A stretch of DNA of 64,000 nt from Chlorokybus atmophyticus. Lineage: Eukaryota; Plantae; Mesostigma and Chlorokybus algae. Of the stretch, positions 1-64,000 are shown piece after piece (position 1 is the first letter of the stretch; each line of letters begins with the position of its first letter). The translations under genes and the position numbers were made by a program. The stretch spans positions 391,439 through 455,438 of the forward strand of contig RHPI01003041.1 of NCBI GenBank assembly GCA_009103225.1, written 5' to 3'. Under the pieces are notes generated by a model. It was given only the letters and a program-made list of their open reading frames with translations, was not told the DNA's origin and did no database searches.

Positions 1-2662
1 CTCTCAAATGCAACGTGACAAAGCATGCCATGTTGCAGTGAACTGCGATGTTCACGTGATGCGCGCCGTACCTGACGGAGAAGTGGAGGGCTGCAAGTGC
101 TGTTGCCGTTGATAATTCCGGACTGTTTGAGTGTCCAGTCGTCATGCGCAGGGTGTTCAACGTATCTAACAGTGTCACGCAATCAGGTTGGGTGCACAAC
201 TAACATGCCGGCAGTGATCATTCCATTTGTTTAATCATCAAGCGCTAAGAGCACATATTGCCATACCGAGCATGCCCGGTATCACCCTTGACAGGGATGG
301 AAACGATGTCGTCAATATCGTTGACAACTCCTCATCATGTGGCATCTCAACTTGCACACGACTCCACACAGCAGTAAACAAGTCGTGCACTAGCAAGTAC
401 ATACCGGTTAGTACCCGCGATCCAACCACGGCTCTACAACTGAGATACTTACATGGAGACATTCGGTCACTTTGTGTTATGGTGGCGAACACTTGAAAGC
501 CATGAGCTGCCTTGATGACCTGCCAAGACCTGTAAGCAGAACTCATGCTATATACAATGCTATGGGGGGCATACCAAAACGGAAACACACCTGGCCCCTT
601 GAGGGTATATGCAACAAGCGGTCTTCAAGCAACGACCTAAGAGAAGCCAGGACTTCAAATGGCGCAGCATCAATGTCTTCAATAAGCACCCATAAACCTC
701 TCTGTACAGCTTGCATCAACGCTCCGGGCTGCCAAATGAACTCGCCTGGAATTTCTGTACACGCATATGCTCCCAAGAGACCCTTGCTATCAGTCTGATC
801 ATCTACTTGCAATCGGACCATGTCTGCGAGCAAGGGCGGTGTGAGGAGCTGCACGCAATGCATTGCAAACCAACGCTGAGAGAGTGACCGATGTTGCGTC
901 AGATAGGCTGTGTGCATCCGCAACGGCAAAGCCTCGGATGGTACGGACACAGTTTATCATCCTCGCAACTGCTCAAACAGACAGCTATGTATGCCACGAA
1001 ACAAATGCATTTACCTATATTGCCTGTCAGCAATGCCAGCTCCTGCACGAGAGCCGTTTTACCAGAACCTGGAGGCCCTTCAAGAAGCACGGGTCGTGAC
1101 TGGGACAGTGCCATGCATGCACTCTCCAAGTTTTGCCTGGTAGTGCTTGTCAACACCAAGCGCCTGCTTTGATACACGGGCCTGAAGCACACACAGCATG
1201 TCTCACATGAACTGGTGTTACCCACAAACAAAATGTGCAACCGGAGGCCAGCTCTGGACAACCCAAGAAACTGAACCTACGTTGTGGAAGAGGACTCTTG
1301 TCGTCTTGGGAGAAAAAATCCACATACATCCACATGGGAGTCATGACTGGTTATGTACATGCTATCAAGAACTTCTTGGCTCTGACCAGAGGCTGCCGCA
1401 AGTCCTCTTGCCCTGGCAATTCCAGCAGAATGTGCATCCCATCTGCCATTTCATGTGTACACTGTAAGCACCTGGTTGCCAATGCATGAGACTACGAATG
1501 CAAAGATGAGAGATCCTGACCTGACCATGCAGCACATCTGCTCCTCAGCAGAAAGCAGCTGGTCTGAAAGCGTGCGTAGCGTGGCGTCAGAAAGACGCAG
1601 CACGCAGGCCATGCACTGAAGCGCGTGCCAGCGCACATCTGCACTGGCATGGACAACCAGCTGCAAAATCGGTCCCCAATTCCAACGCTCGCTCCAGTGT
1701 TGGCCAGGTTGCCGAAGCAAATGCAGGCTTGTTTGCAAGATGCTTGTGAGTGTGTCGACATTCTGCTCAGGTGCACAGCGGATAAACAACATGAAGTCAA
1801 CCCACCATGCACATATTTAGTCAATACATGTATTGAATCAACACATGTATTACATGGGCTTACTTCTTCCAGTGACAGATTGGCAATTCCAGCCAAAGGT
1901 CCTGATACCAAACGCTCAAATGGCGGGGGTGCTGCGTCAAAAAATTGCAACACTTCCCTGCAAACACAGGCAACATGCACCGTTCAGTTGAGCAAGTGTT
2001 GGAGACAAAGATATGTGAATTTTTACCACCAATGCACAGCGCACCTGTACACGGGTGGATAGAGCTCTAGCAACAGTGCTAGTGCTAAACAGATGCGTTC
2101 ATGACTTGTGAAGTCTGCCGGAGCTGTTTTGTTGTGTTGCAGTGCTTTGTGCAAAACCAGGGGCAAGACTGGCAAGAAGCAGCCTCCAACGGCCAATGTG
2201 TAACTGCTATCCCATAATAAGGGCTGCAACAACTCCACCGCCGCATTGATGGACAGGTCATCCTGCAAAACATGCAATGCGCATTCAGCACAAGGAAATA
2301 ATAATACATACAGCTATGCCCAGCATGCGACAACAAAAAAAAGTCCTTATTGAAAGAGATGGTGTTCAGTCATAGCGAGAAATCTGCAAAGGCATGTCAG
2401 CCTACTAGACATACACCATGCAATTGGGATGCGTAGACAGGCACGTACAAGGATGGAGTTCGACTGAAACCAACAGCGCAGCGCATGTAACGGTGCACGC
2501 ATGCACGTGGCGGCAATGGTATGCATACTGCTTTCTTACCTGAGCGCTGACAGCAGCGAGAGCTGGCGCAGAGCGCGCAAGCTCCGGGCAGCATACAAGC
2601 AAGCGACGGCACGCAGCAGCGCAGCTGAACTTCGGTATGAGACGGTCAGGCGCAGCTACCAT
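1..2662 (-). CDS. MDN1: Midasin (AAA+ ribosome-maturation ATPase), 5' exons only; gene continues off the left edge
   Basis: Spliced minus-strand exons encode PVLLEGPPGSGKTALVQELA (Walker A, ~1100-1040) and VDDQTDSKGLLGAYACTEIPGEFIWQPGALMQAVQRGLWVLIEDID (~800-660), typical of the midasin D1 ring. The N-terminal exons (FSCAAACRRLLVCCPEL; PLLWDSSYTLAVGGCFLPVL) resemble the plant MDN1 N-terminus. Probable ATG (MVAAPD) at 2662. Confidence 0.9.
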
Positions 2663-2969
2663 CACTAAACTAAAGCTGGCAAGTTTGCAGATCGTAATAT
2701 TAGGAGCGACAAGCTGGCAGCCAGCAGACTCACCGCAATAACCAAGCAAAAATTTTTACCACCAGCTTCGCACCGCTAGTCGACTACAGCTGCTTACGTC
2801 CAGAACTTGCCTCAAACCTATCGCCAGACATGCAACGCTACGTAATAAACCGCCTTGCACATAGGACACTTCTACCACCAGCTACGCCTCCACCTCCGGC
2901 CGCCGCCGCCGCCGCCACTGGCCGCCGCAACAGCCAAGCTGTAGGTTTGTGGTCACAACGTGACTCCCC

Positions 2970-2978
2970 AACCCTAAA
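2970..2978 (+). promoter_or_regulatory. Telo-box (AACCCTAAA) in the MDN1/DUF3082 divergent promoter
   Basis: Exact AACCCTAAA between the two divergent start codons. Telo-boxes are established elements of plant ribosome-biogenesis and translation gene promoters. It is a single short motif, so chance occurrence is possible. Confidence 0.4.
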
Positions 2979-3158
2979 TTGCTACGTTCTGTACACCGCG
3001 TCAATCAATGGCAGCGGCAGACAGGGACGTAGTGTTTCGCAGCGGTGTACAAAAGCTTCTGCGTAGAAAGGTCGGTGCGCAGCACAGCTGCCTTGGCGGT
3101 AAAAAGATGTGAAGCGTCAGCGTGCATGTCGCCGAATTCCACCATTGCGGCGGCGGCA

Positions 3159-4566
3159 ATGGCGGTAGCGGTAGGGATGTCGGGATCAGCGTTGCCAATG
3201 CAGGGGAACATCTTGGTGCGAAATGGAGAGGCGAGTTGCTGCGTGGGGTGGAGGACTGGGTCGCAAATGGGCGCGGTTGTGAAGCCTGCAAGGGGCGCTC
3301 CTCGCCGTCCGCTGCTTAGGGTCAGGTGGGCTTGGGGCCCAAGCCGCGTGCATGCAGTCGTGTGCAGGGTTTGAGGTTGCATACGATGTGTTGGTTCCTT
3401 GAAAAAGCAAACGTGCAGCTACAGGTTGTTGAGCCTGCCAGCAAGTCAGCATGTTTCACGGCATGCTGCCATGCAAGCTCCTACACATGCCAATTTGACT
3501 TCGTCACCCTTGTGCCCCCCACTATGCAGCTGCCTTCGTTAAAGTCACCAACCTGCTCGGCTTGCGCAGCATTTGTCGGTCATCATTGCACGAGCATCTA
3601 TCAGCGTCAGAGTGCAGAGAGTGCGCGCTTGCAGCCCGCGCCATGCATGAACTGGCGTGTATGTTTTGCAACGTTTGCCAAAGAGTTGCAGTTTTCACAC
3701 CAGCTGTTGTACCTCATGAGATGAACATTGTGCGACTCCCAGTGACGAGTTGTGTGCGTTGCCACTACTGTTAATATGGATACTCTTGTTTGGGTTGACA
3801 GTGGCATGTATAGGGGAGATTTTGGGGAGAGGGAGCATCTGGAGGGGCCGGTTGAGGCACCGCGGTTAGGGTTTTCAAGGGACGAGTTCGTGTCTGATCG
3901 GCAACCCAGTGTGCCAAAGCTTGAGGAACGGTTGCCAAGGCTGCCCCCTAAAGTGCCCCGAACACGCCTGCCCAGACCGACTGTCAAGCAGGCATGTAAA
4001 GTTCATCACTACTCATAGCTTTGTTGGCAAGGGGGAGTTTGTAAGTTGACTGCCAGCAGTTGTGCACACTGCAATTGCATGTCGACTCCTCTTCTGGACC
4101 ACATCATGCAAGTGCCAGCTGGGTTGAAAGTATGGTCGTTATCGGCTTTCACTAGCACAAGGTAACTGGTGGCTGCACGTTGTGGTGATTGACCTTCGTT
4201 GCGCAGGCACTGATAGGCGCAGCAATATCAGCAGCATGTTCGTCATTATTCTACACAGTCACAAACTCCAGCACTGCATACCTCATCGAGCATCCTCTTG
4301 TCCGGCGCGCTCCACATGGCATTGACGATGCTATGAACAGTCTCAGCCAAGGCACGGTGAGTAACAAGGCTTCCTGTCAACTTGTCTGGCCAAAGGGAGT
4401 TCTGTGACATCTTACCTGTTTGTCTCCCCTGCAGGTGTCCACGTTCGGTGCATTTGCTGTTTTCATCTTTGCCTTTAATGCCATGGGCTTGGTGGCATAT
4501 GCGGGTTACTTGCATGCAAATCCATTGCCAGCCGATGCCACGAAAATGTCGAAGCCGTCGCAGTAG
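3159..4566 (+). CDS. DUF3082-like plastid-targeted membrane protein (about 4 exons)
   Basis: Exon 1 resembles a transit peptide (MAVAVGMSGSALPMQ...). The exon at ~3800-3991 is Pro/charged. Exons 4207-4356 and ~4435-4566 give QALIGAAISAACSSLFYTVT...GAFAVFIFAFNAMGLVAYAGYL, matching the recalled DUF3082 pattern (QALLGA...ATFVFGxNxxGLxLYSGQL). Stop TAG at 4564-4566. Confidence 0.7.
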
Positions 4567-6770
4567 GTTGATGTACATGTTATTGTAAGTTGTTATGCAC
4601 AAGCTGCACTTGTACATATCGTTTGGACCATATAGGCTTTTCCCAGCCGCTTTTGCAAAGCGTATTGTAGCATGCTAATATGGGCCCTAGATTTGTTGTC
4701 AATTGAAGCTGCTTTGCTAGTTGATTGTTTTGGTCGATCCTGTAGTGCATGCACACTAGAGTTCTACATGCCACACTTGGCACACATGTTGCATGCATGG
4801 AACAGCCTTCTTGACTTTTATGCACGTTCAATTAGTGCCGCACTCATCTAAGCCACATTTATAAACCAACCACCGAGTTCAACCACCATGCTTCGGTATA
4901 CAGCTTATCTGTCGCTAGCCGTACTCCAATTACTGCCTTTATGCATGTGTGCGTACCGGGTAGGCAGCTACGTATGCTAGCATGAACGTGCGTTCGCGCA
5001 TGTGTTGCACTATCGCATACTGCTTGCTATTTGTCCATATATTGTTACAACTTTGCAATGTGTAATCATAATATTCACGCGTTTCGTTTCAACGCTCTAC
5101 CTGAGTTGGCACATACAGGCTCAAAGCCAGTAATGGACATATAGGGTTTCTAATAGGGGGCAGAAATGAAAGTTTAAGCTTGAAAAATGGTGAGGTGAAA
5201 AGTTGAAAGTGTTAAGTAATTTACAAATTCAATTAGTAATGATACCATTACCATACTTATTTGGTTGCCCCATGCATTTTCCCTTATTTGGCATTTGAAA
5301 CTACACAAGAAAAACGCATGTTGCAGGAAAAATTATCTGTCCACTACTTGACAGCTGGTCTTCCTCATGTGTCGGGTTATTATGCTATTGCACAAAGATG
5401 ACAAGTGCCACTTGAGATTTGCCACTGCGTTGCTATGCAATATTGGCGTTTTCTACTCTTTACACGCTGTGCATTCCAAACGAGAAATTGAACTTGTGTG
5501 ATAAATATACTTTTCATGTTGATGACATACCAACAAATCAGATCACACAAACATATTACATTGTGCAACTCCAAACACCAACAGTTGAAGCGTCAAATTA
5601 ACATAGCACATAAACTCATTGATATTCACGTTTGTATGGTTCGAATATGGTTACAGCAAACCACACTCGTAATCATGTGTGTATGGTATGCACCGCAAGA
5701 ATGTCCCCTACTCTAACAATGTCAACTCGCGCCACGTGTTGCATAATTGTCGCCGCAATTTACGGCGCTGCAAACCGCTAGCTTTTGCTTATATACGCTT
5801 TACCGTCACTATCGGCTTTTCTTTGTTAACGACATAACACCTTACACACCAAGCAATCTGCGTTTAAAGGACCAATCTACTGCAAGTTTACAAAAGTGTT
5901 GTAGCTGTTGTGTAAATGCTGCTGATAATACACAACACAAACGACTGCTGATAATGGACTTTCTTGTGTGCATGTCCTGCCATGGTAGCCCCTTTCTCTT
6001 TTCTACCATTGCACACGAGTCATGTGATGGCTCGTCACATGACGAGTCACGAGTGACGAGTGATATCACATGACACCGCAAGCGAAGGCGCGGTGGTCAT
6101 ATTCTCAACCCGGGCAACCGCATGCGCAAGGCCAAGATGCATAGACTGCCACATCAGTGCAAGTGTTGCTGCACGCGTCGTGCACGACCCTTGCTCGGCA
6201 GTTCTGTCCCAGTTGCATCCCAGACGCACAGCGGTGACGCTGCATGCGTCGCTCCGTAAAAGGGCCCCTCGTACAAAACTGCACTGCAAACTTACTCGAC
6301 ATCTTAGCAAAGTATCGCTGCTTCACCGCGGCACGCGCGTTGCAAGACTTCCGCGCGCCCCTGCTGCTGGGCACCGCGCGCGACGCGGTAGTTTATGGTT
6401 TTGTTGTACTTCATTGTGATTTAAGCTGCGCTGCAGGTGATGCACGTCGTGTCGCAGTGATTCACTCGCTCAGTGAACTACTGCCCTACCGCAGTGAACT
6501 AAATTAGGTCAGTAACTCAAGGCCTGCACTGTTGACCGCGGCTGCGGCGGCGGACACAGTGGTGGGCGGCGTGGGCGGCGTCGTCGTCGCCGGGCGCCTT
6601 GCTTGGGCAAGTTGGAGCTTCTTGTGTGCGGAATCTGGATGAGGTGGTGATCGCAGAGTGAGGCTGGGGCGGTGCCGCCGGCCCGGACGGCCGGGAGGGG
6701 ACAAAGGGGCGATTAGGGCTTGACAGCAGCTGCTCGCTGCTCCGCCCGCCCGCCCGCCCGCCCGCCGCAC

Positions 6771-9700
6771 ATGGAGTATGACGACGAGGAGTTTGAGCAG
6801 CTTCTGGAGGAGATCCCCAGAGCCACCAGCGCCCCTCCCCACTTAGAGGAGCTTCAGAAGGCGTACAATGCGGATCTTGCCCGCGGCCATGGCGCCCTTG
6901 GAGGGGATCATCACTTCTATGCTGCTCATTTAGGCGTAGGGTTTGGGGCCCACCATGTCGCCGGCAGCCATCATGTTCGTCCTTTCGAGGTAGGGTTTGC
7001 CTGTGCAATGTGATACGCTTTCGTTGAAACAAAGTAGCCACGACCAAGAGCGCATAGGCAAGATTTGATGAAACGTGCTTGATCATGGTAATGTCAACCA
7101 GCACAGACGAGTATTGCTTGATCATATAAAAACATGTAGTTCTATCAGGTCGCTGTGTAGTTCTATCAGGTCGCTGTGTAGTTCTATCAGGTCGCTGTGT
7201 AGTTCTATCAGGTCGCTCTGTGTGTCTGCAATGCAGCATTGTGTGTCTGCAATGCAGCAGAGGTGTCTGTCTTTGGTCATGTGTACACACAGGGATATTT
7301 GGGGATGATATCCAATGTGGGAACCAGAAGCAATGCAACATCCCTATGGTTGTATGTCACACTGTGCACTTGCGCGACACCAAGTAGGTCTGAACTCAAT
7401 GGCACAGTGCAGTGACCTGCTCGTTACCTGCTCCATAGCAGCAGTGGTTATCTGCAGAAGCTGAGGGGGCTTGAATATTTCAGCCAGGTTGTTTCCTGTG
7501 GTGTGTGCTGCTTGAGTGGTTGTTGCTCAGCCTGGAACCGTTTTCTGTTTGCAGGACATTCGGCTTGATGAGGACTATGACAGCTTCTACCGAGCATACA
7601 GTGGTAACCACAAGAAGGAGTTGCCAGCCCCCATCGATCAGAGCCACTACTTGGACATCATGGGCAGGCATGCCAGCAGCAGTATGGACGACTTGGACGA
7701 GCATTTTGCACAGCTTTATTATCAAGAAAGAGGTTACCTGAACCATCGGCGCGATAATGACAGTTTGCATTCCAGCCAGCAGCTCAATCATAATCATGAC
7801 CCCCCTTACCACCCGGAACATCGCCGCCGCCATTCCGCAGGGTTTCATGAACAGGAGCTCCGCCATGCACTCAACCAGCTGCAGCTCGAACGACAGCTGC
7901 CACCTCAGGTACGCGAAATTGTGTTGTGCACTTCAATGTCCTTTTGTTGATGATGGTATACCTGGCTCCCTTGTGCCATATTCAGGCCATCTGAAACATA
8001 CGTTGCGCATGTTGAAGTCACATCATGATTGCATGGACATGTGTTGTGCGCGTGTGCACACGTGCACAACGCATGTCCTCAGTGTGTTGTGCACCTGTGC
8101 ACAACACTGCGTCTTGGAGCATATGTTGATGCAGTTGTGATATGCGTACTTCATAAGCACTTGGTCGGTGTCCACCGAGGCTTGATTTGGGCACCTGTCA
8201 CTAGTTGATACTGCCTTGACGTGATGCTGTGCGCAGGCACCACGTGCGCACAACCACATGATGCGACAGGGGTATCATGGTGGCGGCGGCAGCAGCAATG
8301 GCCATGGTTCTTTAAATCGCATGTACCCGCAGCATCCCATGCGTGGCCATGCGGGCAAGGGCATCCCAAGGTCATACAGCAGTCCGGCATACAATGTGGA
8401 CCAGCTGGACCTTGATAATGGAGGCTCCTACGGTCAGAACAACGCCCATCCGCATGCAAGGTACAAACACTATGTGCAAACGCACTGTATTACTTGCAAT
8501 TGCTTGGCTATGCAATGCGCACACATGTGAGTATACAATGGGGTATATTGAACTAAAACCAAGCGACATAAAGCCAATTCTGACGCACAGTACATGCCAC
8601 TAAGGCATTGATTGGTTGCTTCAACATGTCAGGCCTCACTACCAGCAGCCTGCCCACCAGCCGCCGCACAGCGTTTACGGCTCAGCTTCTCAGAGTTATG
8701 ATAGCGTGTGGGGGCCGGGCTCCAGCAGCAGTCAGCGTGGGGCACCACCACGCTCTCCACCGCAGCATGCAGGAGGCAGCTGCCGCTATTTTAGCCAGGG
8801 TTACTGCAGCAGGGGAGAGGCGTGCCCATACCCGCACGTGTCCCCGTCACCAATGAACGCCCGCCTCCGCCGCGAGAACAATGGCGGCGGCCAACATCAT
8901 CACGCCCTCCACGCGCACAACCTCGCGCCGCCCCTTCCGATGCAGCAGCCTCTACAGAACCACAACAGCGCGCAATCCCTCAGCCCTCCCAGCGAAAAGA
9001 GCAGCGGCTCGCGGAGAGGGCGCCACCGGAAAAAGGAGGCCACGCGGGATGCTTTTGACAGCAATGGCGACTCCAGAGCCGATCGGCAAGTGTTGCATGG
9101 GATGTCATATTGTCTTTTACTTAAAGACTTGAAGGATGTCACAGTCATGCTCGCATGTCCTTGGGCTATGTGTGTCATATAGTATGCTAGTGTCTCACAT
9201 TCTGTCACATCTACATGTACTTTGTAAGCATATTGTTGGTGCAGTCTGTCATAGTGTCATGTTAATGCAGAACTGGTGTCCTATGTCATGTTGGTTGTGC
9301 AGAAGCAGGTGTTTGTTCTGTCCATTCTGAAAGCGCGTACATTCTGACCTGCCCGTGTTTGTCTGCAGACTTGCAACTCAAAACCGCTACAACTCCCTCG
9401 ACGAGGTTGTTGGGCGCATCTATCAGATCGCTAAAGACCAACACGGTTGCCGCTTCTTGCAGAAGAAGTTTGACGAGGGTGGCCCTCAGGAGGTACGCAA
9501 CCAATCGTGTCGTTGTGGTCGCAATTGTGCCAAGGTTGTACACCCACTTGGTCTTTGTGAGCTCACAACGTTTTCTGCCCGTCAGGTGGCCGTCATTTTT
9601 GCGGAGATAATTGATCACATAGCAGAGTTGATGGTCGACCCGTTTGGCAATTACCTTGCTCAAAAGTTGTTAGAGGTCTGCAACGAAGACCAACGTTATG

Positions 9701-10897
9701 CCGTGTTGAGACGGGTCACTTCTGGACATCAGCTTGTCCATATATCAGTGGACATGCACGGGTAAGATTCAGATACTTCCCCTTCAAGTGCCAGTACACC
9801 TTTCTGGTGCCAAATGTCTGGTCATCATTGACTGTCAATGCTGCAACCCAACACAGTCTTGTTGTTGTTTATGTTTCTGGTGGACAGGACTCGAGCGGTG
9901 CAGAAGTTGATTGAAACGCTAAAGGAGCCCGATCAAGTGAGCATGGTGGTGAGGGCGCTTTCGGCGGGAGTGGTGACGCTAGTGAAGGACCTCAACGGCA
10001 ACCATGTTGTGCAGCGCTGTCTACAGAGGCTGTCCGCTGAGGACAACCAGTTCATTTTTGATGCTGCAGTCAATAACTGTGTGGAGGTCTCCACGCACCG
10101 GCATGGTTGCTGTGTCCTGCAGCGGTGCGTGGACTACGCCAGCGGCGCGCAGCAGCACCGCCTTGTCGGCGAAATAGCCGCACACGCTCTGGTCCTGTCA
10201 CAGGTGTGCTATGTTGGCAACTGTTTCGACACTTGTATCTCTGTCTGCGCGTGTTTTATTGCTTGCATGCAGTTGTACAAATCATGAAAAGCTACATATA
10301 CACAACTGCATATTCTGTCCCTTATTGTATGCACTACTGCTCTGCAGGATCCGTTTGGAAACTACGTGGTCCAGTACGTGCTGGACCTGGGCATGCCTTG
10401 GGTCATGATTGAGGTCATTTCAAGGCTGGAGGGGCACGTCAGCTACCTTGCGATGCAGAAGTTCTCGTCGAATGTGGTCGAGAAGCTCCTGAAGCTTGCG
10501 CCTGACGATCACCGCAGCCGCATTGTCCGAGAGGTGACCGCGTCGCCGCGCCTTGGCCACCTGCTGCAGGACCCATACGCCAACTATGTCGTGCAATCGG
10601 CGCTCACAGTTTCAAAGGTGCGTTCTGTGTGCTTATATGTGGCCAATTTGCAGGAAAATACCAATGTACCACTTGCATCCGAGAACGAGACTATGATAGG
10701 GCCTGTTGCAACAGCCGATCACACTCATGTTGGTGTACGACGCGTTTTGATCAGTTGCTAACTTCTCTGTGGTATTGTTTTACATGCAGGGTAACTTGCA
10801 TCAAGCCCTGGTAGAGGCAATTAAGCCGCATTTGCCCGCGCTGCGCAGCAGCCCTTACGGCAAACGCATTCTGTCACGCACCAATATCAAGAAGTGA
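6771..10897 (+). CDS. Pumilio/PUF RNA-binding protein (Puf4/APUM7-12-like) with an upstream CCCH zinc finger
   Basis: Starts MEYDDEEFEQLLEEIPRATS. Eight Puf repeats lie across exons 9370-10897: GCRFLQ, GNYLAQ, GTRAVQ, GNHVVQ, GCCVLQ, GNYVVQ, SSNVVE, ANYVVQ. The finger CRYFSQGYCSRGEACPYPH is at ~8780-8840. GT-AG junctions; stop TGA at 10895-10897. Confidence 0.93.
7135..7260. repeat. Intronic minisatellite: 4 x 21 bp followed by 2 x a different 21-mer
   Basis: TGTAGTTCTATCAGGTCGCTG x4 (7135-7218, last base of copy 4 differs), then TGTGTGTCTGCAATGCAGCAK x2 (7219-7260). Confidence 0.95.
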
Positions 10898-12724
10898 GTG
10901 GCGTCAGCAGGGCAAAATCTACGCAACATGCAGTGGAGCAGTGGACCCCATTAAGTTCTCCCCTTTCCCAGTCCCAGCCCCGCTGCGTTTGTGCTCACTT
11001 CGTGCATCTTGAGTACATATTGTACCGTACATCATCAACAGTATGCTTAGTGTAATTGTCATTTCTAGACAGAGATTCCGGTCGCATCGGCCCCATCACG
11101 CGACCTCATGCCAAGTTTCACGCCCTCAACAAGCGCCTGTAGACGCATACAGGCGTCACTGATCTCTGACCCAAATCTTCAAGGCCACAAGCACCGGGCG
11201 CGCGCATAAGGTGAAGTACATGGGGTTCATAAGTTGGGTGCATGCGAGTGGCGGATTGCGCGCGCGCAACAGCTCCTTTGGGACTTGGGGCCCTTTGTAT
11301 GCACACATCATTCTCTTTTAGGTAGAAAAACGCTGTTTTGTACTATTTATTCAACTTGGCTGGCTTGGCCATTGTACCAATGCCACACCTGTCCAGTTGC
11401 TTATCCTGCCAATCACATTCATGCGCACACACTACATGATGATCGTACACACTGAGTCGTCATGTTCTTGGCTTGTGACGTACATGTGTTTGTCACCGCA
11501 CTGCATTCTTTGTACACACTAGAACAGTAATTTCATTTTGCTTAGGGATGCCCTTATCAAGGTCTATTGGCCGTTACTGGTGGTGGTCGCATTCTTGAAT
11601 ACCTTTACAATGAAACTCTGGCAGCGTAGAGTTGTGTACCGGGCTGGCATGAAACTGACTCTCTACTAACAGCAAAATCGTCACACCAAGCTATGTACTG
11701 TCATCCCTGCCTATCGTTGCACAAGCATACTCACATGCATGTCAGCTGCATGCAAGCACGCCTACACATGCAGGCACGCCTACACAACTACACCGCCGCA
11801 GCTGCCAGCACAGCGTCCGCTTCCGCCGTTGGCGCCGCCGTCTGGAACGGACCCCAGCCTAGTACTGCCGCTACGACTGCCGCCCCCCGCTCCAGGATGG
11901 TGATGCCCTACGCGCGCTGCAGCGCGCATGACACGCGCTGCCGGTACAGAGCCAAGTAGTGGCATACCCGACATACTCCACAACTGTTGCAGCTGCGTTG
12001 GTAGCATGCCTAACCTGGTGTGCGCTGCGTATGAGGACGTCTAGTTGATGTTGCTTCACCGGATATTAGCAATAGCATTAGACGGTGTGGCGGTTGTGGT
12101 TGTTGCTTCTGATGGTGTGGTGAATGAATATGGACACTGGGCTCTGTGGAGTTCAAAGTTGGCAAAGCGATAATAACGGATTGCAGGCCCAATGTCATGT
12201 GCTGCATAAAGCTGAAGTGCAATTAGAGTGCCACACACACGTGCAGCCACAAAGATAAAACAAAGACAAAGATTTGAGGGGCAGACTTTGGCCCCTCAAG
12301 TTAAAGCAATGAGTCGGCGTTTTGGCTCAAATTCAGCAGACCATTACGACCATCTACACAGCTCTTCAACGCATACATACTTGTGACGACATGATAATCA
12401 TTATGTCTTGCTATCGTTGTTGACTATTGGTGGTGATGCAATCGTCCATCTGATATAATGTTCAACACGAAGCTTGTTATGAATGTTGTTTATGATACAT
12501 AAACACAATCATCCCGTGCAAATGCTACAGCGTAGCATATACAAAAGGTACTTATCACAACCATTCCATGCACACAAGCACTCGGCATAAGCAAGGTATT
12601 GCATCAATATTAGGTGCGCTCAACAATAAACAAATCACAGTAGGAGACCTTCCGCACACTGCTTCTCTGCAGTGTGCCATGCATATCATGCAATGCACCG
12701 CATGATTGTGAGTTTGCGCACGAC

Positions 12725-12725
<1 letters not shown>

Positions 12726-12820
<95 letters not shown>

Positions 12821-12821
12821 N
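12726..12821. other. Poly-C tract (95 C) ending at an N, probably a sequencing or assembly artefact
   Basis: Pure C run abutting an ambiguous base. A similar C24+N occurs at 45631-45655. Confidence 0.6.
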
Positions 12822-13015
12822 ACAATAGTACAATTGTGCATTGTCTATGGCATGGTAGGAGTGAGGGCTAGGTGGCGACTAGTACCTGTAGAAGCGTTGG
12901 ATGTGATGGCTGCCTACTCGTAGTGTATGTCGCTGGTGTCGGATGATATGCTTGTGCCTCTGCGCTTGTCAATGTGTGGTATAATTGGTGTCATGACAAG
13001 CCTCTAGGGTTGTTC

Positions 13016-13113
13016 ATGAAATGTTGCACGTCCAGCAACATTTCATAGACACGTACTTATTGTGCTGGCACTGAGTACGAGCATCTCACGTATGCTCGCA
13101 CTCAGTGCCAGCA
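13016..13113. repeat. Two adjacent inverted repeats (12-bp perfect stem; 22-bp stem with one mismatch)
   Basis: ATGAAATGTTGC-acgtcca-GCAACATTTCAT (13016-13046) and TGCTGGCACTGAGTACGAGCAT-ctcacgt-ATGCTCGCACTCAGTGCCAGCA (13063-13113). Confidence 0.9.
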
Positions 13114-13144
13114 AGATGCATGCAAGTGCAAGCTCAACACACAC

Positions 13145-13146
<2 letters not shown>

Positions 13147-13177
<31 letters not shown>
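13147..13177. repeat. (GA)n microsatellite
   Basis: About 15 GA units read directly. Confidence 0.95.
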
Positions 13178-13180
<3 letters not shown>

Positions 13181-13315
13181 AATCACAAACTGTTGCACGT
13201 GATGTGCGCAACGTACATTATCTACGCGGTGCTTCTTGCAACATGACCACAGCTTTGGTACTGGTTGAAATCTGCAAGCATTCACATGATGTGGTAGACC
13301 AACAACTGTAAGAGG

Positions 13316-13375
13316 AAGCAGACTTAAAAAAATTTAGGTTTATAAGCAGACTTAAAACAATTTAAGGTGTATAAG
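13316..13375. repeat. Imperfect ~28-bp direct repeat opening an AT-rich tract
   Basis: AAGCAGACTTAAAAAAATTTAGGTTTAT followed by AAGCAGACTTAAAACAATTTAAGGTGTAT, then AAG. Confidence 0.8.
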
Positions 13376-14539
13376 TATCATTTTGCGATTCACGAAAGGA
13401 GCCTTTGTTACAAATCATAAGTAGCCGCCATAACGTGGACTTTGTCAATATGCCGTATATGTATTGCATATATTAATGCGATGAAGCTTGCATTTAATGT
13501 GGTAACAATTTTATGATTTATGTACGTATTGTACTCTTTATTGTATAAGACTCCCACTTGTAATGCTTTGAAGGCCTCAATGTGCAATATAAGAAATTAT
13601 ATTTATACATGTATATGTGCGCAACTTACAATGTATGAAAATAATTCTATTATAATAATTGGCAATAATATTATAAAATATGATATGCGTTTTGGTACAG
13701 CATATCGTGAATAACTTATTGGATGCATGAGCATGTGTCACACTATGTTAAATGGATGACCTGAGTCATAAGCTGCACTCATACGGCAATCGTTGCGAGT
13801 TGTTATCTTCTACATGTACATTGTGAAACCATCCAATGTGTGCGTTACTCACTGAGAGTGTGACACACTTTGCCCAACCAAGCAAGAGGGGTATTCTTAC
13901 ACACAATTTGCCAGTCGTACGTTAGGGCCTGCGACAATTTGTCCCTAACGTACGCTGTTGTCGACAAGGCTCGCCTTGGCAACAACGCCTGCCAGGGGAA
14001 AGTCTACAACATCAGCCCCGCTTATGCCTTTCATGGCGCAAAGGCGGGCGCCAAGCTAGGAATTTGGGGAGAGGCGGCAATGATGGCGTTGGCGTTGTTG
14101 GTGGCGTTTGGTCCTCGCGTAAGCCAGCGCATGCCCACGCTGGGATGACCGGTTGGTATGCTCATACACGGCAATGCCAGCTGTCTTGTCAATGTGTCAC
14201 ATGTGTTAGCGCCTCCGCGAAGCATCCAAGTTTGGCGTCAGCCCGTATTGGCTCTTAGTGCCTTACTTGTGAGCTTAGCTGGCCTGCTTCCTTCTTTGAA
14301 AGTTTGGTGACCGGCAGCACAGCACGCAAGGCATGCTGCCTCTGCCACCTCCGCCGCCATTTGAGAATGCCATGTGCCCTTTGGGCTTGATGGGCCAAGC
14401 TTTATCTTTCCCCCCTACCGCCTGGCATTGGCGTTGGGGTTTAGCTGGTTAGATTGGCTTGAGCAGAGGAGGCATTTTGGGTTGAGCAGTTGTTGTAGTT
14501 TGCATTGCCGTTAGGGTTGTCGTTGTTTACCTCGCAAAC

Positions 14540-16699
14540 ATGGATCAGGCGCAGAGTGAGGTTCAAGATCAGGTTCAGGATTTAGACCATGCCTTGGTGT
14601 TGAGGCTGGCGTTCATGTACTACAACCCGATTGCGCTGTGCATACTGTTTGTCTGGCTATGGGGGCTCAACCTGTGGGTTTGGGAGCGCAACCACGTCAA
14701 CTATGAGAGGGTTCTGGACCTGCCCGATTCCGGCAGCCATCTGCAAGTCAAGGACACATTTCGGTTTGCTGCCATCCTCTCACTACTGCTACTCGCCTCG
14801 CTTGGTAAGTGCATTGCACGCAAGTTACCAGCTTCTATCTTGAGTGACTCTGCTGGTAAGTGCAATCGTACATGTCATCGGCTACTCGTTCTTTTGCCTG
14901 ACAACAATTCCGTTATCAGCACATAGCCGCAGATGCAAGCACAGGCACCCATGAACACACCCAAGCGCTGTGTGTGCGTGCGTTGCAGCATTGCTTGCAG
15001 TCAAGGTGGCGCGTAGAGTTCAGACTACCGTGTGTGCAATCCATTCATTGTGAACAAGTTTGTGTGCACTAAGCAGTCAGAAGATGTCACACTTTTCAAT
15101 CACGTTGCACAGTTGCATTGGTTTTTGTTCTGTGCAATGCAAGTGGTGGTCCTGTCGTGCATGAAAAAAGCAACTTGTATGTGAGGCAAACTTTTCATGC
15201 TTGCGTTGATCTTGAAGGCGCCTTCCTGCACGCCATCACCGCACAGTCATGGCATTTGGCGTCCCTCCATCCCGCACTGTTGTATGCGCTTCTCCCAGTG
15301 CTGATGCTGGCTCCTGTGCCGTACCTCTACCCCCGTTCCCGCGCCATGTTTACACGCTGCCTTCAACGCATGTTGATGCCCATTATGCAGCCCGTGTTGT
15401 TCGTCGATTTATTCGTTGCTGACGTGTTTACGTCTATGGCAAAGGTACACGACTTAGAGCAAGTCCGCATGCCTAGCGTGTGTGTCAGCACTGCAATTTT
15501 TGCACTGCTGCAACATGCATACAGAATGACTTGTTTGGAAGTGACATGCATCTGCTTGCTGCGTTGTGCAACTCAGCTGCAACAACTAGCTCTGTGCCTC
15601 TTACTGGTGCTTGTGCAACCACTCTTCAGGTCCTGTCAGATGTAGAGCGCGTGTTGTGTCGCTTGACATCCGGACCAATACTCTCTGTGCTGGGAGACGC
15701 AAATGACGTGTGTGGCTCGCATTCAGCCGCCATACCCGCCTTGCTGGCTTTACCTTACTTGATCCGCTTGCTTCAATGCCTCCGCTCGCACCGGGACACT
15801 GGCGAAAAGGGCCATTTGCTCAATGCGCTGAAGTACTTCACAGCATTTCCTGTGATTTTTCTGTCCTTCAGCAAGTACTATGTCCCGCTCCCGCACTGGG
15901 TTGCCTTCTACAAACCCGCCTGGCTACTAGCAAGGTACATGTGCACCGTTTCGAGCAAGGCACAATAAGTCCACATGACTGTTTAGTATGCCCACACGTG
16001 CATGCATGCATGCTTGCACACGCAGGCGTACGTGCAAATGCATGCACACCCCAAAACCACACACACGCACACCATATAGACCAAGCTTTGCATAGTTGCT
16101 GTTGAATAAACCTTGCTGTTAGCATGTAGCCATGTCTTCTGCAAACAATTATGCTCACATAGTTGTCTGGCTGTGTTAGACGCACAGTCCACTGGGCGCC
16201 TAGCGACACTCACATGGACCAGCCTTCACTCATGCAACACTTAGCCAATTGTGATAATAGCAGTCTTTTACAGCAGCTACTGCTACAAACCTCGGTATCT
16301 CTCTTTCTTGGCAGTGTTGTCAACTCATGCTACAGCTTCTACTGGGACGTGGCACGCGACTGGGACCTGACCCTGTTCTCAGCCAATAATGGTTGCTTAT
16401 CGGGAGTGCCGGTGCGGCATCCAGGGCTGAGGTCAACGCTGTTCTTCCCGTGGCCTTGGGTGTACTACTGGGCAATATTTAGCGACGCGCTGCTTCGCGC
16501 CACATGGACATACAAGCTGTCCGCCCACCTGCGACATAATGAGTACACGGTCACGCTCATTAGTCTGTGTGAGATCCTGCGGCGCTGGCAGTGGATGTTT
16601 TTCCGGGTGGAAACGGAGTGGCGCCGCATATGCTTGAAACAGGGAACCTTGCCAGGTAAAAGTGGCTCTGATATACAGCTATACCACTTACATAGCTGA
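14540..16699 (+). CDS. EXS (ERD1/XPR1/SYG1) family membrane protein without an SPX domain (ERD1-like)
   Basis: Exons encode MYYNPIALCILFVWLWGLNLWVWERNHVNYERV; PVLFVDLFVADVFTSMAK; LALPYLIRLLQCLR...HLLNALKYFTAFPVI; VVNSCYSFYWDVARDWDL; and YYWAIFSDALLRATWTYKLS...EILRRWQWMFFRVETEW. These are hallmark EXS motifs. Confidence 0.9.
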
Positions 16700-17340
16700 T
16701 TGGAACGAGTGTGTGCTGTCGCATGGGAGGATGTCTGTGTCTGGTGATGTCCACGTCAGCTATAAGGGCACCTCCTTATGGAACACTAGCTGCCATGAAC
16801 ATGACTGCAGTGATGATGGCTTGAACCCATATCACGTGTCTGTTCAGATGCACCGGATGGAACCACTGTACCGTTAATTATAGCCGCGCCCAAGCCCGTG
16901 AGCAACGGCTGGAGTGACTACAGGAGTGATTAGGGCAAATGTTGCATGGTGCAGTTGGAATTGATGGGTTGCTGTAGAGCAAGATTATCACTACTTCATT
17001 GTTGATACATATGCTCCTGCGTTTGCTTGACAACATTATATGCGCACTGGATGTCCCAGATTACAAAATATGCAACGCAGACCACTACAGCTCTGCCTTG
17101 CCAAGCAGCCTGCTAGTGCCTGCCAGACCACTGCAGCTCTCCCTACACTATCGCACAACCACATCCCACACGCCTCTACAGCTAGTGACTCTCTGGCTAA
17201 TATTGCAACTGTACATGATCTGGCTCCACACAATGTCACCTAGCCACACATCCGCACTACCAACCACGCAAGATGTGCCGGCTTCGGCCGCTGATGTGTT
17301 CATGCTGTCGTTGCCAGCACTGGCTCACGGCGAAGAAAAG

Positions 17341-19128
17341 CTACTCGGGCGGCGCACGTGTAGCGCCCCGCATGTCTTGGGCTTGATGGGCATAGATGCT
17401 GAACACTTTGTGGAAATCCTTGCCTAGGGTGCCACAAATGTATGCTGCCGGGAAGAAGATGTTGCTGGGTACGCGCGGTATATTTGCCGCTCACCTTGTT
17501 TCACTTGGAGCACTCGCTTGCCGCAGGCCGTGATGGTCATGTTGAGTAGCATGCGAGAGTTGTACCTGGCTCCAACGCCACCAAGTCAATCCGGTGGTCT
17601 CGCTTGGGGCGATTGGCGCGAAGTTGGTATGCTCGCGGCTCACGTTGCACCTGTGTAGCTCCCGCAATGTCGAACCCAACCACACATATACAGATATTTG
17701 TAAGTCCAGTCTACAGGCAGCAGGTGGTGCGCGCGCCGCAGCGCGCGCAGAGCCTGGCAGTGCTGGAGTAGATGTTGCGGCGGCGGCTGCAGTGCCGGGG
17801 TGTAGCCACGTGCCCAGTCTGCACGGACAATGGAGGATGCAATGTTGGCTGTGTAGACCGTACGTGTTGTGTGTATGAGGATAGGCATGGTTGTATAGGA
17901 GTTGACTGATCGCTGTAATACTGTGTAACAGAGCGCGTGTGTCACACTTTCCTACACACTCACGAGCCATGCACCAGACGCAGTTACTCGCACACAGCAG
18001 CAGCCATATCACACAGCACACCCACACCAGCACGCGCCTAGTCTGAGCACACTACAGCACATATGCCGTCCAGCAGATTGACTATGCATGTTTAACAGCA
18101 CTGCACATAATTTGTACACCCACACTAGCACGCGCTCACGCGGCGCGTCTGCATGCCACATGCTGGTCGTGCTCCGTCGTCGCGTCGCTCCCAGCAATCC
18201 ATGGCGCGCGCCGCATCCACCTCAGTCACTGTCACACGAAGGGCTCGGGGTGATGGGCGATGGATAGCAGAACACCTCGTTGTGCAGGGCGTCGGCCAAG
18301 TGCCTGCCAGCAGCCTGCTGATGCTTACCGACCTGAAGCACTCAACTGTCTGTCATGCTATACGGGTCTTGCGGGCTGCCATAGCCGGAGATGATAACAT
18401 GATATCGTAGCGGTGCCTGCTGCTGAGCGCTGCGTGACAACGATCACAGCGTGTTGGCAACACGCCTTGCATGTTATGGCCATATCATATAACTTACAGC
18501 AGAGCTGCGCGAAGCACGCTCCAAGAACAAAGGGTGTGCAAACGCATGGCATAAGCATGGGCACACAGCAGCCCGTGTGGGCTAGTAATGTTAAACGTGT
18601 GCATGTACATGCATGTCTAACGGGGAAGGCTAGTAGCTGGTAGTTTATTGCAGTAGAATTAGCCTGGTGGTGACAACGGTGGAATGTATACTAGTGTGCA
18701 TGTAATGCTTGAGTGGTTGTGATGCATTGCATGCGTGTGCCTGATAGCACGTCATATATCCTGTACACTACAAGCACACGCTCTTTTGTACACAAGCAAG
18801 CCAATGGATTAGGCGGAGGCCAAGGTAGAGCTTGTAAGATACAACTCTTGGCTAGACACAACCACTAATCTAGACTCTCAAGCAGCAACGGTGGTGTGGG
18901 ACGCAAGTGGGTACAGCAAGACAAGGGGTGGCAACCTGCAGAGCGCAGGGAGGTATCCTGCATGATGATTATAGCGGTGCGCATGAGCGGCGTGCGGTGG
19001 CTACCAAACGGTGCAAGCTTGGCAGCCACACGCCGGGGAAAACCTGTACCCAGCGGTGATGCATTGGTTGGGAGGACTCGCAGCACGCGCTCAACCTTTG
19101 CGCGCGCAACATCATGGCGCTTCCTCAT
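17341..19128 (-). CDS. Possible unidentified multi-exon gene (tentative)
   Basis: GC-rich exon-like islands with splice-like borders on the minus strand: LQHCQALRALRRAHHLLPVDWTYKYLYMCGWVRH (~17840-17670) and a last-exon candidate GKDFHKVFSIYAHQAQDMRGATRAPPE* after ccctag at ~17425. No family recognised and the exon chain is ambiguous. Confidence 0.25.
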
Positions 19129-19553
19129 CCAGTATCATTGACACCACTACCGGGCTATACACACTGTTCATTGCCACCTGACGTGCAACACAACCCAAGA
19201 CCTCCCCATTAGGCATGCATACATGCGCATGACATTCTATTACCTTCCCATATGGGCCCCGCGATAGGAACTGAACTGACATGCAAAGTGACATTGTGGT
19301 ACGTTGGTATATCAGGGGTTTTGATATTCTCTGTATGTTCTGTATGGGACTGAGTAAGCATTGCATGTTGATACTGCACAAGTAAGCTTACGTCAAGGTC
19401 AACTTTGGGGTAACGCACACTGGTTGCTACTACACCAAGGCAAAGCTGTGCTGGTAGTGAAGCAACTGCTTATTGTGTATAACCAACGCCAGTTTCCAGC
19501 CACCCAGCCACGAATTGCACTATCGCAACAATATAACCAACCTCTACTCAGCT

Positions 19554-22500
19554 TTATACTGATACCTGCTGGCAAGGATTAGCACAGGTATCAGGCACCT
19601 AATGCACCAGTTTGCTGCCAACCATCATCGGCTAGTGTACAAGCGCTGGCTGCTTGACATCATTGGCATGAGAGCTATTGACTGGAGAATCCACCTGCGA
19701 CGCACAATAATAATCAATGTTGGTGTTGACATCACTGTTGCGAGATGGCACCTAACATGCATGTGTGGAACTTACTGAGGCATGCTTGAAGAGCTCATCC
19801 AACACCTCAGACAACGTAGGGTGCGCGTGCACATTGAACTTGATGTCCTGAGAGAACAATGCAGGGCAAATTAGCGGTTGCATCTGCACCGCCGCGCATC
19901 ATTTGCAACCAAATGACAGCATACTCAGCGCACCTCAACAGTTTGACCTGTGGCGATCGCATTTGATGCCTCATGAATCAGATCCGCCGCATGCATACCC
20001 TGCAGGCAGTCGTAAATCAGAGTAGAGCGCATCTGTTGGTCAACACCCACAACCATCAAGCCTGACAACACCACTCTGTGCAAGAACAACGATGAAGCCT
20101 AGGCTTTCTCGAACTGAGGGTGGACGGCTGAGTAATACTTACAATGATATGTACACCAAGGATTTCGCCAGTGTCTCCGCGGTAGATCATCTGCGTGTCA
20201 ACAGCGTCATGTACAGCAAAAGTGAACAGGAATGTCGCAGCTTGCATCATCACATGTGTGTTCGGTTGAAGTACATCAGTTGAAAACGAGAGATACCTTC
20301 GCCATGCCCTCTCCCTCATTCTCAGCAAGAGCCTTGGAGTTGGCTTTGAAGCTGGTCTTAGCCACCTTGATCTTGAAGCCCTCAGCCGCAGCCTTCTCCT
20401 CTGCTTGCGGCTGCAAGCACGCAACATGTTTCAACTGCGCCTTAGCCAAGTAACTGTAGATTACTGTCGGTTGAGTGTATATACCTGTGTCAGCCCAGCA
20501 AAGCTGATTTCTGGATGCGTGAAGCATGCAGCGGGCACACTGAGGTGGTTCAGGAGGTTGTCATTGCCGCAGACATTCTCAATGACTGCAGAGCCACCAC
20601 AGTGAGCGTGTAACCAAAGATTGTCAAAGGCGTTGACACCCAAATTGTGTCGCTCAAGTGAACGTAACGCGCAGACACAATATCACCCCTGGTCAGGCTC
20701 TTATGATCATCTGCATGAGTGCAAACCTCTGACAAGCTTATACCTCAGCAGCATCCCAGTCATGCAGACTTAGCTTCCATTTCTAAACTACTGCAGACTC
20801 TCTGGCAAGTACACAAGGCACGCCATGCAAGGATGTGTGCCATGGCAACAAGTACTCACCTGATATGCCTTGTGCGCTGGCAGCGTGCGCGAGCATCATC
20901 AGGCCATTGGCATCACCGATGCAATACAAGTGGGGCACCTAAACATGCACAACATTGTACCTCAGTTCTCAACGGATGCCATTTTAGCTGACGATGATCA
21001 CACAACACTACTGCAAGCACTACGCTACTCACCGGCTTGCCCTCAGTGTTCAGCACTTGGAACTTGTCATTGACAGGAACAAACCCTCTCCTATCCGTGT
21101 CAGCATCCACCTGCAACCATGCTTGTGACTACTGAAGCAAAGCTTAAGTACTGGAGTACTGATTTGAGACCGCACAGCTTCTCTTGAGCCTACGACTACG
21201 GCCGCACTATCTCTCAGTAAGCCAAAGCCTGCTGCTGGTGCATCATCATCATTAACTGGACTTACCGTAATCAAATCAAGGCCCTTGGTATATGGCGCCC
21301 TTCCAGTTGCGATCAAAGCCGCATCCACCTGCATGTGGCTTAGTCATTGCAACCACTGCATGAGGCCTGTGCATGTCTCGCCATGCTTGACTTGAAAGCC
21401 AAACCAAGTTGACATACACACCTCTAACACGTCCTTTGGCTCTCGTGTCTTGAAGTCAACCAGCTCAATCCTGACAGGTCCTCCATTGACACCTGGAGTA
21501 ATCTACAGTACAACATGCCGCATTAGACAGAGAGTGATGCGACAGACATGTTGCATCTTGCGAGTGCATGAGTTCTTGGAGTGCTCACCGTCTGTGCAAG
21601 CACGCCAGTGTGGTAGTCAATGTTGCGAGGCTGGATAAGGATACGTTGCGCCATGCGTGCAATCTCCGGGTCAAAGCCAGGCATGAGGTTGTCCAATGCT
21701 TCAACAAAAGTAACCTGTTGCAAGGCAGCATAAATGCGCTTGCACAACAGCACACCCACCATTTCGAACAAACGGAAGCATTCAGCTCAGCTTACATCAC
21801 TGCCCAATGCTGTGTATACATCGCTGAACTCCAGGCCAATGTAGCCCGAACCCACAATGCACACCCAGTTGGGAACCCACTCCATCTTCAATGCGTGATC
21901 ACTGGTGAACACTGTCTTGCCTGTTACAAGTTGCAATCGTTAAGTAGAGGTATCAATATGCTGCCAGTGTGTCGTGAGATGCTAGCGTAGTAACAGTCGG
22001 GGAACAGGCAGTTGCTGTGACTGACATGGCTGGATAACATGCCACACAATGACTGTGCACGCAGCCTCTACCATGGCAACCTAGCAGTGTCCATTGTGCA
22101 GCAATGCATAATGGAACTCACCATCAACGGTGATGCCCGGGGGAACGAAGGGTGTGGAACCAGTTGCGATTATTATATCCCTCGCAGAGATGCTCTTCTC
22201 TGGATAGGTCTTACCAAACCCAACAACTTGTGGACCCTGCAATTGGTTGGTAACAGACAGCTATCAACAAGTAGAACCTAATAACAGTCTTGCAAAGGCT
22301 GCACGGTCGTGACTAAGGCAGCTACAGTTGCTGCCAATATGATACAGGATGCACATGCTGACATATGATGCAAGAAGAACACGCTTGCATCATACATACA
22401 TAGCTTGTGCATGTAGAGAAAACGATGCCTACAGACACTACCTTCATATGCACTGAAGTTACTGAAAGAGTTGAGGAGGCAATACCCCAAGCCATATGAG

Positions 22501-23636
22501 TGTTTGCAATGCAAGGCAGTGCAGCACTCCGACCAAAGTACTGCATGTCGCATTGGCTTCTGTAGATGGCAATAAGCTGCTAACTCTTGTATATCCAATT
22601 TATTGCTCTCAACAGGGCATGACTCCTAGACATGATCTCAGAAAGCGCAAAAGCTTCAACTAATGGACTGGGTTACCTGAATGGAACCAACACCCTCCAA
22701 GATATCCACACCCAACGCCTTCATGGAGTTCGCCAGGTTGCCCTGAACCTTTTTCGCTAGCAGGTTGGCGTGGTCTGCAATCCCTTGCCTGTCGTAACTG
22801 ACACTGCCGACCTGTTGCACAAAAGTACTTGCGTGTTGAGCAATCTAGCGAGCAAGACAGCTGCAAGATACTTCTTGCATGTTCAATTGCATATGTGTAT
22901 GTCCACTACCGACCAAGCTAGCGACAGATGTTGTTGCCCTGCTTGACAGAATACTTGGAGGATGCACTCTATTGAGGGTTGAACAAGTGTAGTCTGTTCT
23001 TGTCTACAGCAAGTTGCAAGCATGAATGATTCGAATAGGAGAATGAAGCCATGCACAAACCTGAATTCCAAATTGCTTCAGGTGAGAAGCATTTCTCAGC
23101 TCTCTCAACCTTCCAGAGGCTGCCAGCAGCGCCTTGGAAGGCACGCAACCCCTGTTGACGCAGGTCCCGCCAATATCTTTGGACTCAATGATGGCAGTTT
23201 TGAGGCCCTGACAACAGCAACTGTGTGTGAGCGTTGTGTGTGCAAGTATGCTTGTGCATTGGCAATGCTGTGCAAAGCAGAAGCACATACACACAACCCA
23301 AACCTTAGAGACAGCGTGCAAAGCGGCTCCATGTCCTCCGACCCCAGCGCCGATGATGACGACGTCATAATCGAATTGAGAAGTTGCTGAAACTGTTAGT
23401 GAGCGTCTTTGTGTGTTGACAGCTGGACCCGAGCTGTGAAGCTTAATCCGCCTCAGAGCAGCCGCATTGCCGCCCAGGCCCTGCGCTGAGCAGCTGCCAG
23501 GCTGCGACGACTGCAGCCTCCGCAGACCAGAGTAGCCCGCCTGGGGAGACGGTCGTCGGGGAGCTGCGGAAGGACCGGACGAAGGCGAGCAGCTCGACAC
23601 CACCGTTCCGGACACCGCCACCGCCGCCGTCGCCAT
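19554..23636 (-). CDS. LPD: Plastid dihydrolipoamide dehydrogenase (E3 of plastid pyruvate dehydrogenase)
   Basis: Ser/Ala-rich transit peptide from ATG 23636, then [42 protein letters not shown] (redox CxxxxC), [54 protein letters not shown] and [16 protein letters not shown]. The last exon ([14 protein letters not shown]) is tentative. Confidence 0.95.
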
Positions 23637-24983
23637 GCTGAATGCCACCAACACGACCGCCCCACCCCTAGTTACGTATCTCAGAGAGTGAGAGACGCGT
23701 GACGTAACGGAGCTGCTGTAAAGAGCGTATCCCTGGCAGGCGAATTTCTTGCCGTGTGTTTTCTAGTGGATTACGCACCGTAACTTACGGTGCCGAGCAA
23801 AGCTGGTGGCAGGCTGGCTCGAACGCCGCTCCGCCGCTCACACCCGCCCGGCTTTTCCACGTCAGCCTGGGCGGGTGATGAGTCTCCCTGCCAATACAAA
23901 CTCATGTGCCATACATCATGGACCATAATTCATTGCCCAGTCCGCATGCACGCGTATCTCGTTACCGGCACATGATATGGTCCCAATGGACTATAGACCA
24001 GTGGTTTACCAATGACACTGGTACACCGGATGAAAGTGGAACGAGTGGTGCGGCTGATTGGGCGGGGCGGCAATAGGGCACACGCAAACCTCCACCCCCC
24101 AAGGGCATCACATACGGCACCCGCGACTGCCGGGCTGCGCGGCCCGCATGCCGCTCATTGGCTAAGCGGCGTTTATCATCTATCAACCGTTCGATCTGTC
24201 AAATATAGATTTTGATCGTTCAAAGCACATCCCCATTTCATGCAATTGCTCAGAATATATGCAAATGAATATCAATAATGAGCACAATGTGCACGATGCA
24301 CATGCCGGCATATTGTTGCATGTGGCTCACATAATTTTGAGATGTAACACACTTATTTAAGGTGGCAAAACAGTATCTTTGATGTGTTGCAATATGAAGC
24401 ACATATGTTGCGATATGGTGCAATATGGCTAGCAACCTGCAGTTAAGTGTTACAAAACTTAGTGTTCAACGTAACGTTCACGCCACGGTACCTGCTAAGA
24501 TATTCAGTAATGAATGCCAAGGTTACAACCATCAAAATAATGCTAACTTGAATTCTCTTAACATTAAGATTCAACTAAACGAAAAATTGCATCGTTAGGC
24601 CACCATTTGGTTACGCATGAATTTGATCAAATGGGATCGCTGCGGTGACAACAGCCGTCGCTGTAAAAGGCAGCGAATACGCCAATCATTGCAGAGATGC
24701 ATAAAAGATGCTGAAAACTATCTCAGCGGCAACTGCTTACCCAAGGCGACCTAACATCGCTAGGGATTCGGTGCAATTGCAGCACAGTTAATGGTTAAAA
24801 TGGCCGCGTTTTTTGCGATACGAGGACGGGGCAGGCCTCATACCCCAAAGACATGCCGCCACTACTCACCCTTATTCTAACTAATTCACTCTACCATTTC
24901 ACGCTAATTGATTACACGCTATAGTTACTGCGTCATTAAACATGGTCAACAACCGAACCAAATGTTTGCATACAATGGTGTTA

Positions 24984-25373
24984 CCATACCCGTTCGCGGT
25001 GCCCCCCTTTCATAGAATTATAGGATTATAACATGGTAACCCCTCAAATTTATTATGGACGGGAGGTTTATTGTATCGGGGGGCGCTCTATTAGGAAGGG
25101 GGCAATGAATCACATTAAACTTACGCTGATTAACCGTATTTAATTGCATTCATCACAAGTGAATGTCACAAAATTTGCCACATAATCGTGACACTCAAGT
25201 CACGATTATGTGACAAATATTATCACATTGAGTGTACCTTATTGTAATGAATGTGCCATCTTATAGACGGGGAGCACTATATACGAGAAGGGGCATGGTG
25301 TAGCCTAACAGCGTGCCACCCTTTAACATTCAGGGGGATAATTGTAACAATAAGGGGCGTTAGAACGCGTAGG
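24984..25373. mobile_element. Degenerate TA-flanked MITE-like element (Tc1/mariner-pogo type) with an internal 20-bp hairpin
   Basis: Left end TA|CCATACCCGTTC..GCCCC versus reverse complement of the right end TA|CCTACGCGTTC..GCCCC. Two internal GACGGG(G)AG...AAGGGGC motifs. Stem 25173-25192/25199-25218 has one mismatch. Confidence 0.45.
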
Positions 25374-26378
25374 TACGATATGTGTGCTAAAGTGTCTCTT
25401 AGGTACTTTTATATGTACATGACCAAGTGATTAATTGACACTGTAGCATAGCATACAAACCAGCATGCAACGCACGGATCAAGTGGCGCAACTACACAAG
25501 CAAGTTAGCGTTAAAGAAGTGCACAAGCATACACACGGGCAATAAGCAAGTAGTCGGCAAGTATTACATCACACAAGAGCATTGTCTTTCTGCATTAGGC
25601 AAGCAGGCAGCAACAATTAGCAACAGACAAGTACAGTAGCTCAACCAACAAGGATGTGCTGAACCCCGCAATAGCACCTCTATAACCAACGGCAACAGCA
25701 ATATCAGAGGCTCACGTAAACACAATTTGTACTATCTCGTACATAGACAAGCGCCAACAGTGAGCACGTTGCGATGGGGCAACCTTTCATTATGGTCTCC
25801 TCATCCTTAACTTCCCCAAATTAAGGTTAAGGTTTACACGCCCGCCTTACGACTCACAACGGCCAGCAAAGCGATGTAAATTCAGGATTGCCTGTGAATA
25901 CCCACAATTGGGGTGGTTGAGGAACACCATGACCAAGCAACGTGTTGGCGTTAATAGCATGGCAGGTGTAGTCACGCAGCATGACCAAACATGTCAACAA
26001 ACATAGGGACACTTGCGTGCTCCCCTCATGGTTTTGTAGCTTGCATGATAGCATGATACCTAAACATGCGCCCATATTACAGTGTATGAGCTGTGAACAT
26101 GTGGAAGTGGGGGGGAGGTACGGTTTTTTTTGTTCATTGCCTGATTGTTCATTATCAAATTCGCATGTAGTTGTTAACATGGATACGTGCATACAACTTG
26201 TGAATGTTTTAAAATAATATAACATGTAAGTCGTATCAATTTATACTCATCCACCACTGGGTTGTGCACAGTTGCTAGCAGCACATATATCTAGCAACTT
26301 GCAATGTTGTGAGAGGAAACCATGCCGACCATCACAGTTTGCATGGCAGCATATCATCCCCCCCTGGACTTACCGTAA

Positions 26379-26485
26379 NNNNNNNNNNNNNNNNNNNNNN
26401 NNNNNNNNNNNNNNNNNNNNNNNNNNNNNNNNNNNNNNNNNNNNNNNNNNNNNNNNNNNNNNNNNNNNNNNNNNNNNNNNNNNNN
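26379..26485. other. Assembly gap (N run)
   Basis: 107 N. Confidence 0.99.
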
Positions 26486-27126
26486 GGTATATGGATATGC
26501 ATTAATGTAATGCGCCAAACAAAAGGCTCTATACCGAGGGATTCATACGAGAGAAATGCGTTAAATGTGCTGAACTGCTTGAGCACTTATGCTTATGTAT
26601 TGAACGCATCGGCATTGCAAGCGCTTTTCACCACACTTGCTGAAGTCTTCTCATACTACCTCTCGGTAGACACCTCTCCAAAATCGTCCCCAACACAGAA
26701 GTGGGGAGGGGGAAGGACGATTCTATGGTTTGGGAGAACAAGCTGTCGAGGAGATATCAGCATCATCGTGCAATGTATGTGAGCAAGATCGTCGTCCATG
26801 TGACAAAGCTAATGGACACTCGGTGTTCTTGACGCAATGACGTCACTGGCCACCGAACAACCAGCCAATGACCTACCATACATCAGCATACACCAGTTCC
26901 ATTGGCAAGTTCACTGTCTTGTCAACAGTTCTGTTCGTGCGTGTGGTTGCCTTGAGCATGTAGCCATGGATAGCTTTCCATCATGCTACCAACTTAGTTG
27001 GCATGTCCGATGTGTGTACTGATACAATGTGCATTAAGAATGCTCATCTTACTAGTGCTAACTACTTTATGAGCTACATACTTGGTCAGTTGCAAGCACC
27101 CGCTACGGGACGGGCTACTACTATAG

Positions 27127-32014
<4,888 letters not shown>

Positions 32015-32104
32015 TGCTCACGCCTGAAAACCGCACAATGCCTTCTGCTACGCCGCCAGCTATGCCGCCGCCCGCCTCAGAGCTCAGCTCTGCCTAACAG
32101 CCGT

Positions 32105-32141
32105 TTTCCCGCCAAATCGCTATCGCTATCTTGGCGGGAAA
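32105..32141. promoter_or_regulatory. Inverted pair of E2F sites in the MCM2/TOP3A bidirectional promoter
   Basis: TTTCCCGCCAA (32105-32115), a 15-bp spacer, then TTGGCGGGAAA (32131-32141). Both match the E2F consensus TTTSSCGC. The pair is 91 bp from the MCM2 ATG. Confidence 0.8.
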
Positions 32142-32654
32142 GCCGACAGAATGTAACAAACTGTGGCGTTCCACTTCACCTCCGGCCTGCCGTTACACCC
32201 ACAGCTTTGACATTGCCGCCAACGAGGTGCAGACGGAGGCCGCGCTTGCGGTGGCTGCACCGGTGGACCAACTTGCGGCTCAGTCTACGCTACTGCTCCT
32301 GACATGGAGCAACACGTCAAGCAGTGATGAGTGTAGCCAGCTAGGCAAGCTCGGCAGCTAGTTGGGCTAGTGCTTGCTGCATTTCACAGACACAGTTAGC
32401 GGTTCTGCGTTTCCATGTCACACACTCCAACTTAGCGGATGTTTGCATTGCAAAGCAGCCTGCAGCAGTGCCTTACACTGTTTACTACACAGCATACAGC
32501 TTAGGCATGATTCATGCCGCACGTTTGTTGAAGCCTGACGGCTGAGCTGACAACGAGTCACTTCTTACGCATGCCTGCTTGATGGCCGCACTGAAAGCTG
32601 AGGCTGCTTTCAAGCTGGGCTCAGCAGCAACGGTAGCAGCAGCTGCTGCTGACC

Positions 32655-35600
32655 ATGCCTATCCGCGCGCTCAATGTGGCAGAAAAGCCGTCCGTGGCAA
32701 AGGAGGTGGGCTAGATTGTGTTGGTCGATGTGACTTGCTACAAGTTGTGAGGCTGTTCTCTTCTTAACTGGTGTAAGTGTGCGCTTGCCTATTTGCACAA
32801 GTGCAGGTGGCAAGGATCTTGAGCCATGGCCAAATGCAAACCCGCGATGGTTTCAGCCAGTACAATCGCGTATTCGATTTCGATTATCAAATTAACGGCC
32901 AGGTGAGGAGCTATCCGTGTGCGTCATTTTGAATTCTCACTTAGCGCGTATTCAGGCGTATGTACCGAAAGCATCTTGCAGCACTGCATGCGTATTGTGC
33001 TGGTAAATATAACAGCAGCACACAGTTAACTGCATGCGTTCATCGTTGCTCCGTCAAGATACTGCGTGCATTCATCATTGCATTGCTGACCAGCAGCCTG
33101 CTCACTGCAGAACATGGAGATGATGATGACCAGCGTTACTGGCCATCTCATGGAGCTGGAGTTTGATGCTGCATACAAGAAGTGGACAGCTTGCCAGCCG
33201 GTTGTACTGTTTGATGCACACGTGCGCAAGCAAGTGGCCAAGGTTAGCGTAATTATGCTTGCATAATCTGCAGCGCAACACGTCAAGGGCACACATTATG
33301 TTACGCGTGTTTCCCAAGTAAGCATGCTGTCATTATTGCATATGTTCAATAGTTACAGCGTTGTATGTGACAGACTTGGCATGGGTTCTCTTGTAGTGGT
33401 AGCATGTTGTCCGTGATTCCAGTCACCATGTGCGTGGTGCCATTTGCATGCGGTAGTGCTCTCAACATAGCACCCAGCACTTTTGTAATCCACAGGACAA
33501 GCTACCATTGGAAAAGACGTTGCAGCGTGAAGCTCGCAGGGCGCAATGGCTTGTGCTATGGCTGGATTGTGACCGAGAAGGCGAGAACATTGCTTTTGAA
33601 GTGATTGAAGTGTGCAAAGGAGCGAACCCACGTCTGCAGGTGATCCCAGCTGGAGTGGTGTTGAAACTATGGTCTCTGCGGGCCTAATTTGCGAGTGTGC
33701 TGCTGTATGGAGTGCAGGTTTTTCGAGCAAGGTTCTCTGCTCTGATTCCGAGAGACATTGAGATGGCTGCTCAAAACCTACAGGTGATGCATTTGGTTTC
33801 TGTGCTACTGGTGGTACAGTGCATACACGTTATAGGGCTGCACACACTTGTAGACTTGTAGTTGTTGTTGAAGCTGTGCACCAAGGCATTCATACCTGCT
33901 TGCAGTGACACATGAGTGCATGCTTGCACCATGTACAGCATGCCCTGTCCTTGAGTGACACAAGTATTTGCATGGTGGGCTTGTTGCTTCCACGCCTTGC
34001 ACTGTTGCTGTTGTTTTAAAAGGTGTACCGCTGATATTGGCATTGCTTTCACAGGCACCAGATGAGCGCGCAGCTGCCGCGGTGGACGCTCGACAGGAGA
34101 TAGACCTTCGCATTGGAGCAGCGTTCACGCGGTTCCAGACATTGCTCCTGCAGGTTGGTGCAACTGCCAGCCGCAAACCCAGGGTTCTGTTGTGGTGGCC
34201 GAAGGTGACCTGAGGTGTGCAGGATAGGTTTGACATGCCTGAAGAGTTCAAGGCATCCATTATCAGCTACGGGCCCTGCCAGTTCCCAACGCTGGGCTTT
34301 GTTGTTGAGCGTTACTGGCAGATCAAAGCACACGTCCCCGAGGACTTCTGGCGCATAACTTTCAAGTAAAGCAGCTGCCGTTCTAACATGCGTAAGACAA
34401 CTCACAAGACACACGATTCAACATAAACGCGCAGTATATTGCAGGTACGTTGACCCTGTTGACAATATCCCGTGCCACTTTGACTGGGCGAGGGGACGCC
34501 TATTTGACCATGCAGCTGCCACAGTTTTGTATGAGATGTGTGTTGAGGACACCCTGGCAACCGTTGTGGACGTGAAAGGAAGCGAGCGCAAAAAGTATCC
34601 TCCTTTTCCTTTGAACACAGTTGAACTGCAGAAGCGCGCGTCCAGGTATGCACACAGAGTAGTATTGCATACTGATAAGCGTTATACATAGTGCTTACAA
34701 CAGAACTTGTAAAGGTATCTGCGCCTCGGGTCAGAGACTGTAATGAAGATTGCAGAGGAGTTGTACCAAGAGGGTTACATCAGCTATCCCAGGACAGAAA
34801 CGGATAGGTTGGCGGTGAAGGCTGCAATTACTGTAGCTTGCTCGCCTTTGTAAACCTTTGTGTGCGTCTGGTGGTCGATGTGACACATTTTATGTGCGTG
34901 TGCAGCTTTCCACAAAACATGGACCTTCGCGCAGTAGTGGCGGAGCATCAACACAACCCGGAGTGGGGTCAGTATGCCCAGCGCCTGTTGGATCCGCAGG
35001 GAGGACTATGGAGGAATCCAGCCAATGGTGGACACAATGATCAAGCGCATCCTCCGATTGGGCCTACAAAGGTTGGTATCACCTCCGCCACAAGCACAGG
35101 GCTTGGCGTATTGTACACACATAGCAACTGATGATGACAATTGCCTGTGTGACAACAGCCTGCAGCCGCCGGCATGGTCCAGTGGTCGGAAAACAAATGG
35201 AGGCTGTACGAGTTTATTGTCCGCCACTTTCTTGCGTGCGCCTCAATGCCAGCCATTGGCTATGAAACCGTGGTAGACATCAGCATATCTGGAGAGGGGT
35301 TTACGGCACGTGGCATGATGATTACCGCTCGCAACTATCTGGACGTGTATCGTTACGAAAAGTAAGTATGGAAGGAAGTGTGTTGGCTAGTGTCTACAGC
35401 GCCTTGCCGTCTAACTGTGATCCGTCACATTGTTCGTTGTCAATTGTACGTTGTCTGTGAATTGTTGCCACTACACATGCATGCATGTTCAGCATGTGGA
35501 GTTGTATGTGGTGTAGCTTTTAACTACATCATATCCATGAAGTGGTCCTTACAAGCACTGCATTGGACGCACAGCACTGAAACTGTTGTCTGCAGTTGGG

Positions 35601-37771
35601 GAGATCGAAGCTTGCCAAGCTTCCACCCAGGTCAACAGTTCATGCCGACAGCGCTGGAGTTGGCTCAATCACAGACAGAACCACCCCACCTGCTGAGTGA
35701 GTCAGAACTCATTGGCTTGATGGACACCAACGGCATCGGCACAGATGCCACAATGCATGACCACATCAAGACCATAACAAAGCGGTATGACACATTACCT
35801 TGGCGTGCATGGGCATGCATCCCTTGCGAGCATTTCTGTGCGCGCGTGTGTGTCTGTGCTGCTTAACTTACAAGTCTGTGCATTGCGCTTCAAAGAAACT
35901 ATGCAATCAAGAACAACAGGCAACAATTTACGCCTACTCCACTTGGTGAAGCCTTGGTGCTGGGCTACGATGCTATGGGTTACGACTTATGGAAACCAGC
36001 GTTGCGGGCTGCCATGGAGGCAGACATGAAGCGCGTTGGGGTTGGTTCCAAGACCAAGCAGGCAGCTGTGCTTGAGTGCCTGACGATAATGAAGCAGACC
36101 TTCTCTCAAGCCAATGCGCAGAAAGACAAACTGCTAGAGGCCATGACGCAGTTCTTTGCACCAGCAGCAGGGAATCATCATGCAAACAACAGCGGCCACA
36201 ATGGTGCTCAGGGCGGATCAGCCGGGGAGTTTGTGCGAGCATGCCCAATGTGCAATTGCAACTTCCTTCTCCGCCAGCGTCCCGAAAATGGCAAGTTCTT
36301 CATAGGCTGCTCAGGCTTCCCGCAGTGCAGAAACGTCCTTTGGCTGCCCACTGCAACGCTCGAAACGCAGGTACTAGTACGCAAGAAACCTGATCATGCA
36401 TGGGTTTCCTTGCCTGTTCTCATGCTGTGTTGTTCTTGTGCGTTGCGGTAGGTAACAACGGAGACTTGCGCAATGTGCCAACCAGCGCCTGTGTACATGG
36501 TGCGGTTCAAATTCAATCGAGTGAGCTTGCCGCTCAGCATGGGCCATATGGTCAATTATGTTGGGTGTGTCGGCTGCGATGGTCCGCTGCTTGACTTGTT
36601 TGAGATGTGCAACTATGGCGGCCCTGGTGGAGGAGGTGGCGGTGGCGGTGGTGGCGGCCCAGGTTTGTGTTAGCTGACCTCTGGGTGCCTATGATTTGGT
36701 TGGCAATGGAGCACATGTACGTTCAAAAATGCATACATGCACGCGTGACGCACACATGCAGGCACGCACAGAACAAAACACACTCACACATATGCCCACG
36801 TATGCTTGAACCCGCAGCACGTGTGCATGCACACACGCGCCCTGAAAGCGAACCTGATCTGTCATGCAGGCAATGGTGGAGGGGGCAACAGTCGACCGCC
36901 AGGAGGCTCCGCGCCATTTGCGGTTCCCACTCAGAACGCGGCTGCACGGGCCTCTGCTAGCACCAACCACCATAGACCTGCTCCTGCACCTGCACCCTCA
37001 ACAACTGCACCATCCCAGGCTCGGCCTGCAGCCCGCGCGCCACCCTTCAACCCTTACCAGCCCGCACCCAATCACGGCTTTCAACCCGCCAGCAACCTCA
37101 ACATGTTCCCGGGAGGTACACTGCGTGTAATGACTGCACAAGTACACATGTAATTGGGCTGGCTTGCACACTCACACGCATACGTACTCGGCAGGTGGGT
37201 ACCAGGCAGCAGCAGATGGTAGCGGCTTCCCCAGCAGCTCTCATCATCCAAGGTCTGGGCCTGGTTCAGCGAGGAGAGGCGGTCAACAAGAGACTGGCAA
37301 CAGAGGCACGGCTCGCCGTGGCGCGCAGCCCACAGGACACAGTGCGATCCCGCACTGCAACTGCGGCACACCTGCAACAGAACGCACTGCCAACACAGCC
37401 ACCAACCCCAACCGAGTTTTCTACACGTGCAACGTGTGCCACTATTTCCAGTGGAGAGACGAACTTGGCAATGCAGGTGTGTGTATGTGTATGCTCTTCA
37501 TGCTTGCTCGGAAGGGGGGGTCAACTGCTTGTGGGCTGAAGTGTATGCATGCATGCTTCCAGCCAGGAGCAACGCGGCAACGGGTGCAAGCAGAAATCGC
37601 AGCGGCAGCCAAAGCGCGGCACGCGGAGCGCGAGGTAGAGGGCGGGGAAGAGCGGGGAAGGCGAGGGGAGGAGCTGGTCGCGCCTCGGCGTCCGCATCAT
37701 CGGGCTGCTTCAAGTGTGGGGAGCAGGGCCATTTCGCCAGTGGTTGTCCCAATCAGCACAACTTTATGTGA
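32655..37771 (+). CDS. TOP3A: DNA topoisomerase III alpha
   Basis: [17 protein letters not shown] (TOPRIM); [12 protein letters not shown] ([12 protein letters not shown] region, spliced); [22 protein letters not shown]; [17 protein letters not shown]; [11 protein letters not shown] (catalytic Tyr); [13 protein letters not shown]; C4 zinc ribbons; GRF finger (CNCGTPA...[14 protein letters not shown]); terminal CCHC knuckle [14 protein letters not shown]. An upstream targeting exon is not excluded. Confidence 0.95.
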
Positions 37772-38666
37772 GCAAACGAGGCACACAATACCAACATGCA
37801 CCATGCAGAAACTGCAGTCACTCATCCATACTGTATAGTACTAAAAGCCCGTTGATCACATCTGTAGCAATTGAAGCTGAATGCACATGCCTGACAGCAT
37901 GCGCCGAATGGATTATCCACTCTCATATTTTGATGTTAACCTTCAACCATGCTGTTCCGGGAGATGCGTTGCATGCAGCCAAGCCTGGCAGGCAGGGTGA
38001 GGGCGCCAAGGTCTGCGTGCTGAAGCATGTGCATGTGTGCATAGGAATGCACTTCCAAGGTAGGTCCTGGTAAACATACTCTGCATGGTGCAGCAACCCC
38101 ATGTGTTGAGCACAGCCATGTTGATGTGTGGACATTGTCAGGTCCATGTCATCAACGGAACATGCAGGTGCGTTGCTAGGGTTACCTCAATGTTGGAAAT
38201 GTGCTTACAATTACTTGTCACTATGACAAAGCTTTTGTAAGTGCAATGTCTGAGTAACCAACCACATTTTGCGCGGATACCACCATCCAGAGTACAGCAT
38301 TATTGCAATGGTACAGCTGGCAGAACCAAGTGTACTGTCAATGAGGTTTGACAACTGTGGTGCAGCAGAGTAGGTACAGCCTGCACCTACAGAACAATAC
38401 TGGCTACTGCACTTCGCGCAAAGTTGGCCTGCTGCTTGGTGGTTGGTAAGTGTCGTGGCAGCTTCAATGTTCATCAAAAGGGCGTTGCTCTCTGTCCAGA
38501 AGATGGACAAGCTGTGATTGAAAGATGCACAAAGCAGTCAAGCACATCTGATGACGATGTTGGGCGGAGTTGACATATTGCTGCTGAGTGTTACTACCCA
38601 TAATATCCGTGCGCAATGCAGTTGATGCGCTCAACTACATTGGGCGTGGCCGGTGATTTGGACATA

Positions 38667-39007
38667 CCGTATTTACCCGGATAGAAGCCCTCCCCGAATA
38701 CAAACTGCCCTGGCAAAATAGGGTTGGGGGCTCGTATAAACACTTACAAGGCTCCAAGACCGTTTACAAGCCCCCACATGACTCAATGGTCCCCGATTGT
38801 GCTGCCTGGGTTACACTTGACGCGCGTGAATTTTACTGCCCTGCGTGGGACACGCGCGCAACAAGTGACTCAGCCAATTCAGCGAATCTCGCGCCGAGTA
38901 GAAGCCCCCCCTTTCCAATAAAAGCCACCTCCCCCAAGTACAAGCTTCCTTCATTAAAAAGGGTGGAGGGCTTTGTAAAAAGGGGGCTTCTAACCGAGCA
39001 AATACCG
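38667..39007. mobile_element. MITE, Tc1/mariner-pogo (Tc2-like) type, 341 bp
   Basis: TA on both flanks. 24-bp TIR CCGTATTTACCCGGATAGAAGCCC versus reverse complement of the right end CGGTATTTGCTCGGTTAGAAGCCC (20/24). Repeated internal AAGCCC/GGGCT motifs; no ORF. Confidence 0.8.
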
Positions 39008-39680
39008 TACTGATTGTCTCCGCATGCTTGCTGATGCTGTTTTTTGATTACATCTGGCCCTATCCGTGAGTTTGCTTGCTTGCCTTATCCAAACTCTCAT
39101 ATCAGTCATGCTACATGACAAACTACCCCATCTGAAGTCAAGTGCGCAGTAGCTCATGCCAGACAGGGAGTGTAGGCAGGTAGGGGGAAAGGGGCGTATG
39201 CAAATGCAAGTACCAACCACGACATATGCAAAGACTGTGGCAGGATGACTCGGCAACATCCACAGCAACCACAACTTCCACTCTCTATACAACATCACAA
39301 CGCAAATGTGCCATGGGCGGACGGGGCAGGGAGTTGGCAGGAGCTGTCAGGCAGAAGGCAACGTTAGAGTTAGACACAGCAACAGTAGCATGTGCGCTGG
39401 GCCCCACAGCAGCACATCGAGCAGGTAAAGGTAGCAGCCAAAAGGCAGCACATGACATGCACACTCCAATGACAGCCATTCCATCCGCAATGAGAACATT
39501 TGATGATGACAGGTCTATACCACCTGCCATGGTGTACTTGATATAGCGGATAAACACCGTTCTGTCAATGCTGCCAAAAACGCATTGACAAGGGCCTGAG
39601 AATGGTCAGACCCTGCGTACCACAACAGGCAAAACTGCTGCAATAGTCGTGTGCAACTCCAAAATTGTGGAAGTTCAACT

Positions 39681-42600
39681 TCAGTCCGTTCTGGCTTTCA
39701 GGGTGACGGTGAGAGTCTCGCCCAGCTGGGGTGACGCCATTTTGTGGCCTCGGTGTGCGACCCAGAAGGATGCGTACATGTTCACGCGATCCAAAAAGTC
39801 CCGCCCACTGCCATTGTTCCTCGCAACGCATGTCACTGCCAAGGCAAACAAGGCGACACATTATCAGATGAGACTGCAGGCGCATTCACTTTCAACCAGA
39901 TCAGTGAACTGGCACCAGACCGACAGCAATTGTGCCCAGTGATGCTAATGTTGATTGTTACCTTCAAATCCGGCCTTTCTGATAAGCTCAGCATAAGGCG
40001 GGTTGAGGGATGCGCTGCGCCAGATCACGCGACCGCCAGGGACAACATGTTTGCGAAGGGCGCTGGCCAGCTCCTTGCCTGCTGTCTCATCCAGCCAGTC
40101 GACATGATCCATCAGGATTACCTGCCAACAAAATAACCAAATATTACACTTGGCACAGTAAACGGCTGTACACTACTCTGGCTGAGGTGGGATTGCACTT
40201 ACCTTGGTGTACATCCGCTGCCGAAGTACATCAAGGAAGCGACCCGTGACAACCGTCACATGGTCTGCAACACCCTGCATGAGGCGCTTGTGCTCGGCCT
40301 CCTGCAGATAGCGAGGACAGCACTGCTTGGTGAAGCGGCCAGTCAGGCAGACCTGCAATCAAGAAAGCTATGTCAGCCAACACACTTACACGTACCAAAA
40401 CAACAACCAACACCATACACAATCAGGGTAAGAGAACTGCAGAGCAACATACCAGGTAGAAGTGGTTTTCAGTGGCGAGGTGCGAGTTGTAGGCAACGCC
40501 ACGCAGTGCTCGTGCAGCGTAATCGCAGATGTGCACCTTGTCATTTGCGATGAGTTCAAGTTGCTGTCGCGGTACACCCGCGCACAGCCACATCACAAAG
40601 CGGTTCATCATCACCACCGTCCACACAGTGTACACCCATGAGTAAAGCAACCTGAGAGACAGTCAGGTAAGCATATTGCCAGATTGTACACACAACGCGC
40701 AACACATCAAGCAATGACTAACCGTGGGCCAGAGCGGCAAAAGCTTGTCACCCATGACGATCGCCACATCTTTTGCTGGTCCTCTAATGTGGGTGCAGTG
40801 ACCAGCTGGCGTACGCGTCCCGTCATGCCGCAGACCATGCACAGTATCCGAATGAACCAGATCAAGTTGCCCATTCCCCCATAGTAGTACAAACCCCTGT
40901 TAAAGTAGTGGAGCCGACTAGCCCAGAATGTGCGCGCACCCTGCAAGAAGTTAAGGTGAGGATATTGCAACCATTGGTATAGATCTACGCAACTGATGTG
41001 TATGGGTAAATGTAATCACCTCGCTCAGGAAGGGTGCGAGATCTCGCTCAAAGATCTGGTCAATGTTGGGATGGCGACCCTCGCCAAACATCAACCAGGT
41101 GTCCTCATATGGTAGTCGCCTGGAGGCTTGCAGTTTCAGCTCCAAGAGGAAGCTCTGCGCTGGATTCATGTCAACTGCCACCACCTGCTTTGCACCCTGC
41201 AAACACATTGGTAAAGTTAGATTTGGACACAGCTCGTCATTTGCATGCTACTCATGAATGGAGGTGAGTATCAACCTGAAGGGCCAGGTCCATAGCATTG
41301 TCTCCACCGCTGGTGAGTGTGAGCACGACGTCACCCGGGCCAGTTTCCATCACCGGGGCGTCCACATCAGGGTCCTCCCAGGACACCGAGTACAGGAAAG
41401 TGTTGGGAAACAGGAGAGGGGTCTCAGTCTTCTGTTCCGCTGGGGGAGCCACCAACACTGAAAGAAGGAGCAGTTTCAGTCAGTGCATTCTCTCTAACCA
41501 ACAAGTCATCCGCACACGTTGCAGTGATGCTTACGTTGCCCTGGCAGTGGTTTCTGCCCAATCCACATGTACCAAGGAGCGCGAAGAAAAGGCACATATG
41601 GTATGGAACCCTGCATTGCGGCCATGATGATGTCAGCCATAGTCAATGAGTGAGCACATGTGTGCGCCGTCACTGGCTATGCATTGACAAGTTATGACGT
41701 GAGCTTGCTCACCTGGCTGTTGTACTCTGAGACTCGTGTCAACCTGTAGTCCAGGTACTCGCGTCGCGCAGAGCTGAGGTTGATGTTGTCTGTGTCGAAC
41801 ACACACCTGCAGACCAAGCCAGCGTCTCGTAAGCACAATACAACGCAGAATAAGGTGTTACTGTCTACAGCGGATATCAGCCTCACCTCCAGAACCACCG
41901 CTGCAGGGTGCCATGCTGCCTCAGCGGCATGTCATACTTGCTGCTGACATAGAAGTCGGCAACACTTAGGAACCCGCCCTCACGAAGATAGGACACGGCC
42001 TGATCCACTGCCGCGTGGAAGGGTGGAATCACTGTAACAGGCGAAAGAGTGTTAGACCAAACAGCCAAGAGCAGGCAGTGTTTAAGCAGGCAGTGTCACG
42101 TACTTGTGAGCGAGTAGGAGAAAGTCACGAGGTCAGCTTGCAAGCCATTGGCTGGTGCAAACAGGCAGGCATCCGCCTCAACAACCTCCACATTGCTCCA
42201 GTTGTTCTTGATGGCCTGCATGCCAAACAGCAGAGTGTTCAGCCAGGCAACCCAACCACAAGTCTGTCACATCTCAGAGCAAGCTGTAAATTCGTATCCG
42301 CACCTTCTCCTTTGCGACTTTGCACAGGGAAGGGCACAAGTCCACAATGTAGATCTTCTTGAAGTTGCTGAGCGGCATGTAGTCTGCCATCATGGCTACG
42401 TTTTCCTGCGAATGCAAGGTGTGAAGCAATGCTGAGAGCACACGCAATGCAAACTGGTTGCAGCTCAAGTGAATGGTTAATACACAACAACATACCCCGG
42501 TGCCTCCGCCCAAATCCACCCACACCGCACCATTCACGCCTGCATCTTTCAACCTGGCAGCACTAGCAGCCAGCATTGGCCTGCGGCCCCACAGGAAGGA

Positions 42601-43000
42601 CGACCTGAACCTGTCATCTGTGCAGTTGCAAAAGCCATGAGACACATGAGCTTCACATTTGCGTGTCCACACACATGTACAGTATGTAGCTCAGCTGAGC
42701 AGAAGCTAGCAATGCACCGTAGTATGCTTGTGTGCTTGCTCGCTTACATGCATGAGCTTGAGGGCCATAGAAGCTCTCCAAACGGGCCTTGTGGTCGTCT
42801 CCGGAGGCTGGCTTGAGCCAGATGGCCCGCAGGACGGCCATATCGTCCCGAAAGGAGCGCAGCCGGCTCCCGAGCACCTTGGGCGACAGCGTCAAGGACA
42901 AGGAAGAGCCGGGCGCCCACCCCTCCCCGCTGCCCAGATCCCCAGCTGGCGCGTCCATTCTCTCGGCGCCGGTCCCGACCTCCCCACCCCACGGCGCCAT
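39681..43000 (-). CDS. BTA1: Betaine lipid (DGTS) synthase, bifunctional BtaB-BtaA type
   Basis: [15 protein letters not shown]; [15 protein letters not shown]; WVDLGGGTG; [11 protein letters not shown]...[16 protein letters not shown]; [14 protein letters not shown]; [10 protein letters not shown]; [14 protein letters not shown]; [10 protein letters not shown]; [10 protein letters not shown]. This is the motif order of Chlamydomonas BTA1. The 3' end is slightly uncertain. Confidence 0.95.
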
Positions 43001-44695
43001 GATGACGACGAAGACAACGGAAGCCTTTACGCCGTGTTCACCCTTTTCACCTCCACGCCGCCGCCACCCACCCCGACAGCCACATGCACAACGACAAGCT
43101 TAAAACGCCGTCTATGCCGTGAGCTATGCTCACTGAGCTCTCTTACGGCCGGCAAGTGTTGGCAAGTCGCCGAAGGCAATCGGCAGCCTCCCTGCAGTGG
43201 CTGCCCACTATTGTGCAGACAGTATCGGTCGTGAGCGAGGCTAGCAGCCGGATTCTGTCGTGATACCTTCCGGCAGGCAGCGGTTGGCATCGCCAGTCAG
43301 TAGGTCAAAAAGTCCGGGTGGACTTGTGGCTTGGCTGCTGCGGGAAGAGCGGCGGACAAAAAGTTCCCGGGGGATCTTTTTCTCCGGCCGGAATCTCTTT
43401 CTTCCAGCGGAATCTTCCCTGTTGACAGGCGAACCTGGCTGGCAGTTGCATCTCTGTCGGTGTGGCCGCGGGAGACTGGGGGTTGCAAAATTTCCCGCGG
43501 ACACTGGCGTGCGTTACGCGCTGGTGAATCACACCCGATGTGACGCATGCAGCGACATGACATGTGCGTCGCAGTCGTGAGTCTGAGTGCAAGGCGTGAC
43601 GCACAGTTTGCCCCTTGTACAGTTTAGTGAACAAACAACTTGACAACGCTAACTGCCTAGGGGCCCTCAGTCTGACCCCAGCCCTTGCACTGAAGGCCCA
43701 TGGCAAGTCACGGTCACGAGCGATCAAGCAACAAGTGAGTATGGTTGAACATTTGATGGCATTATCGGATAGGCATTTAAAAGATATTAATGGCTTTATA
43801 ATAATAGGTATGGTTGTTGTGTGTACGAACGGAGTGGAGATTGCATTGGCATGTATAATGCAGACATATGTATCAATGGCACGATGCCATAGAGCAACAT
43901 CATTGCACGGTCATAAATAGCGCACGTGAAACAGCATAGCAAGCAATGAATAGTCCATTGCATTCACTCCCACAGTTGTCAGCATAAAGCATACCATAGT
44001 ATGTGTTCAGCAGTGCTACATATACATACTCCTACTTAGCACCCAACCCTTCCATGCCACACACAAATGCACTTTAAGCTATCCACAATTGTGCATTTGC
44101 ATAAAACTTAACGAATGTTGCATCTGCGGGGGAAGGCAACACCCTTTGGAAAACTTGGTTAAAGTGGTAAGTCAGGCTGTGAGGATGTCGCTTCCAAGGC
44201 TGAATCATGAGCATGTGTAGTGGTTATGAGGTGTGCTCACGCACAGGTTGCCCTTGAGCCCATGCGGCCTTGAGCATAATAAACCGCACAAAACATGAGT
44301 AAGGTAGCACAGAGCTGCTCATTGCTGATATTACGTAGCTTGGTTATGTCACATCGATGTGACACTATGTGTGAGCAGTGGTCACACATGCACGGAGCCG
44401 CTATAAGGCAGATCCAAATGCAAGATAATATCTCTTATTAGTCAATGTATCTACTAAGAAGAACGCAAGGAGCCTTACCATTGATGCGCTTGGTTGGAGT
44501 CCTTGGGCAGCAAGGGGGAGTACATATATAAGGGTGTTGCCAACAGTGTGGTGGGCAACGGAGCCCGAGTGGAGCTACTCTACTCACGTGTGTAGGATGT
44601 AGTTGCTGATACTTGGTATATGCTGTTGTACTTTCTTGAAGCCTGCTGCACACCCGCCGGGATAGGTATGTGTGTGGCGGATGACTGTACTCTTC

Positions 44696-45320
44696 TGTGC
44701 GAGGTATTGTTGCTGTTAATATTAAAACAAGTGTTGTTGTTTTTTCTCAAGTTGAAGTCTGCTCTACACCCGCCGGGACAGGCTATTATGGTAAGTGTGC
44801 AGTAGGTGTCACACATAAGGTGTGCGAGGTATTGTTGCTGTTAATATTAAAACAAGTGTTGTTGTTTTTTCTCAAGTTGAAGTCTGCTCTACACCCGCCG
44901 GGACAGGCTATTATGGTAAGTGTGCAGTAGGTGTCACACATAAGGTGTGCGAGGTATTGTTGCTGTTAATATTAAAACAAGTGTTGTTGTTTTTTCTCAA
45001 GTTGAAGTCTGCTCTACACCCGCCGGGACAGGCTATTATGGTAAGTGTGCAGTAGGTGTCACACATAAGGTGTGCGAGGTATTGTTGCTGTTAATATTAA
45101 AACAAGTGTTGTTGTTTTTTCTCAAGTTGAAGTCTGCTCTACACCCGCCGGGACAGGCTATTATGGTAAGTGTGCAGTAGGTGTCACACATAAGGTGTGC
45201 GAGGTATTGTTGCTGTTAATATTAAAACAAGTGTTGTTGTTTTTTCTCAAGTTGAAGTCTGCTCTACACCCGCCGGGACAGGCTATTATGGTAAGTGTGC
45301 AGTAGGTGTCACACATAAGG
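44696..45320. repeat. Perfect tandem array, 5 x 125 bp
   Basis: Units begin TGTGCGAGGTATTG at 44696, 44821, 44946, 45071 and 45196 and read identical. A diverged partial unit lies upstream (~44625-44670). Confidence 0.97.
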
Positions 45321-45701
45321 TAGGGGGAAAAGGCAGCCTCGCCAATTGTAGGGTTGGCGCTTGAAACCATGGTAGCCTTGTCGTTGTTGCTTTTTTTGGC
45401 CCTTGCTCCCGATGCCGATGTAACATGAGACTATCAGTAATAATCTTCGTTTGAATTGTACATACGTTGTTGCTTTTGATGAGCGTAACGTTATCTGTTT
45501 GTTTTATATGTCTAGTTCAAGTGTTATTGACTGCAGTGGGCTTGTGGCATTGTATGCATGTAAAAAAACCTTTGGTTTGTGAGGCGCTCTCGTGCTCTCT
45601 GTTCTACCCTTCCTTCCAATGCTTGCTGCTCCCCCCCCCCCCCCCCCCCCCCCCNGTTGTCGGCTTCGGACGCGTCTCCAGAAAGACGCAATGGAGATTG
45701 A

Positions 45702-46337
45702 ACGAAGTTGGCGAGCCTTGACAAGGGCTCCATGACGAGTTTTTTGCAGAGCAATGGAAAAACCTTAACTTGGCTAACACGTGTATGGCCCTGCTTTAAA
45801 TCAACCGTTATAAAGGATGAATTGCACGATCGTTTTTAAGGCAGAGTGTTTGAGCGGCAGAAGAAGATTGCTGATTTGTACAGGTTGAAAAAGAAAGGGC
45901 TAGTTGCAGAGTACCAAAAGGCTCGTGGTTTATGCAATACTGCGAGGGTTGCTTATTTTTCTTTTATCCTGTCGTCAATGACATTGTCGTTAGCTAATGC
46001 ATGTGGGGCTTGTAATCGGGTGGAGGGGCTTACAGTAACCATTCACACAAGCTCCCCAGCCTTTGGGGGCTTTTATACAGGTTGTAACAACACCACCGTC
46101 GCCGGTGATGCCCCTTCAATCCTCTACCCCAACACCCACACCGCCTATGACAAGCCTTTCAACGGCGTGGCCGCCACTGAGCAGAGAAGTGAAAGTCCCT
46201 CACATCAGTTTGATGTAACCTTTTATATAAAAAGTATATCAAATATATACCCCTCAATAATTAACTCACAACTAGACATCGACCCTACAGATAGGGTAGT
46301 AAGGAAATCTAGCGTGAGCCAATCACAGCTCAGATAA
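45702..46337 (+). pseudogene. Decayed LTR-retrotransposon (Ty3/Gypsy-like) Gag fragment with an in-frame stop
   Basis: One frame reads MTSFLQSNGKTLTWLTRVWPCFKSTVIKDELHDRF*GRVFERQKKIADLYRLKKKGLVAEY, resembling the Retrotrans_gag pattern (SxL.G.A.TW...W..FK..L...F...L..L.Q.G.V.EY). TAA at 45837-45839. The frame stays open to 46337 without further recognisable similarity. Confidence 0.5.
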
Positions 46338-46606
46338 GGTACCTATCGATAAGGTACCTATCGAAAGACACCTATCGTAAGGTACCCAACGAGATAGTGA
46401 CCACATTATATCAAATGTGACACTAAATAAGCTTGAAAAAGCGGTTCTACACCCATTGGGACTTATTTAAGCTATGATAAAGCATCATAGCCTTCAATAA
46501 GCGAGGAACCGTAGAAAAGAGGTATAAATAAGCATATATAAACACTTATTCATACAAAATGTGTTATTTAGGTAGCAATAATACCCCTATTATTGCTCCC
46601 GTTACA
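46214..46606. mobile_element. LTR-like segment bounded by TGTAAC...GTTACA
   Basis: 6-bp inverted termini. The right end reads TGTAACGGG on the minus strand, the same 9-mer that opens the TRIM LTRs at 61744 and 62190. TATAAATA at ~46522. No matching TSD, PBS or PPT found. Confidence 0.3.
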
Positions 46607-49600
46607 CAGGTAGTTGCATTAATGTGTCGTGTAAAACTTTGGTTTGACCCCCACGTAATGTTATTGTGCGCTTTGCTTGCTCCCCATGCATGGGCATTGT
46701 TGCTTTTTGACCTACATCCAAGCTTTTTAAATGCAACTCTTGTGTGTTATGTGCGCACGTGTGTTGAGTTTTTACGCCTAAACACGAAAACAATGCCTTT
46801 ATAAAATCACCATGTTTAAATGCAAGCTTCTGATTGTAAAGTAATGCGCGGTGTGAAATGGCAATCTATGCTATCGTTACGAGTTTGTTAAAAGATGAGT
46901 TTACCCGATTGGTATTATACGTGTTGCATCCACAAGCTGCATTGTGTGCCTGTGAATATGTAAGTATAATTCACATGAGCGCGAATCTTGTTATACACAC
47001 GTAACACTACATTGCCGGGTAACTGTACTTTAAACTTGTATCAAAACTCTATTAGATAACTTTAATAATTACAACTTCGATGCCATGTGGGTAACATGCC
47101 ACAATCATTGTAGATCATTAAAGATCACACTTCCTGGGAGAGCGTTCCTTACAATGTGTGCAATAAAAGAGAAATACTCGTTGAGTTGATCAGCTCATGA
47201 ATGTGACATGAAAAAACATGAGATGGTTATAGTGATGCAACCTACCACATGCTGCCATAAATAGGCGTGCCGTATGCAAGTTGCGCAATGTGCCATACTG
47301 TTATCACTTAACACTGAATTTGTCAATGTACACTTGTGTGAGTGTACATTCGTAAGGCCCTCCTTGGCACGGCCTTCGTGACCGAAAGTGTTGACATTAC
47401 ATGGCATATGATATATCAATAGACAGAACTCGGCGTGAGGTATCCATCAAAATATTGTGCATAAAATCTGGCGCGGTAAAGCGAAAGTTATGCTTGCTAA
47501 CGTACGACTACGTCGTTGGGGCTCGCTGTTGGGACCTGTTTTGATGACAAGACACTGTCATTTAAGTGGGCTTAACTTTTTGTAGCAAAGGAATCTTTCG
47601 ATGAGTAAACATTGAAAATTGTTCTGCTCGACGAGAGCAATCCAATGCGTTTATGATTTCCGCGAAATTTCCATACATGGAGCCGTATGGACGCTACAAT
47701 AGGCCTTGCATAACTGTACACAAAAATGTACATTGACTTTTCTTGATTTAAATGCTTATCGTAATGCAACTCTGCACACACAAGAAACCAGAAGGTCTAA
47801 AACTCTGTACACTTGTTGCGTTAACTGTTGTTGACATGTGTATCAAGTTTTAGCCTTAAATACCGAGTGATGCAAAAGATATGAGCGTGCCCACGAGGTG
47901 AGATAACTGTACACTTAAGTGTACATTTACGAACCTAATGTTAAAGGCCATCTTAAATTTGATAATGTGTGCACAAGTGAATATAATATGTGATTGTTAG
48001 CATGCATAAATGCTAATACAAGGTGAATAGCTTAACTATGCATGGTATAGCAAGTGCTATCTCATGAGTACCCACGGAGTCATGTTGTGTTGCAGGTTTT
48101 GTATGATTTTAATAATTGTGACGTCGATACACTATGAGCCAGTAATTCAATTAACTTTCTTGTGTTGGCCTTCCTATTCGGTTGTTAACTATTTATGACA
48201 GGACATGTATCAATACTATACATTTTGCAAACTCGTGGTCAAGGAAGGCCGATGTTACAAGTGTTGAAGATGGTACAATAGCCATCATAACGTTGAAAGA
48301 CGCTTTCCGCGCATAGAACGAAATTTACATGAGGACTCAACTGTTATCATGTATATAACTGCCAGCGATTGTGATGGTATCTTCAGAAAGTTTACGCATG
48401 CAAAGTCCTTTAACAAGCGAAGTATCATAGGGTACATCGTTTCGTCAATGATTGCAACAATTTGCTGTGACAAAAAACCGACTTGTTTAGTTGCTTATTC
48501 ACAACGAATGTCTTATGGCGAGCTCGTTGAGTCACATGAAACATGTATCAACACTTATCTGTTATCTTGTATATGGTTGCCAATGATCATCATGCTAGCT
48601 TATCAGAGTATAATATGAACGCAATGTCTTTACATAAGAGAAATATTGTGGGTTACATTGCTTGATCAATAATTGCAATGAATTACACCTACTGCGACAA
48701 ACTTTGACTTACATACGCCGTGATTTAGAGTCACAATGTTTGATGAGTTTACATATAAGCGAGACTTGGTAACAAACAGCGACATGTACATGGACGACAA
48801 CAAGTGATAACTCGTGAATATTAACCGTTTGTATTGGATAATCCTTTTCGTTGTTATGAAGCAACACATATCCTTGTGTACGAAAGCAATGTATAAGGAG
48901 TGCAAGTTTGCAATTTGGATAAGTGTTGGTTACTTTGCTTACATGCAATCATCAGTGCAAGTAAGATGTGAATTAACTATGATCGTACTTTGCGAATACC
49001 ATAATCAAAACATGGAGTGACACATGGTACCTTACATTGAATGCATCAAGTACATCATACATGATGTATATTGTACTTGGTGCATCCACAGTGTTGCCAA
49101 AGATGACCGGATCGGTTGCGGGCCACTTCGCGCGGGTGAATGTTTTATATCGTTGATGTAAAACGCATGATTGCATGTTCCTTGCGTTGCTACAATTTAT
49201 GCAAATGGAAACACATGCTATGCGTCATCACACACGTGACGTGTGTGAGATGACGATTAAAATGTGAGTAATTTTGTTGTAGTTTTTGCATAAGAATTGT
49301 TGATCAAAGATGTAATGGTCGCGTGTTGTATTCAGTATAACGTACCGCATATATATACGTTAAGCTCGCACTTGAAGCAATGTCAGTTATAGCGTTAATA
49401 TTTATTGGACAGTTGAACAAGACATCCTATTGAATAGCATAAGGTATATGTTGTACAGATGAATAAGACATGTTACTAAACAATATAGATTATGTATGTA
49501 CATATTTTATCCAACATGAACATGATTGCCCTGCATGCAGGCGACTAAGACTAGAACTAGTGTCACACTATTAATACTACTAGCGTTTGTGGTGTAGTGG

Positions 49601-52298
49601 AAGTTGTTGTGTCCATGTAATGTCGTTGCCAGTGTGAGCAACTACCGATATGAATCAAATAGCATTCTTTCCCATAAGATGATAAGCTTGTCTTTAAAAA
49701 CTCATTTTTTTTAACAAATGCAATACATTACCACAATGCGTACACGTGCGCGTGCGTAAGCGCTTGCCATGTGAGGGGCATTATCAATAATCGCTTTGAC
49801 ATGCTATACAATGACCCACGTGCATTGCGAACATTTTGCTGGAATCCACTTTTGTTTGACATTAGGAACAAGCTTTACGAAACCCTTCATCGAGCCTTCC
49901 GCAAATGCACGACGCCTCATATACGTTACCGATGACACTTATGACACTTATATATTTATGACGTGTGAGTATCATGACATGTTGACATCATTGGTTGATC
50001 GATACCACACCATCAAGCATATCCGAACAGCTTTATGCATGCAAGCTAGGGTTGTTGAGAACGCCGTTCCACGTATCTGGGCAGCGTAAAATATTGGTGT
50101 GTGAACAAAGTACACACGTGCCGTTGCACAAACAAGCGCTTACAACATCAGTGTTCGCCTGATTTACACAGATGTGATCTTGTTGTAACTTCTGTGCGTA
50201 CGAGTGTGTGTGCGTCTGCGTATGTCTGCATGGTGCTAAGTTTCACTAATGAACACATCATGATTCTTAGTGATTATGCAGTGTTCAAATGTGCCACCAT
50301 GGAGTTAGATGCGGCGCATGTGTAGAGTGATGTGCGTGCGTGCGCGCGCGCACATGCGCTTGCACACACATCTACGCAGCGCAAGCATATGAGGCCGTTG
50401 AGTACACATCCCTGTCAGACAAATTCATGAGTGCTGCAGGTTGCTGTCGACATTTACTGACTAATACCTGTCATTCTGTCTGTTTGCATTGTCACCAGCA
50501 CCGTTAGCCATGCCATGTTGCCCCTCAACACCGAAGCAGGCTGAACTGAACACAAGTACACACGTACCAGCCATGGTACCAACAACTACATTCACACTGC
50601 TGCAACGCAAAGAATAATGCATATGTGTGCGCGTGCCTGTGCGCAGGCATGCACACGCACACGCACACACACACATATGCACGACCACATGCACGCAGGT
50701 GCGCGCTCGCGTACACACGCACGTGTGAATGCGTGCGCGTGCCTGTGCGCAGGCACGCGCACATGCCCATCCTCATGTGACATGTGCACGCTCGCACGCA
50801 TCTGTGTGCGCGTGCACGTGTATGCACGCCCGCACCTATGTGAGTACATGTCAGACGCTTTACAACCATCCTCTACCTGGTTGAGAGCGGCCAGTTGTGC
50901 ACACAGCTAGCTATCCAGCGTCTGGTTGTGGCTTGTGCCTTTGCCGCTGCCAGGATTGGCTTGGTTGGAAGAAGCTGCCTCATTGAGAGTCACTGCGCCC
51001 GCGTTTGTCTGTGTATGCGCTCGAACGTGTACACGTTTAGGTGTGCGCGTGTGTGCACGTTGGTGTGCATTTGCACGTGTACACAAAACCTCATATTGCA
51101 TACATACACACAACAGCTCTCCCATCAACAGTATAGGTACTCACCCCACTCTCTCTCTCTCCATGTGCAGCTCTCAGCAACAACATGACCTGTCTGGCGC
51201 TGTCCATTCCTGCCCTCTTTGTCTGCGTGCGCGCCCGCAAGTACTGCGTGTGCGTGTGTGTAGGTAGGCTGAGAAGTTCTGTTTGTATAAAGAGTGAGGG
51301 GTAACTAATGGCATGCCCATGACTTGCATGGCACCGTACAGGCAATGTCGCACACGTAGGCACCGTCACAAGCACTCCGTCATGCACAGACCACCGGGCT
51401 CACTACTTAGCTAAGTCTCTCACGTAGCTGTGTGTACTTACAATGCAAAACGGCAATGTGTGTGTGTGCGTGCGCGTGTGTATTTACAATACAGGCGATG
51501 CAAGAAGTTGTAACATGCATGAGAGTGTGTTACATGCATGAGCGTGGGTGGGTGTGCACAATATGCAGGACACGCATGCGCATGCATTGGACATGCATTG
51601 AGACTGTAACCGCATCACATGCACCACGCGCACAGCATCGACCTTAAATCAGTAAACTACCGGGCTACCTTACTACACGGCTAGTCTACTCTACTCTACT
51701 GCCCCGACGTGGGGGGTGGGGGGGGTGGGGGGGGGAGGACAAAAGATGCAAAGGGGAACTGTGTAGGGAGCTTGTAACGCAGTGAAGTGATGCCGAACAA
51801 TGCGAATTAGTGGGGGGTTCGAATATGTACGGGTTCAGTCACCAGCCCACACACAGCGCCAGGAACATTTGGCCAGGGTGTGCATGTGTGCACAAAAGAT
51901 GGAGTGCTGGTAAGACTGCATGCAAGGGCGTGTGCACAAGCAATGTTAACAAGATTACATCACCACAAGCACATCATGTGCATATACGACCATGGTCAGC
52001 TTGCTTGCACATCAACTTGCACAAGGAGCGTCGAACATGTATTGCTAACGTACCCCCCCCCCCTTCAACAGCTCTAGTTCTCTCTTGCCACATCTTGAAC
52101 ATACACGCTGCTGGCGATTGAATTAGCCATCCGCCTGCTACAGCCATACCTATAGACCCATATCACAACGTTTGGTCAGTCGTGTCTCAAGCCCAGCCCA
52201 ACTGTGAACCTCAACTGCTTGCATTACAGCGGGGTGGACATAGTGTCGTGCATGTATATACCTACACACATACACGCAGTGCGAACACCACGTATTTC

Positions 52299-55200
52299 CT
52301 ATTGTTGAGGGCACACTTGTATCGCGCAAACAAGCGCAGAGTCCTTGCTAGCCACCAGGCTAATGGCAATGGCCTGGCCTGGTTTGTTCTGAACCACCAC
52401 ATTGAATGACTTCACCACCGCCGTGAAAGGGCCCTTTGCTGCCGCCACAATGTCAAAGTTGGGCAACACTGTTGCACCCTGCACGGGTGAACATGAATGC
52501 CATGTTAGTGTGATTATGTGATGAGTTGAAGAAAGTTGGGTCCAATGCATGTACCTGAAGTTTGATGTCGAACACGCGCTGGCCACTCTCATGCCAGTAA
52601 GTCTCAGCAAAGTGCAGCGTCACCGTATATGAGCCCGCTGTTGCTACCGGGACCGTGTAACTGCGCATCCAAATGTTGGTGTCTAATATTGCCTCACAGT
52701 TGCGCGTGCTACACAACAGCATGCGTTGATGCTGTATCATATGGAGCAGTCGTCACTGATGAGTGCATACAACACGCACAACATGACACCAAAGGGCAAC
52801 TGAAGCTGCGAGAATGGTCATGTTGATACCTGAAGCTGCCGTATCGGTATGACTTGTATAATTGTTCAAGCCCGACTTTGGCGCCCAGCATGGCGCAGCT
52901 ACCTGCACACGAAACACACACATCAACGCGACATGATGTTTGCGTGCTGACACGCGTTGCGTTGACGTTTGATCACCCAGAGATATTCACACCTGCACTG
53001 GCTGTTGCACCTCCCTGGTAGTAATCATCTGCCTTCCACACATCACCCGAGAAGTCTGCATCACCCGTGCACAAAGGCGTAAACAACTCGTCGACCCCAT
53101 TGCTACCACCCCATGAGACTGCAACACACCCTCCACAACTTCCATCACAAAATAGTGTTACGAACAACCACAACGTTGCTCACCAGTGAAGCCGCTGTTG
53201 CTCCCTGCCGATATCAGCACGCACCTTCCCGGAAGCTTCGGTGGAGGCGTCGGCATGATGAGGCGCGGGCTTGGCACTTGTCCCGGCGCAGCCAACTTCA
53301 TTGATAACCATGCACCAGATGCTGCACATTGATGGTGATGGTGATGATGATGTTGATGGTGGTGATGTTGTTGGTGTTGTTGATGATGATATTTATGATG
53401 GTGATGGTCTTACTTGTCAGCAGGGAATTTGGGCCTTGATAGGCAGCAGAGGAACAGTCGTATGCTTCGCCATAAGGCACTGTTGCCTGCCGCAGTTGCA
53501 TGATTGGTCATGCTGCGTTAGATAGCCCACACACAACACCATCATCACAGATAGACATATGCGTGTGCCCGCCTGTGCCCGCGTGTGCACGCATGCATGA
53601 GATGTTGTCTGCTGTCACATGTGAGCATGTGTGCGCAAGGACAGAATGCTTACATCAATCACAACATAATCGCAGCCTGTGCCGGGGCAGAAATCCTCAT
53701 CTGGGTCGGTGTGAATGTCGCGATACCGCTGCCCTCTTTGTCTGCACACAACCACAACAACCACAACTTGTCTCACAAACAATACACATCAACATTCGTG
53801 TTGGTGTCTTGCAGTGATTCAGTCGGCTTCAGGCAGCTTACTTGACTGTGACTACCAACAAGCCCCGTCCCACATCCCAGTAGTAAGCATTGGCGTTGCT
53901 GGCGCGTTGATTCGCGAGGGTGTTGGCTTGTGCAAGCTGCGCCAGCACGCCGTCCTGCGCATACATAACGCGTATGTGTGTTACACTTGTGCATTATGAG
54001 CACTGACGCACAACCATTCATGTTGGAGTGCGTGAGCATTTAAGTGTGCGCACGCGCGCGCGTACTGCACGAGTGCACAATGCGAGTACCAACCACATGC
54101 ATGCTTGCAGTCTTTGTCCTGCATGTTAGCAGCAACGTGATCACAAGTGGGTATGGTTGTTGATCAATGAATGTCAAAGCACGTACCGAGTAGAGGCCAA
54201 GGCCTCGCTGGACGGAGATTATGACTGTGTCTGGAGGGTAACAAACGCCCAGCTCCACCCACTCGCCCTGCAATGCAATACAAATTTGTGATGTGGTAGA
54301 GTGCCATATGCACAGTGTTTTGTTGCCTAGCATGTTCTGTATGAGACACAGGGACTCATACCTGATACGCATTGTCAAGCTGCAGTTGCAGCAGCTGTGG
54401 TGTTTGTGCATCGAAAACGAGCAGATACGACGCCCCAACCGACCTGTTAACATAGCCAGATTGGGGCCTGGCATTATGACATGATACCCTTGAGTCAATA
54501 CATGCACAGCGGTAAACTTTGAATAATGACCATATTGGCTGCCAGGTTCCGGCGTTGCCACTCAACACGAGCTCGCCGTCATTAATGTTGTCGCTGCTGA
54601 CTCTGTTGTTGAGTAACATGTGGAGAGAGTTGGGGTTGGCGCAAGGGCTGGACAAGCACTGGACCTGTTGCAGCGATGTTGGGCGCCAAGTTTCTTGTGG
54701 TACTCAGGGTCATGTTTATGAGTCACAAGGCAGCAGTGTGGTTGAACAAACTTGTAGTTACCTCTGCGTTGGCGTATGCTTGTGGGCAGATCAAGCCGTT
54801 GGCACCATCATTAATGCAGCCAGGAGCTTTGTAGAAGTTCCAGCTTAAGGGTAAGACTACTGCCTGCAAGCATATGTAAACAATCACGCACACGCACACA
54901 ATCAGGACCATAACCATGCATGTGTATGTACAGTACGCATGCAACCAAGCAGCACCACTTATATCTGACGGGGTCAATACGCATATATTGCTATAGATCC
55001 AGATGCATGCATATAGCGGGATGTGAATGAATCCCCAGGTATACGTACCCCTGCGTGTCCGGTCAATGAGCCGTCCGCATCATATATGTTGGTGGTCTTG
55101 CCTCCATCTGCCTGCATACGACATCAACACCGAGTCAACAATGCATACAAATCTGGCTTATGCTTGCGTGTGTAGTTCGTGTATGGGGCCAACGCGCAAA

Positions 55201-58200
55201 GTAACAAACACATGCATGCACTTACTTGAACATCTGAATTGCGTATATGAACGGGTGAGTTGACGAACTTGGCAGCCTGCAAACGCACACGTTTTTTGAC
55301 CAGACCTTGTCCATATATTTACAGGCTTGTAGTAGTGCACAGGAGTACCATCTCCTCACCCGCAGGTTTGTGCTTGTGTGCATGAAGAACACGTTGTAGA
55401 CGCGAGGCTCCAGCGGCGTGCACTGCGCTCCATTGTAGTTGATGAAAGTACACCTGACACAGACACGACATAAGCGCACGCACATAAGATGAAGTTCATT
55501 CTGGCCCTCAGAAACAACAACACCTCATAAGACTTCGTAACTCACCCATCCAGGCTTTGCGGCCCGTCATAAACTCTGTACCCCACAATAGAGTTAGACA
55601 CAGACGTGTCCACAGGGTTTCCCGGGTTGCCGCTTCTCCCAACAAACACGTTGCCGACCAGCATTGATAAACCGGGGTCCGGGTGGCCTCCCCTCCCTGC
55701 TATCTGCATGAAACATGAACAAATAAACAACCACAACCACAACCATGAGTGAGCTTTGTGTCTGTGAGCAGAGTAGTTGGGTGTATATGTATACACACAG
55801 ACACACAGACGTGTATGTGTGATGTTTGTGATGTAGTGTGTATTGTTCATCATTGTATGGCGCATCATGCATACTTGAACTCCTTCAGGGGTGTCAGCCC
55901 AAATGCATCTTGTCAAGGTTAGCTTATAGAGTCTGCCCCAAAGCCCTGAGTTAACAAGCTTCCATCCCTGCAATACGACAACAGTTATCCATACACAGTC
56001 ATAATCAACACAACGATAACAACAACATTAACACAACACAACAACAACACATGCTCATATAACAGCTCTTTGCAGCAGCAGCAAGAGCTGTCATACACAC
56101 CCATTGCTTACTTGGAAGTCCTGTATGTTGGGTGCGGTCCCGTCGCTGGGTGCCAACATGGCCAAGTTGGCGTGTTTGAACTGGTAGCCAACATCGTTAT
56201 CATCAAGTATGCCGCTCTCCACATTGAGCCCTCTCCTGCAGCAATAACATGTTGGTTTGCATGTTGATAGCATTGGTAATAAGACTCGAGTACTATCACT
56301 CACGCGCATGAGTGAGCCACATTGCGGGTGAATCCCGCAAACTTGGCTGCGGCGGGGTTTAATGAGCCGTAAAGCCCGAGAAGGCCTGATAAACCCTCGA
56401 CAGCGCCTCGTGTCTGTCATGCAGAGCCAAGCAAGTTGTTGTTAATGAATAATGTGTAATATGTTGTGTTACATCACAGACATGTGTTATGCGACAGCAA
56501 GGACTGAGGTTTACATTGACACGTACCTGGAACCAAAAGCCTGTGCCTTGGCAGCCGGAGGCTACGTTGTTGTTGAACACGTTGTTGCCATCTGCCATGT
56601 AAACGTTTTTGTCATGGTGAAAAGAAGTACAGGGGAGAAAACAGAAAACCCACACATACAAACACAAGCACGAAAGCAGGAAATAAGCAACAAGACAAGC
56701 AAAACGACAGCAAGGTGAATGATCAGGTAACGTAAGAATAAGGCAACAAACATCGCACAGGCATGAAAACACAACAGGTATTTTGAAAGGGTAGGATACT
56801 TAGACTGCCAACAACCATGATACCAACCATTATATATATACATCCACATGCGATGCGTCACTCACTTGTGATCCAAAAAGCGGACACCGCGATGGCATCC
56901 GCATCACTCCCCAGTCTTGCTCCCGTATTCTATCAAAACACACCAACACAGTGTTGTTGTTTGAAACACGTGCAACAATACTCGCACACACACCATAGTT
57001 GATGCAGCACTTGCCTTGGTCATGGTGTTGATGGCGAGGTTTCTGGTCAAGACATTGCCAAACTCTGCGCCATCCTCCAGCAGGAACGCGTGGCCTTGAG
57101 TGTTGAAGGCAACATTGCCACTCAACGCAACACCCTAGAAGCAGAGTGGTTGAAGTGGTTGTGACATGATGCATTTATGATTCTATCAGATGAGTACAAG
57201 TTATAAGGCAGTACTATCCCACTTACGTCAAATGATTTGAGCGTGTGACAAAGGCTCTAGGAGTGTCGTGTGATGCATGCATGTGGATGATCATGGAGTG
57301 AGTAAACTGTTGCAGGTTATAACACCCCATTCACGGCATCCCACCTGAGTGCCGTGTATGACGTAAGCTCTGAAATTGGAGTTTGAGGCCACGCAGTCGC
57401 GTACGTAAGTGCCTGTTGGGACGCGTCCGCACACATGGAAATGAATTGGATACCTGACGGGCAAAATAAAAGAGGGTCAAAGGGGATGTGTTATGCGCTT
57501 AATGACGGAACCCAGATTTGATTGTTGCAAACAGACTTGGCAAAAGCGTCGCCTTGACCGCCATTGATGACTGCCACCGCTTGGACGTGCACGGCTTTGA
57601 AACCCTGTTGTTGGTTTGGACACGTGTCCGGCTATCAGTGTTGAAGCTGTACAGTTCTACAGCACAACGGTGACAACTGACACACGTACACACCCGCACA
57701 TACCATGTATGCACCCGCACATACACACAACACATGCGTGCGGACACTTATGCATACGTGCGTGCGTGCGCACATGCGCGCGCATGCACGCACACGTGTG
57801 CACGCCTACAATCGCACATGTATGCATGGTGGTGCGCAACAAGGCTGTGCGCGGTATGTCCACAGTTGAACATCACCTTTACGAAAATGGTATGGCAGCC
57901 AATGGGAGCCCCGCCAACAATCTCAATACTGCGAGACAGCAGCGCAACCTCCGCCCTCTCATCCACACCATAGGTGACCTGTTTCAAGCCAACAACAACA
58001 TGGCCATTGTGGGGGACCATCTACCAGCAACATCAACAGTAAACAATTACAGCTTACCTGCCCATAGTGCATCCACTTGAGCGGGGCATCGACCACGATA
58101 GTTTGTCCTGCGATGCTTGCAATCTTCCGCACTTCACTCTACACAAGTACCACACAAATTGACAGCAGTTGGATTGCAAGTTTGGGTAGAAGTTGTGCAC

Positions 58201-59913
58201 ACTGAGTGCACCATAATGTCACACATCGTTCACTCGCCTGCGTGTAAGCATAATCGGTGCTGCCTATCACAACAGCATCGCCAGCTTTCCAGGAGCTGTG
58301 CAAACATGCAGACAGTTGATACTGGCAAAACCAGGACACAACATGACAATAGTGTCCTTGTTGTGTCACAAGCACATAAACAAAAGCTCACCTCACGCTG
58401 CCAATGACGGCAACAGATTTGGTGCCCACCGATGCAGTGGCTGCGAGCTTTGTCCAAGACTGCGCCAAGCCCTTTGCTCCATGCAGCTCCAAAGTGCCAC
58501 CTTGTAGACGTTATATTGGTTGTGACTGTTCGTATGCAAGGACACACACGCTCGCACACATGCATGAATATAGCCACTGTGGATGTGGCACATGCACATG
58601 CGCGTGCGTGCACACACGCACGCAGGCTCTCAAGTGCGTGCATACGTACACACAAGCGCATGCACGCAAGTGCGTAGGAGCGTGCATGCGCGCATGCACG
58701 CTCCTACGTGCGTGCATGTGTGTGTATGCACACACACATATTAGAACATATAAGACTGTCACCTGGTAGCACTGCCAGGACCTGCGAGCCGGCGATACCC
58801 GGCACCAGGGCCGTGCCGGCAAGGTTTACGGTGAGCTTGCCAACGAAGGGGCAGCCTTCACCTCCAACGTGGAGTGCACCCTGTCCATGACGATTAGTAG
58901 TGGTGAATGCTGTCACTGAGTGTGTTGTGGTCACACAGTGGCATAGTCTCACTTGGACTGCGATGAAGTCTGTCGTGAGAGTGGCGGGCGCGTCCTTGAA
59001 TACAAGAACAGCGCCGGCAGCGATTGTAATGCCACTGTTGATTGTAACCTATTGAGTGACAGAGTTATAAGACACTGTTTCACAACGTAAGCAGCAAGAA
59101 GGCATGTGTAAACTGCGAAAGAACTAGGGTGAAAATGTGTGACTGTGTACTTGTGACACGCATTGTCACACAAGTACACAGTTGTTGGCGCGTACCTCTT
59201 CGACATCAAATAGCACATTCTGGCCTGACTTCAGTGTCACCCCACCAGAGATGCTCTTGCTGCAGAAAGTCGGTCAGTGTTACTGATCCAAGCATTGCAT
59301 GCTGACACAGGCAGTGCAGCACTGTTACTGTTTTGTGTACAATACTCACCTTTTGAACAGTTGCGACCATGGCGTGAGCGTCTTGTACGCCGAGTCAAAG
59401 GGACACAGTCCTGAGACTACGTGAAGACAAGAGAAGAAGAGCACAACAAGCACACCACACGCAAGCATGGTACTGTGCACCATTGCAGAGACACACACAG
59501 TGGAACACACTGGAAGGACTGTGGTGATGGCACTGTCCAGCGTCACACTGTGCTGTATGGTTACACAACAGTTCAGAGACACACGCACACACACGTAAAG
59601 CTGTGCACACAGTCTTCAAGTAGTACCACAGGCCCAGGTGCTTTTATATGTGTCACACAGGCAGGTTGTGTTTTCACCATGACTGCAACGTAGGCAGATC
59701 AGACCATGGCAACTTCCCACTGGAAAGAAATCCAAGTATAACAGAATCAATCAATACCAACGATGGCATACTATCAAAAGTAATGCTCTACACTAGCCCT
59801 GCTGCTTGAAAGCTACTCTTGGACTATGCAAACAGTATGATTGCCTTACCTTGGGTGTAATACCAGGCACAAAGTGAGTGCAAACGTTGGGTTAGAGCAG
59901 TGTAGTCCATCAT
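52299..59913 (-). CDS. CEMIP/TMEM2-like G8-domain, parallel beta-helix protein with a C-terminal malectin domain (~25 exons)
   Basis: Exons in order: VTLKSGQNVLFDVE; GALHVGGEGCPFVGKLTV; GGTLELHGAKGLAQSWTKL; WKAGDAVVIGSTDY; GVDERAEVALLSRSI; RYPIHFHVCG...VIHGTQ; GHAFLLEDGAEFGNVLTRNLAI; NNVASGCQGTGFWF; GYRVYDGP; then LYKSYRYG...YTVTLHFAETYW...GQRVFDIKLQ...VLPNFDIVAAA (malectin). The start codon and extreme 3' end are tentative. Confidence 0.85.
58673..58708. repeat. Perfect 36-bp palindrome in an intron of the G8 gene
   Basis: CGTAGGAGCGTGCATGCGCGCATGCACGCTCCTACG equals its own reverse complement. Confidence 0.95.
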
Positions 59914-60460
59914 GATGACTCGTACACTGTGCCAGCTGGCATATCTTGTCAACAGAAACATACAACAGATGTCCAGCAATGGTGATCCTGTGTTACATCA
60001 CACAGGCAGCAGCACTCAACTCCTGTGTGCGTCTGCTTGTGTGTGCAAGCATGCGTTGAAAGCTGAGGCTTGCTGCAAAACAGTTCGAAGCAAACAAGCT
60101 AACGATCGAACAACAAGCAGGTGCTTGCCAGGTGTCAAGCAACACGAGAGCATTTTTGAGAGCAGATTCAACGAAGCGTTTTCTTATGTGTAACATTGCA
60201 GCCAGCCTCGTCATACACAAACTTGCTTGTCTGCTGGCAATGTACCATAGATGTATCAAGTGATATATTATGACATGTACATAGGTAATGCAAATTACTG
60301 TAACTGCTTGTTGATGTGACAGACGACAGCAAATGGAGGCGTTTGTGTCGTCCAAGGCGGTGCATGCTGTCGCTTGCCTCTTTCTACCAAATTCACTGTT
60401 GCTTGCAATACGCTGACATGCATGTTAGCCAGCTGCACTAAGTACACTGTACATGCACAG

Positions 60461-60893
60461 TACCAGGACCCATCACCTCCTCCGTAAGCCATGACGCAGA
60501 CCATAACCAGGCGGTGTTCACTGAGGAGGGTTGCTCAGGCAAGCTAGTGGTAGCGCCTGGCCTTCACGCAAAGACGACTCCGCCGCCCATGCTGCCGCCC
60601 ACACCCACGCCGACGACAGAGGCATGCAAGACGCTAGAGCAGCTCGTTGAGTAGCTCAGCAGGCAGAGGCGGTGCAGGCGGCGGCGGCGGAGGAAGAGGA
60701 GGAGGAGGTGGAGGCGATTAAGCGCAAGCACACTGGGGTCGCAGGCGAGGTGGGAAAGGAGGTGGGCAAGCTGGTGCCTTCCTGTGGTTACTGTGCAACG
60801 TGGGGGTTGGCCATTGGAAAGAAGGTGCTGCTTCAGGACACACCATACCATACCCCTTATATACACATTCAAGCTTGGTGCAGTTGGTCATAG
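60461..60893 (+). pseudogene. Exon-like coding relic with an apparent 1-nt frameshift
   Basis: Frame A ...PPPMLPPTPTPTTEACKTLEQLVE* ends at ~60654, where another frame begins VAQQAEAVQAAAAEEEEEEVEAIKRKH... No family recognised. Confidence 0.25.
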
Positions 60894-61743
60894 TTAGTGG
60901 TTTGTCGTAGTAATGATCTGTTGGGAGTTGATGTTGTTTATTTTACATTGTGCACAAACTGTTGAACAACCTGCCAATGCATGGCAATGCACCAGTGCAT
61001 TGCGGTCTGAACCATAATCCAGTTGAAAATCGCTTGATGCTGTACCACATTAGCAAGTTCCTCACTTGTGTGTTCGTGGTGTAGCTTAACCATCAGGAAT
61101 GCAATATATATACATCAAGAGCAACAGTAGCATGTGTTGTTCGAAGTACAAACAAGCCCCATACTCATCAAGGCTTGCTTCATGCTGGCACATAACGTGC
61201 TTTGTGTGTCAACAAACTTGCAGTCGTACGCAATGAGGCATGTTTGTAAAACATACGCGATGCACGTATCCGACTGTGTCAGATGGTGGTGCTTTTGACT
61301 TATTGACGGCTATTGTTCACCTGATCAAGTAACACAACCGTTCATGTGCCGTCTGCCTGGCCTATCCGGCACTTGCTTTGTTTGAAAACATCATGAAGCA
61401 AATCCAGCGAGTGGATTCGAACATTATGCAGCATATGCTATGTTGCATCATGTCCGGTTGCACTAGCAAGGCTCTATTGCTGGACCAACATTGCTAATTG
61501 AACCATATCCTTGCTCGCTAGTTGCATACCCTATGTGACATTCTTGCAATGAGTGAGACTCTACTTAAGTGTACGTTGCAAGGTGTACATTACAATGCTG
61601 TACATCTGGTGTATTACAATAGATTCCCTTGCTGCGCAATGTGGTGTCATCCAAGGTACAGGCTACTACGCTCAGCGTTGCGCTGCATGCAACGTGGGCT
61701 GTGCAAAGTGCATGTGTTGCCAATGCAGTTGCAAAGCCAATGG

Positions 61744-62268
61744 TGTAACGGGAAGGTACATTAAATTACCACAAATCAACCATAAAAGCATCAAGTCTTT
61801 TGTGGTCGAGTAGGCTGTGACATTGGTCATCGGAGCTTGAAACCCGGGTTCGATTCCTGCATGGCACACGAATTCCGCGGTCGTTGTGTCTCGATCCAAT
61901 AACATCGTAAATGGTCACTTCATATGTGCCATTATCGATTGGTCGCGATTTGCCTAATGGCAGTCATGCGCCGGCGTTCCGTCGGTGCGGCAGGGCGCGA
62001 CTTGCCTGTCGCGATGCGACCTGTGGGGCCGGCAGCGGTGCGCTATGCGCGCGTTGACCGGTATGGGCCTAAATTAGCCGATCCTAGGGCGGCGGGGCCG
62101 GTGACTGACCCTAATCAGACCCCTGGGATGATTCCCCAGCTGATGGGAGCCAGCTGCCAAGGACGTCAGCGTTCTTAAGTGGGGGGGAGTGTAACGGGAA
62201 GGTACATTAAAATCACCACAAATCGACCATAAAAGCACCAAGTCTTTGTGGTCGAGTGGGCTGTGACA
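61744..62268 (+). mobile_element. Complete TRIM (miniature non-autonomous LTR retrotransposon), 525 bp
   Basis: 79-bp LTRs TGTAACGGG...TGTGACA at 61744-61822 and 62190-62268 differ by 4 transitions and 2 single-base indels. TSD AATGG on both sides (61739-61743, 62269-62273). PBS-like TGGTCATCGGAGC 1 nt after the 5'LTR. PPT AAGTGGGGGGGAG abuts the 3'LTR. The 367-bp interior has no recognisable gene. Confidence 0.93.
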
Positions 62269-63077
62269 AATGGGTTGCATGCATTGCATGATAAGTACAA
62301 GGGACGAAAAAAGGGTGAACCTCATGTGAACTTGTATATAAGATATGCAACTGTGTGCGCTGTCTGTGTAGGAAAACATAGTGTACAAGTTGGTTGTATA
62401 CTAAACAAAACAAGTCAAAGAATCTGTGTTGCACATAATTTATAGTGCACACTGCATTGTGACTTGTACACTATTCAACGTGTTCTTAATGTACATATTG
62501 CGTGAGTTTAAATTCATCACGTACAATCCAACCTTATTCATCGCAAATTTTACACGGTGACTGACCAAGGACCGAGGGACTGACGGGTGCCTGAGCTTGC
62601 CTGAACCTGCCTGCCGCTGCCTAAAATGCTACTTTTGAACTGTTGGGTTTACCGATGGCTTATGTGGACTGACGCAGACGACCGCGGGCCGAAAGTGGTT
62701 GTCAGTGGCACTGACCGGCCGAGAGTTGTCAACCAGTTACCCTTTGGTCGATGTGAACAGACGGCCGTTAGCCGGTAGCTATGGACAGCTGACAACAATA
62801 GCCGGCAGTTTCCTTGCCGTTACACTGCTGTTAATATATGACCCTTAGCGTTTGACAAAAGTTGACAATTCTTGCCGTAAGCCAACACCAACATGCCACG
62901 CAGCTTATACAAACCTTAGACTAATGTTTGGTCTTGCAACTATAAGCCCACAATACTTACACCATACCGGCAGTGTTGAGAGTATATCCACTTGCAACTG
63001 AGCAGCCGACTTGCGCATGAACTACCTACAACATTAAATCTAGGTGTCGCGCAGCTTGTCAACCCGTGGTGCCTGCC

Positions 63078-64000
63078 TTAAAACTCCTCCTCAACCATCT
63101 CCTCATGTTCCTCCTCCAATAAGTATTCTGCTTTAACATCGGAGTCATCTTCATCTGCTGCCTTGCTCGCTGACAATATAGCGGCTACTTCGTCCTTCAG
63201 CTTGAATGTCGGCACCTCGCCGTGCATGCGCATGCACTTGATGGTTGCTTTGAGAGTGACCATTTGCATTTGGTAATGCTATAAGAGTGGCATGGTGCCA
63301 AAGGACTAGCCCATTAGCATACACATGCTTACTTTGTCTTCCGCTTTGTCGCACTCCGCCAGGCAGACAGTCAGCATGCCGCGCTGCTCTTCGTTCTATC
63401 GGACCAACATGGCAATTTGCAAGCAACTGCTTACTTGCCGCTGGAAACATTAAATTAGATCATGGATTACCCGTTCGTGGTACTCCGCAGCTTGTCTTTT
63501 GCGACTTGTGAGCTCCCGCAAGTAGAAATATGCTGTGCATATGTGAGATTGGTCACGCTGTTCATGTGCATGACACTGGAGGCTGTGCATGTAGTATTGA
63601 CAGTGTATGTCATGTGCAAGATACTTGAGGCTGTGCATGTGCAAGATAAAAGAACCCTAGCATGTGGCATTGACAGTGCATCATAACCCACGTTGGTTGT
63701 GCTCGTCTTGTTTAGTCCCCTAAATCATGTCGCTGTGGTTGCAGCTGCTGATGGTTCGGATGGTCACAGAGGCAGTATTGTGGTGTGCCTTTTTCCACTC
63801 GGAGGGGGAGCCCTGTAAGATATCGCCCAAGTCACTGTTATCATTGGCTATGCCCTTGGTAGGCATGGTGGGGGTTTTCGCCACCAATAACACCCCACCG
63901 GCACCTTGCCCGCCCTGTGCGAACATGGGCTTCATCTCGGACATCGACCATAACGCCCACTACGCCTCTGGCAGCACCAACGATCCATCAAACGCCACAT
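63078..64000 (-). CDS. Possible 3' exons of an unidentified gene or transposase running off the right edge
   Basis: Two AG/GT-bounded phase-0 exon candidates join to NEEQRGMLTVCLAECDKAEDK|HYQMQMVTLKATIKCMRMHGEVPTFKLKDEVAAILSASKAADEDDSDV...EEEF*. No family recognised. Confidence 0.3.

What the first reader, a model, noticed from the sequence alone, without database searches (positions are those of the whole stretch)
52299..59913. CEMIP/TMEM2-like putative glycanase fused to a malectin domain in a green alga
Motif order follows the animal hyaluronan-degrading proteins CEMIP/TMEM2 as I recall them: G8 domain, GGxLELHG...SWT.L, W..GD..V..STDY, D.RAEV.LLSR, YPIHFH, F..EDG.E..N, G...TGFWF, YDGP. 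It then passes through a Pro-rich linker into a malectin carbohydrate-binding module (LHFAE..W...GQRVFDI). Green algae are not known to make hyaluronan themselves (although some chloroviruses do), and land-plant malectins are mostly on receptor kinases. The fusion therefore suggests an undescribed wall- or mucilage-remodelling or glycan-sensing enzyme. Function and novelty are inference.
Basis: partly seen in the sequence, partly recalled or inferred. Interest (0 to 1): 0.72.

Follow-up and report, generated by a model that had tools for sequence, protein, structure and literature searches.

The report
Algal CEMIP-like enzyme with malectin tail
The early-branching alga Chlorokybus expresses a 32-exon gene for a secreted protein that joins the core of the animal CEMIP/TMEM2 "hyaluronan-degrading" proteins to a sugar-binding malectin module; the fusion is real and rare, but the core family is common and its chemistry is still unknown.

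Summary
Pfam finds G8, CEMIP beta-helix, CEMIP_X and malectin.

The window is Chlorokybus atmophyticus (JGI Chlat1). The gene is public model Chrsp63S07090 (P0001, 969 aa).

Spliced contigs from two independent studies join the malectin exons to the beta-helix exons through GT-AG introns, in one open frame. They also correct the public model at four places. The result is 32 exons and 1037 aa, with two GC-AG introns.

The product has a signal peptide and no other hydrophobic segment. It matches the solved TMEM2 ectodomain (phmmer 9e-43; Foldseek 2.7e-41, TM 0.67). It lacks the animal GG lectin inserts.

The core groups with oomycete proteins (100/100), apart from the bacterial homologues. None of the 120 best homologues carries a malectin. 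One distant bacterial protein does, and the scan already reported a two-malectin paralogue elsewhere in this genome.

Most likely it is a secreted polysaccharide-cleaving enzyme targeted by its malectin. Activity and substrate are inferred. Even for TMEM2 no active site is assigned.

It is a new variant of a known kind, of moderate interest.

The parts
52299..59483 (-). Complete coding region: 32 exons, 3114 nt, 1037 aa plus stop. There are 31 introns of 68-274 nt, 29 GT-AG and 2 GC-AG.
   Evidence: Spliced contigs of runs X1 and X2. Frame and splice-site reconstruction. tblastn of the public model P0001.
52067..52298 (-). 3' UTR (approximate end)
   Evidence: The X1 contig extends 183 nt beyond position 52250 of the laid stretch (table 8; the record is 3008 nt long and its position 2825 lies at 52250).
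59409..59483 (-). Signal peptide, residues 1-25 (MVHSTMLACGVLVVLFFSCLHVVSG, then L)
   Evidence: This is the only strongly hydrophobic 19-residue window of the protein (Kyte-Doolittle 2.39 at residues 5-23; next best 1.67). The cleavage site is read from the sequence and was not predicted with a dedicated tool.
58392..59378 (-). G8 domain (N-terminal turns of the beta-helix), spread over five exons and ending in GGTLELHG...SWTKL
   Evidence: Pfam PF10162: 45.1 bits on P0001; exon hits. The last exon (58500-58392) is confirmed by RNA through the 239-nt overhang of the X1 contig. The four exons upstream of 58763 rest on P0001 and open frames only.
55546..58295 (-). CEMIP-type right-handed beta-helix core, with STDY, DERAEV, YPIHFH, EDGxE, FWITN, TGFWF and YDGP
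   Evidence: Pfam PF24606: 152.7 bits. phmmer to TMEM2 8c6i: 9e-43. Foldseek: 2.7e-41. Exons fixed by the RNA contigs.
58139..58237 (-). GC-AG intron. The public model avoided it and so lost VIGSTDYAYTQ.
   Evidence: The loose end of the X1 contig at 58140 reads ...GATTATGCTTACACGC joined to 58138.
56930..57014 (-). Second GC-AG intron. The public model used a donor at 57054 and so lost VLTRNLAINTMTK.
   Evidence: Contig piece 57015-57133 in X1 and X2. Reconstruction. The restored residues align with TMEM2 ...NTLFHNLGLLT.
53480..54586 (-). CEMIP_X domain, the beta-sandwich region after the helix (approximate limits)
   Evidence: Pfam PF24605: 56.6 bits on P0001 653-794. It aligns with TMEM2 up to chain residue 1077.
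53236..53486 (-). Linker. It includes an exon missing from the public model (53414-53486) and the Pro-rich stretch PGQVPSPRLIMPTPPP.
   Evidence: Joints 53485/53653 and 53055/53184. pLDDT is below 50 at P0001 798-814.
52302..53235 (-). C-terminal malectin (CBM57-type) domain, spread over five exons
   Evidence: Pfam PF11721: 97.2 bits. phmmer to Xenopus and human malectin: about 3e-10. Foldseek to human malectin 9ikp: TM 0.70 normalised by the target.

Best explanation
This is an expressed nuclear gene of Chlorokybus atmophyticus. It encodes a soluble secreted protein of about 1037 aa. The domain order is signal peptide, G8 plus CEMIP/TMEM2-type right-handed parallel beta-helix, CEMIP_X domain, Pro-rich flexible linker, and a C-terminal malectin (CBM57-type) module. 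Shown here: the gene structure, the single spliced transcript, the domain identities, the fold match to TMEM2 and malectin, and retention of most family-conserved residues. Inferred: the beta-helix cleaves, or otherwise processes, an extracellular polysaccharide on its concave face, as related beta-helix lyases and hydrolases do. Also inferred: the malectin acts as a carbohydrate-binding module that tethers the enzyme to a wall, mucilage or foreign glucan, as in bacterial glycosidases that carry the closest malectin relatives. The substrate is unknown and is unlikely to be hyaluronan.
For: - One transcript: contigs of 3008 nt (X1) and 2040 nt (X2), from two studies, lie on the locus with 25 joints. 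The 14 locus joints printed all have CT..AC ends on the + strand, which is GT..AG on the gene strand. They run from the malectin exons to the beta-helix exons.
- One open frame: the joined exons give an uninterrupted 1037-codon frame.
- Domains: Pfam on the public model P0001 gives G8 1.2e-11, CEMIP_beta-hel 1.6e-44, CEMIP_X 3.3e-15 and Malectin 1.3e-27.
- Solved relatives: TMEM2 ectodomain 8c6i at 9e-43 by sequence. By fold, Foldseek gives 2.7e-41 and TM 0.67 on a model with mean pLDDT 84.6.
- Next fold hits are capsule lyases, phage depolymerases and tailspikes, then malectins and malectin-like modules of GH2 enzymes and FERONIA/ANXUR.
- Conservation: 117 of 161 columns conserved at 80% or more among 32 homologues keep the consensus residue in P0001. 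The RNA-guided model restores 6 of the 7 gapped ones. DERAEV, YPIHFH, EDGxE, FWITN, GFW and YDG are all kept.
- Secretion: a hydrophobic N-terminus and no other hydrophobic segment.
- The malectin keeps the aromatic ligand-contact positions that can be aligned (Tyr89, Tyr116, Phe117 to Trp) (PMC13335976).
- Its closest relatives are appended to GH16, GH3, GH81, GH5 and GH12 enzymes.
Against: - No enzymatic activity has been shown for any non-animal member of the family (searches found none).
- For TMEM2 itself no active site could be assigned, and the soluble ectodomain showed no hyaluronidase activity (PMC10206443; PMC10276149 by title).
- Some family-conserved residues differ in this protein: R255K, C284A, N465T and E513R in P0001 numbering.
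- Glu87 of Xenopus malectin is Tyr here. Tyr67 and Asp186 could not be aligned.
- The first four exons were not covered by the laid reads.
Confidence: 0.55

Rival explanations
1. The protein is a non-catalytic secreted glycan-binding, matrix-organising or sensing protein. On this reading the beta-helix is a scaffold or binding surface, as some authors now argue for human TMEM2. Together with the malectin it cross-links or recognises wall or mucilage polymers without cutting them.
For: The TMEM2 ectodomain had no detectable hyaluronidase activity and no assignable active site (PMC10206443). Human TMEM2 is described as 'not a catalytic hyaluronidase' (PMC10276149, title). The protein has two potential sugar-binding parts and no proven catalytic residues. 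It has 24 cysteines and a soluble secreted form.
Against: A set of acidic and histidine motifs is conserved from bacteria to animals and kept here: DERAEV, YPIHFH, EDGxE. That pattern is more typical of an active site than of a scaffold. The nearest other folds are polysaccharide lyases and depolymerases. Appended CBMs, such as malectin here and PA14/GLEYA in bacterial homologues, usually accompany enzymes.
Confidence: 0.3
2. The fused gene, or its beta-helix part, was acquired ready-made from a bacterium and later gained introns.
For: Most homologues in the databases are bacterial. A bacterial soil-metagenome protein, P0197, has a CEMIP beta-helix plus two malectins. The closest malectin relatives found are in bacterial-type multidomain glycosidases. 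Earlier scan notes report bacterial-type malectin genes in this genome.
Against: The core sits in a 100/100-supported clade with two oomycete proteins and two transcript-like sequences. That clade lies next to Dictyostelium plus a metazoan-like CEMIP and apart from all labelled bacterial rows. P0197 is only 25% identical in the helix and lies on a very long, distant branch. The gene has 31 spliceosomal introns. A bacterial origin of the malectin module alone is not excluded.
Confidence: 0.07
3. The fusion is an artefact: two neighbouring genes, a mis-assembly, or a chimeric contig.
For: Contigs across two genes can occur. The runs are only guessed to be RNA. One unrelated chimeric joint through a CA-rich repeat was seen (53767 to 55726).
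Against: Two contigs from two studies give the same 15 or more joints with canonical intron ends across the junction. There is no stop codon between CEMIP_X and malectin. The public gene model predicts the same fusion independently. Intron-free contigs cannot be genomic DNA.
Confidence: 0.02

Closest known systems
Animal CEMIP (KIAA1199/HYBID) and TMEM2 (CEMIP2); solved TMEM2 ectodomain, PDB 8c6i
   Same: They share the G8 region, the CEMIP beta-helix and the CEMIP_X domain, with the same conserved motifs. phmmer gives 9e-43 and Foldseek 2.7e-41 with TM 0.67. Both are secreted or extracellular, with a lectin-type domain at the C-terminal end.
   Different: The algal protein has no GG/ILEI lectin-like domain inserted in the helix and none at the C-terminus (no PF15711 hit; alignment gap). 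A malectin sits there instead. It has no transmembrane segment. Identity to TMEM2 is only about 20%. No hyaluronan is known in this alga.
Bacterial and protist 'G8 domain-containing proteins' (minimal G8 + CEMIP beta-helix, with or without CEMIP_X), e.g. Pythium insidiosum PINS_up000316 and Dictyostelium purpureum DICPUDRAFT_98088
   Same: They have the same minimal core architecture at 27-38% identity. Oomycete proteins are the closest named relatives. Some bacterial members also carry a C-terminal sugar-binding module (PA14/GLEYA).
   Different: None of the 120 best hits has a malectin. None has a described function.
Bacterial soil-metagenome protein P0197 (CEMIP beta-helix + two malectins)
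   Same: It shows the same kind of fusion. Its malectins are 35-39% identical to the algal one.
   Different: It is intronless and sits in a bacterial gene neighbourhood. The helix is only 25% identical, has no G8 or CEMIP_X hit, and branches far away. It is probably an independent fusion.
Malectin (ER lectin of animals) and CBM57-type malectin modules of bacterial glycosidases; malectin-like ectodomains of plant CrRLK1L kinases
   Same: PF11721 scores 97 bits. The fold matches human malectin at TM 0.70 (target-normalised). The aromatic positions Tyr89 and Tyr116 are kept, and Phe117 is Trp here.
   Different: It is not a membrane-anchored ER protein and not part of a kinase. Glu87 is replaced by Tyr. 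It sits as a C-terminal module of a secreted enzyme-like protein, which is the bacterial usage.
Paralogue in the same genome reported earlier by this scan (s1-078975: CEMIP-like core + tandem malectins)
   Different: It carries two malectins and has 21 exons, on another piece of the genome.

Membership tests
CEMIP/TMEM2 family (Pfam G8 + CEMIP_beta-hel + CEMIP_X) | G8 domain (PF10162) above the gathering score | tested here: met
   45.1 bits against a cut-off of 22.9 on P0001. Exon 58707-59048 alone scores 30.2 bits.
CEMIP/TMEM2 family (Pfam G8 + CEMIP_beta-hel + CEMIP_X) | CEMIP beta-helix (PF24606) above the gathering score | tested here: met
   152.7 bits against a cut-off of 27.3. Two single exons score above the cut-off (39.9 and 45.4 bits). 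A third scores 26.2 bits, just below it.
CEMIP/TMEM2 family (Pfam G8 + CEMIP_beta-hel + CEMIP_X) | CEMIP_X domain (PF24605) after the helix | tested here: met
   56.6 bits against a cut-off of 27.6.
CEMIP/TMEM2 family (Pfam G8 + CEMIP_beta-hel + CEMIP_X) | Fold of the solved TMEM2 ectodomain | tested here: met
   AlphaFold2 model of P0001 has mean pLDDT 84.6. The top Foldseek hit is 8c6i_A, E 2.7e-41, TM 0.67 by query, rmsd 4.2.
CEMIP/TMEM2 family (Pfam G8 + CEMIP_beta-hel + CEMIP_X) | GG/ILEI lectin-like domains (one inserted in the helix, one C-terminal), typical of the animal proteins | tested here: not met
   There is no PF15711 hit on P0001, whereas the metazoan-like P0010 has one. TMEM2 chain residues about 127-382 and beyond 1091 have no counterpart. 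It is therefore a member of the wider family but not of the animal CEMIP/TMEM2 subtype.
CEMIP/TMEM2 family (Pfam G8 + CEMIP_beta-hel + CEMIP_X) | Hyaluronan depolymerisation | not testable with these tools
   This needs biochemistry. It is disputed even for TMEM2 (PMC10206443).
Malectin / CBM57 | Malectin domain (PF11721) above the gathering score, and the malectin fold | tested here: met
   97.2 bits against a cut-off of 23. Foldseek to human malectin 9ikp_A gives TM 0.70 by target and rmsd 3.6. Xenopus malectin gives 0.62-0.68.
Malectin / CBM57 | Ligand-contact residues of Xenopus malectin (Tyr67, Glu87, Tyr89, Tyr116, Phe117, Asp186; list from PMC13335976) | tested here: inconclusive
   In the phmmer alignment, Tyr89 and Tyr116 are kept, Phe117 is Trp and Glu87 is Tyr. 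Tyr67 and Asp186 lie outside the aligned stretch.
Animal ER malectin (membrane-anchored lectin of N-glycan quality control) | Stand-alone malectin domain with a C-terminal membrane anchor | tested here: not met
   The domain is the C-terminal module of a 1037-aa secreted protein. There is no hydrophobic segment after the signal peptide.
Plant malectin / malectin-like receptor kinases (CrRLK1L, LRR-malectin RLKs) | Transmembrane helix and cytoplasmic protein kinase domain | tested here: not met
   There is no kinase hit in Pfam. The stop codon follows directly after the malectin.

The most novel reading that the evidence does not exclude
Chlorokybus belongs to an old eukaryotic CEMIP clade. In its lineage this clade replaced the lectin partner by malectin modules, in this gene and in at least one paralogue, to act on an alga-specific wall or mucilage polymer. 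The protein is small, soluble and free of N-glycan sequons, and it keeps all family-wide acidic and histidine motifs. It could therefore be the tractable member that finally reveals the catalytic activity and active site of the CEMIP/TMEM2 family.
Probability: 0.25. Interest if true: 0.6.

Novelty: new variant of a known kind. Interest (0 to 1): 0.4.

Why it matters
CEMIP and TMEM2 matter medically (hyaluronan turnover, cancer, deafness), yet their catalytic mechanism is unresolved and the activity of TMEM2 is disputed. A simple, soluble, expressed algal relative has all family-wide motifs and a recognisable substrate-targeting module. That makes it a practical handle for asking what this beta-helix does chemically. 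For plant evolution, it shows that in the earliest-branching streptophyte algae the malectin domain serves as a mobile carbohydrate-binding module on secreted enzyme-like proteins, before its use in land-plant receptor kinases. The gain is modest: the core family is common, the gene model is already public, and the scan had already found a sister fusion.

Tried and rejected
It was resolved only by adding contig-length constraints and the public model as a guide.
- A single-exon search of the 1.84-billion-protein library gave only 31 weak hits (best 1e-6). It did deliver the public model P0001 and the algal homologues.
- The ESM Atlas feature search found only G8/CEMIP clusters, none with malectin. 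Only clusters of 50 or more members are searched, so this shows little.
- Literature searches were blank for malectin plus 'G8 domain', for Chlorokybus plus CEMIP, and for functional work on 'G8 domain-containing protein' outside animals. One search with loose terms was uninformative.
- No catalytic residues could be taken over from TMEM2, because none are assigned.
- The reading of a ready-made bacterial transfer of the fusion was rejected on the trees.
- The separate-transcripts reading was rejected on the contigs.
- No tRNA genes are in the window.
- No complex prediction was attempted, because no binding claim is made.
Full report
**1. What is in the sequence**

The region 52299-59913 contains no long ORF.

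Each stop-to-stop segment was scanned by reference against Pfam-A, with these hits:
- G8 (PF10162) in 58707-59048 (4.6e-7) and weakly in 58391-58510.
- CEMIP_beta-hel (PF24606) in 57294-57476 (4.9e-10), 56907-57134 (1.1e-11) and 56362-56799 (7.7e-6).
- A faint CEMIP_X hit in 54043-54561.
- Malectin (PF11721) in 52456-52752 (2e-12) and 52302-52619 (1.1e-3).

One exon alone already finds the solved TMEM2 ectodomain, 8c6i.

**2. Organism and public gene model**

The 76-aa exon 56907-57134 was searched against the 1.84-billion-protein representative library. The best hit was P0001 (969 aa). Its source name is jgi/Chlat1/7593/Chrsp63S07090, Chlorokybus atmophyticus in EukProt.

tblastn of P0001 on the window gives exon-sized blocks at up to 100% identity from 59483 down to 52302. 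In a global alignment with my model there is no mismatch outside four gaps. So the window comes from that genome, and the gene is already a public but unnamed model.

Whole-protein Pfam on P0001 gives G8 1.2e-11, CEMIP_beta-hel 1.6e-44, CEMIP_X 3.3e-15 and Malectin 1.3e-27.

**3. One transcript or two**

Two public runs from two studies (X1, 2021; X2, 2013; both 'organism A') hold 30% and 21% of the sampled words of the 8-kb locus. That share is what exons alone would give.

Laid on 52250-58249, one 3008-nt contig (X1) and one 2040-nt contig (X2) lie on the locus in many pieces. There are 25 joints, of which 15 are printed. Fourteen of those belong to the gene, and all have CT..AC ends on the + strand, which is GT..AG for the minus-strand gene. 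The fifteenth (TT..TA, 53767 to 55726) is a repeat-mediated chimera.

The same contigs cover the malectin exons (52250-52477, 52554-52660...) and the beta-helix exons (..., 56111-56234, 57015-57133). Intron-free contigs cannot be genomic DNA, so the gene is transcribed and spliced.

Joining the exons from 55703 down to the stop gives an uninterrupted 532-codon frame. It runs from the end of the helix through CEMIP_X and the linker into the malectin. The fusion is therefore in the mRNA.

**4. Gene model**

I used three sources: the printed joints, the contig-length bookkeeping, and canonical splice sites. For the joints not printed I also used P0001 as a guide. The result is 32 exons, a 3114-nt CDS and 1037 aa. 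The 31 introns measure 68-274 nt.

Two introns are GC-AG (donors at 58237 and 57014). The first is read directly from the loose end of the X1 contig.

The public model differs only by four omissions:
- VLAVLPGGTLE
- VIGSTDYAYTQ
- VLTRNLAINTMTK
- a 33-aa linker segment that includes a whole exon, 53414-53486

Three of these restore family-consensus motifs: G.L..HG, V..S.D and N....NL. All eight motifs and the Pro-rich stretch are in the model, in the stated order.

The four exons upstream of 58763 were not covered by the laid stretch. They rest on P0001 and open frames.

Those tools received single exons by reference or the public protein P0001. The joined sequence was built only inside scripts. 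It served for the frame test, the comparison with P0001, the motif and composition counts, and as one row of the first local tree. That tree was then repeated with P0001.

**5. Anatomy of the product**

The N-terminus (MVHSTMLACGVLVVLFFSCLHVVSG, then L) is the only strongly hydrophobic window. No later segment looks like a membrane anchor or GPI signal. The protein is therefore most likely soluble and secreted. This is read from the sequence; no signal-peptide predictor was available.

P0001 aligns with TMEM2 (8c6i) in three stretches, with E 9e-43 for the whole sequence: the G8 region, the helix around YPIHFH and EDGxE, and then continuously to TMEM2 chain residue 1077. Two TMEM2 regions have no counterpart: the first lectin-like (GG) domain inserted in the helix, and the C-terminal second GG domain. 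There is also no PF15711 hit.

An AlphaFold2 model of P0001 was built with a 54-row alignment. It has mean pLDDT 84.6 and pTM 0.75. The low-confidence stretches lie at the linker (798-814) and at a loop (408-422).

Foldseek against the PDB ranks as follows:
- TMEM2 first: E 2.7e-41, TM 0.67 by query, rmsd 4.2.
- Then beta-helix polysaccharide lyases and depolymerases: Klebsiella K1 capsule lyase and phage tailspikes.
- Then, for the C-terminal part, human and Xenopus malectin (TM by target 0.62-0.70), FERONIA/ANXUR ectodomains, and the malectin-like modules of bacterial GH2 enzymes.

**6. Is the core intact**

In the alignment of P0001 with 32 full-length homologues, 161 columns are conserved at 80% or more. 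P0001 has the consensus residue in 117 of them. Seven are gaps caused by the mis-spliced public model, and the RNA-guided model restores six of these.

All conspicuous acidic and histidine motifs are kept: DERAEV, GxH, (R/K)YPIHFH, HGT, GHxF.EDGxE, D....FWITN, GFW, AHS, AD(N/T) and YDG. This argues that whatever the family does, this protein still does it.

It cannot be turned into a catalytic-residue test. [quoted passage not shown] It also found no hyaluronidase activity or hyaluronan binding for the soluble ectodomain (PMC10206443).

**7. The malectin**

The domain matches Xenopus and human malectin at about 3e-10. The ligand-contact residues listed for Xenopus malectin are Tyr67, Glu87, Tyr89, Tyr116, Phe117 and Asp186 (PMC13335976).

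In the alignment, LYQTERY pairs with LYKSYRY and AEVYF pairs with AETYW. That gives Tyr89 and Tyr116 kept, Phe117 to Trp, and Glu87 to Tyr. Tyr67 and Asp186 lie outside the aligned part. An aromatic sugar-binding platform is therefore likely, with a specificity that need not be that of the ER lectin.

I also searched the 5.8-billion-protein set with the malectin region alone, restricted to proteins of comparable total length. The closest relatives are 35-48% identical. They are almost all multidomain proteins of bacterial type in which malectin accompanies GH16, GH3, GH81, GH5, GH12, GH92, GH71, peptidase S8 or PQQ-dehydrogenase domains. In those proteins malectin is used as an appended carbohydrate-binding module.

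**8. How common is the fusion, and where does the core come from**

A whole-protein search gave 418 homologues with E of 1e-5 or lower. Among the 120 best, none but P0001 itself carries PF11721. A few bacterial ones carry PA14/GLEYA instead.

The best non-self hits are only 33-36% identical:
- P0035 and P0036 each sit alone on a transcript-like contig of unknown organism.
- P0037 is from Pythium insidiosum.

Green-algal members of the core family exist in Closterium (P0002) and Haematococcus (P0013).

One other CEMIP-helix plus malectin protein turned up: P0197, with two malectins. It is intronless and lies on a soil-metagenome contig beside bacterial-type genes for a sulfatase, a mandelate racemase-like enzyme and a guanylate cyclase. 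Its helix is only 25% identical to the algal one.

The trees agree with each other:
- In the quick tree, Chlorokybus falls in a fully supported clade with the two oomycete proteins, P0035 and P0036. P0197 sits on a very long, distant branch.
- In the careful tree built with P0001, the same clade has 100/100 support. It lies on the same side as Dictyostelium plus a metazoan-like, ILEI-bearing CEMIP, of a branch with support 87/94. All labelled bacterial rows lie on the other side.

So the core is not a recent bacterial import, and the bacterial fusion is most likely independent. The trees are unrooted and sparsely labelled. They cannot decide between vertical descent with losses and transfer among eukaryotes. 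The origin of the malectin module on its own remains open.

**9. What the scan had already noted**

Earlier notes on the same genome describe the following:
- A CEMIP/TMEM2-like gene with tandem malectins on another piece (s1-078975, followed up as real).
- A secreted G8/beta-helix protein with a different C-terminal module (s1-079644).
- Malectin fused to GH81, GH16-X8, PQQ dehydrogenases and a metalloprotease.

I could not test these here. If they hold, this gene is one member of a small paralogous group, and malectin is a promiscuous module of the Chlorokybus secretome. The scan therefore found this kind of fusion before, on other DNA of this genome.

**10. Most likely mechanism**

Shown: a secreted modular protein whose N-terminal 830 residues form a TMEM2-like beta-helix plus CEMIP_X. 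Its last 150 or so residues form a malectin on a flexible Pro-rich tether.

Inferred from the general behaviour of right-handed beta-helix carbohydrate enzymes and of CBM-bearing glycosidases:
- The helix cleaves or modifies an extracellular polysaccharide on its concave face.
- The strongly conserved EDGxE, DERAEV and YPIHFH residues are the best candidates for the site.
- The malectin concentrates the enzyme on its polymer.

Chlorokybus grows as packets of cells in mucilage (background knowledge). Remodelling of its own wall or mucilage is therefore a natural target. Digestion of foreign microbial glycans in soil is an alternative. Hyaluronan is unlikely. I put this reading at about 0.55 and a non-catalytic lectin or scaffold role at about 0.3.

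**11. Novelty and verdict**

The core family is known and common, and the gene model is public. No paper in the searchable library mentions malectin together with the G8 domain, or Chlorokybus together with CEMIP. I found no functional study of a non-animal member.

The malectin fusion is a rare architectural variant.

I class it as a new variant of a known kind, with moderate interest (0.4). Its main value is as a tractable model for the unresolved biochemistry of the CEMIP/TMEM2 family, and as an example of malectin used as a CBM in an early streptophyte.

**12. An unexplained detail**

The 1037-aa product has no N-x-S/T sequon at all. Its composition predicts 7.4, and only 0.02% of 5000 shuffles reach zero.

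Homologues from oomycetes, Dictyostelium, other green algae and bacteria sit at expectation. Only the nearest relative, P0035, is also low (3 against 9.5). The single sequon of the public model is created by one of its mis-spliced junctions.

Noticed in passing
window 52299-59483 (-), whole product: The secreted 1037-aa product has no N-x-S/T glycosylation sequon, although 7.4 are expected from its composition (0.02% of 5000 shuffles reach zero). Most homologues sit at expectation. Only the nearest relative P0035 is also depleted (3 against 9.5). This may reflect selection against N-glycans on a protein that itself carries a malectin, but it is unexplained.
   Followed up: partly
window 58139-58237 and 56930-57014 (-): Two GC-AG introns. 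At both, the public JGI model chose another GT donor and lost conserved residues (VIGSTDYAYTQ and VLTRNLAINTMTK). The model also misses VLAVLPGGTLE and a whole linker exon (53414-53486).
   Followed up: yes
window 53322-53413 (-): A 92-nt intron made largely of ACC/ATC-type triplet repeats. It stays open in two frames (His-rich, or Thr/Ile/Asn-rich) and could be mistaken for a low-complexity coding linker. The reads tool skipped it as a repeat.
   Followed up: yes
window 53747-53767 and 55726-55748: Other contigs of runs X1 and X3 (depth 46-87) touch the locus only through short CA-rich repeats (CACAAGCACAAG...). They give a false joint 53767 to 55726 with TT..TA ends. This is a repeat-mediated chimera, not an isoform.
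   Followed up: partly
window 44001-50000: An AT-rich stretch (GC 0.38-0.45, against about 0.50-0.55 elsewhere) lies downstream of the gene. The ORF at 45846-46337 has no Pfam hit.
   Followed up: no
window 16163-16699 (+), 8616-9182 (+), 23004-23654 (-), 37164-37838 (+): Neighbouring open segments hit ordinary eukaryotic families: EXS (1.1e-34), CCCH zinc finger, Pyr_redox_2 and GRF zinc finger. No other carbohydrate-active gene was seen in the window.
   Followed up: partly
L001:3300-6785 (+): A bacterial soil-metagenome protein, P0197 (1161 aa), has a divergent CEMIP beta-helix plus two malectins. It lies beside genes for a sulfatase, a mandelate racemase-like enzyme and a guanylate cyclase. 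This looks like an independent instance of the same fusion idea.
   Followed up: partly
L003:204-3287 (+) and L002:159-2879 (+): The two closest relatives, P0035 and P0036, sit on transcript-like single-gene contigs of unknown organisms. P0035 has about 160 unassigned C-terminal residues after CEMIP_X. P0036 runs off its contig right after CEMIP_X, so either could carry a further module.
   Followed up: no
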